A stretch of DNA of 64,000 nt from assembly GCA_964057225.1 (NCBI GenBank), contig OZ059899.1:16430001-16494000 (forward strand), written 5' to 3'. This document shows, one piece after another, positions 1 through 64,000 of this stretch; positions within the stretch are counted from its first letter, which is position 1, and the number at the start of each line of letters is the position of its first letter. Made by a program: the position numbers and the translations under genes. Below the pieces are notes generated by a model, which ran no database searches, was not told where the DNA came from, and saw only the letters and a list, made by a program, of their open reading frames with translations. This stretch comes from Auanema rhodensis. Its lineage: Eukaryota > Animalia > Nematoda.

Positions 1-1875
1 TGCTCTCATGAGGGTTACGGTATTCATGTTCAGGAAATTACACAAATGCCAATCAACCTTACGCCCAAAAAACTATTCGCTAAAGATTCTTCATTACTGG
101 AGGTATATTCAAAAAATATATATTAGGCGGAAAATGAAACGATAACCTGCTGTGAATTTAGATGGACGATCTTCGAGTCAATTACGTCATTCCACATTAT
201 ACATTGGCTACCATTTTCATAAATAATCCAGGCAACTTGTCAGACCTTAACAGGCTTCAAAGGTACCAAAAATAAAAAGAAATACCTTCAAAGAATGTCG
301 AACAATTATTTTAAAGGCTAAATGCATTTGTCGCCGAGATGGAACATCTACCTGGGGCATGGGGGTCAGTCTCTTCGAATTATTTCATTCGTGACTTCGC
401 AGAATTTGAAAAAACTATCAAAGAACTAGAAGCTGATGGTGAAGAAGTAATGCCAGGTTAGCGGCTTTAAATATAAAGACGTATTGACATTTTCAAATTG
501 TAGAAGATAATCGAATTTTAAATATGAATGATCTTAAAGCATTCATTGAATGGCCAGAATATGAGTATTGGAGAGGTTTTCTCCGAACACATCAAGATAA
601 CTCTACGTAAAAATTTTCAAATTTAAATCTTAAAATCAACTGAAAATATTTCAGCGGAACTACAGTGCTTGATAAATTTTTCTTAACAACAGCTTTCAAA
701 GGAGAATACTTGAAAGAATGGGTTAAAAGAGCTGTGATGCTTAGACAATGGCGATCAATTGTCGATAAATACAGGTAAAATTGGACTTTCTCAAATTATT
801 TGAAATTAATAATTTCAATTTTAGTCCCGAGTTCAATATTACTGTATTTTCTGATGACGGTATCTATCTAGATTTGATTGACAATATGCCAACTGATACT
901 TGGCAGGTAAATTGATGATGATTATTGATGCATAATATCTATTTATTATAAAATATACTTAACATATATAATATTTTATTTGTTTCAGTCAGCGGTAGCT
1001 ACTATAGGATGTATGGCATTAATTTGTTTTGTATTCATGTATGACATCTTTACTGTAGTTGTCGCCACTGGTATTATATCTTCAATTATGGCGGGTAAGT
1101 GGATATTCCCAGGATTCAAATTCTGTCATAATTCCGTTTGAAGTTCTCATGAAACTTTTGTATTTCAACAGGTATACTGGGAATATTATCATGGACTGGT
1201 ACTGAACTTGATCCCATCGTTATGGCTGCTTTGATTATCTCAATTGGATTTTCGGTTGATATTCCAGCTCATGTTAGCTACCACTATCACACAGCTGGTT
1301 CGTTTGATATTCTTGTTGAGTAAAGCCCAATATGGAACAGCATAAACAATGAATGAAATCATATACACAGAACTGTTGCTTTGGAGATGCTAAAAACTCG
1401 AAAACAGAGATAAAATGTTTTGTTTCAGGCCGACACGGACGAAAAACCGTTAGATCTCGTCTTCATTATTGTCTCTCCTCAGTAGGATTTCCGGCTATCC
1501 AAGCTTCAATCAGTACCAGTCTTTGCGTACTTTCATTACTGTTTGTGTCCATTTATATGTCTCAGGTAATTAAAAAAATATGTTTATTCACAAAACTATA
1601 TTGTTATTCAAATGTAAATATCATCATTTCATATTTCGTCAATTCATCTCGTGAATGACTCAAATGAAAACTAATTATTTCAGGTTTTTGTGAAAACAAT
1701 GATTCTATGTATGATGTTGTGTGTCATTCACGGCCTTCTACTCATTCCCTGCGTTTGTTCACTTCTTTCTATTGATGCTAAAAGTACTGATGATCAGCAA
1801 AAAAAGCATGAAATACAAACCATACCAACTGGAATCAGAAACAAAGATATAGACATGATCTCATCCAAGCATTAA
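1..1875 (+). CDS. Patched-related (PTR) RND-family membrane protein, 3' part, multi-exon; 5' end lies outside the window
   Basis: Spliced translation gives ITQMPINLTPKKLFAKDSSLLE in the first exon, and later GILSWTGTELDPIVMAALIISIGFSVDIPAHVSYHY (GxxxD motif typical of nematode PTR proteins) and SSVGFPAIQASISTSLCV...FVKTMILCMMLCVIHGLLLIP. GT-AG introns; stop at 1873-1875. The specific ptr paralogue was not determined. Confidence 0.9.
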
Positions 1876-2464
1876 TTGTTTTTTTTTCTAACAAATTACT
1901 TAAGATTAACGTAATATTGTGATTATTAATGTATACATAAATATATGAATTATTGAGCCAACTTCATAAAATGAGAAACATAATATGTACGTTAAACGGA
2001 GAAATACTCCAAAATAAACTTTGTTTTCTAAGCTTCTGAAACTGCGGTTAGGTCGAGTAACGTATTATAGACGACTCTTGAAATGTCAAGTTGATGTCCT
2101 TGTCTACTAGTTACTACTTTCATCTTTTCTCTCTCCCACATGTCTACATTGCATCATCGAAAGTTCAATTTTCTACCCTAGTGTCTTCATCCACCTTCAG
2201 GCACTTGAACACTACAAGGCGTACTTCCAAATAAGCAGAGATCTAGTTTTACAGAGGTTTACTTCGATTTACAACTTGTTTCAAAGCAAATATGAACTAC
2301 GAATGTTATATTCTTTGAAAATATAAGCACGAAAAAACATGTTACATATTTTGGAGGCTTTGGAAGCTGCATAACCATCGTTCGTTCAGTTTGCCTCAAC
2401 AACATTCGCTTGCATCTACTGCCGAGTTTCAATTCGATCCTCTTCAATCCAACTCATCGAACAA

Positions 2465-4096
2465 ATGATGAAAAATGTAAAAAGTCTATTTTCCATAAAA
2501 TCCATAACACTTCTGTGTCTTTGTATTTCCACTAGTTTACTGCTTCTCAGCATTTTAAGCATTTTGTTGGTAGCTAAGGATGTGCACGATTTTCAAGCAG
2601 GCGCTATGGATGAATTGAATGGCTTTAAGGTTTAACAATTGTAAGTTTTATTGTTTTAATTTTGTTTTTTAAGTATTGGGCAGATTTGGCTTGGAATGAT
2701 ATGACGTCTATTACGCTAAGACAACCTCGATCTGCTCATCGTGCTTTTTTGAACAGTGGAGATTTTACTTCCGGAGCTGCTTACAGGTTTCTAATTTTTA
2801 TGATGCCCTTGACTTACCTACCTTTTGTTTCGCAAAGAGTCTAAAAGTGAAAATCGATGAACTAATCAAGTTTTTAGGCCACCCAATCCACCCTATGCTG
2901 AACAACCCCCTTATCGCGAACAATTAGTCAGAATATCAATGGATACACAATGCGGTAAATAGACAAAACTCTATTGGTTAAACTAAAACTGTTTAAAACA
3001 TGTTGATCACACAAAACGATCACTGAAAACTGCCTGTTTAGACTGTGCAGCTAGAGCTAACACATGCCCCCCCGGTCCACCCGGTTCTCCAGGAGAGCCA
3101 GGAGAGAATGGAGGTAAATCAAACATAGTTATATAGATAAATAGATCGCAACTAAAACATTTGTAGAGGCAGGCAATGTTGGTGAACCAGGAAAACCCGG
3201 AATAAATGGAATATCACTTATATCTACAGACGAAACTGAGGAAAACATGGGATGTATAATATGCCCAATGGGACCACCTGGACCCATGGGACATCCAGGA
3301 CCTCAAGGTTTACCTGTAAGAGTGTTTTATTTCTTAAGTCAAATAAACGTCAATACTTAGGGAAGACAAGGCTTTAAAGGAAGACCGGGATTGCCTGGTC
3401 CAAGAGGTCCACCAGGCCTTCCAGGACCACTTGGAGATATTGGTCCACCGGGTAACAAAAATTGTGAACAAATAAATCGTATAACATTACTATGTCAGGA
3501 ATATCTGGACCAATTGGCCCACCTGGAGAACCAGGAAATGACTCGATAAAACTCATAGGATTACCGGGACCTGAAGGTCTTCCCGGACCGTTAGGCCCGG
3601 CTGGTTTGCCTGGTCCCCCCGGTAGAGATGCTCGCCCTAGTCATCCCGGACCTACGGGTCCTCGAGGTCCCCCAGGAAAACTTGGAGAGAAAGGAATACC
3701 AGGAGAAATTGGCTACGTAAATTAGCATATTAAAGCATGAAAGGTCAATCGGTTAATGTTTTCAGATCGGGGCTCAAGGAGGTCCTGGTAAAGATGCATC
3801 ATATTGTCCATGTCCACCAAAAACTAGAACACAGTCAGAATTCGTAATCGAAAATTCAAATCAAGAACAAGATGTGTTTGGTAAGGATATTAGAATCACA
3901 ATGTGAATGAAAAAATGTTTCAGTAGAATCAAAAAGCCATGCAGAAGAGAGCGAGACTAGGGAAGAATATAGACGAAAGTAAGAAGGAATCACTCTAAAA
4001 CTAGCTCAATTCAAACATTTTTTCAGATTAATTGCTCGTTTGATGAAAAAAAGACGGTTAGCTGCTCTCAGAGCTGCAGCTCGACAAGTTGTATAA
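2465..4096 (+). CDS. Nematode cuticle collagen, multi-exon
   Basis: ATG at 2465 is followed by a hydrophobic N-terminal segment and a Col_cuticle_N-like region ([17 protein letters not shown]), an RxxR site (RQPR), Cys clusters ([17 protein letters not shown]; [11 protein letters not shown]), Gly-X-Y blocks and C-terminal [10 protein letters not shown]. The last exon ends [15 protein letters not shown] at 4094-4096. Confidence 0.93.
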
Positions 4097-4110
4097 AGCC
4101 ATGAATATAT

Positions 4111-4116
4111 AATAAA
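4111..4116 (+). terminator. Probable polyadenylation signal of the collagen gene
   Basis: AATAAA 15 nt after the stop codon; AT-rich context lowers its specificity. Confidence 0.45.
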
Positions 4117-4801
4117 GTTTTAAAAACGCCTTACTCCCGTCATATATAAACTTCTTTAGTAATTTGAGATTTTTAACATTATGAAGAACAGAAATTAACA
4201 CTATAAAACAAAGAAAACATCATGATTATATGCTAGGAAGAATTAAAGAATAAGTTTTTGTATTAAAAACTTTTACGAAATGTTGGAGTGTAAAGTTATG
4301 AAATTACAAAGGGAAAAGCAATGAAAGTACAAAATTATCCTGATTGAGATTATTGACTCAGGATATATATGTATATCATATGATTGTACTTTGCACATAA
4401 AAGTACATAAGAAGAACAGGTAATAAGTGTATAAATTATAGATGGGAACGCTTAAAAGGTCATTTGTGTCATTCTGTAGAGAATATGGATTACATTCTTA
4501 TTTAAAATTGAAAAATCGTTTAAATGAATCAATTACCAAGCACACTTTTAAACGTTAACATCGGAAAATGATTCAAAGTACCTTCTAGATATAGATACTA
4601 CAAATTTCTCCAAATTCTTTAAGTTATTCGAATAAGAGAATTATTAATCTTTATAGTTCTAACGGAGCATAAAACAATCTTGAAAGATATCTTAGCATAA
4701 TAATCCACATGAACAAAGAATGGAAAAAAATAACAATAACAAAAAGGATCAACAAGGAAAAATGTGGAAAATAGTAAAAAATAAGTGACTTACTCTTATT
4801 A

Positions 4802-5842
4802 CTATTTGTCAACTAATTCAATTTTCTTTAAATGCAAAAAGCAAACAGGTGCTACATCATTATCTTCATGAACTATGACCTAAAAATAGTTGATATTGAC
4901 GTCGAAAACGTTGGTGTGAAATAGAATTACCTCTTTCTCTATAATATTGATTTTCTTTATGAAAAGAGGACAGTCTATAACAAAGGTCTCATATTCTCCT
5001 CCCTCTCCACACGGATGAACACCATATTTCTCATTCAATGTTAACATTGTGGGCTCGATCTTGGTTAATGTATCGCAGTAGTTTACAAGAATGGTTAGAT
5101 GATACCTCACTCAATAATAGGCCTAAATGCTTTCTATTTAACCCAACAGCAGCCACTTTGATGATTATGGCTTTCACTTCCTCTTCAATCATTTCATGTA
5201 ATAACTCCTAAAATATTAAACCATCTAGCGATCCCATGTTATTGAGATAGTAAAAGCTGAATATTGAGCATTGTAAGTACCTTTTGTTCTCGTTCCCACA
5301 AATAACAAAGAGGAACTAAGCCTAAACGTTCGCAAACATTCTCAACACGCAACTTCTGGTAGGTGGACAGAATAGCCCCGGCCGACACGCCTATGTACAG
5401 CAATGTATAGACGGTATCCTGTTTCAATATACCTTTAACTGATGGATGCTTCTTCTTGATCTCTTCAAGTAGGCTATACAGGTCTTCAACTTCATCTCCC
5501 TCGGTCGGCTAATACTCAAAATTCACGAATTGAGGGTGAATGTGCAACATACCTCGTAATTATTTTTCTGATTAACCGAGCCTCCCGTAATAACTTTTCT
5601 ATACAATGGTATTCCCATAGCATCGCTATATAACTATGCTTCCGATTAAAACCTCACACTAGACAAAAACATACAGACACACCTTCTGCTCCGACACTTT
5701 GATACATGAACGAATCCAGTTCTGTTACGGGGGTCGGAGGCAGTAAATTGGCCAATGCCACTATTCTATGTCCATCTTTTTGAGCACACATCATATTGTA
5801 ACAACTATCTTTACCTCCAGAAACTAACCCAACGACGTCCAT
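4802..5842 (-). CDS. dph-6: Diphthine--ammonia ligase (diphthamide synthase, PP-loop ATPase), multi-exon
   Basis: [17 protein letters not shown] (PP-loop SGGKDS), [39 protein letters not shown] and [21 protein letters not shown] are DPH6 signature segments. The last exon reads [28 protein letters not shown] (stop at 4802-4804). An in-frame ATG at 5851 is an alternative start. Confidence 0.93.
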
Positions 5843-6160
5843 CACCTGCATCTGAATGTTTTTGTACTTGTACTAAACCGCGTTAAACATAAGGCTAGCC
5901 TATATACCCCACAGAACAAAATAATCACATAGACATTTATTACGAACAAGCGTAATTTTGATACACCATTCTCCGATAAAATGCTGCTAAGGCGAAAAGG
6001 TTGAACGACCTGGCAATGTCCGTGACAATGACAATAGTACAGAAGAAAAATAGCAAAAAAAATCTGTATCAAGCATAGCACTACAAGAAAATATATTATC
6101 TACACATTGGAATCCAAGTGATCAGAACCTCAATCAAATATAATATACAATGCAATCGAA

Positions 6161-7002
6161 TCACGAAAGATATGACAACTCCTCACGTGTTTTCTCCTTA
6201 TGATGAGCAGCAAGCTGCTCGGCGGCAAAATTAACGTACTGCTGATGCTGTTCTAAAATAAAAATTTGAAGTACATAGATACTTTATGATTATTACCGTC
6301 TAGCTTAAGACAGAGAGCGGACTCATATTCCTGGCGAAGACGCATCTCCTGCTCTTTCAACAAACGTTCACAGATCAATTGAACCTGAAGAGGCATGAAT
6401 ACAAGGATTACTACTGTTATATTATACAAACCTGCTTCAAACTGAACTGTGGTTTTTCAGCAAGTGTAACTAAGACGTTACTGGATGAAGGCTTAGGGCA
6501 AGAAGATTCTCCTTCAGAATCGGATCCAGACTATAACAGAAAAGATAAGTTTGGAATGAATATATGTCAACTAACATGGCTAGGGGATTCAGGAGCTCTG
6601 TACTCTTTGTTTGGTTTGTTTTCATCAGTAATATCATCAGTAACGGTTCTTCTAGGAATAAGCTTTCTCCTCTTAAGATTTTTTATCTCAGATCTCAAAT
6701 AAGCTCCAAGTTGAGAAGAGGTAAGCTGGCAGCCCGCGATGGATGAAAAGTGATTGTTCGATTCCTGCTAAAACAGAATTTCTCAATAAAATTTGTGTTT
6801 GTTAGATTTTAATTACATTTTGGATTTTTTGCGCAAAGGTGCTACTGGTGGAAGGCAAGCTTGCAGCAATAGTCCCGATCTGGGCACGGAATGGTGAACA
6901 ATGAGCAGTTTGACGAGCTCTTTTAGCCTCATTGCTGTAACCGTCTTCGGTTAAGTAAGAATCATACTCATGAGGCCTTTTTAAGGCTAATCCACATGCC
7001 AT
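6161..7002 (-). CDS. akir-1: Akirin, multi-exon
   Basis: N-terminus MACGLALKRPHEYD...EAKRAR (akirin MAC.TLKR motif and NLS). The C-terminal exons give KPQFSLKQVQLICERLLKEQEMRLRQEYESALCLKL..EQHQQYVNFAAEQL...ELSYLS-stop, with the akirin SY[VL]S terminus. Confidence 0.93.
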
Positions 7003-7729
7003 TATTCTAAATAGAACTGTTTAAAATATCTTTTGAAATATATTCGAAACCTTGACGATGAAGTCATAAGAAAGGTCGAAAGAGAACGACCAGTTAAGTT
7101 TTTTTGGGAAACAAAAAATATATCATTTTTAAAAAGAGACGCCACGTAACACAATGGTTTTATTACGTGACGCGCGAGCAGATCATGTGAGACAAGTTAG
7201 AGTAGATCAAAAAAATTGTATTTTTTTCGGTGGAATGTTCTATTTGAAAAGGGAAGATATAGAACTACAAAAAATAAGGAGCAACAATAAATGTAAAAGT
7301 GAGGAAAACCTTATTGGAATCACAACGTTAAACGACGAAAGTCGATATCAATCGCAGACGCACACTGGTGGGCGGGGCTACCGTGACCGGCTCCTGCAAA
7401 TCTTAAAAATACCGCGCGTTCAAACTTTGACAGTAGAGCGCTAATCAAATTGAGCTAAAATTAAATAAAAGCTTAAACATAAAGAATAAATAATAACAGG
7501 AAATGTCAAAAATTGGGTATATGATAAGTAAAACAGTTTTTTAAAAAAAAATTTTAAATTAAACTTGTGGTACTTTTTTAAAAAAAAGTGGAATTGTTTT
7601 CCTTGCGTTAATTTTTTGCGAACTGGTTGACAAATAGAAGTGATGACTTTTTTTTATTGATTTTAAGTAATTTTGTATGAAGTAAAATTTGTGCTATTAT
7701 TATTAATATTAATAATATTAATATTACAG
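7003..7729. promoter_or_regulatory. Divergent intergenic/promoter region between akirin (-) and the POML gene (+)
   Basis: About 730 bp between head-to-head start codons, with a CpG-richer core (CACGTAAC, TTACGTGACGCGCG near 7143-7176; GC box GGGCGGGG at 7370-7377) flanked by T/A blocks. Both ATGs are closely preceded by splice-acceptor-like sites (TTTAG-AATA-ATG; TTACAG-ATG), consistent with trans-splicing. Confidence 0.5.
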
Positions 7730-9280
7730 ATGTTAGGTAAGCTATTTTTGTTTCTGATATCTGGCTTTCTTGCCGCCTACGTTGCAAATATGTTGTAAGT
7801 TACAAGATTTATTCCTTCATAGTAAATATATAGTGTTTCATTACCTTTTTTTCATATAGGCTACATATGGGGTCTAACAAGCGAGTTTATAATCATCGAC
7901 CAGGTCATTGTGAGGAAATCGAAGGAATTAGTTGAGTTATTTTCATTCTGTTCTGATTGCCGAATCATTTCTCCGGATTCTAGAGCATGGTTCCGAAGAT
8001 ATTGTTGTGATTGAAAGTCTAGGATTAGCATTTATTTCTTCGGGTCTCTTTTACATGCAAGAACGCGCCAAAGAAGTTACTGGACAAATATTCGTTTATA
8101 ACTTAAGTCAATCTATTAAAAAAGCCAAACCCCTTCCAATCAAAGGTTTTGCTAATTTGGTACAGAAAAATTGACAATCTTTATTACAATTATTGCTTAA
8201 GGCGTCATTCGCTCCCCACGGAATGAGCCATTTTGAATCAGATGGCGTATTACGATTGTTTGTTGTAAACCACGAAACTCCATCTTTTGCCCATTCAATC
8301 GAAATCTTCCGCTACGATAGTCAGAAAAATGAACTTATCCACGAAAAAACTGTAAAAGATGAGAAATTCATTAGGCATGTCTTCATCAAATTGATAATGT
8401 CTATCATTTAAATTGGCTTCAGACCGAATGATGTTGTTGCCATTTCGGCAGATTCGTTTATAGTGTCTAATGATGGATCAGCCCAAACACCTCTCTCTAA
8501 TCTGTTTGAAGTTTTATTATTTTTGAAGGCCGGATCTGTAGTTTTTTATGACGGAAAAGTTTAACGCCTAAGAGATACATTCTTAAATTTAACCAGCTAA
8601 TTATAGGAATCTCATTATATTCTTGAGAATGCTGTATCCCCTAATGGAATTATTATGGATCAATCAAAAAAATATTTATTAGTATCTCATCCTAATGCTA
8701 AGAGTATAGTTGTTTATAAATTCGGCAAAGTATATTACGCTTAATGTTGACCAATTCACGTGTTGAACTTTAGGATTACAAGAATACACTAGAGGTAGTT
8801 CAGGAAGTAGAGCTTAAAACAACCGCCGATAACTTATTCATTGATCCTTCTGGTTCAGTTTGGACGGTAAGATTATTTAAAACACTAATTGTTTTACCCA
8901 TCTGTTGTATCATATTTCAAATTAAATGTTTAAGTGTTTTAGAAGTTTTCATATTGTAATTGCAGGGTGCTCATCCAGTCCTGAAGGACGCTTTCGGTCA
9001 CATGGGGAACCCTGATGACCTTAAAGAGTATGCGCCGTCCCAGGTTATTTAGCACGTACATTGAGCTGTATTCATTAATCTAATATAGATATTGAGAATT
9101 GATTTTTCCAAAGATTGGAAATCATGGGAAATCACGGAAGTTTATGTTGATGATGGTCGTCAATTATCTGCTAGTTCCAGCGCAGTATTGTACAAAGACC
9201 AACTTCTTCTGGGAACCGTTTTCCGTCAGCTTGTACACTGTCACATTTCTGATAGGAAAACATTGCAAGCTCGTTCTTAA
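7730..9280 (+). CDS. Paraoxonase/arylesterase-like protein (POML/MEC-6 family), multi-exon
   Basis: N-terminal anchor, then NKRVYNHRPGHC, EHGSEDI (PON GSED motif), FAPHGMS, LFVVNH, RPNDVVA, SPNGI, TTADNLFID, VWTGAHP, PSQ-ILRI and DDGRQLSASSSAV...LLLGTVF. The PON Ca2+-ligand motifs are retained. Confidence 0.92.
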
Positions 9281-9454
9281 ATACTTAATGGCTGATATCT
9301 TATCTTTATAATAACAATAACCGTACACGTAAGTTTATAAATTTGGTTCAACTTGAAGACATTGATTTTCCGCTAAATATTGCATGTTTACACGATTTGA
9401 AATGTTGAATTATTAATTACGAGATCATATAAAGCATGATTCTAGCGAACTATA

Positions 9455-11013
9455 TTAAGTTATCTGTGGATTTATGATATCGCACAATAATAATCGGCTA
9501 TCTTCTCCGCCAATCAGCATCCGATCAGCGTGGAAAATCTACAAAATAATGAATTGGTAAATAACTGGATGTAATAAGACACTGACCACAGAACTACTAG
9601 CAGGTAGAGTAGCTCCATCGTTTGAATATGGTTCAGTTATAACCCATGATAATTGGTCTTTCTGAAAAATGATGAGATCAATATGTACATAGAGTTTCTA
9701 TATTACTTGTATTCTTATACGCAAAACTTGGCTTGGGGAAACTTTTTTGTTTTTATTTGTTTTATCCTCCAGTTTACTGTACATCCAGTACTGATGTAAT
9801 ACGGGATGCAGAGAAACCCAAATGTCCCCTGCAAATAAGATTTCATAGAAATCCGATTTTAATGTTATCATATGCTGTGAACACATTTAGGTGAGTCATT
9901 TGTTTTACCTGAGGTTTCATCAACATGTAATCCGGAGGGAGATGATAATAAAGCAATATCTGTACGATATGTCAATGAAAGATCTTTATCCAATGTATAC
10001 ATCTTTATATTCTGAAAATCAGTGGTTAAACAAGTAAACCGCCAAGCTAGGATTCTGACCTCAGATATCATTGAGGCCACATATAAAATATTTTTCTTTG
10101 AATTTACGGCTAGAGCAGACGGTGATGGCAAACGTGATAGTGCTACAGATACTGAATTTCCATTGAAATAATAAAGAGTTCCAAAAGAATTCTTAACAAA
10201 AAAATTAATTTTTAGTTTAAAAAATAGACGTTTACATAAAGAATAAGCTCCAATGTTTGCAGTAAACCAGACTCGAACCAGCTTTCTCGGGCTACATAGA
10301 ATTTATCCGGTCCAACAACAACTATGTCGGAAAGACTAAATACGAATACATATTTATTATATTCATGTGTTGAGATATACCTGATGAATGATGGATCACA
10401 AACACTTTTTCGATGTATAAGTATGTCCTTTTCTTTGTTATAAATCAGCACCTCAACGCAATTTTTGTTTATAACATATAGAATAGCACGACCCTTGTTA
10501 TAATATACGGATATTTTAGAAGGGTGAAAATCTTTCTATAAATTAGTTGATGGTACTTAAAATTTACAATATATACTATTATAGTACCTGTCGAAAATCT
10601 TTTCCTTGTATTTTCAACTCTCGTGGACGAGTACCAGGATTCTCTCCTTTGATCTGATAGACATATATTTTTCCAACAGCATTCTCTTGTTTCCCAGAAG
10701 TGATAAACACTTCTCCACTTTCTGATATAAGTTCAAGACCAGGAGCACCAGATTCTAAATTAGAGTTTAAATCTGTTAATGGAGAAATGAAACATTTAAA
10801 ATTTCTTACCCATTGATTCCAAAAGCTTACAGGGGCCAGGCGCATGATTATATACTCGTTTATTAAAGTCAAAAATAAGCCTAAAATGGTTTCTATTTAT
10901 TTATATGAAAAGCAGAAAACTTGCATAATTTTTATAGATAAACTACATATTATTACTAGGACAGCCCAAAGAGCTAAACGATGAAGAATTTCTTTTGGGT
11001 TAGAAGGTAGCAT
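9455..11013 (-). CDS. mec-6: MEC-6-like paraoxonase-family protein, multi-exon
   Basis: FDFNKRVYNHAPGPC, HRKSVCDPSFISLSDIVVVGPDKFYV, ILYVASMISE, LLSSPSGLHVDETSGDIWVSLHPVLH, SPSQVLRIRIQ and SWVITEPYSNDGATLPASSSVV closely resemble MEC-6 as I recall it. It lacks GSED/HG/ND/DN ligands. Orthology to mec-6 versus a paralogue such as poml-1 was not tested. Confidence 0.8.
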
Positions 11014-11622
11014 TCCTGATTTTGGATTACTGGAGAAATATGTGCTAAGGAGAGCAGCTGGCTAAAGCTCTACCATAGAGGACTTGAAGACTTGAATGCG
11101 ATCGATATGAGAGCAACCGGGTGTCCATTGTATTATGTCCTAGCAGATGGTCAATGGTTAGATCGATTAGTATTGAAATATTTATCAAGCTTTTTAAATA
11201 GCTAGTATGCCACGTTGATTTATAATATTTAAAAATTGATAAAAGTTGTGGTGGAATTTATTATTTTAAAAAATTTACAGTATCCCTTATGACACCTGTT
11301 AAGTTTCACTGCTGAAGTTTCTCTAAAATTTTGACATCATCGAATTAAATCATTTCCAGTAATAAGGAATAAAATGTAATTCTTCATTAAGTATAAAAAT
11401 TGGCAGATTGGATTATTTACTTTGAACAAACTCATTAAAATTTTTGATAGTTGGAGCAAAACTATTTTTCTGGCGAGTTGTAAGCTTCTATGTCATAATT
11501 TAGATAGAAGCTGGTTAAAATTTGAATATTAGGTCTCACCACGAACAAAATGAAAATGCGTGCTATCCTTTTCCTCATCCTCATTATCAAGATTTAATTT
11601 GCTTCAATTTATTCAGGAACAG

Positions 11623-13769
11623 ATGAGACAAAGTGATTATCACATCCAGATAAACATTTTTGGAGACTCCATTGACATAATAAATGAGAAAAATATATCA
11701 TTGGACTGGCTTTTGGTAATAATTTCTAATAGGATTTGGAACATTTTAAATTTTAGAAAAATGTTGGGATATATGATTTCATTATTCTTGAGATTCCTCA
11801 AACTAATCGGAACAAAATGGAACAAGAAAAGCCGTATATCAACTTCGAAACACCGCAGCATAATAACCTTGTGTGGGCTCCAAAGTACTCTGTAGATGAC
11901 TCCTATACTTGGGGCTGCTCTACACCGCTTTATAATACATTTCAACCTCCTTGTTTAAATGTGAGCTCAGTGAGAGTTGTAGGTAACAATAAAACCGCTG
12001 ACCAAAACAAATTTGTTTTTCAGCCGAAAACCAATACAATGATTATGAAACTAACAATCAGCTGCTCCCGTTTAATTTAAGTCCTTTAAGATCCGGTAAA
12101 GGTACATAATACGCTCACAAAAAATATAATTTATTTCAGACGATCACCACTCTGAAGCTTCCGAAGCTGATATTCAACTGTTATCTTTAGATTCAAATTT
12201 GTTGAAAGTTGTAGGTAAAGAAAAATGAATGTAACAAAATACATGAACTATTTTAGATAATAATCATGCAGAAAAAGAGTATTCTATGAATGAAGCTATC
12301 GAAATAGCTAAAGATGTAATTCAATATATGCTTTTACGAATAGAAGATGATAGCCAGTTTATTGAAATAAATAACATAAACACGAATAGTTCTGCCAAAA
12401 TGCAGAAGGCTGTTATGGAATGCTCTTTGTTCTCAGAGCCGTTTGAGATAACCCAGGTTTACGATAGGGGTTGTGAAACAGGAAATAATTCAGAACGCCA
12501 ATGGTAATATTCTGATTGTTAAGTTAAGAAATACAATTTTTGTTTAGTCTAGACAACAGCTCTAATTTATGTGAAATGAAGAATAGTTCTTTCTTCTCTT
12601 GTAAATCTTGTTAGTTTTCTAAAATGACTGTTCACTAACTTTTTTTTCAGATACTTCAGAAAACTCATTTGATACTAATGGTAAAGAATATAATGCTCTT
12701 TGTAGTGAAGCAGCAGAATATGAACTTCCTTCATCTGGAGATAGGATGTTAGAGTTTATTTTTAAAATGTTTAATTTTTAATTAATTATAGAGATAATCC
12801 AACAACAGTTTTAAAACGAAAAGATGATAACATAAATGGAAAGATTGTAAATTATTCTTCTTCAACCATCTCAAGGCGTAATTCTGAATCTGATTTTAGT
12901 ATATCTGGCGATAGGTATATAATTATATTTTGACCTTGAGATGATCAGTTTACATTAAAGAGATAACGAGGATTTCTCTCACTCTAATTTTGAAAAATCT
13001 GTGTTATCATACTCATCAACTGATCAGAAAAATAATTTAAAGTTAGAATTTATCCTTATATACTTCCCATCTTAGCATATTTCAAGGTCAAACTCAAGTG
13101 ATAAAAAAACAAATGATATAGTAACAGATGTAAAGATTGCAAATTATTCTAACAGGTATGATTATTCTTTGTACCTTTTGAATATTTTATTGACAAGTTA
13201 TTATTTATTGTGATTTAAGATGTAATTTATCTGCAGATAAGAAGAAGTCGTTTGTATTTTGCCAGTTTCCTGTATGTTTGAGCTAATTGAGATCTTATGA
13301 GTTGTGATTTTTCAGGAATGTGGAAAAAAACTTGTTTTCAATTCCGTGAGAACTGCTGGGTTAGAAGAACATGTTCGAATACATGCTGGGGTGCCAAGAG
13401 AATGTGCACACTGTGGAGTTAAATATTCTAACATATATCAGGTACATTTTAATGAGTTTTTATTATTTAAGTAATTCAACTTAGCTAAGAAGACACCATT
13501 TATCCGTTCATCCGGATGTTGTTTTCGAAACACCAGATACATGCGATAGTGATCGAGAAATATTACTACAAGTATTACCTCTATGTTTGCCTGGCATCGA
13601 GTACAAAAGGTAAGGTATTTTGTGATATTAGATACTTCTTAGATTCCTTCTTAGATTTTATTTCAAACGACAACGCCAAAGTGCTCGACGATTTGAAAAA
13701 TCAACACGAAAATTGGTAAGTTTTACTATTATTTATAAGATTTTAAAGGTTAAAATTGGATTTTTTTAA
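11623..13769 (+). CDS. Multi-exon C2H2 zinc-finger protein with long Ser/Asn/acidic low-complexity N-terminal region; start and end approximate
   Basis: A chain of short exons bounded by GT..AG. Spliced exons at about 13220-13610 read FVFCQFP/ECGKKLVFNSVRTAGLEEHVRIHAGVPRECAHCGVKYSNIYQ/LRRHHLSVHP, i.e. C-x4-C-x16-H-x3-H followed by C-x2-C-x12-H-x4-H. The ORF track misses this because the exons are short. Confidence 0.7.
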
Positions 13770-14857
13770 AACTAAGTATTTAACCTCATATTGGCAAGTT
13801 ATATTATTTTTTTCAAATTTGATTCTATCGAAATACCTGAAATTATTTAAAAATTAAGTACAACTTACAGTAAATCAACTCAAGACCACATCTGTCAATT
13901 TCTTCAGCATTCTGTGCAGAGATCTCAGAACCATATTTTTGTATTCTTGAAATAAAATTTCTTATTTGTCTTTTCGATTTTCTTAAATCAATTTTATATG
14001 TGTACAAACATACGATGGGGCTTCAAGAGTAAGTTGAAACATGCTGGTCGAACCGTGAGAAGGTTCACAACATGAACTTCTACTTTCAGGCATTGTGCAA
14101 ACGTTGAAATTATATTTATTTTTAAATCTGAAAAAAAAGATTTGCAAATAATTCTTAGAAACGAAACATGGATATCGTACGTTATATGCTCCATGACTTT
14201 TTGTGTTTCTTGTGAAGATTCATTGTAACTTTCGGTTCGTTCATCTTCATAAACTAAAATAATGAATTTCTGACAAATAAATAATAGCTTTACATCAAAA
14301 TGAAATATATACCAAACTATCTTCAATAGAAATTTCCTTTTGTCTGACAGACTTCAAAGTTTCGCCATAAATACAAACTTGAAGAAAACGATCAAAACAC
14401 ATTATCCTAAATAAACTCCTTCGATGATTGCCAAATAAGACTTTTCGTTTTTATATTTCTTGGTTAGACCGAAATTCGAAAACATTGAAACTTGAGCGTA
14501 CTGCAACTAACATAAGGGTAATTGCCAAAAGTTTCAGATAGCAAGATGATTCATTGATACACCCACTAGAAACCCTTATATCTTTTCAGACAAACAATTT
14601 AAAATTATTTTCTGAAGTCTCTGAAATTTTCAATAATCTGCTTGAAGTCTTCTTTTATGAGTTTCATCGAAACATCAGGTAGAATCTTTTGATAGAATGT
14701 TTGGTTGTACGTTAACCAAGTTCTCTTCATAGATATTGAGTAAGATTCAGATGCTGAAGCTTACTTGGTTGAAGCTATGCTGCAATTTTGAAGACAATAT
14801 TGCTACTTGATAAATTTAAATCTTTTCCTAGAATTATTAAAAATATTTTGTGTTTAG

Positions 14858-15369
14858 TCCGTGGCCATGTCGATCAAACAATTCTTAAACCAGAGGTTGA
14901 TGGAGTATGTTTCTTTCTTTTTTTTATTATTATTTCATTAATATTAAACGATAATATTAGAACAATTAATAAAAAAAAGATACATTTAATCATTTGATAA
15001 TTGAATTGCATTTAGCGTTCCTCGTTTAAAAATCTTCTACGGAGATTGAAGCGACAAGTCAAAGCTGCTTGTATTCTCGCAGATGTTGCTCACCTAGGTA
15101 ATTTGTTAAATATATTTTTAGAATGTTTTTATATTTTCTATAATGATTGAGGATTGATATTAATTTTGCTTTATAGGCCCGGAGACAAATGCTAGAGAAG
15201 CTGAAGCAAAGAATTCACCAAATGTAAGCTGTGTGATCAAAGTCATCAGACTGAAAAATGCCCCGGCCTAAACAAGCATAAAGGAGAATGCAGGAAGGCG
15301 AAAGTTTGCAAACTTTGTGAGACAAACAAATACAACTTCATGATATGTCCCTGTATTAAACAGAAATAA
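14858..15369 (+). pseudogene. Degenerate spliced zinc-knuckle (CCHC, BEL/Pao Gag-like) remnant
   Basis: 15223-15369 reads CKLCDQSHQTEKCPGLNKHKGECRKAKVCKLCETNKYNFMICPCIKQK*: one intact C-x2-C-x3-H-x4-C, a half knuckle (HKGEC) and a third with His replaced by Tyr. This frame has stops just upstream and is out of frame with the preceding exon-like segments. Confidence 0.5.
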
Positions 15370-15738
15370 ATTTGAATATTTAAAATTGTTGAGTTTAAGG
15401 AAATTATAACATATTGTTTCGGGGACGGAATGTTTCGTGAATAACACGAAAAAGAAAAACAATTCACGAGTTTCTCTCAAACAAATAAATATGAGAAATT
15501 GGTTTTAAATGGAAATATTTTATAATCATTTTTAGAAATATTTTTAGACAACTCGGCTGAATTTACGTGATCTCACATCTCACGTGCGTGGGATAGACGT
15601 GTATAATAAGCAAAAGAAAAAGAGCTTAGTATAAAAACTGATACCACAGCGCGTAGACGTATATAAAGACTTTTTAATATTAATTTAATATACAATACAA
15701 ATAAATCATTTTGTTATAAATTGTTTATCTACAATACA

Positions 15739-15957
15739 ATTTGTTCACAAAAAAGTTCAGGCTGTAGGCACTGTGTGCCCGGTGAATGTTCCTTTTTCTC
15801 AAAAATTATCAACTAAAATCAAAAATAAATATTTTGAGATTGGGTATTCAGATGTGTAGATTCTGAATTTACAAATGAGATTTGACTAGGACTTCTCAGT
15901 TTTCCGGAAAAACGGTTTATATCAACCCCATCCACAAGATTTGTTCACAAAAAAGTT
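15739..15957 (-). repeat. Solo, diverged, inverted copy (~1.1 monomer) of the 200-bp satellite
   Basis: TTGTTCACAAAAAAGTT occurs at 15741 and 15941 (exactly 200 apart). It carries the reverse complements of satellite segments, e.g. CAGGCTGTAGGCAC, GGGTATTCAGATGTGTAGA, ACTTCTCAGTTTTCCGGAAAAA and GGTTTATATCAACCCCATCCACAAGAT. Confidence 0.95.
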
Positions 15958-15989
15958 GTTCCGATATTGAATTTATTTGATTTCTATTC

Positions 15990-16023
15990 ACAAATTTATT
16001 AAATTTTTTATTAAAATCCAGAA
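15990..16023. repeat. Left arm of a 34-bp inverted repeat (partner at 17957-17990)
   Basis: ACAAATTTATTAAATTTTTTATTAAAATCCAGAA; its reverse complement matches 17957-17990 at 33 of 34 positions. Confidence 0.9.
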
Positions 16024-16032
16024 GAAAAAAAG

Positions 16033-16082
16033 GTCCTAGCCAAATTTAACGAGAAAATTCAGATTCTACACATCTGAATACC
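16033..16082 (+). repeat. 50-bp forward fragment of the satellite monomer
   Basis: GTCCTAGCCAAATTTAACGAGAAAATTCAGATTCTACACATCTGAATACC aligns without gaps to satellite GTCACAGCCAAATCACACCAAGTAATTCAGATTCTACACATCTGAATACC. Confidence 0.9.
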
Positions 16083-16252
16083 TCAGTTTAGTTTAATCTT
16101 AGTTAGAAAACGATTATTTTTTCTTTTTTAATTTGTTTCGAATAAACTTTGTTAACACGAAAATTCAAAATCGGACATTTATTTTGAAATTATTGTGAGA
16201 TTGGTCTATGAACAACCGGAAATTTCAAAAATAGTTTTTGAAATTATACGCA

Positions 16253-16313
16253 AACGTGGACTTACGTGGAAAATGGTATATAAGGAATTGCTTTCCATAA
16301 GAAATCAGTCAGT
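16253..16313 (+). promoter_or_regulatory. Candidate RNA polymerase II core promoter (two ACGTGG boxes, TATA, initiator)
   Basis: AACGTGGACTTACGTGGA (16253-16270), GTATATAAG (16276-16284) and TCAGTCAGT (16305-16313). The A of the first TCAGT (16307) is 30 nt from the first T of the TATA box. Confidence 0.5.
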
Positions 16314-16348
16314 CGACATGTCAACTTCGGAGCTGGTCTACTTCTTCC

Positions 16349-16940
16349 TTCCAGGACCCTGACTCCTACTCTTCTGAAGTAGATGAGTGTGAACGGTGGG
16401 CCCGACCGTCTCTGCTCTTCAACTACAAAAGTGGTGTCTCGGTCCCAGCTATGAACGCTTCATGGAATCAACTTCGCTGGATCTTCATGGAATCAACTTC
16501 GATCAACTTCGCTGCTTCTTCGTGGTATCATCTTCATTTTTTTTTGGTTATGTACTGTTTATTTCCAGGTCCCTGACTCCTACTCTTCTGAAGTAGATGA
16601 GTGTGAACGGTGGGCCCGATCGTCTCTGCTCTTCAACTACTAAAGTGGTGTCTCGGTCCCAGCTATGAACGCTTCATGGAATCAACTTCGCTGGATCTTC
16701 ATGGAATCAACTTCGATCAACTTCGCTGCTTCTTCGTGGTATCATCTTCATTTTTTTTGGTTATGTACTGTTTATTTCCAGGTCCCTGACTCCTACTCTT
16801 CTGAAGTAGATGAGTGTGAACGGTGGGCCCGACCGTCTCTGCTCTTCAACTACAAAAGTGGTGTCTCGGTCCCAGCTATGAACGCTTCATGGAATCAACT
16901 TCGCTGGATCTTCATGGAATCAACTTCGCTGGATCTTCAA
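16349..16940 (+). repeat. Tandem repeat, ~2.7 copies of a 213-214 bp unit
   Basis: CCAGG(A/T)CCCTGACTCCTACTCTTCTGAAG starts at 16351, 16565 and 16778. Each unit ends in degenerate ATCAACTTCGCTG minisatellite copies. Confidence 0.95.
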
Positions 16941-17049
16941 GAAATCAACTTCGCTGCTTCTTCGTGGTATCAACTTCGCTGGGTCTACGTGGTATCAACT
17001 TCGCTGGGTCTACGTGGTATCAACTTCGTTGCTTCGGCGGGACAAGAAA

Positions 17050-17127
17050 TCTCGGAGTCTACTCAACTTCACTGGTTCTACTTTTTTTTTTTTCGGTAGG
17101 GCCAGTGAAGTTGAGGAGACTCCGGGA
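17050..17127 (+). ncRNA. Candidate pri/pre-miRNA-like hairpin, copy 1
   Basis: 32-nt arms (17050-17081 / 17096-17127) give 28 Watson-Crick pairs, 3 U-G wobbles and 1 A-G mismatch, with loop U12CG. The fold is visible in the sequence; expression is unproven. Confidence 0.4.
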
Positions 17128-17392
17128 CAATGGTACTAACCGAGTCATCGTGTTAGTGCCCACCGTCCCCGCTGGATCTTCGTCGTAACAACTTCGCTGG
17201 GTCTACGTGGTATCAACATCGCTGGGTCTACGTGGTATCAACATCGCTGGGTCTACGTGGTATCAACTTCGCTGCTTCTTCGTGGTATCAACTTCGCTGG
17301 GTCTACGTGGTATCAACTTCGCTGGGTCTACGTGGTATCAACTTCGCTGGGTCTACGTGGTATCAACTTCGTTGCTTCGGCGGGACAAGAAA

Positions 17393-17469
17393 TCTCGGAG
17401 TCTACTCAACTTCACTGGTTCTACTTTTTTTTTTTCGGTAGGGCCAGTGAAGTTGAGGAGACTCCGGGA
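17393..17469 (+). ncRNA. Candidate pri/pre-miRNA-like hairpin, copy 2
   Basis: Arms identical to copy 1; loop U11CG. Confidence 0.4.
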
Positions 17470-17734
17470 CAATGGTACTAACCGAGTCATCGTGTTAGTG
17501 CCCACCGTCCCCGCTGGATCTTCGTCGTAACAACTTCGCTGGGTCTACGTGGTATCAACATCGCTGGGTCTACGTGGTATCAACATCGCTGGGTCTACGT
17601 GGTATCAACTTCGCTGCTTCTTCGTGGTATCAACTTCGCTGGGTCTACGTGGTATCAACTTCGCTGGGTCTACGTGGTATCAACTTCGCTGGGTCTACGT
17701 GGTATCAACTTCGTTGCTTCGGCGGGACAAGAAA

Positions 17735-17811
17735 TCTCGGAGTCTACTCAACTTCACTGGTTCTACTTTTTTTTTTTCGGTAGGGCCAGTGAAGTTGAGG
17801 AGACTCCGGGA
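17735..17811 (+). ncRNA. Candidate pri/pre-miRNA-like hairpin, copy 3
   Basis: Identical to copy 2, 342 bp downstream. Confidence 0.4.
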
Positions 17812-17956
17812 CAATGGTACTAACCGAGTCATCGTGTTAGTGCCCACCGTCCCCGCTGGATCTTCGTCGTAACAACTTCGCTGGGTCTACGTGGTATCAA
17901 CTTCGCTGGGACAAGAAATCTCGGAGTCTACTCAATTTCACTGATTATATTTTTTT

Positions 17957-17990
17957 TTCTGGATTTTAAAAAAAAATTTAATAAATTTGT
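17957..17990. repeat. Right arm of the 34-bp inverted repeat, immediately before the satellite array
   Basis: TTCTGGATTTTAAAAAAAAATTTAATAAATTTGT, 33/34 identical to the reverse complement of 15990-16023. Confidence 0.9.
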
Positions 17991-18003
17991 CTTTATAATA
18001 TTT

Positions 18004-21000
18004 TATTTTTGTTTGATTATAGTTGATAATATTGGAGAAACATTGACAATAACCGGACACAACGTGCCTACAGCCTGAACTTTTTTGTGAACAAATCTTG
18101 TGGATGGGGTTGATATAAACCTTTTTTCCGGAAAACTGAGAAGTCACAGCCAAATCACACCAAGTAATTCAGATTCTACACATCTGAATACCCAAGTTGT
18201 AACTATTTTTGTTTGATTATAGTTGATAATATTGGAGAAACATTGACAATCACCGGACACAACGTGCCTACAGCCTGAACTTTTTTGTGAACAAATCTTG
18301 TGGATGGGGTTGATATAAACCTTTTTTCCGGAAAACTGAGAAGTCACAGCCAAATCACACCAAGTAATTCAGATTCTACACATCTGAATACCCAAGTTGT
18401 AACTATTTTTGTTTGATTATAGTTGATAATATTGGAGAAACATTGACAATCACCGGACACAACGTGCCTACAGCCTGAACTTTTTTGTGAACAAATCTTG
18501 TGGATGGGGTTGATATAAACCTTTTTTCCGGAAAACTGAGAAGTCACAGCCAAATCACACCAAGTAATTCAGATTCTACACATCTGAATACCCAAGTTGT
18601 AACTATTTTTGTTTGATTATAGTTGATAATATTGGAGAAACATTGACAATCACCGGACACAACGTGCCTACAGCCTGAACTTTTTTGTGAACAAATCTTG
18701 TGGATGGGGTTGATATAAACCTTTTTTCCGGAAAACTGAGAAGTCACAGCCAAATCACACCAAGTAATTCAGATTCTACACATCTGAATACCCAAGTTGT
18801 AACTATTTTTGTTTGATTATAGTTGATAATATTGGAGAAACATTGACAATCACCGGACACAACGTGCCTACAGCCTGAACTTTTTTGTGAACAAATCTTG
18901 TGGATGGGGTTGATATAAACCTTTTTTCCGGAAAACTGAGAAGTCACAGCCAAATCACACCAAGTAATTCAGATTCTACACATCTGAATACCCAAGTTGT
19001 AACTATTTTTGTTTGATTATAGTTGATAATATTGGAGAAACATTGACAATCACCGGACACAACGTGCCTACAGCCTGAACTTTTTTGTGAACAAATCTTG
19101 TGGATGGGGTTGATATAAACCTTTTTTCCGGAAAACTGAGAAGTCACAGCCAAATCACACCAAGTAATTCAGATTCTACACATCTGAATACCCAAGTTGT
19201 AACTATTTTTGTTTGATTATAGTTGATAATATTGGAGAAACATTGACAATCACCGGACACAACGTGCCTACAGCCTGAACTTTTTTGTGAACAAATCTTG
19301 TGGATGGGGTTGATATAAACCTTTTTTCCGGAAAACTGAGAAGTCACAGCCAAATCACACCAAGTAATTCAGATTCTACACATCTGAATACCCAAGTTGT
19401 AACTATTTTTGTTTGATTATAGTTGATAATATTGGAGAAACATTGACAATCACCGGACACAACGTGCCTACAGCCTGAACTTTTTTGTGAACAAATCTTG
19501 TGGATGGGGTTGATATAAACCTTTTTTCCGGAAAACTGAGAAGTCACAGCCAAATCACACCAAGTAATTCAGATTCTACACATCTGAATACCCAAGTTGT
19601 AACTATTTTTGTTTGATTATAGTTGATAATATTGGAGAAACATTGACAATCACCGGACACAACGTGCCTACAGCCTGAACTTTTTTGTGAACAAATCTTG
19701 TGGATGGGGTTGATATAAACCTTTTTTCCGGAAAACTGAGAAGTCACGGCCGAATCTTACTCGGAATATCAGATTCTACACATCTGAATACCCAAGTTGT
19801 AACTATTTTTGTTTGATTATAGTTGATAATATTGGAGAAACATTGACAATCACCGGACACAACGTGCCTACAGCCTGAACTTTTTTGTGAACAAATCTTG
19901 TGGATGGGGTTGATATAAACCTTTTTTCCGGAAAACTGAGAAGTCACAGCCAAATCACACCAAGTAATTCAGATTCTACACATCTGAATACCCAAGTTGT
20001 AACTATTTTTGTTTGATTATAGTTGATAATATTGGAGAAACATTGACAATCACCGGACACAACGTGCCTACAGCCTGAACTTTTTTGTGAACAAATCTTG
20101 TGGATGGGGTTGATATAAACCTTTTTTCCGGAAAACTGAGAAGTCACAGCCAAATCACACCAAGTAATTCAGATTCTACACATCTGAATACCCAAGTTGT
20201 AACTATTTTTGTTTGATTATAGTTGATAATATTGGAGAAACATTGACAATCACCGGACACAACGTGCCTACAGCCTGAACTTTTTTGTGAACAAATCTTG
20301 TGGATGGGGTTGATATAAACCTTTTTTCCGGAAAACTGAGAAGTCACAGCCAAATCACACCAAGTAATTCAGATTCTACACATCTGAATACCCAAGTTGT
20401 AACTATTTTTGTTTGATTATAGTTGATAATATTGGAGAAACATTGACAATCACCGGACACAACGTGCCTACAGCCTGAACTTTTTTGTGAACAAATCTTG
20501 TGGATGGGGTTGATATAAACCTTTTTTCCGGAAAACTGAGAAGTCACAGCCAAATCACACCAAGTAATTCAGATTCTACACATCTGAATACCCAAGTTGT
20601 AACTATTTTTGTTTGATTATAGTTGATAATATTGGAGAAACATTGACAATCACCGGACACAACGTGCCTACAGCCTGAACTTTTTTGTGAACAAATCTTG
20701 TGGATGGGGTTGATATAAACCTTTTTTCCGGAAAACTGAGAAGTCACGGCCGAATCTTACTCGGAATATCAGATTCTACACATCTGAATACCCAAGTTGT
20801 AACTATTTTTGTTTGATTATAGTTGATAATATTGGAGAAACATTGACAATCACCGGACACAACGTGCCTACAGCCTGAACTTTTTTGTGAACAAATCTTG
20901 TGGATGGGGTTGATATAAACCTTTTTTCCGGAAAACTGAGAAGTCACAGCCAAATCACACCAAGTAATTCAGATTCTACACATCTGAATACCCAAGTTGT

Positions 21001-24000
21001 AACTATTTTTGTTTGATTATAGTTGATAATATTGGAGAAACATTGACAATCACCGGACACAACGTGCCTACAGCCTGAACTTTTTTGTGAACAAATCTTG
21101 TGGATGGGGTTGATATAAACCTTTTTTCCGGAAAACTGAGAAGTCACAGCCAAATCACACCAAGTAATTCAGATTCTACACATCTGAATACCCAAGTTGT
21201 AACTATTTTTGTTTGATTATAGTTGATAATATTGGAGAAACATTGACAATCACCGGACACAACGTGCCTACAGCCTGAACTTTTTTGTGAACAAATCTTG
21301 TGGATGGGGTTGATATAAACCTTTTTTCCGGAAAACTGAGAAGTCACAGCCAAATCACACCAAGTAATTCAGATTCTACACATCTGAATACCCAAGTTGT
21401 AACTATTTTTGTTTGATTATAGTTGATAATATTGGAGAAACATTGACAATCACCGGACACAACGTGCCTACAGCCTGAACTTTTTTGTGAACAAATCTTG
21501 TGGATGGGGTTGATATAAACCTTTTTTCCGGAAAACTGAGAAGTCACAGCCAAATCACACCAAGTAATTCAGATTCTACACATCTGAATACCCAAGTTGT
21601 AACTATTTTTGTTTGATTATAGTTGATAATATTGGAGAAACATTGACAATCACCGGACACAACGTGCCTACAGCCTGAACTTTTTTGTGAACAAATCTTG
21701 TGGATGGGGTTGATATAAACCTTTTTTCCGGAAAACTGAGAAGTCACGGCCGAATCTTACTCGGAATATCAGATTCTACACATCTGAATACCCAAGTTGT
21801 AACTATTTTTGTTTGATTATAGTTGATAATATTGGAGAAACATTGACAATCACCGGACACAACGTGCCTACAGCCTGAACTTTTTTGTGAACAAATCTTG
21901 TGGATGGGGTTGATATAAACCTTTTTTCCGGAAAACTGAGAAGTCACAGCCAAATCACACCAAGTAATTCAGATTCTACACATCTGAATACCCAAGTTGT
22001 AACTATTTTTGTTTGATTATAGTTGATAATATTGGAGAAACATTGACAATCACCGGACACAACGTGCCTACAGCCTGAACTTTTTTGTGAACAAATCTTG
22101 TGGATGGGGTTGATATAAACCTTTTTTCCGGAAAACTGAGAAGTCACAGCCAAATCACACCAAGTAATTCAGATTCTACACATCTGAATACCCAAGTTGT
22201 AACTATTTTTGTTTGATTATAGTTGATAATATTGGAGAAACATTGACAATCACCGGACACAACGTGCCTACAGCCTGAACTTTTTTGTGAACAAATCTTG
22301 TGGATGGGGTTGATATAAACCTTTTTTCCGGAAAACTGAGAAGTCACAGCCAAATCACACCAAGTAATTCAGATTCTACACATCTGAATACCCAAGTTGT
22401 AACTATTTTTGTTTGATTATAGTTGATAATATTGGAGAAACATTGACAATCACCGGACACAACGTGCCTACAGCCTGAACTTTTTTGTGAACAAATCTTG
22501 TGGATGGGGTTGATATAAACCTTTTTTCCGGAAAACTGAGAAGTCACAGCCAAATCACACCAAGTAATTCAGATTCTACACATCTGAATACCCAAGTTGT
22601 AACTATTTTTGTTTGATTATAGTTGATAATATTGGAGAAACATTGACAATCACCGGACACAACGTGCCTACAGCCTGAACTTTTTTGTGAACAAATCTTG
22701 TGGATGGGGTTGATATAAACCTTTTTTCCGGAAAACTGAGAAGTCACGGCCGAATCTTACTCGGAATATCAGATTCTACACATCTGAATACCCAAGTTGT
22801 AACTATTTTTGTTTGATTATAGTTGATAATATTGGAGAAACATTGACAATCACCGGACACAACGTGCCTACAGCCTGAACTTTTTTGTGAACAAATCTTG
22901 TGGATGGGGTTGATATAAACCTTTTTTCCGGAAAACTGAGAAGTCACAGCCAAATCACACCAAGTAATTCAGATTCTACACATCTGAATACCCAAGTTGT
23001 AACTATTTTTGTTTGATTATAGTTGATAATATTGGAGAAACATTGACAATCACCGGACACAACGTGCCTACAGCCTGAACTTTTTTGTGAACAAATCTTG
23101 TGGATGGGGTTGATATAAACCTTTTTTCCGGAAAACTGAGAAGTCACAGCCAAATCACACCAAGTAATTCAGATTCTACACATCTGAATACCCAAGTTGT
23201 AACTATTTTTGTTTGATTATAGTTGATAATATTGGAGAAACATTGACAATCACCGGACACAACGTGCCTACAGCCTGAACTTTTTTGTGAACAAATCTTG
23301 TGGATGGGGTTGATATAAACCTTTTTTCCGGAAAACTGAGAAGTCACAGCCAAATCACACCAAGTAATTCAGATTCTACACATCTGAATACCCAAGTTGT
23401 AACTATTTTTGTTTGATTATAGTTGATAATATTGGAGAAACATTGACAATCACCGGACACAACGTGCCTACAGCCTGAACTTTTTTGTGAACAAATCTTG
23501 TGGATGGGGTTGATATAAACCTTTTTTCCGGAAAACTGAGAAGTCACAGCCAAATCACACCAAGTAATTCAGATTCTACACATCTGAATACCCAAGTTGT
23601 AACTATTTTTGTTTGATTATAGTTGATAATATTGGAGAAACATTGACAATCACCGGACACAACGTGCCTACAGCCTGAACTTTTTTGTGAACAAATCTTG
23701 TGGATGGGGTTGATATAAACCTTTTTTCCGGAAAACTGAGAAGTCACAGCCAAATCACACCAAGTAATTCAGATTCTACACATCTGAATACCCAAGTTGT
23801 AACTATTTTTGTTTGATTATAGTTGATAATATTGGAGAAACATTGACAATCACCGGACACAACGTGCCTACAGCCTGAACTTTTTTGTGAACAAATCTTG
23901 TGGATGGGGTTGATATAAACCTTTTTTCCGGAAAACTGAGAAGTCACAGCCAAATCACACCAAGTAATTCAGATTCTACACATCTGAATACCCAAGTTGT

Positions 24001-27000
24001 AACTATTTTTGTTTGATTATAGTTGATAATATTGGAGAAACATTGACAATCACCGGACACAACGTGCCTACAGCCTGAACTTTTTTGTGAACAAATCTTG
24101 TGGATGGGGTTGATATAAACCTTTTTTCCGGAAAACTGAGAAGTCACAGCCAAATCACACCAAGTAATTCAGATTCTACACATCTGAATACCCAAGTTGT
24201 AACTATTTTTGTTTGATTATAGTTGATAATATTGGAGAAACATTGACAATCACCGGACACAACGTGCCTACAGCCTGAACTTTTTTGTGAACAAATCTTG
24301 TGGATGGGGTTGATATAAACCTTTTTTCCGGAAAACTGAGAAGTCACGGCCGAATCTTACTCGGAATATCAGATTCTACACATCTGAATACCCAAGTTGT
24401 AACTATTTTTGTTTGATTATAGTTGATAATATTGGAGAAACATTGACAATCACCGGACACAACGTGCCTACAGCCTGAACTTTTTTGTGAACAAATCTTG
24501 TGGATGGGGTTGATATAAACCTTTTTTCCGGAAAACTGAGAAGTCACGGCCGAATCTTACTCGGAATATCAGATTCTACACATCTGAATACCCAAGTTGT
24601 AACTATTTTTGTTTGATTATAGTTGATAATATTGGAGAAACATTGACAATCACCGGACACAACGTGCCTACAGCCTGAACTTTTTTGTGAACAAATCTTG
24701 TGGATGGGGTTGATATAAACCTTTTTTCCGGAAAACTGAGAAGTCACAGCCAAATCACACCAAGTAATTCAGATTCTACACATCTGAATACCCAAGTTGT
24801 AACTATTTTTGTTTGATTATAGTTGATAATATTGGAGAAACATTGACAATCACCGGACACAACGTGCCTACAGCCTGAACTTTTTTGTGAACAAATCTTG
24901 TGGATGGGGTTGATATAAACCTTTTTTCCGGAAAACTGAGAAGTCACAGCCAAATCACACCAAGTAATTCAGATTCTACACATCTGAATACCCAAGTTGT
25001 AACTATTTTTGTTTGATTATAGTTGATAATATTGGAGAAACATTGACAATCACCGGACACAACGTGCCTACAGCCTGAACTTTTTTGTGAACAAATCTTG
25101 TGGATGGGGTTGATATAAACCTTTTTTCCGGAAAACTGAGAAGTCACGGCCGAATCTTACTCGGAATATCAGATTCTACACATCTGAATACCCAAGTTGT
25201 AACTATTTTTGTTTGATTATAGTTGATAATATTGGAGAAACATTGACAATCACCGGACACAACGTGCCTACAGCCTGAACTTTTTTGTGAACAAATCTTG
25301 TGGATGGGGTTGATATAAACCTTTTTTCCGGAAAACTGAGAAGTCACGGCCGAATCTTACTCGGAATATCAGATTCTACACATCTGAATACCCAAGTTGT
25401 AACTATTTTTGTTTGATTATAGTTGATAATATTGGAGAAACATTGACAATCACCGGACACAACGTGCCTACAGCCTGAACTTTTTTGTGAACAAATCTTG
25501 TGGATGGGGTTGATATAAACCTTTTTTCCGGAAAACTGAGAAGTCACAGCCAAATCACACCAAGTAATTCAGATTCTACACATCTGAATACCCAAGTTGT
25601 AACTATTTTTGTTTGATTATAGTTGATAATATTGGAGAAACATTGACAATCACCGGACACAACGTGCCTACAGCCTGAACTTTTTTGTGAACAAATCTTG
25701 TGGATGGGGTTGATATAAACCTTTTTTCCGGAAAACTGAGAAGTCACAGCCAAATCACACCAAGTAATTCAGATTCTACACATCTGAATACCCAAGTTGT
25801 AACTATTTTTGTTTGATTATAGTTGATAATATTGGAGAAACATTGACAATCACCGGACACAACGTGCCTACAGCCTGAACTTTTTTGTGAACAAATCTTG
25901 TGGATGGGGTTGATATAAACCTTTTTTCCGGAAAACTGAGAAGTCACAGCCAAATCACACCAAGTAATTCAGATTCTACACATCTGAATACCCAAGTTGT
26001 AACTATTTTTGTTTGATTATAGTTGATAATATTGGAGAAACATTGACAATCACCGGACACAACGTGCCTACAGCCTGAACTTTTTTGTGAACAAATCTTG
26101 TGGATGGGGTTGATATAAACCTTTTTTCCGGAAAACTGAGAAGTCACAGCCAAATCACACCAAGTAATTCAGATTCTACACATCTGAATACCCAAGTTGT
26201 AACTATTTTTGTTTGATTATAGTTGATAATATTGGAGAAACATTGACAATCACCGGACACAACGTGCCTACAGCCTGAACTTTTTTGTGAACAAATCTTG
26301 TGGATGGGGTTGATATAAACCTTTTTTCCGGAAAACTGAGAAGTCACGGCCGAATCTTACTCGGAATATCAGATTCTACACATCTGAATACCCAAGTTGT
26401 AACTATTTTTGTTTGATTATAGTTGATAATATTGGAGAAACATTGACAATCACCGGACACAACGTGCCTACAGCCTGAACTTTTTTGTGAACAAATCTTG
26501 TGGATGGGGTTGATATAAACCTTTTTTCCGGAAAACTGAGAAGTCACAGCCAAATCACACCAAGTAATTCAGATTCTACACATCTGAATACCCAAGTTGT
26601 AACTATTTTTGTTTGATTATAGTTGATAATATTGGAGAAACATTGACAATCACCGGACACAACGTGCCTACAGCCTGAACTTTTTTGTGAACAAATCTTG
26701 TGGATGGGGTTGATATAAACCTTTTTTCCGGAAAACTGAGAAGTCACAGCCAAATCACACCAAGTAATTCAGATTCTACACATCTGAATACCCAAGTTGT
26801 AACTATTTTTGTTTGATTATAGTTGATAATATTGGAGAAACATTGACAATCACCGGACACAACGTGCCTACAGCCTGAACTTTTTTGTGAACAAATCTTG
26901 TGGATGGGGTTGATATAAACCTTTTTTCCGGAAAACTGAGAAGTCACAGCCAAATCACACCAAGTAATTCAGATTCTACACATCTGAATACCCAAGTTGT

Positions 27001-30000
27001 AACTATTTTTGTTTGATTATAGTTGATAATATTGGAGAAACATTGACAATCACCGGACACAACGTGCCTACAGCCTGAACTTTTTTGTGAACAAATCTTG
27101 TGGATGGGGTTGATATAAACCTTTTTTCCGGAAAACTGAGAAGTCACAGCCAAATCACACCAAGTAATTCAGATTCTACACATCTGAATACCCAAGTTGT
27201 AACTATTTTTGTTTGATTATAGTTGATAATATTGGAGAAACATTGACAATCACCGGACACAACGTGCCTACAGCCTGAACTTTTTTGTGAACAAATCTTG
27301 TGGATGGGGTTGATATAAACCTTTTTTCCGGAAAACTGAGAAGTCACAGCCAAATCACACCAAGTAATTCAGATTCTACACATCTGAATACCCAAGTTGT
27401 AACTATTTTTGTTTGATTATAGTTGATAATATTGGAGAAACATTGACAATCACCGGACACAACGTGCCTACAGCCTGAACTTTTTTGTGAACAAATCTTG
27501 TGGATGGGGTTGATATAAACCTTTTTTCCGGAAAACTGAGAAGTCACAGCCAAATCACACCAAGTAATTCAGATTCTACACATCTGAATACCCAAGTTGT
27601 AACTATTTTTGTTTGATTATAGTTGATAATATTGGAGAAACATTGACAATCACCGGACACAACGTGCCTACAGCCTGAACTTTTTTGTGAACAAATCTTG
27701 TGGATGGGGTTGATATAAACCTTTTTTCCGGAAAACTGAGAAGTCACAGCCAAATCACACCAAGTAATTCAGATTCTACACATCTGAATACCCAAGTTGT
27801 AACTATTTTTGTTTGATTATAGTTGATAATATTGGAGAAACATTGACAATCACCGGACACAACGTGCCTACAGCCTGAACTTTTTTGTGAACAAATCTTG
27901 TGGATGGGGTTGATATAAACCTTTTTTCCGGAAAACTGAGAAGTCACGGCCGAATCTTACTCGGAATATCAGATTCTACACATCTGAATACCCAAGTTGT
28001 AACTATTTTTGTTTGATTATAGTTGATAATATTGGAGAAACATTGACAATCACCGAACACAACGTGCCTACAGCCTGAACTTTTTTGTGAACAAATCTTG
28101 TGGATGGGGTTGATATAAACCTTTTTTCCGGAAAACTGAGAAGTCACAGCCAAATCACACCAAGTAATTCAGATTCTACACATCTGAATACCCAAGTTGT
28201 AACTATTTTTGTTTGATTATAGTTGATAATATTGGAGAAACATTGACAATCACCGGACACAACGTGCCTACAGCCTGAACTTTTTTGTGAACAAATCTTG
28301 TGGATGGGGTTGATATAAACCTTTTTTCCGGAAAACTGAGAAGTCACAGCCAAATCACACCAAGTAATTCAGATTCTACACATCTGAATACCCAAGTTGT
28401 AACTATTTTTGTTTGATTATAGTTGATAATATTGGAGAAACATTGACAATCACCGGACACAACGTGCCTACAGCCTGAACTTTTTTGTGAACAAATCTTG
28501 TGGATGGGGTTGATATAAACCTTTTTTCCGGAAAACTGAGAAGTCACAGCCAAATCACACCAAGTAATTCAGATTCTACACATCTGAATACCCAAGTTGT
28601 AACTATTTTTGTTTGATTATAGTTGATAATATTGGAGAAACATTGACAATCACCGGACACAACGTGCCTACAGCCTGAACTTTTTTGTGAACAAATCTTG
28701 TGGATGGGGTTGATATAAACCTTTTTTCCGGAAAACTGAGAAGTCACAGCCAAATCACACCAAGTAATTCAGATTCTACACATCTGAATACCCAAGTTGT
28801 AACTATTTTTGTTTGATTATAGTTGATAATATTGGAGAAACATTGACAATCACCGGACACAACGTGCCTACAGCCTGAACTTTTTTGTGAACAAATCTTG
28901 TGGATGGGGTTGATATAAACCTTTTTTCCGGAAAACTGAGAAGTCACAGCCAAATCACACCAAGTAATTCAGATTCTACACATCTGAATACCCAAGTTGT
29001 AACTATTTTTGTTTGATTATAGTTGATAATATTGGAGAAACATTGACAATCACCGGACACAACGTGCCTACAGCCTGAACTTTTTTGTGAACAAATCTTG
29101 TGGATGGGGTTGATATAAACCTTTTTTCCGGAAAACTGAGAAGTCACAGCCAAATCACACCAAGTAATTCAGATTCTACACATCTGAATACCCAAGTTGT
29201 AACTATTTTTGTTTGATTATAGTTGATAATATTGGAGAAACATTGACAATCACCGGACACAACGTGCCTACAGCCTGAACTTTTTTGTGAACAAATCTTG
29301 TGGATGGGGTTGATATAAACCTTTTTTCCGGAAAACTGAGAAGTCACAGCCAAATCACACCAAGTAATTCAGATTCTACACATCTGAATACCCAAGTTGT
29401 AACTATTTTTGTTTGATTATAGTTGATAATATTGGAGAAACATTGACAATCACCGGACACAACGTGCCTACAGCCTGAACTTTTTTGTGAACAAATCTTG
29501 TGGATGGGGTTGATATAAACCTTTTTTCCGGAAAACTGAGAAGTCACGGCCGAATCTTACTCGGAATATCAGATTCTACACATCTGAATACCCAAGTTGT
29601 AACTATTTGTGTCCGGTTATAGTTGATAATATTGGAGAAACATTGACAATCACCGAAAACAACGTGCCTACAGCCTGAACTTTTTTGTGAACAAATCTTG
29701 TGGATGGGGTTGATATAAACCTTTTTTCCGGAAAACTGAGAAGTCACAGCCAAATCACACCAAGTAATTCAGATTCTACACATCTGAATACCCAAGTTGT
29801 AACTATTTTTGTTTGATTATAGTTGATAATATTGGAGAAACATTGACAATCACCGGACACAACGTGCCTACAGCCTGAACTTTTTTGTGAACAAATCTTG
29901 TGGATGGGGTTGATATAAACCTTTTTTCCGGAAAACTGAGAAGTCACAGCCAAATCACACCAAGTAATTCAGATTCTACACATCTGAATACCCAAGTTGT

Positions 30001-33000
30001 AACTATTTGTGTCCGGTTATAGTTGATAATATTGGAGAAACATTGACAATCACCGAAAACAACGTGCCTACAGCCTGAACTTTTTTGTGAACAAATCTTG
30101 TGGATGGGGTTGATATAAACCTTTTTTCCGGAAAACTGAGAAGTCACAGCCAAATCACACCAAGTAATTCAGATTCTACACATCTGAATACCCAAGTTGT
30201 AACTATTTTTGTTTGATTATAGTTGATAATATTGGAGAAACATTGACAATCACCGAACACAACGTGCCTACAGCCTGAACTTTTTTGTGAACAAATCTTG
30301 TGGATGGGGTTGATATAAACCTTTTTTCCGGAAAACTGAGAAGTCACGGCCGAATCTTACTCGGAATATCAGATTCTACACATCTGAATACCCAAGTTGT
30401 AACTATTTTTGTTTGATTATAGTTGATAATATTGGAGAAACATTGACAATCACCGAACACAACGTGCCTACAGCCTGAACTTTTCTGTGAACAAATCTTG
30501 TGGATGGGGTTGATATAAACCTTTTTTCCGGAAAACTGAGAAGTCACAGCCAAATCACACCAAGTAATTCAGATTCTACACATCTGAATACCCAAGTTGT
30601 AACTATTTTTGTTTGATTATAGTTGATAATATTGGAGAAACATTGACAATCACCGGACACAACGTGCCTACAGCCTGAACTTTTTTGTGAACAAATCTTG
30701 TGGATGGGGTTGATATAAACCTTTTTTCCGGAAAACTGAGAAGTCACAGCCAAATCACACCAAGTAATTCAGATTCTACACATCTGAATACCCAAGTTGT
30801 AACTATTTTTGTTTGATTATAGTTGATAATATTGGAGAAACATTGACAATCACCGGACACAACGTGCCTACAGCCTGAACTTTTTTGTGAACAAATCTTG
30901 TGGATGGGGTTGATATAAACCTTTTTTCCGGAAAACTGAGAAGTCACGGCCGAATCTTACTCGGAATATCAGATTCTACACATCTGAATACCCAAGTTGT
31001 AACTATTTGTGTCCGGTTATAGTTGATAATATTGGAGAAACATTGACAATCACCGAAAACAACGTGCCTACAGCCTGAACTTTTTTGTGAACAAATCTTG
31101 TGGATGGGGTTGATATAAACCTTTTTTCCGGAAAACTGAGAAGTCACAGCCAAATCACACCAAGTAATTCAGATTCTACACATCTGAATACCCAAGTTGT
31201 AACTATTTTTGTTTGATTATAGTTGATAATATTGGAGAAACATTGACAATCACCGGACACAACGTGCCTACAGCCTGAACTTTTTTGTGAACAAATCTTG
31301 TGGATGGGGTTGATATAAACCTTTTTTCCGGAAAACTGAGAAGTCACAGCCAAATCACACCAAGTAATTCAGATTCTACACATCTGAATACCCAAGTTGT
31401 AACTATTTGTGTCCGGTTATAGTTGATAATATTGGAGAAACATTGACAATCACCGAAAACAACGTGCCTACAGCCTGAACTTTTTTGTGAACAAATCTTG
31501 TGGATGGGGTTGATATAAACCTTTTTTCCGGAAAACTGAGAAGTCACAGCCAAATCACACCAAGTAATTCAGATTCTACACATCTGAATACCCAAGTTGT
31601 AACTATTTTTGTTTGATTATAGTTGATAATATTGGAGAAACATTGACAATCACCGAACACAACGTGCCTACAGCCTGAACTTTTTTGTGAACAAATCTTG
31701 TGGATGGGGTTGATATAAACCTTTTTTCCGGAAAACTGAGAAGTCACGGCCGAATCTTACTCGGAATATCAGATTCTACACATCTGAATACCCAAGTTGT
31801 AACTATTTTTGTTTGATTATAGTTGATAATATTGGAGAAACATTGACAATCACCGAACACAACGTGCCTACAGCCTGAACTTTTCTGTGAACAAATCTTG
31901 TGGATGGGGTTGATATAAACCTTTTTTCCGGAAAACTGAGAAGTCACAGCCAAATCACACCAAGTAATTCAGATTCTACACATCTGAATACCCAAGTTGT
32001 AACTATTTTTGTTTGATTATAGTTGATAATATTGGAGAAACATTGACAATCACCGGACACAACGTGCCTACAGCCTGAACTTTTTTGTGAACAAATCTTG
32101 TGGATGGGGTTGATATAAACCTTTTTTCCGGAAAACTGAGAAGTCACAGCCAAATCACACCAAGTAATTCAGATTCTACACATCTGAATACCCAAGTTGT
32201 AACTATTTTTGTTTGATTATAGTTGATAATATTGGAGAAACATTGACAATCACCGAACACAACGTGCCTACAGCCTGAACTTTTTTGTGAACAAATCTTG
32301 TGGATGGGGTTGATATAAACCTTTTTTCCGGAAAACTGAGAAGTCACAGCCAAATCACACCAAGTAATTCAGATTCTACACATCTGAATACCCAAGTTGT
32401 AACTATTTTTGTTTGATTATAGTTGATAATATTGGAGAAACATTGACAATCACCGGACACAACGTGCCTACAGCCTGAACTTTTTTGTGAACAAATCTTG
32501 TGGATGGGGTTGATATAAACCTTTTTTCCGGAAAACTGAGAAGTCACAGCCAAATCACACCAAGTAATTCAGATTCTACACATCTGAATACCCAAGTTGT
32601 AACTATTTTTGTTTGATTATAGTTGATAATATTGGAGAAACATTGACAATCACCGAACACAACGTGCCTACAGCCTGAACTTTTCTGTGAACAAATCTTG
32701 TGGATGGGGTTGATATAAACCTTTTTTCCGGAAAACTGAGAAGTCACAGCCAAATCACACCAAGTAATTCAGATTCTACACATCTGAATACCCAAGTTGT
32801 AACTATTTGTGTCCGGTTATAGTTGATAATATTGGAGAAACATTGACAATCACCGAAAACAACGTGCCTACAGCCTGAACTTTTTTGTGAACAAATCTTG
32901 TGGATGGGGTTGATATAAACCTTTTTTTCCGGAAAACTGAGAAGTCACGGCCGAATCTTACTCGGAATATCAGATTCTACACATCTGAATACCCAAGTTG

Positions 33001-36000
33001 TAACTATTTGTGTCCGGTTATAGTTGATAATATTGGAGAAACATTGACAATCACCGAAAACAACGTGCCTACAGCCTGAACTTTTTTGTGAACAAATCTT
33101 GTGGATGGGGTTGATATAAACCTTTTTTCCGGAAAACTGAGAAGTCACAGCCAAATCACACCAAGTAATTCAGATTCTACACATCTGAATACCCAAGTTG
33201 TAACTATTTGTGTCCGGTTATAGTTGATAATATTGGAGAAACATTGACAATCACCGAACACAACGTGCCTACAGCCTGAACTTTTTTGTGAACAAATCTT
33301 GTGGATGGGGTTGATATAAACCTTTTTTCCGGAAAACTGAGAAGTCACAGCCAAATCACACCAAGTAATTCAGATTCTACACATCTGAATACCCAAGTTG
33401 TAACTATTTGTGTTTGATTATAGTTGATAATATTGGAGAAACATTGACAATCACCGAACACAACGTGCCTGCAGCCTGAACTTTTTTGTGAACAAATCTT
33501 GTGGATGGGGTTGATATAAACCTTTTTTTCCGGAAAACTGAGAAGTCACGGCCGAATCTTACTCGGAATATCAGATTCTACACATCTGAATACCCAAGTT
33601 GTAACTATTTTTGTTTGATTATAGTTGATAATATTGGAGAAACATTGACAATCACCGAACACAACGTGCCTGCAGCCTGAACTTTTTTGTGAACAAATCT
33701 TGTGGATGGGGTTGATATAAACCTTTTTTCCGGAAAACTGAGAAGTCACGGCCGAATCTTACTCGGAATATCAGATTCTACACATCTGAATACCCAAGTT
33801 GTAACTATTTTTGTTTGATTATAGTTGATAATATTGGAGAAACATTGACAATCACCGAACACAACGTGCCTGCAGCCTGAACTTTTTTGTGAACAAATCT
33901 TGTGGATGGGGTTGATATAAACCTTTTTTCCGGAAAACTGAGAAGTCACGGCCGAATCTTACTCGGAATATCAGATTCTACACATCTTAATACCCAAGTT
34001 GTAACTATTTTTGTTTGATTATAGTTGATAATATTGGAGAAACATTGACAATCACCGAACACAACGTGCCTGCAGCCTGAACTTTTTTGTGAACAAATCT
34101 TGTGGATGGGGTTGATATAAACCTTTTTTCCGGAAAACTGAGAAGTCACGGCCGAATCTTACTCGGAATATCAGATTCTACACATCTGAATACCCAAGTT
34201 GTAACTATTTTTGTTTGATTATAGTTGATAATATTGGAGAAACATTGACAATCACCGAACACAACGTGCCTGCAGCCTGAACTTTTTTGTGAACAAATCT
34301 TGTGGATGGGGTTGATATAAACCTTTTTTCCGGAAAACTGAGAAGTCACGGCCGAATCTTACTCGGAATATCAGATTCTACACATCTGAATACCCAAGTT
34401 GTAACTATTTTTGTTTGATTATAGTTGATAATATTGGAGAAACATTGACAATCACCGAACACAACGTGCCTGCAGCCTGAACTTTTTTGTGAACAAATCT
34501 TGTGGATGGGGTTGATATAAACCTTTTTTCCGGAAAACTGAGAAGTCACGGCCGAATCTTACTCGGAATATCAGATTCTACACATCTGAATACCCAAGTT
34601 GTAACTATTTTTGTTTGATTATAGTTGATAATATTGGAGAAACATTGACAATCACCGAACACAACGTGCCTACAGCCTGAACTTTTTTTGTGAACAAATC
34701 TTGTGGATGGGGTTGATATAAACCTTTTTTCCGGAAAACTGAGAAGTCACGGCCGAATCTTACTCGGAATATCAGATTCTACACATCTGAATACCCAAGT
34801 TGTAACTATTTTTGTTTGATTATAGTTGATAATATTGGAGAAACATTGACAATCACCGAACACAACGTGCCTGCAGCCTGAACTTTTTTGTGAACAAATC
34901 TTGTGGATGGGGTTGATATAAACCTTTTTTCCGGAAAACTGAGAAGTCACGGCCGAATCTTACTCGGAATATCAGATTCTACACATCTGAATACCCAAGT
35001 TGTAACTATTTTTGTTTGATTATAGTTGATAATATTGGAGAAACATTGACAATCACCGAACACAACGTGCCTGCAGCCTGAACTTTTTTGTGAACAAATC
35101 TTGTGGATGGGGTTGATATAAACCTTTTTTCCGGAAAACTGAGAAGTCACGGCCGAATCTTACTCGGAATATCAGATTCTACACATCTGAATACCCAAGT
35201 TGTAACTATTTTTGTTTGATTATAGTTGATAATATTGGAGAAACATTGACAATCACCGAACACAACGTGCCTACAGCCTGAACTTTTTTTGTGAACAAAT
35301 CTTGTGGATGGGGTTGATATAAACCTTTTTTCCGGAAAACTGAGAAGTCACGGCCGAATCTTACTCGGAATATCAGATTCTACACATCTGAATACCCAAT
35401 TTGTAACTATTTTTGTTTGATTATAGTTGATAATATTGGAGAAACATTGACAATCACCGAACACAACGTGCCTGCAGCCTGAACTTTTTTGTGAACAAAT
35501 CTTGTGGATGGGGTTGATATAAACCTTTTTTCCGGAAAACTGAGAAGTCACGGCCGAATCTTACTCGGAATATCAGATTCTACACATCTGAATACCCAAT
35601 TTGTAACTATTTTTGTTTGATTATAGTTGATAATATTGGAGAAACATTGACAATCACCGAACACAACGTGCCTGCAGCCTGAACTTTTTTGTGAACAAAT
35701 CTTGTGGATGGGGTTGATATAAACCTTTTTTCCGGAAAACTGAGAAGTCACGGCCGAATCTTACTCGGAATATCAGATTCTCCACATCTGAATACCCAAG
35801 TTGTAACTATTTTTGTTTGATTTTAGTTGATAATATTGGAGAAACATTGACAATCACCGAACACAACGTGCCTACAGCCTGAACTTTTTTGTGAACAAAT
35901 CTTGTGGATGGGGTTGATATAAACCTTTTTTCCGGAAAACTGAGAAGTCACGGCCGAATCTTACTCGGAATATCAGATTCTACACATCTGAATACCCAAG

Positions 36001-39000
36001 TTGTAACTATTTATTTTTCATTATAGTTGATAATATTGGAGAAACATTGACAATCACCGAACACAACGTGCCTACAGCCTGAACTTTTTTGTGAACAAAT
36101 CTTGTGGATGGGGTTGATATAAACCTTTTTTCCGGAAAACTGAGAAGTCACGGCCGAATCTTACTCGGAATATCAGATTCTCCACATCTGAATACCCAAG
36201 TTGTAACTATTTTTGTTTGATTATAGTTGATAATATTGGAGAAACATTGACAATCACCGAACACAACGTGCCTACAGCCTGAACTTTTTTGTGAACAAAT
36301 CTTGTGGATGGGGTTGATATAAACCTTTTTTCCGGAAAACTGAGAAGTCACAGCCAAATCACACCAAGTAATTCAGATTTTACACATCTGAATACCCAAC
36401 TTAGGATTATTTATTTTTCATTATAGTTGATGATTTTTGAGAAAAATTGACAATCACCGGACACAACGTGCCTACAGCCTGAACTTTTTTGTGAACAAAT
36501 CTTGTGGATGGGGTTGATATAAACCTTTTTTCCGGAAAACTGAGAAGTCACGGCCGAATCTTACTCGGAATATCAGATTCTACACATCTGAATACCCAAG
36601 TTGTAACTATTTTTGTTTGATTATAGTTGATAATATTGGAGAAACATTGACAATCACCGGACACAACGTGCCTACAGCCTGAACTTTTTTGTGAACAAAT
36701 CTTGTGGATGGGGTTGATATAAACCTTTTTTCCGGAAAACTGAGAAGTCACGGCCGAATCTTACTCGGAATATCAGATTCTACACATCTGAATACCCAAG
36801 TTGTAACTATTTGTGTCCGGTTATAGTTGATAATATTGGAGAAACATTGACAATCACCGAACACAACGTGCCTACAGCCTGAACTTTTTTGTGAACAAAT
36901 CTTGTGGATGGGGTTGATATAAACCTTTTTTCCGGAAAACTGAGAAGTCACGGCCGAATCTTACTCGGAATATCAGATTCTCCACATCTGAATACCCAAG
37001 TTGTAACTATTTATTTTTCATTATAGTTGATAATATTGGAGAAACATTGACAATCACCGGACACAACGTGCCTACAGCCTGAACTTTTTTGTGAACAAAT
37101 CTTGTGGATGGGGTTGATATAAACCTTTTTTCCGGAAAACTGAGAAGTCACGGCCGAATCTTACTCGGAATATCAGATTCTACACATCTGAATACCCAAG
37201 TTGTAACTATTTTTGTTTGATTATAGTTGATAATATTGGAGAAACATTGACAATCACCGGACACAACGTGCCTACAGCCTGAACTTTTTTGTGAACAAAT
37301 CTTGTGGATGGGGTTGATATAAACCTTTTTTCCGGAAAACTGAGAAGTCACGGCCGAATCTTACTCGGAATATCAGATTCTACACATCTGAATACCCAAG
37401 TTGTAACTATTTGTGTCCGGTTATAGTTGATAATATTGGAGAAACATTGACAATCACCGAACACAACGTGCCTACAGCCTGAACTTTTTTGTGAACAAAT
37501 CTTGTGGATGGGGTTGATATAAACCTTTTTTCCGGAAAACTGAGAAGTCACGGCCGAATCTTACTCGGAATATCAGATTCTACACATCTGAATACCCAAG
37601 TTGTAACTATTTTTGTTTGATTATAGTTGATAATATTGGAGAAACATTGACAATCACCGGACACAACGTGCCTACAGCCTGAACTTTTTTTTGAACAAAT
37701 CTTGTGGATGGGGTTGATATAAACCTTTTTTCCGGAAAACTGAGAAGTCACGGCCGAATCTTACTCGGAATATCAGATTCTACACATCTGAATACCCAAG
37801 TTGTAACTATTTGTGTCCGGTTATAGTTGATAATATTGGAGAAACATTGACAATCACCGAACACAACGTGCCTACAGCCTGAACTTTTTTGTGAACAAAT
37901 CTTGTGGATGGGGTTGATATAAACCTTTTTTCCGGAAAACTGAGAAGTCACGGCCGAATCTTACTCGGAATATCAGATTCTCCACATCTGAATACCCAAG
38001 TTGTAACTATTTTTGTTTGATTATAGTTGATAATATTGGAGAAACATTGACAATCACCGGACACAACGTGCCTACAGCCTGAACTTTTTTGTGAACAAAT
38101 CTTGTGGATGGGGTTGATATAAACCTTTTTTCCGGAAAACTGAGAAGTCACGGCCGAATCTTACTCGGAATATCAGATTCTCCACATCTGAATACCCAAG
38201 TTGTAACTATTTTTGTTTGATTATAGTTGATAATATTGGAGAAACATTGACAATCACCGGACACAACGTGCCTACAGCCTGAACTTTTTTGTGAACAAAT
38301 CTTGTGGATGGGGTTGATATAAACCTTTTTTCCGGAAAACTGAGAAGTCACGGCCGAATCTTACTCGGAATATCAGATTCTCCACATCTGAATACCCAAG
38401 TTGTAACTATTTATTTTTCATTATAGTTGATAATATTGGAGAAACATTGACAATCACCGGACACAACGTGCCTACAGCCTGAACTTTTTTGTGAACAAAT
38501 CTTGTGGATGGGGTTGATATAAACCTTTTTTCCGGAAAACTGAGAAGTCACGGCCGAATCTTACTCGGAATATCAGATTCTCCACATCTGAATACCCAAG
38601 TTGTAACTATTTTTGTTTGATTATAGTTGATAATATTGGAGAAACATTGACAATCACCGGACACAACGTGCCTACAGCCTGAACTTTTTTGTGAACAAAT
38701 CTTGTGGATGGGGTTGATATAAACCTTTTTTCCGGAAAACTGAGAAGTCACGGCCGAATCTTACTCGGAATATCAGATTCTCCACATCTGAATACCCAAG
38801 TTGTAACTATTTTTGTTTGATTATAGTTGATAATATTGGAGAAACATTGACAATCACCGGACACAACGTGCCTACAGCCTGAACTTTTTTGTGAACAAAT
38901 CTTGTGGATGGGGTTGATATAAACCTTTTTTCCGGAAAACTGAGAAGTCACGGCCGAATCTTACTCGGAATATCAGATTCTACACATCTGAATACCTAAG

Positions 39001-42000
39001 TTGTAACTATTTTTGTTTGATTATAGTTGATAATATTGGAGAAACATTGACAATCACCGGACACAACGTGCCTACAGCCTGAACTTTTTTTGTGAACAAA
39101 TCTTGTGGATGGGGTTGATATAAACCTTTTTTCCGGAAAACTGAGAAGTCACGGCCGAATCTTACTCGGAATATCAGATTCTACACATCTGAATACCCAA
39201 GTTGTAACTATTTGTGTCCTGTTATAGTTGATAATATTGGAGAAACATTGACAATCACCGAACACAACGTGCCTACAGCCTGAACTTTTTTGTGAACAAA
39301 TCTTGTGGATGGGGTTGATATAAACCTTTTTTCCGGAAAACTGAGAAGTCACGGCCGAATCTTACTCGGAATATCAGATTCTACACATCTGAATACCTAA
39401 GTTGTAACTATTTTTGTTTGATTATAGTTGATAATATTGGAGAAACATTGACAATCACCGAACACAACGTGCCTACAGCCTGAACTTTTCTGTGAACAAA
39501 TCTTGTGGATGGGGTTGATATAAACCTTTTTTCCGGAAAACTGAGAAGTCACAGCCGGATCTTACTCGGAATATCAGATTCTACACATCTGAATACCTAA
39601 GTTGTAACTATTTTTGTTTGATTATAGTTGATAATATTGGAGAAACATTGACAATCACCGAACACAACGTGCCTACAGCCTGAACTTTTCTGTGAACAAA
39701 TCTTGTGGATGGGGTTGATATAAACCTTTTTTCCGGAAAACTGAGAAGTCACAGCCGGATCTTACTCGGAATATCAGATTCTACACATCTGAATACCTAA
39801 GTTGTAACTATTTTTGTTTGATTATAGTTGATAATATTGGAGAAACATTGACAATCACCGAACACAACGTGCCTACAGCCTGAACTTTTCTGTGAACAAA
39901 TCTTGTGGATGGGGTTGATATAAACCTTTTTTCCGGAAAACTGAGAAGTCACAGCCGGATCTTACTCGGAATATCAGATTCTACACATCTGAATACCCAA
40001 GTTGTAACTATTTTTGTTTGATTATAGTTGATAATATTGGAGAAACATTGACAATCACCGAACACAACGTGCCTACAGCCTGAACTTTTCTGTGAACAAA
40101 TCTTGTGGATGGGGTTGATATAAACCTTTTTTCCGGAAAACTGAGAAGTCACAGCCAAATCACACCAAGTAATTCAGATTCTACACATCTGAATACCTAA
40201 GTTGTAACTATTTTTGTTTGATTATAGTTGATAATATTGGAGAAACATTGACAATCACCGAACACAACGTGCCTACAGCCTGAACTTTTCTGTGAACAAA
40301 TCTTGTGGATGGGGTTGATATAAACCTTTTTTCCGGAAAACTGAGAAGTCACAGCCAAATCACACCAAGTAATTCAGATTCTACACATCTGAATACCCAA
40401 GTTGTAACTATTTGTGTCCGGTTATAGTTGATAATATTGGAGAAACATTGACAATCACCGAACACAACGTGCCTACAGCCTGAACTTTTTTGTGAACAAA
40501 TCTTGTGGATGGGGTTGATATAAAACTTTTTTCCGGAAAACTGAGAAGTCACAGCCGGATCTTACTCGGAATATCAGATTCTACACATCTGAATACCCAA
40601 GTTGTAACTATTTGTGTCCGGTTATAGTTGATAATATTGGAGAAACATTGACAATCACCGAACACAACGTGCCTACAGCCTGAACTTTTCTGTGAACAAA
40701 TCTTGTGGATGGGGTTGATATAAACCTTTTTTCCGGAAAACTGAGAAGTCACAGCCAAATCACACCAAGTAATTCAGATTCTACACATCTGAATACCCAA
40801 GTTGTAACTATTTGTGTCCGGTTATAGTTGATAATATTGGAGAAACATTGACAATCACCGAAAACAACGTGCCTACAGCCTGAACTTTTTTGTGAACAAA
40901 TCTTGTGGATGGGGTTGATATAAACCTTTTTTCCGGAAAACTGAGAAGTCACAGCCAAATCACACCAAGTAATTCAGATTCTACACATCTGAATACCTAA
41001 GTTGTAACTATTTGTGTCCGGTTATAGTTGATAATATTGGAGAAACATTGACAATCACCGAACACAACGTGCCTACAGCCTGAACTTTTTTGTGAACAAA
41101 TCTTGTGGATGGGGTTGATATAAACCTTTTTTCCGGAAAACTGAGAAGTCACAGCCAAATCACACCAAGTAATTCAGATTCTACACATCTGAATACCCAA
41201 GTTGTAACTATTTGTGTCCGGTTATAGTTGATAATATTGGAGAAACATTGACAATCACCGAAAACAACGTGCCTACAGCCTGAACTTTTTTGTGAACAAA
41301 TCTTGTGGATGGGGTTGATATAAACCTTTTTTCCGGAAAACTGAGAAGTCACAGCCAAATCACACCAAGTAATTCAGATTCTACACATCTGAATACCTAA
41401 GTTGTAACTATTTTTGTTTGATTATAGTTGATAATATTGGAGAAACATTGACAATCACCGAACACAACGTGCCTACAGCCTGAACTTTTTTGTGAACAAA
41501 TCTTGTGGATGGGGTTGATATAAACCTTTTTTCCGGAAAACTGAGAAGTCACGGCCGAATCTTACTCGGAATATCAGATTCTCCACATCTGAATACCCAA
41601 GTTGTAACTATTTTTGTTTGATTATAGTTGATAATATTGGAGAAACATTGACAATCACCGGACACAACGTGCCTACAGCCTGAACTTTTTTGTGAACAAA
41701 TCTTGTGGATGGGGTTGATATAAACCTTTTTTCCGGAAAACTGAGAAGTCACGGCCGAATCTCACTCGGAATATCAGATTCTACACATCTGAATACCTAA
41801 GTTGTAACTATTTTTGTTTGATTATAGTTGATAATATTGGAGAAACATTGACAATCACCGGACACAACGTGCCTACAGCCTGAACTTTTTTTGTGAACAA
41901 ATCTTGTGGATGGGGTTGATATAAACCTTTTTTCCGGAAAACTGAGAAGTCACGGCCGAATCTTACTCGGAATATCAGATTCTACACATCTGAATACCCA

Positions 42001-45000
42001 AGTTGTAACTATTTGTGTCCTGTTATAGTTGATAATATTGGAGAAACATTGACAATCACCGAACACAACGTGCCTACAGCCTGAACTTTTTTGTGAACAA
42101 ATCTTGTGGATGGGGTTGATATAAACCTTTTTTCCGGAAAACTGAGAAGTCACGGCCGAATCTTACTCGGAATATCAGATTCTACACATCTGAATACCTA
42201 AGTTGTAACTATTTTTGTTTGATTATAGTTGATAATATTGGAGAAACATTGACAATCACCGAACACAACGTGCCTACAGCCTGAACTTTTCTGTGAACAA
42301 ATCTTGTGGATGGGGTTGATATAAACCTTTTTTCCGGAAAACTGAGAAGTCACGGCCGAATCTTACTCGGAATATCAGATTCTACACATCTGAATACCTA
42401 AGTTGTAACTATTTTTGTTTGATTATAGTTGATAATATTGGAGAAACATTGACAATCACCGAACACAACGTGCCTACAGCCTGAACTTTTCTGTGAACAA
42501 ATCTTGTGGATGGGGTTGATATAAACCTTTTTTCCGGAAAACTGAGAAGTCACAGCCAAATCACACCAAGTAATTCAGATTCTACACATCTGAATACCTA
42601 AGTTGTAACTATTTTTGTTTGATTATAGTTGATAATATTGGAGAAACATTGACAATCACCGAACACAACGTGCCTACAGCCTGAACTTTTCTGTGAACAA
42701 ATCTTGTGGATGGGGTTGATATAAACCTTTTTTCCGGAAAACTGAGAAGTCACAGCCAAATCACACCAAGTAATTCAGATTCTACACATCTGAATACCCA
42801 AGTTGTAACTATTTGTGTCCGGTTATAGTTGATAATATTGGAGAAACATTGACAATCACCGAACACAACGTGCCTACAGCCTGAACTTTTTTGTGAACAA
42901 ATCTTGTGGATGGGGTTGATATAAAACTTTTTTCCGGAAAACTGAGAAGTCACAGCCGGATCTTACTCGGAATATCAGATTCTACACATCTGAATACCCA
43001 AGTTGTAACTATTTGTGTCCGGTTATAGTTGATAATATTGGAGAAACATTGACAATCACCGAACACAACGTGCCTACAGCCTGAACTTTTCTGTGAACAA
43101 ATCTTGTGGATGGGGTTGATATAAACCTTTTTTCCGGAAAACTGAGAAGTCACAGCCAAATCACACCAAGTAATTCAGATTCTACACATCTGAATACCCA
43201 AGTTGTAACTATTTGTGTCCGGTTATAGTTGATAATATTGGAGAAACATTGACAATCACCGAAAACAACGTGCCTACAGCCTGAACTTTTTTGTGAACAA
43301 ATCTTGTGGATGGGGTTGATATAAACCTTTTTTCCGGAAAACTGAGAAGTCACAGCCAAATCACACCAAGTAATTCAGATTCTACACATCTGAATACCTA
43401 AGTTGTAACTATTTGTGTCCGGTTATAGTTGATAATATTGGAGAAACATTGACAATCACCGAAAACAACGTGCCTACAGCCTGAACTTTTTTGTGAACAA
43501 ATCTTGTGGATGGGGTTGATATAAACCTTTTTTCCGGAAAACTGAGAAGTCACAGCCAAATCACACCAAGTAATTCAGATTCTACACATCTGAATACCCA
43601 AGTTGTAACTATTTGTGTCCGGTTATAGTTGATAATATTGGAGAAACATTGACAATCACCGAAAACAACGTGCCTACAGCCTGAACTTTTTTGTGAACAA
43701 ATCTTGTGGATGGGGTTGATATAAACCTTTTTTCCGGAAAACTGAGAAGTCACGGCCGAATCTTACTCGGAATATCAGATTCTACACATCTGAATACCCA
43801 AGTTGTAACTATTTGTGTCCGGTTATAGTTGATAATATTGGAGAAACATTGACAATCACCGAACACAACGTGCCTACAGCCTGAACTTTTTTGTGAACAA
43901 ATCTTGTGGATGGGGTTGATATAAACCTTTTTTCCGGAAAACTGAGAAGTCACGGCCGAATCTTACTCGGAATATCAGATTCTACACATCTGAATACCCA
44001 AGTTGTAACTATTTTTGTTTGATTATAGTTGATAATATTGGAGAAACATTGACAATCACCGAAAACAACGTGCCTACAGCCTGAACTTTTTTGTGAACAA
44101 ATCTTGTGGATGGGGTTGATATAAACCTTTTTTCCGGAAAACTGAGAAGTCACAGCCAAATCACACCAAGTAATTCAGATTCTACACATCTGAATACCCA
44201 AGTTGTAACTATTTGTGTCCGGTTATAGTTGATAATATTGGAGAAACATTGACAATCACCGAACACAACGTGCCTACAGCCTGAACTTTTTTGTGAACAA
44301 ATCTTGTGGATGGGGTTGATATAAACCTTTTTTCCGGAAAACTGAGAAGTCACGGCCGAATCTTACTCGGAATATCAGATTCTACACATCTGAATACCCA
44401 AGTTGTAACTATTTTTGTTTGATTATAGTTGATAATATTGGAGAAACATTGACAATCACCGAAAACAACGTGCCTACAGCCTGAACTTTTTTGTGAACAA
44501 ATCTTGTGGATGGGGTTGATATAAACCTTTTTTCCGGAAAACTGAGAAGTCACGGCCGAATCTTACTCGGAATATCAGATTCTACACATCTGAATACCTA
44601 AGTTGTAACAATTTTTGTTTGATTATAGTTGATAATATTGGAGAAACATTGACAATCACCGGACACAACGTGCCTACAGCCTGAACTTTTTTGTGAACAA
44701 ATCTTGTGGATGGGGTTGATATAAACCTTTTTTCCGGAAAACTGAGAAGTCACAGCCAAATCACACCAAGTAATTCAGATTCTACACATCTGAATACCTA
44801 AGTTGTAACTATTTTTGTTTGATTATAGTTGATAATATTGGAGAAACATTGACAATCACCGGACACAACGTGCCTACAGCCTGAACTTTTTTGTGAACAA
44901 ATCTTGTGGATGGGGTTGATATAAACCTTTTTTCCGGAAAACTGAGAAGTCACGGCCGAATCTTACTCGGAATATCAGATTCTACACATCTGAATACCTA

Positions 45001-48000
45001 AGTTGTAACTATTTTTGTTTGATTATAGTTGATAATATTGGAGAAACATTGACAATCACCGGACACAACGTGCCTACAGCCTGAACTTTTTTGTGAACAA
45101 ATCTTGTGGATGGGGTTGATATAAACCTTTTTTCCGGAAAACTGAGAAGTCACGGCCGAATCTTACTCGGAATATCAGATTCTACACATCTGAATACCCA
45201 AGTTGTAACTATTTTTGTTTGATTATAGTTGATAATATTGGAGAAACATTGACAATCACCGAAAACAACGTGCCTACAGCCTGAACTTTTTTGTGAACAA
45301 ATCTTGTGGATGGGGTTGATATAAACCTTTTTTCCGGAAAACTGAGAAGTCACGGCCGAATCTTACTCGGAATATCAGATTCTACACATCTGAATACCTA
45401 AGTTGTAACAATTTTTGTTTGATTATAGTTGATAATATTGGAGAAACATTGACAATCACCGGACACAACGTGCCTACAGCCTGAACTTTTTTGTGAACAA
45501 ATCTTGTGGATGGGGTTGATATAAACCTTTTTTCCGGAAAACTGAGAAGTCACAGCCAAATCACACCAAGTAATTCAGATTCTACACATCTGAATACCTA
45601 AGTTGTAACTATTTTTGTTTGATTATAGTTGATAATATTGGAGAAACATTGACAATCACCGGACACAACGTGCCTACAGCCTGAACTTTTTTGTGAACAA
45701 ATCTTGTGGATGGGGTTGATATAAACCTTTTTTCCGGAAAACTGAGAAGTCACGGCCGAATCTTACTCGGAATATCAGATTCTACACATCTGAATACCTA
45801 AGTTGTAACTATTTTTGTTTGATTATAGTTGATAATATTGGAGAAACATTGACAATCACCGAAAACAACGTGCCAACAGCCTGAACTTTTTTGTGAACAA
45901 ATCTTGTGGATGGGGTTGATATAAACCTTTTTTCCGGAAAACTGAGAAGTCACAGCCAAATCACACCAAGTAATTCAGATTCTACACATCTGAATACCTA
46001 AGTTGTAACTATTTTTGTTTGATTATAGTTGATAATATTGGAGAAACATTGACAATCACCGAAAACAACGTGCCTACAGCCTGAACTTTTCTGTGAACAA
46101 ATCTTGTGGATGGGGTTGATATAAACCTTTTTTCCGGAAAACTGAGAAGTCACAGCCAAATCACACCAAGTAATTCAGATTCTACACATCTGAATACCTA
46201 AGTTGTAACTATTTTTGTTTGATTATAGTTGATAATATTGGAGAAACATTGACAATCACCGAAAACAACGTGCCAACAGCCTGAACTTTTTTGTGAACAA
46301 ATCTTGTGGATGGGGTTGATATAAACCTTTTTTCCGGAAAACTGAGAAGTCACAGCCAAATCACACCAAGTAATTCAGATTCTACACATCTGAATACCTA
46401 AGTTGTAACTATTTTTGTTTGATTATAGTTGATAATATTGGAGAAACATTGACAATCACCGAAAACAACGTGCCAACAGCCTGAACTTTTTTGTGAACAA
46501 ATCTTGTGGATGGGGTTGATATAAACCTTTTTTCCGGAAAACTGAGAAGTCACAGCCAAATCACACCAAGTAATTCAGATTCTACACATCTGAATACCCA
46601 AGTTGTAACTATTTTTGTTTGATTATAGTTGATAATATTGGAGAAACATTGACAATCACCGGACACAACGTGCCTACAGCCTGAACTTTTTTGTGAACAA
46701 ATCTTGTGGATGGGGTTGATATAAACCTTTTTTCCGGAAAACTGAGAAGTCACAGCCGAATCACACCAAGTAATTCAGATTCTACACATCTGAATACCCA
46801 AGTTGTAACTATTTGTGTCCGGTTATAGTTGATAATATTGGAGAAACATTGACAATCACCGAACACAACGTGCCTACAGCCTGAACTTTTTTGTGAACAA
46901 ATCTTGTGGATGGGGTTGATATAAACCTTTTTTCCGGAAAACTGAGAAGTCACAGCCGAATCACACCAAGTAATTCAGATTCTACACATCTGAATACCCA
47001 AGTTGTAACTATTTTTGTTTGATTATAGTTGATAATATTGGAGAAACATTGACAATCACCGAACACAACGTGCCTACAGCCTGAACTTTTTTGTGAACAA
47101 ATCTTGTGGATGGGGTTGATATAAACCTTTTTTCCGGAAAACTGAGAAGTCACAGCCAAATCACACCAAGTAATTCAGATTCTACACATCTGAATACCCA
47201 AGTTGTAACTATTTTTGTTTGATTATAGTTGATAATATTGGAGAAACATTGACAATCACCGAACACAACGTGCCTACAGCCTGAACTTTTTTGTGAACAA
47301 ATCTTGTGGATGGGGTTGATATAAACCTTTTTTCCGGAAAACTGAGAAGTCACAGCCAAATCACACCAAGTAATTCAGATTCTACACATCTGAATACCCA
47401 AGTTGTAACTATTTTTGTTTGATTATAGTTGATAATATTGGAGAAACATTGACAATCACCGAACACAACGTGCCTACAGCCTGAACTTTTTTGTGAACAA
47501 ATGTTGTGGATGGGGTTGATATAATCCTTTTTTCCGGAAAACTGAGAAGTCACGGCCGAATCTTACTCGGAATATCAGATTCTACACATCTGAATACCCA
47601 AGTTGTAACTATTTTTGTTTGATTATAGTTGATAATATTGGAGAAACATTGACAATCACCGAACACAACGTGCCTACAGCCTGAACTTTTTTGTGAACAA
47701 ATGTTGTGGATGGGGTTGATATAATCCTTTTTTCCGGAAAACTGAGAAGTCACAGCCAAATCACACCAAGTAATTCAGATTCTACACATCTGAATACCCA
47801 AGTTGTAACTATTTTTGTTTGATTATAGTTGATAATATTGGAGAAACATTGACAATCACCGGACACAACGTGCCTACAGCCTGAACTTTTTTGTGAACAA
47901 ATGTTGTGGATGGGGTTGATATAATCCTTTTTTCCGGAAAACTGAGAAGTCACAGCCAAATCACACCAAGTAATTCAGATTCTACACATCTGAATACCCA

Positions 48001-51000
48001 AGTTGTAACTATTTTTGTTTGATTATAGTTGATAATATTGGAGAAACATTGACAATCACCGGACACAACGTGCCTACAGCCTGAACTTTTTTGTGAACAA
48101 ATCTTGTGGATGGGGTTGATATAAACCTTTTTTCCGGAAAACTGAGAAGTCACAGCCAAATCACACCAAGTAATTCAGATTCTACACATCTGAATACCCA
48201 AGTTGTAACTATTTTTGTTTGATTATAGTTGATAATATTGGAGAAACATTGACAATCACCGGACACAACGTGCCTACAGCCTGAACTTTTTTGTGAACAA
48301 ATCTTGTGGATGGGGTTGATATAAACCTTTTTTCCGGAAAACTGAGAAGTCACAGCCAAATCACACCAAGTAATTCAGATTCTACACATCTGAATACCCA
48401 AGTTGTAACTATTTTTGTTTGATTATAGTTGATAATATTGGAGAAACATTGACAATCACCGGACACAACGTGCCTACAGCCTGAACTTTTTTGTGAACAA
48501 ATCTTGTGGATGGGGTTGATATAATCCTTTTTTCCGGAAAACTGAGAAGTCACGGCCGAATCTTACTCGGAATATCAGATTCTACACATCTGAATACCCA
48601 AGTTGTAACTATTTTTGTTTGATTATAGTTGATAATATTGGAGAAACATTGACAATCACCGAACACAACGTGCCTACAGCCTGAACTTTTTTGTGAACAA
48701 ATCTTGTGGATGGGGTTGATATAATCCTTTTTTCCGGAAAACTGAGAAGTCACAGCCAAATCACACCAAGTAATTCAGATTCTACACATCTGAATACCCA
48801 AGTTGTAACTATTTTTGTTTGATTATAGTTGATAATATTGGAGAAACATTGACAATCACCGAACACAACGTGCCTACAGCCTGAACTTTTTTGTGAACAA
48901 ATCTTGTGGATGGGGTTGATATAATCCTTTTTTCCGGAAAACTGAGAAGTCACGGCCGAATCTTACTCGGAATATCAGATTCTACACATCTGAATACCCA
49001 AGTTGTAACTATTTTTGTTTGATTATAGTTGATAATATTGGAGAAACATTGACAATCACCGGACACAACGTGCCTACAGCCTGAACTTTTTTGTGAACAA
49101 ATCTTGTGGATGGGGTTGATATAATCCTTTTTTCCGGAAAACTGAGAAGTCACGGCCGAATCTTACTCGGAATATCAGATTCTACACATCTGAATACCCA
49201 AGTTGTAACTATTTTTGTTTGATTATAGTTGATAATATTGGAGAAACATTGACAATCACCGGACACAACGTGCCTACAGCCTGAACTTTTTTGTGAACAA
49301 ATCTTGTGGATGGGGTTGATATAATCCTTTTTTCCGGAAAACTGAGAAGTCACAGCCAAATCACACCAAGTAATTCAGATTCTACACATCTGAATACCTA
49401 AGTTGTAACTATTTTTGTTTGATTATAGTTGATAATATTGGAGAAACATTGACAATCACCGAAAACAACGTGCCTACAGCCTGAACTTTTTTGTGAACAA
49501 ATCTTGTGGATGGGGTTGATATAAACCTTTTTTCCGGAAAACTGAGAAGTCACAGCCAAATCACACCAAGTAATTCAGATTCTACACATCTGAATACCCA
49601 AGTTGTAACTATTTTTGTTTGATTATAGTTGATAATATTGGAGAAACATTGACAATCACCGAACACAACGTGCCTACAGCCTGAACTTTTTTGTGAACAA
49701 ATCTTGTGGATGGGGTTGATATAATCCTTTTTTCCGGAAAACTGAGAAGTCACGGCCGAATCTTACTCGGAATATCAGATTCTACACATCTGAATACCCA
49801 AGTTGTAACTATTTTTGTTTGATTATAGTTGATAATATTGGAGAAACATTGACAATCACCGAACACAACGTGCCTACAGCCTGAACTTTTTTGTGAACAA
49901 ATCTTGTGGATGGGGTTGATATAATCCTTTTTTCCGGAAAACTGAGAAGTCACAGCCAAATCACACCAAGTAATTCAGATTCTACACATCTGAATACCTA
50001 AGTTGTAACTATTTTTGTTTGATTATAGTTGATAATATTGGAGAAACATTGACAATCACCGAAAACAACGTGCCTACAGCCTGAACTTTTTTGTGAACAA
50101 ATCTTGTGGATGGGGTTGATATAATCCTTTTTTCCGGAAAACTGAGAAGTCACAGCCAAATCACACCAAGTAATTCAGATTCTACACATCTGAATACCTA
50201 AGTTGTAACTATTTGTGTCCGGTTATAGTTGATAATATTGGAGAAACATTGACAATCACCGGACACAACGTGCCTACAGCCTGAACTTTTTTGTGAACAA
50301 ATCTTGTGGATGGGGTTGATATAAACCTTTTTTCCGGAAAACTGAGAAGTCACAGCCAAATCACACCAAGTAATTCAGATTCTACACATCTGAATACCCA
50401 AGTTGTAACTATTTTTGTTTGATTATAGTTGATAATATTGGAGAAACATTGACAATCACCGGACACAACGTGCCTACAGCCTGAACTTTTTTGTGAACAA
50501 ATCTTGTGGATGGGGTTGATATAATCCTTTTTTCCGGAAAACTGAGAAGTCACAGCCAAATCACACCAAGTAATTCAGATTCTACACATCTGAATACCCA
50601 AGTTGTAACTATTTGTGTCCGGTTATAGTTGATAATATTGGAGAAACATTGACAATCACCGGACACAACGTGCCTACAGCCTGAACTTTTTTGTGAACAA
50701 ATGTTGTGGATGGGGTTGATATAAACCTTTTTTCCGGAAAACTGAGAAGTCACAGCCAAATCACAACCAAGTAATTCAGATTCTACACATCTGAATACCC
50801 AAGTTGTAACTATTTGTGTCCGGTTATAGTTGATAATATTGGAGAAACATTGACAATCACCGGACACAACGTGCCTACAGCCTGAACTTTTTTGTGAACA
50901 AATCTTGTGGATGGGGTTGATATAATCCTTTTTTCCGGAAAACTGAGAAGTCACAGCCAAATCACAACCAAGTAATTCAGATTCTACACATCTGAATACC

Positions 51001-54000
51001 CAAGTTGTAACTATTTTTGTTTGATTATAGTTGATAATATTGGAGAAACATTGACAATCACCGAACACAACGTGCCTACAGCCTGAACTTTTTTGTGAAC
51101 AAATGTTGTGGATGGGGTTGATATAAACCTTTTTTCCGGAAAACTGAGAAGTCACAGCCAAATCACAACCAAGTAATTCAGATTCTACACATCTGAATAC
51201 CCAAGTTGTAACTATTTGTGTCCGGTTATAGTTGATAATATTGGAGAAACATTGACAATCACCGGACACAACGTGCCTACAGCCTGAACTTTTTTGTGAA
51301 CAAATCTTGTGGATGGGGTTGATATAATCCTTTTTTCCGGAAAACTGAGAAGTCACAGCCAAATCACAACCAAGTAATTCAGATTCTACACATCTGAATA
51401 CCCAAGTTGTAACTATTTTTGTTTGATTATAGTTGATAATATTGGAGAAACATTGACAATCACCGGACACAACGTGCCTACAGCCTGAACTTTTTTGTGA
51501 ACAAATCTTGTGGATGGGGTTGATATAATCCTTTTTTCCGGAAAACTGAGAAGTCACAGCCAAATCACAACCAAGTAATTCAGATTCTACACATCTGAAT
51601 ACCCAAGTTGTAACTATTTTTGTTTGATTATAGTTGATAATATTGGAGAAACATTGACAATCACCGAACACAACGTGCCTACAGCCTGAACTTTTTTGTG
51701 AACAAATCTTGTGGATGGGGTTGATATAAACCTTTTTTCCGGAAAACTGAGAAGTCACAGCCAAATCACAACCAAGTAATTCAGATTCTACACATCTGAA
51801 TACCCAAGTTGTAACTATTTTTGTTTGATTATAGTTGATAATATTGGAGAAACATTGACAATCACCGGACACAACGTGCCTACAGCCTGAACTTTTTTGT
51901 GAACAAATCTTGTGGATGGGGTTGATATAAACCTTTTTTCCGGAAAACTGAGAAGTCACAGCCAAATCACAACCAAGTAATTCAGATTCTACACATCTGA
52001 ATACCCAAGTTGTAACTATTTTTGTTTGATTATAGTTGATAATATTGGAGAAACATTGACAATCACCGGACACAACGTGCCTACAGCCTGAACTTTTTTG
52101 TGAACAAATCTTGTGGATGGGGTTGATATAAACCTTTTTTCCGGAAAACTGAGAAGTCACAGCCAAATCACAACCAAGTAATTCAGATTCTACACATCTG
52201 AATACCCAAGTTGTAACTATTTTTGTTTGATTATAGTTGATAATATTGGAGAAACATTGACAATCACCGGACACAACGTGCCTACAGCCTGAACTTTTTT
52301 GTGAACAAATCTTGTGGATGGGGTTGATATAAACCTTTTTTCCGGAAAACTGAGAAGTCACAGCCAAATCACAACCAAGTAATTCAGATTCTACACATCT
52401 GAATACCCAAGTTGTAACTATTTTTGTTTGATTATAGTTGATAATATTGGAGAAACATTGACAATCACCGAACACAACGTGCCTACAGCCTGAACTTTTT
52501 TGTGAACAAATCTTGTGGATGGGGTTGATATAAACCTTTTTTCCGGAAAACTGAGAAGTCACAGCCAAATCACAACCAAGTAATTCAGATTCTACACATC
52601 TGAATACCCAAGTTGTAACTATTTTTGTTTGATTATAGTTGATAATATTGGAGAAACATTGACAATCACCGAACACAACGTGCCTACAGCCTGAACTTTT
52701 TTGTGAACAAATCTTGTGGATGGGGTTGATATAAACCTTTTTTCCGGAAAACTGAGAAGTCACAGCCAAATCACAACCAAGTAATTCAGATTCTACACAT
52801 CTGAATACCCAAGTTGTAACTATTTTTGTTTGATTATAGTTGATAATATTGGAGAAACATTGACAATCACCGAACACAACGTGCCTACAGCCTGAACTTT
52901 TTTGTGAACAAATCTTGTGGATGGGGTTGATATAAACCTTTTTTCCGGAAAACTGAGAAGTCACGGCCGAATCTTACTCGGAATATCAGATTCTACACAT
53001 CTGAATACCCAAGTTGTAACTATTTTTGTTTGATTATAGTTGATAATATTGGAGAAACATTGACAATCACCGAACACAACGTGCCTACAGCCTGAACTTT
53101 TTTGTGAACAAATCTTGTGGATGGGGTTGATATAATCCTTTTTTCCGGAAAACTGAGAAGTCACAGCCAAATCACACCAAGTAATTCAGATTCTACACAT
53201 CTGAATACCCAAGTTGTAACTATTTGTGTCCGGTTATAGTTGATAATATTGGAGAAACATTGACAATCACCGGACACAACGTGCCTACAGCCTGAACTTT
53301 TTTGTGAACAAATCTTGTGGATGGGGTTGATATAAACCTTTTTTCCGGAAAACTGAGAAGTCACAGCCAAATCACACCAAGTAATTCAGATTCTACACAT
53401 CTGAATACCCAAGTTGTAACTATTTTTGTTTGATTATAGTTGATAATATTGGAGAAACATTGACAATCACCGAACACAACGTGCCTACAGCCTGAACTTT
53501 TTTGTGAACAAATCTTGTGGATGGGGTTGATATAAACCTTTTTTCCGGAAAACTGAGAAGTCACAGCCAAATCACACCAAGTAATTCAGATTCTACACAT
53601 CTGAATACCCAAGTTGTAACTATTTGTGTCCGGTTATAGTTGATAATATTGGAGAAACATTGACAATCACCGGACACAACGTGCCTACAGCCTGAACTTT
53701 TTTGTGAACAAATCTTGTGGATGGGGTTGATATAAACCTTTTTTCCGGAAAACTGAGAAGTCACAGCCAAATCACACCAAGTAATTCAGATTCTACACAT
53801 CTGAATACCCAAGTTGTAACTATTTGTGTCCGGTTATAGTTGATAATATTGGAGAAACATTGACAATCACCGAACACAACGTGCCTACAGCCTGAACTTT
53901 TTTGTGAACAAATCTTGTGGATGGGGTTGATATAAACCTTTTTTCCGGAAAACTGAGAAGTCACAGCCAAATCACACCAAGTAATTCAGATTCTACACAT

Positions 54001-57000
54001 CTGAATACCCAAGTTGTAACTATTTTTGTTTGATTATAGTTGATAATATTGGAGAAACATTGACAATCACCGAACACAACGTGCCTACAGCCTGAACTTT
54101 TTTGTGAACAAATCTTGTGGATGGGGTTGATATAAACCTTTTTTCCGGAAAACTGAGAAGTCACAGCCAAATCACACCAAGTAATTCAGATTCTACACAT
54201 CTGAATACCCAAGTTGTAACTATTTTTGTTTGATTATAGTTGATAATATTGGAGAAACATTGACAATCACCGAACACAACGTGCCTACAGCCTGAACTTT
54301 TTTGTGAACAAATCTTGTGGATGGGGTTGATATAAACCTTTTTTCCGGAAAACTGAGAAGTCACGGCCGAATCTTACTCGGAATATCAGATTCTTCACAT
54401 CTGAATACCCAAGTTGTAACTATTTGTGTCCGGTTATAGTTGATAATATTGGAGAAACATTGACAATCACCGAACACAACGTGCCTACAGCCTGAACTTT
54501 TTTGTGAACAAATCTTGTGGATGGGGTTGATATAAACCTTTTTTCCGGAAAACTGAGAAGTCACAGCCAAATCACACCAAGTAATTCAGATTCTACACAT
54601 CTGAATACCCAAGTTGTAACTATTTGTGTCCGGTTATAGTTGATAATATTGGAGAAACATTGACAATCACCGAACACAACGTGCCTACAGCCTGAACTTT
54701 TTTGTGAACAAATCTTGTGGATGGGGTTGATATAAACCTTTTTTCCGGAAAACTGAGAAGTCACAGCCAAATCACACCAAGTAATTCAGATTCTACACAT
54801 CTGAATACCCAAGTTGTAACTATTTGTGTCCGGTTATAGTTGATAATATTGGAGAAACATTGACAATCACCGAACACAACGTGCCTACAGCCTGAACTTT
54901 TTTGTGAACAAATCTTGTGGATGGGGTTGATATAAACCTTTTTTCCGGAAAACCGAGAAGTCACAGCCAAATCACACCAAGTAATTCAGATTCTACACAT
55001 CTGAATACCCAAGTTGTAACTATTTGTGTCCGGTTATAGTTGATAATATTGGAGAAACATTGACAATCACCGAACACAACGTGCCTACAGCCTGAACTTT
55101 TTTGTGAACAAATCTTGTGGATGGGGTTGATATAAACCTTTTTTCCGGAAAACTGAGAAGTCACGGCCGAATCTTACTCGGAATATCAGATTCTACACAT
55201 CTGAATACCCAAGTTGTAACTATTTTTGTTTGATTATAGTTGATAATATTGGAGAAACATTGACAATCACCGAACACAACGTGCCTGCAGCCTGAACTTT
55301 TTTGTGAACAAATCTTGTGGATGGGGTTGATATAAACCTTTTTTCCGGAAAACCGAGAAGTCACAGCCAAATCACACCAAGTAATTCAGATTCTACACAT
55401 CTGAATACCCAAGTTGTAACTATTTGTGTCCGGTTATAGTTGATAATATTGGAGAAACATTGACAATCACCGAACACAACGTGCCTACAGCCTGAACTTT
55501 TTTGTGAACAAATCTTGTGGATGGGGTTGATATAAACCTTTTTTCCGGAAAACTGAGAAGTCACGGCCGAATCTTACTCGGAATATCAGATTCTACACAT
55601 CTGAATACCCAAGTTGTAACTATTTTTGTTTGATTATAGTTGATAATATTGGAGAAACATTGACAATCACCGAACACAACGTGCCTGCAGCCTGAACTTT
55701 TTTGTGAACAAATCTTGTGGATGGGGTTGATATAAACCTTTTTTCCGGAAAACCGAGAAGTCACAGCCAAATCACACCAAGTAATTCAGATTCTACACAT
55801 CTGAATACCCAAGTTGTAACTATTTGTGTCCGGTTATAGTTGATAATATTGGAGAAACATTGACAATCACCGAACACAACGTGCCTACAGCCTGAACTTT
55901 TTTGTGAACAAATCTTGTGGATGGGGTTGATATAAACCTTTTTTCCGGAAAACTGAGAAGTCACGGCCGAATCTTACTCGGAATATCAGATTCTTCACAT
56001 CTGAATACCCAAGTTGTAACTATTTGTGTCCGGTTATAGTTGATAATATTGGAGAAACATTGACAATCACCGAACACAACGTGCCTACAGCCTGAACTTT
56101 TTTGTGAACAAATCTTGTGGATGGGGTTGATATAAACCTTTTTTCCGGAAAACTGAGAAGTCACGGCCGAATCTTACTCGGAATATCAGATTCTTCACAT
56201 CTGAATACCCAAGTTGTAACTATTTGTGTCCGGTTATAGTTGATAATATTGGAGAAACATTGACAATCACCGAACACAACGTGCCTACAGCCTGAACTTT
56301 TTTGTGAACAAATCTTGTGGATGGGGTTGATATAAACCTTTTTTCCGGAAAACTGAGAAGTCACGGCCGAATCTTACTCGGAATATCAGATTCTACACAT
56401 CTGAATACCCAAGTTGTAACTATTTGTGTCCGGTTATAGTTGATAATATTGGAGAAACATTGACAATCACCGAACACAACGTGCCTACAGCCTGAACTTT
56501 TTTGTGAACAAATCTTGTGGATGGGGTTGATATAAACCTTTTTTCCGGAAAACCGAGAAGTCACAGCCAAATCACACCAAGTAATTCAGATTCTACACAT
56601 CTGAATACCCAAGTTGTAACTATTTGTGTCCGGTTATAGTTGATAATATTGGAGAAACATTGACAATCACCGAACACAACGTGCCTACAGCCTGAACTTT
56701 TTTGTGAACAAATCTTGTGGATGGGGTTGATATAAACCTTTTTTCCGGAAAACCGAGAAGTCACAGCCAAATCACACCAAGTAATTCAGATTCTACACAT
56801 CTGAATACCCAAGTTGTAACTATTTGTGTCCGGTTATAGTTGATAATATTGGAGAAACATTGACAATCACCGAACACAACGTGCCTACAGCCTGAACTTT
56901 TTTGTGAACAAATCTTGTGGATGGGGTTGATATAAACCTTTTTTCCGGAAAACTGAGAAGTCACGGCCGAATCTTACTCGGAATATCAGATTCTACACAT

Positions 57001-60000
57001 CTGAATACCCAAGTTGTAACTATTTGTGTCCGGTTATAGTTGATAATATTGGAGAAACATTGACAATCACCGAACACAACGTGCCTACAGCCTGAACTTT
57101 TTTGTGAACAAATCTTGTGGATGGGGTTGATATAAACCTTTTTTCCGGAAAACTGAGAAGTCACAGCCAAATCACACCAAGTAATTCAGATTCTACACAT
57201 CTGAATACCCAAGTTGTAACTATTTGTGTCCGGTTATAGTTGATAATATTGGAGAAACATTGACAATCACCGAACACAACGTGCCTACAGCCTGAACTTT
57301 TTTGTGAACAAATCTTGTGGATGGGGTTGATATAAACCTTTTTTCCGGAAAACCGAGAAGTCACAGCCAAATCACACCAAGTAATTCAGATTCTACACAT
57401 CTGAATACCCAAGTTGTAACTATTTGTGTCCGGTTATAGTTGATAATATTGGAGAAACATTGACAATCACCGAACACAACGTGCCTACAGCCTGAACTTT
57501 TTTGTGAACAAATCTTGTGGATGGGGTTGATATAAACCTTTTTTCCGGAAAACTGAGAAGTCACGGCCGAATCTTACTCGGAATATCAGATTCTTCACAT
57601 CTGAATACCCAAGTTGTAACTATTTGTGTCCGGTTATAGTTGATAATATTGGAGAAACATTGACAATCACCGGACACAACGTGCCTACAGCCTGAACTTT
57701 TTTGTGAACAAATCTTGTGGATGGGGTTGATATAAACCTTTTTTCCGGAAAACTGAGAAGTCACGGCCGAATCTTACTCGGAATATCAGATTCTACACAT
57801 CTGAATACCCAAGTTGTAACTATTTTTGTTTGATTATAGTTGATAATATTGGAGAAACATTGACAATCACCGAACACAACGTGCCTGCAGCCTGAACTTT
57901 TTTGTGAACAAATCTTGTGGATGGGGTTGATATAAACCTTTTTTCCGGAAAACCGAGAAGTCACAGCCAAATCACACCAAGTAATTCAGATTCTACACAT
58001 CTGAATACCCAAGTTGTAACTATTTGTGTCCGGTTATAGTTGATAATATTGGAGAAACATTGACAATCACCGAACACAACGTGCCTACAGCCTGAACTTT
58101 TTTGTGAACAAATCTTGTGGATGGGGTTGATATAAACCTTTTTTCCGGAAAACCGAGAAGTCACAGCCAAATCACACCAAGTAATTCAGATTCTACACAT
58201 CTGAATACCCAAGTTGTAACTATTTGTGTCCGGTTATAGTTGATAATATTGGAGAAACATTGACAATCACCGAACACAACGTGCCTGCAGCCTGAACTTT
58301 TTTGTGAACAAATCTTGTGGATGGGGTTGATATAAACCTTTTTTCCGGAAAACCGAGAAGTCACAGCCAAATCACACCAAGTAATTCAGATTCTACACAT
58401 CTGAATACCCAAGTTGTAACTATTTGTGTCCGGTTATAGTTGATAATATTGGAGAAACATTGACAATCACCGAACACAACGTGCCTACAGCCTGAACTTT
58501 TTTGTGAACAAATCTTGTGGATGGGGTTGATATAAACCTTTTTTCCGGAAAACCGAGAAGTCACAGCCAAATCACACCAAGTAATTCAGATTCTACACAT
58601 CTGAATACCCAAGTTGTAACTATTTTTGTTTGATTATAGTTGATAATATTGGAGAAACATTGACAATCACCGAACACAACGTGCCTACAGCCTGAACTTT
58701 TTTGTGAACAAATCTTGTGGATGGGGTTGATATAAACCTTTTTTCCGGAAAACTGAGAAGTCACGGCCGAATCTTACTCGGAATATCAGATTCTACACAT
58801 CTGAATACCCAAGTTGTAACTATTTGTGTCCGGTTATAGTTGATAATATTGGAGAAACATTGACAATCACCGAACACAACGTGCCTGCAGCCTGAACTTT
58901 TTTGTGAACAAATCTTGTGGATGGGGTTGATATAAACCTTTTTTCCGGAAAACCGAGAAGTCACAGCCAAATCACACCAAGTAATTCAGATTCTACACAT
59001 CTGAATACCCAAGTTGTAACTATTTGTGTCCGGTTATAGTTGATAATATTGGAGAAACATTGACAATCACCGAACACAACGTGCCTACAGCCTGAACTTT
59101 TTTGTGAACAAATCTTGTGGATGGGGTTGATATAAACCTTTTTTCCGGAAAACTGAGAAGTCACGGCCGAATCTTACTCGGAATATCAGATTCTACACAT
59201 CTGAATACCCAAGTTGTAACTATTTGTGTCCGGTTATAGTTGATAATATTGGAGAAACATTGACAATCACCGAACACAACGTGCCTGCAGCCTGAACTTT
59301 TTTGTGAACAAATCTTGTGGATGGGGTTGATATAAACCTTTTTTCCGGAAAACCGAGAAGTCACAGCCAAATCACACCAAGTAATTCAGATTCTACACAT
59401 CTGAATACCCAAGTTGTAACTATTTGTGTCCGGTTATAGTTGATAATATTGGAGAAACATTGACAATCACCGAACACAACGTGCCTACAGCCTGAACTTT
59501 TTTGTGAACAAATCTTGTGGATGGGGTTGATATAAACCTTTTTTCCGGAAAACTGAGAAGTCACGGCCGAATCTTACTCGGAATATCAGATTCTACACAT
59601 CTGAATACCCAAGTTGTAACTATTTGTGTCCGGTTATAGTTGATAATATTGGAGAAACATTGACAATCACCGAACACAACGTGCCTGCAGCCTGAACTTT
59701 TTTGTGAACAAATCTTGTGGATGGGGTTGATATAAACCTTTTTTCCGGAAAACCGAGAAGTCACAGCCAAATCACACCAAGTAATTCAGATTCTACACAT
59801 CTGAATACCCAAGTTGTAACTATTTGTGTCCGGTTATAGTTGATAATATTGGAGAAACATTGACAATCACCGAACACAACGTGCCTACAGCCTGAACTTT
59901 TTTGTGAACAAATCTTGTGGATGGGGTTGATATAAACCTTTTTTCCGGAAAACTGAGAAGTCACGGCCGAATCTTACTCGGAATATCAGATTCTACACAT

Positions 60001-63000
60001 CTGAATACCCAAGTTGTAACTATTTGTGTCCGGTTATAGTTGATAATATTGGAGAAACATTGACAATCACCGAACACAACGTGCCTGCAGCCTGAACTTT
60101 TTTGTGAACAAATCTTGTGGATGGGGTTGATATAAACCTTTTTTCCGGAAAACCGAGAAGTCACAGCCAAATCACACCAAGTAATTCAGATTCTACACAT
60201 CTGAATACCCAAGTTGTAACTATTTGTGTCCGGTTATAGTTGATAATATTGGAGAAACATTGACAATCACCGAACACAACGTGCCTACAGCCTGAACTTT
60301 TTTGTGAACAAATCTTGTGGATGGGGTTGATATAAACCTTTTTTCCGGAAAACTGAGAAGTCACGGCCGAATCTTACTCGGAATATCAGATTCTACACAT
60401 CTGAATACCCAAGTTGTAACTATTTTTGTTTGATTATAGTTGATAATATTGGAGAAACATTGACAATCACCGAACACAACGTGCCTGCAGCCTGAACTTT
60501 TTTGTGAACAAATCTTGTGGATGGGGTTGATATAAACCTTTTTTCCGGAAAACCGAGAAGTCACAGCCAAATCACACCAAGTAATTCAGATTCTACACAT
60601 CTGAATACCCAAGTTGTAACTATTTGTGTCCGGTTATAGTTGATAATATTGGAGAAACATTGACAATCACCGAACACAACGTGCCTACAGCCTGAACTTT
60701 TTTGTGAACAAATCTTGTGGATGGGGTTGATATAAACCTTTTTTCCGGAAAACCGAGAAGTCACAGCCAAATCACACCAAGTAATTCAGATTCTACACAT
60801 CTGAATACCCAAGTTGTAACTATTTGTGTCCGGTTATAGTTGATAATATTGGAGAAACATTGACAATCACCGAACACAACGTGCCTGCAGCCTGAACTTT
60901 TTTGTGAACAAATCTTGTGGATGGGGTTGATATAAACCTTTTTTCCGGAAAACCGAGAAGTCACAGCCAAATCACACCAAGTAATTCAGATTCTACACAT
61001 CTGAATACCCAAGTTGTAACTATTTGTGTCCGGTTATAGTTGATAATATTGGAGAAACATTGACAATCACCGAACACAACGTGCCTACAGCCTGAACTTT
61101 TTTGTGAACAAATCTTGTGGATGGGGTTGATATAAACCTTTTTTCCGGAAAACCGAGAAGTCACAGCCAAATCACACCAAGTAATTCAGATTCTACACAT
61201 CTGAATACCCAAGTTGTAACTATTTGTGTCCGGTTATAGTTGATAATATTGGAGAAACATTGACAATCACCGAACACAACGTGCCTGCAGCCTGAACTTT
61301 TTTGTGAACAAATCTTGTGGATGGGGTTGATATAAACCTTTTTTCCGGAAAACTGAGAAGTCACGGCCGAATCTTACTCGGAATATCAGATTCTACACAT
61401 CTGAATACCCAAGTTGTAACTATTTTTGTTTGATTATAGTTGATAATATTGGAGAAACATTGACAATCACCGAACACAACGTGCCTACAGCCTGAACTTT
61501 TTTGTGAACAAATCTTGTGGATGGGGTTGATATAAACCTTTTTTCCGGAAAACCGAGAAGTCACAGCCAAATCACACCAAGTAATTCAGATTCTACACAT
61601 CTGAATACCCAAGTTGTAACTATTTGTGTCCGGTTATAGTTGATAATATTGGAGAAACATTGACAATCACCGAACACAACGTGCCTGCAGCCTGAACTTT
61701 TTTGTGAACAAATCTTGTGGATGGGGTTGATATAAACCTTTTTTCCGGAAAACCGAGAAGTCACAGTCAAATCACACCAAGTAATTCAGATTCTACACAT
61801 CTGAATACCCAAGTTGTAACTATTTGTGTCCGGTTATAGTTGATAATATTGGAGAAACATTGACAATCACCGAACACAACGTGCCTGCAGCCTGAACTTT
61901 TTTGTGAACAAATCTTGTGGATGGGGTTGATATAAACCTTTTTTCCGGAAAACTGAGAAGTCACGGCCGAATCTTACTCGGAATATCAGATTCTACACAT
62001 CTGAATACCCAAGTTGTAACTATTTGTGTCCGGTTATAGTTGATAATATTGGAGAAACATCGACAATCACCGAACACAACGTGCCTACAGCCTGAACTTT
62101 TTTGTGAACAAATCTTGTGGATGGGGTTGATATAAACCTTTTTTCCGGAAAACTGAGAAGTCACGGCCGAATCTTACTCGGAATATCAGATTCTACACAT
62201 CTGAATACCCAAGTTGTAACTATTTTTGTTTGATTATAGTTGATAATATTGGAGAAACATTGACAATCACCGAACACAACGTGCCTACAGCCTGAACTTT
62301 TTTGTGAACAAATCTTGTGGATGGGGTTGATATAAACCTTTTTTCCGGAAAACTGAGAAGTCACGGCCGAATCTTACTCGGAATATCAGATTCTACACAT
62401 CTGAATACCCAAGTTGTAACTATTTTTGTTTGATTATAGTTGATAATATTGGAGAAACATTGACAATCACCGAACACAACGTGCCTACAGCCTGAACTTT
62501 TTTGTGAACAAATCTTGTGGATGGGGTTGATATAAACCTTTTTTCCGGAAAACTGAGAAGTCACAGCCAAATCACACCAAGTAATTCAGATTTTACACAT
62601 CTGAATACCCAAGTTGTAACTATTTTTGTTTGATTATAGTTGATAATATTGGAGAAACATTGACAATCACCGGACACAACGTGCCTACAGCCTGAACTTT
62701 TTTGTGAACAAATCTTGTGGATGGGGTTGATATAAACCTTTTTTCCGGAAAACTGAGAAGTCACAGCCAAATCACACCAAGTAATTCAGATTCTACACAT
62801 CTGAATACCCAAGTTGTAACTATTTTTGTTTGATTATAGTTGATAATATTGGAGAAACATTGACAATCACCGGACACAACGTGCCTACAGCCTGAACTTT
62901 TTTGTGAACAAATCTTGTGGATGGGGTTGATATAAACCTTTTTTCCGGAAAACTGAGAAGTCACAGCCAAATCACACCAAGTAATTCAGATTCTACACAT

Positions 63001-64000
63001 CTGAATACCCAAGTTGTAACTATTTTTGTTTGATTATAGTTGATAATATTGGAGAAACATTGACAATCACCGGACACAACGTGCCTACAGCCTGAACTTT
63101 TTTGTGAACAAATCTTGTGGATGGGGTTGATATAAACCTTTTTTCCGGAAAACTGAGAAGTCACAGCCAAATCACACCAAGTAATTCAGATTCTACACAT
63201 CTGAATACCCAAGTTGTAACTATTTTTGTTTGATTATAGTTGATAATATTGGAGAAACATTGACAATCACCGGACACAACGTGCCTACAGCCTGAACTTT
63301 TTTGTGAACAAATCTTGTGGATGGGGTTGATATAAACCTTTTTTCCGGAAAACTGAGAAGTCACAGCCAAATCACAACCAAGTAATTCAGATTCTACACA
63401 TCTGAATACCCAAGTTGTAACTATTTTTGTTTGATTATAGTTGATAATATTGGAGAAACATTGACAATCACCGGACACAACGTGCCTACAGCCTGAACTT
63501 TTTTGTGAACAAATCTTGTGGATGGGGTTGATATAATCCTTTTTTCCGGAAAACTGAGAAGTCACAGCCAAATCACACCAAGTAATTCAGATTCTACACA
63601 TCTGAATACCCAAGTTGTAACTATTTGTGTCCGGTTATAGTTGATAATATTGGAGAAACATTGACAATCACCGAACACAACGTGCCTACAGCCTGAACTT
63701 TTTTGTGAACAAATCTTGTGGATGGGGTTGATATAAACCTTTTTTCCGGAAAACTGAGAAGTCACAGCCAAATCACACCAAGTAATTCAGATTCTACACA
63801 TCTGAATACCCAAGTTGTAACTATTTTTGTTTGATTATAGTTGATAATATTGGAGAAACATTGACAATCACCGAACACAACGTGCCTACAGCCTGAACTT
63901 TTTTGTGAACAAATCTTGTGGATGGGGTTGATATAAACCTTTTTTCCGGAAAACTGAGAAGTCACGGCCGAATCTTACTCGGAATATCAGATTCTACACA
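18004..64000. repeat. Satellite DNA array: ~230 head-to-tail 200-bp monomers, continuing beyond the window
   Basis: Exact 200-bp periodicity with occasional 201-bp units. Two subtypes differ in a ~23-bp box: A = ACAGCCAAATCACACCAAGTAAT, B = ACGGCCGAATCTTACTCGGAATA. No insertions or strand switches were seen. Confidence 0.99.
50750..52960. repeat. Sub-block of 11 consecutive 201-bp satellite monomers (extra A: TCACAACCAAG)
   Basis: TCACAACCAA occurs at 50761, 50962, 51163 ... 52771 with 201-bp spacing, plus one isolated copy near 63372. Confidence 0.95.

Follow-up and report, generated by a model that had tools for sequence, protein, structure and literature searches.

A non-coding block of tandem repeats, 1.7 kb in length, heads an array of a 200-bp satellite in the germline assembly of the nematode Auanema rhodense. 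Copies of that satellite meet here in opposite orientation, and the block is the asymmetric core of their junction. The reading that we prefer, with moderate confidence and on the evidence of the sequence, is that this cassette constitutes a non-coding transcription unit of low copy number, assembled from repeats, which may be a source of hairpin RNA and is located at the satellite junction. It is not an established miRNA cluster. The window, that is the whole stretch of DNA analysed, covers 64,000 nucleotides of contig C7; positions given without a contig name refer to it.

Organisation of the Cassette

The modules of the cassette, together with the satellite copies that flank it, are listed below in the order in which they occur.

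15739–15957, minus strand: inverted 200-bp satellite, about 1.1 monomers, left arm of a large inverted repeat (219 nt, 86% complementary to 18078–18296)
15990–16030: left arm of a 41-nt inverted repeat bracketing the cassette, 95% complementary to 17950–17990
16038–16089, plus strand: satellite-monomer fragment of 51 nt in direct orientation, forming a small inner foldback with 15843–15908
16219–16247: upstream palindrome GAAATTTCAAAA..TTTTGAAATT, 11 of 14 positions paired, kept in all four promoter copies
16254–16259 and 16264–16269, plus strand: two ACGTGG boxes, of which the diverged copy keeps the proximal one only
16277–16284, plus strand: TATA box TATATAAG, within a 22-nt block
16305–16313, plus strand: initiator-like sequence TCAGTCAGT, with A16307 as the putative start
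16349–16928, plus strand: 2.7 units of 214 bp, 98% matches
16890–17910, plus strand: 3.0 units of 342 bp, 97% matches
17050–17127, plus strand: hairpin copy 1, with 32-nt arms and a U-rich loop, seen as an inverted-repeat pair and by folding
17393–17469, plus strand: hairpin copy 2, seen as an inverted-repeat pair and by folding
17735–17811, plus strand: hairpin copy 3, seen as an inverted-repeat pair
17919–17943, plus strand: half hairpin closing the cassette, a solo copy of the left arm, with a 3-mismatch match at 17923–17944
17950–17990: right arm of the 41-nt inverted repeat, including the AATAAA
17980–17985: AATAAA, conserved at all three loci
18004–64000, plus strand: 200-bp satellite array, 229.9 copies in the window

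Each 214-bp unit consists of a 107-nt unique part, variants of a 25-mer and a T-rich tail, with a TTTCCAG resembling a nematode splice acceptor at its start, while in each 342-bp unit about eight to nine copies of a 25-bp minisatellite accompany the hairpin, and a tail of 48 nt has a small stem of its own. The tandem units and the minisatellite, the terminal AATAAA and the satellite edge had all been reported in a preliminary description of this DNA and were found where it had placed them, and the unit arrays support its suggestion of tandem amplification. The satellite is met again up to C7:16,508,944, which yields an array of about 61 kb in all, with 6 kb in between unread. Derivation of the cassette itself from the 200-bp satellite was considered and rejected, local alignment scores being no better than those of shuffled sequences. 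The repeat sequences of the cassette were absent from the papers retrieved in a literature search, and a text search of the preprint describing the A. rhodense genome found nothing relevant to it.

A Conserved Promoter-Like Block

The paired ACGTGG boxes, the TATA box and the downstream TCAGT lie exactly where they were first reported, with A16307 positioned 30 nt from the first T of the TATA box. This promoter-like element is 97–99% identical across the three loci that carry a complete cassette, and its sub-elements and their spacing recur in a fourth copy of 76% identity; the promoter claimed originally is supported as a conserved promoter-like element. The 22-nt TATA block has four matches in the 181-Mb genome (at up to three mismatches) and none in the control; all four are cassette copies and they differ among themselves at a single base. 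The spacing between TATA box and initiator amounts to 30 nt in three copies and, by manual count, to 31 nt in the 76%-identical relic, where the palindrome is 93% complementary. Within 118 kb of non-satellite DNA of this genome, TCAGT occurs at the same spacing in 1 of 256 TATAWAWR sites; the pairing is uncommon, but not decisive alone. The block has the TATA box and initiator of a putative RNA polymerase II core promoter, and both are retained in the paralogues.

A Single Hairpin Species

The preliminary description envisaged six long hairpins, three in each type of unit; what is present is one hairpin species in three tandem copies. The stem of the 342-bp unit comprises 28 Watson-Crick pairs, three G-U pairs and one mismatch over 32 positions. 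Its folding energy is −54.3 kcal/mol on the plus strand (z = −9.3 against shuffles) and −44.9 kcal/mol on the minus strand (z = −9.6), and the plus strand z-scores range from −9.3 to −10.6 for a stem of 33 bp. The 214-bp units fold no better than shuffled sequences, as judged from the 5' half (z = −1.56 on the plus and −1.91 on the minus strand), the 3' half (+0.48 and −0.65) and the whole unit on the plus strand (−0.23). Comparison with shuffles on both strands therefore upholds the hairpin of the 342-bp unit and dismisses those of the 214-bp units. The plus strand fold is more stable by 9 kcal/mol and has the three G-U pairs; the strand asymmetry proposed from such pairs does exist, all three wobbles falling on the plus strand, and it represents a mild bias, since by our own estimate three transitions would all fall on that strand by chance with a probability of about 1/8.

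The origin of the hairpin can be traced within the cassette. Part of its left arm agrees with the 25-mer consensus, at 17 of 19 positions, and as a copy of the cassette's own 25-mer the arm indicates that the hairpin is a young inverted duplication which was later copied in tandem. The solo half-arm at the end of the cassette likely represents the state before inverted duplication, and no hairpin is present in the relic at the far end of the array. Among the six full hairpin copies in the genome the stems are identical, apart from one disruptive G>T in one copy on contig C5, and no compensatory change was seen. A distinct target gene was not found for the arm tested, all 14 of its genomic matches (at up to three mismatches) lying inside the three cassettes. 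With hpRNA or endo-siRNA sources the locus shares an inverted duplication of sequence present elsewhere and a near-perfect stem, its arms being much shorter than those of the fly loci.

Recurrence and Conservation in the Genome

Recurrence at other satellite edges, raised as a question in the preliminary description, was established by a genome-wide search: the whole cassette is also present at two other satellite arrays, at C7:16.70 Mb and C5:5.87 Mb, giving three copies genome-wide, each lying between inverted copies of the same 200-bp satellite. The three loci correspond to C7:16,446,180–16,448,010, C7:16,700,283–16,701,640 and C5:5,871,070–5,872,672. The three loci, on two chromosomes, share a common order of modules: inverted satellite, spacer, promoter block, a number of 214-bp units, a number of 25-mer arrays each with a hairpin, the half-arm, the 41-nt inverted repeat and the direct satellite array. 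The numbers of 214-bp and 342-bp units are 3 + 3, 4 + 1 and 3 + 2, with 3, 1 and 2 hairpin copies, and such differences between loci are those that unequal crossing-over predicts. On C5 the 41-nt inverted repeat is degenerate and the junction segment 70% identical.

Relics of the cassette occur at the far ends of both arrays. That at the far end of the window's array is 76% identical and keeps the palindrome, the proximal ACGTGG, the TATA box and TCAG, with their spacing, while its downstream part has drifted to about 70–76% identity. No copy of the promoter lies near other 200-bp arrays found at C7:16.275 and 16.299 Mb, which implies that an array can exist without the cassette.

Between C5 and C7, identity is 98% for the promoter (164/167) and 97% for both the unique part of the 214-bp unit and the hairpin module, compared with 70% for the junction, 88% for the end piece and 87–92% for the satellite. 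A pooled Fisher test of the best-kept segments against their flanks gave p = 7e-8, where the left spacer was counted among the flanks, as was the portion of the 214-bp unit rich in 25-mers, and gap columns were scored as differences. When each indel is counted as one event, substitutions amount to about 2% in the promoter and about 4% in the left spacer, a modest contrast, and the higher divergence of the satellite can stem from array-specific homogenisation. Consequently, a recent copying event or a gene-conversion tract would account for the conservation profile as well.

Alternative Interpretations

A repeat-rich protein-coding gene was considered, given that no stop interrupts any of the three plus strand frames across the 25-mers, that this strand carries ORFs of 107–144 aa, that 342 is a multiple of three and that every 214-bp unit has acceptor-like TTTCCAG and donor-like GTATCA sites. 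Against this, each frame is stopped once per 342-bp unit, the matching ORF of the sister copy at C7:16.70 Mb contains four TGA codons with TAA in other matches, and a C>T change creates a TAA in most 214-bp units. The ORF that was searched found no homologue among 5.8 billion protein clusters, and no paralogues occur outside these loci. The coding interpretation is close to refuted, and with these stops in the sister copies and the lack of homologues the initial judgement that no credible ORF is present holds good; the ATG at 16318 opens only 14 codons. A 23-aa small ORF in the 214-bp unit was also discarded, its copies carrying non-synonymous changes, a frameshift and stops. For the satellite, a word search of public read assemblies with one of its ORFs gave no match, and no genomic copy was found of one candidate spliced junction in which a 59-nt GT..AG stretch is removed, a result that does not bear on splicing of the RNA itself. 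We also consider it very unlikely that the cassette encodes a polycistronic pri-miRNA cluster, to which the preliminary description had likened it, with hairpins that Drosha/Pasha and Dicer would process into mature miRNAs. The attributes of a miRNA hairpin (about 33–35 bp, single-stranded flanks and a better-than-chance fold) are found in the 342-bp unit only, where the 33-bp stem, the flanks and a loop of about 12 nt would suit a pre-miRNA, and the promoter-like block lies upstream on the same strand. There are also matches to miRNA covariance models, the best being mir-1303 at 36.1 bits against a gathering score of 107 and the remainder scoring 32–36 bits against gathering scores of 56–70. 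Since they are below threshold and to unrelated families (mir-1303, mir-4887 and MIR395), they bear the mark of a generic hairpin and leave intact the earlier statement that no known miRNA or Rfam family is recognisable here (best score 36 bits, gathering scores 56–107). The cluster-like appearance results from unequal crossing-over of one hairpin species, the 214-bp units lacking significant folding; moreover, the stem is almost perfect with equal z-scores on both strands, the older paralogue has no hairpin and the number of hairpins varies between loci.

Two further possibilities attribute the structure to the satellite arms. If the cassette were the middle domain of a foldback-type mobile element, with the inverted satellite arms as its long terminal inverted repeats, one would look for long inverted arms of tandem repeats, and these are present, although very unequal in the window. 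At each of the three loci the cassette sits between inverted copies of the satellite, both arms on C5 are multi-copy arrays, and different DNA follows beyond the left arm from one locus to the next. The arms, however, are grossly unequal and variable (1.1 versus about 305 monomers here, with left arms of 1.1, 1.5 and at least 9 monomers across the loci), the 41-nt inverted repeat does not hold up on C5, neither a target-site duplication in the flanks read nor a transposase came to light, the cassette ORFs have no relatives, and there are just three copies genome-wide; a mobile element is therefore improbable. A stronger candidate, still on balance doubtful, is that the cassette is junk trapped between opposed satellite arms by fold-back or inversion and then segmentally duplicated, its promoter block being the unused relic of a captured gene. 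The nested inverted repeats, the varying unit numbers, the relics at far array ends, the absence of the cassette from other 200-bp arrays and the want of any match for the tested arm outside the cassette are all compatible with such a by-product, as are the identical hairpin copies, which imply a recent origin. It accounts less readily for the persistence of four promoter sub-elements with their spacing in a paralogue that has drifted so far downstream, and for the fact that identity between chromosomes is highest in the promoter, the hairpin module and the unique part of the 214-bp unit.

For the preferred reading, a non-coding transcription unit, the following course of events can be proposed. 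The block of palindrome, ACGTGG boxes, TATA box and TCAG would act as a working RNA polymerase II promoter, driving a plus strand non-coding RNA of about 1.3–1.7 kb that would end near the conserved AATAAA. The sequence shows that an inverted duplication of the cassette's own 25-mer generated the sole real hairpin, which was copied subsequently with the 342-bp unit. The cassette may make hairpin RNA, and its 33-bp near-perfect stems, if processed at all, would be cut by Dicer and serve as a young hairpin-RNA source of the endo-siRNA-like kind. A more elaborate version appears quite improbable to us: a promoter-driven RNA that is germline-expressed or stage-specific, with minisatellite-derived hairpins that would seed small RNAs and with read-through, or trans-splicing at the TTTCCAG of every 214-bp unit, that would tie it to the transcription and chromatin state of the satellite arrays, making the cassette a dedicated regulator at the head of the array rather than a passenger.

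Relation to Programmed DNA Elimination

The palindromic chromosome-break signal SFE has been described for A. rhodense and O. tipulae (10.64898/2026.08.27.747507; PMC13060919). Like SFE, the cassette has a palindrome near a border between satellite and genes, in the same genome. It differs in that the core GGCT-N-AGCC, as read from the published site on chromosome 5 (our contig C6), is absent from window positions 1–18100 and in that the hairpin arms share nothing with SFE. The hairpin was also rejected as a break signal on the absence of GGC-NNN-GCC from the same interval. The 13-mer SFE pattern YWGGCTNAGCCWR has 43 sites genome-wide versus 4 in the control, while the alternative pattern GG-N4-GGC-NNN-GCC-N4-CC occurs at chance level. 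Two SFE-like matches near the second C7 cassette proved to be Lon protease coding sequence and not signals.

The rightmost motif match on C7 (16,203,610) has unique DNA on both sides, the Lon protease gene of that type, found in a single copy, is situated farther out, at 16.69 Mb, and megablocks of 176/351 bp on C7 start only between 16.850 and 16.875 Mb. Taken together, these positions indicate that the window is probably retained in body cells. For retained and eliminated DNA, the genome preprint gives HiFi coverage of about 236x and 29x, respectively. The 200-bp arrays lie in zones adjoining programmed-DNA-elimination boundaries of A. rhodense. The core of the break signal has a perfect match 12 kb away from the cassette copy on C5.

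Comparison with Known Systems and Significance

Among the hpRNA endo-siRNA loci of Drosophila are tandem hairpin loci and the hpRNAs of D. simulans, which silence young selfish genes (PMC10292708, PMC10317233). The cassette resembles them in having a young hairpin formed by inverted duplication of nearby sequence and repeated in tandem, near-perfect stems, a rapid turnover of copy number and a place among repeats. It departs from them in that its arms measure only 32 nt, whereas those of fly hpRNAs extend over hundreds of nucleotides, and in that the sole matching sequence found is the cassette itself, with no separate gene. In nematodes, Dicer products usually act via 22G RNAs made by RdRP.

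Polycistronic animal miRNA clusters, such as mir-35-41 of C. elegans, likewise place several pre-miRNA-sized hairpins behind a single promoter on the same strand; in the cassette that promoter is putative. The hairpins of the cassette are identical and recent rather than diverged paralogues, with no Rfam family match and no conservation beyond three recent loci. The foldback (FB) transposons of Drosophila, which have long inverted arms of tandem repeats around a non-repetitive middle, share with the cassette the enclosure of a middle piece by such arms; they differ from it in the ratio of the arms, 1 to about 305 monomers here, in the target-site duplications and transposase not seen here, and in its three copies. 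Satellite 2 of newts is a satellite DNA with its own snRNA-type promoter, and in the cassette, too, a putative promoter is linked to a satellite array and points into it, albeit once at the head of the array and not in every monomer. The conserved AATAAA precedes the array, so that transcription continuing into the satellite would be conjectural.

If the promoter is silent, the locus would be an ordinary product of satellite turnover. If it is active, the cassette would be a clean and very young hairpin-RNA gene that arose from a minisatellite through inverted duplication, with a relic of the stage before the hairpin preserved close by. The body cells of this nematode lose most of the satellite DNA, and the cassette would then provide a small locus at which to ask whether satellite-linked non-coding RNAs matter in such genomes.

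Structure of the cassette and its surroundings

The cassette constitutes a young, low-copy, non-coding repeat block located at an inverted satellite junction. Its promoter-like block predates the rest of the cassette and is also the more strongly conserved part, and its one type of hairpin derives from the minisatellite. All the sequence landmarks named in the preliminary description were found at the positions claimed, and they are listed here with the repeats of the region.

Features of the cassette (window coordinates)
15990-16030 and 17950-17990: 41-nt inverted repeat, 95% complementary
16254-16259 and 16264-16269: two ACGTGG boxes
16277-16284: TATA box, TATATAAG
16305-16313: initiator-like sequence, TCAGTCAGT
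16349-16928: 214-bp units, 2.7 copies, 98% matches (Tandem Repeats Finder)
16890-17910: 342-bp units, 3.0 copies, 97% matches (Tandem Repeats Finder)
17919-17943: solo copy of the hairpin left arm, then the same T-run, at the cassette end
17980-17985: AATAAA
18,004 to the window end: 200-bp satellite

The first T of the TATA box lies exactly 30 nt from A16307, and Tandem Repeats Finder located a 25-bp minisatellite within both the 214-bp and the 342-bp units. Window positions 1-15,700 hold fragments of ordinary genes such as collagen and diphthamide synthase. At 7900-10900 lie ORF pieces on both strands which we take to resemble paraoxonase; Pfam returned nothing for them at E up to 0.01, and their arrangement suggests two gene copies or relics inverted relative to each other. 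At 18189-18203, and in every 200-bp monomer, TACCCAAGTT is followed by GTAAC and then by a T-rich AUUUUUG run. TACCCAAGTT begins with 10 nt identical to the 3' part of the nematode SL1 spliced leader, and a donor-like GT comes next; the satellite could be derived from an SL1 RNA gene.

Folding and origin of the hairpin

In each 342-bp unit, arms of 32 nt pair to form a stem (28 Watson-Crick pairs, three G-U pairs and one mismatch) closed by a U-rich loop, and the structure folds at -54.3 kcal/mol on the + strand and -44.9 kcal/mol on the - strand (z -9.3 and -9.6, respectively, against shuffled sequence). The 214-bp unit folds no better than shuffled sequence on either the + strand (halves z -1.56 and +0.48, whole -0.23) or the - strand (halves z -1.91 and -0.65). 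Of the two hairpin types claimed earlier, one is therefore real, and the six long hairpins come down to three copies of it in tandem. As described earlier, all three wobble pairs read as G-U on the + strand, where the - strand would have A-C, but this is weak evidence for strand because three transitions would fall in this way with a chance that we estimate at about 1/8.

The left arm matches the 25-mer consensus at 17 of 19 positions, the right arm is its inverted copy, and a solo left arm is present at the cassette end. The hairpin therefore originated when a minisatellite unit of the cassette itself was duplicated in inverted orientation, and it was later multiplied with the 342-bp unit. 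Six full hairpins occur genome-wide (3, 1 and 2 at the three cassette loci) and their stems are identical except for one disruptive G>T, such that they offer no covariation.

Recurrence and relics

Whether the cassette recurs at satellite edges had been left to a genome-wide search, and in the assembly of 180,911,798 bases it was found at two other loci, with promoter regions showing 99% identity at C7:16,700,283, on the same contig as the window, and 97% identity at C5:5,872,672 (minus strand). The complete module order repeats with them: inverted 200-bp satellite, spacer, promoter block, 214-bp units, 25-mer/hairpin units, half-arm, 41-nt inverted-repeat arm with AATAAA and direct 200-bp satellite array. 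Numbers of 214-bp and hairpin units are 3 + 3 in the window, 4 + 1 at C7:16.70 Mb and 3 (250-bp variant) + 2 (367-bp variant) on C5; unequal exchange produced the cluster-like appearance. The left inverted arm comprises 1.1, 1.5 and at least 9 monomers at the three loci, the DNA past it is not alike among them, and the 41-nt inverted repeat is degenerate on C5.

Several separate 200-bp arrays occur on C7 (16.275, 16.299, 16.448-16.509 and 16.700-16.75 Mb), spread over about 500 kb of otherwise unique, gene-bearing DNA and proximal to the 176/351-bp megabase blocks, which begin only between 16.850 and 16.875 Mb; the arrays at 16.275 and 16.299 Mb lack a promoter copy. Immediately to the left of the second C7 cassette are tandem repeats of 45 bp and 135 bp in which GAAGGAGGAG is abundant (L003 1-570, C7:16,699,166-16,699,735), possibly a repeat-coding exon.

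Relics of the cassette (L019 and L018 are stretches read outside the window)
L019 8955-9300 (C7:16,508,955-16,509,300): promoter relic and diverged 25-mers, far end of the 61-kb array
L018 5944-6160 (C5:5,861,944-5,862,160): C5 relic, distal end of the C5 200-bp array

The array starting at 18,004 was encountered again as far as C7:16,508,944, and beyond it, in the same orientation, lie a 76%-identical promoter copy, the diverged 25-mers and then unique DNA. Alignment revealed that this relic retains the upstream palindrome, the proximal ACGTGG, the TATA box and TCAG, with a TATA-to-TCAG distance of 31 nt versus 30 nt in the window (our count). It carries no hairpin (z +0.71), the promoter palindrome being its only inverted repeat, and it looks like the cassette in its ancestral form. 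At ≤3 mismatches, the 22 nt surrounding the TATA box match the genome at only four places, exactly the four promoter copies, and these vary at one base. The C5 relic consists of a 97-bp piece of the 214-bp unit (93% identical) and two 25-mers, and lies directly against a tRNA-His gene of the opposite strand, with a tRNA-Pro gene 1.4 kb beyond.

Conservation between C5 and C7

Identity of cassette segments, C5 versus C7
Promoter region: 98% (164/167)
Unique 107 nt of the 214-bp unit: 97%
Hairpin module: 97%
Left spacer: 86%
25-mer-rich part of the 214-bp unit: 81%
End piece: 88%
Junction: 70%
Satellite: 87-92%

A pooled Fisher test of the contrast between segments gave p = 7e-8. One indel accounts for much of the left spacer's deficit, the spacer being about 4% diverged by substitutions alone versus about 2% for the promoter, and satellites diverge fast between arrays via homogenisation. 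For these reasons the profile fits, but does not prove, selection on a transcription unit, and a recent conversion tract would be expected to produce a similar one.

Location relative to eliminated DNA

The body cells of A. rhodense lack about 61% of the germline DNA, the lost part being mostly satellites, and the example break site reported is "chromosome 5, 16,502,174" (10.64898/2026.08.27.747507). We located this site as a palindrome centred at C6:16,502,175 and read from it the break-signal core GGCT-N-AGCC. The pattern YWGGCTNAGCCWR occurs at 43 genome sites against 4 in the control, and the sites include close doublets on C1, C3 and C6.

Sites of YWGGCTNAGCCWR referred to here
C7:16,203,610
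C5:5,884,755-5,884,767
C6:16,502,169-16,502,181

Window positions 1-18,100 contain no break-signal match. The rightmost C7 match, at 16,203,610, is flanked by unique DNA to either side and probably belongs to the small number of matches that are not breaks. This, together with a Lon protease gene at C7 16.69 Mb that is the only copy of its type and the position of the megabase blocks further out, suggests that both C7 cassettes lie 160-430 kb inside the boundary, in DNA that body cells keep. The C5 cassette is 12 kb from the match at C5:5,884,755, whose 13-mer is that of the published site except for the central base, and by this proximity it may fall within eliminated DNA.

Possible function

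The odds that the promoter-like block is a live RNA polymerase II promoter yielding a + strand non-coding RNA appear roughly even. The near-perfect stems might then be diced into small RNAs on the model of hairpin-RNA loci (PMC10292708, PMC10317233), to which we assign lower odds; the hairpin arm tested has no genome match outside the cassette at ≤3 mismatches.

Other readings were weighed against a transcribed cassette. A miRNA cluster is very improbable: Rfam yielded only sub-threshold matches to unrelated miRNA families (32-36 bits versus gathering scores of 56-107), which is what any clean hairpin of that size gives, and the earlier statement that no known miRNA or Rfam family was recognised stands. 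A repeat-rich coding gene might be suspected, given that the + strand across the 25-mers is open in all three frames and that a 107-aa ORF is present. Each 342-bp unit, though, contains one stop in every frame, most 214-bp units have a TAA produced by a C>T change, the corresponding ORF at C7:16.70 Mb contains four TGA codons and the ATG at 16318 opens only 14 codons. A six-frame genome search found relatives only within the same loci, and with the 107-aa ORF a word search of 5.8 billion protein clusters found no match. The earlier view that there is no credible ORF is thus upheld by the stops and the lack of homologues, and a coding gene is scarcely conceivable.

The surroundings of the cassette match a foldback-like layout, and a true foldback mobile element is improbable. 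That the cassette is an inert by-product seems unlikely, albeit a reading to be taken seriously. The preprint on this genome (10.64898/2026.08.27.747507) mentions neither the cassette nor hairpins nor promoters, and the repeat sequences were found in none of the papers searched. As an inverted duplication that has been amplified in tandem beside a satellite, the cassette is of a familiar kind.
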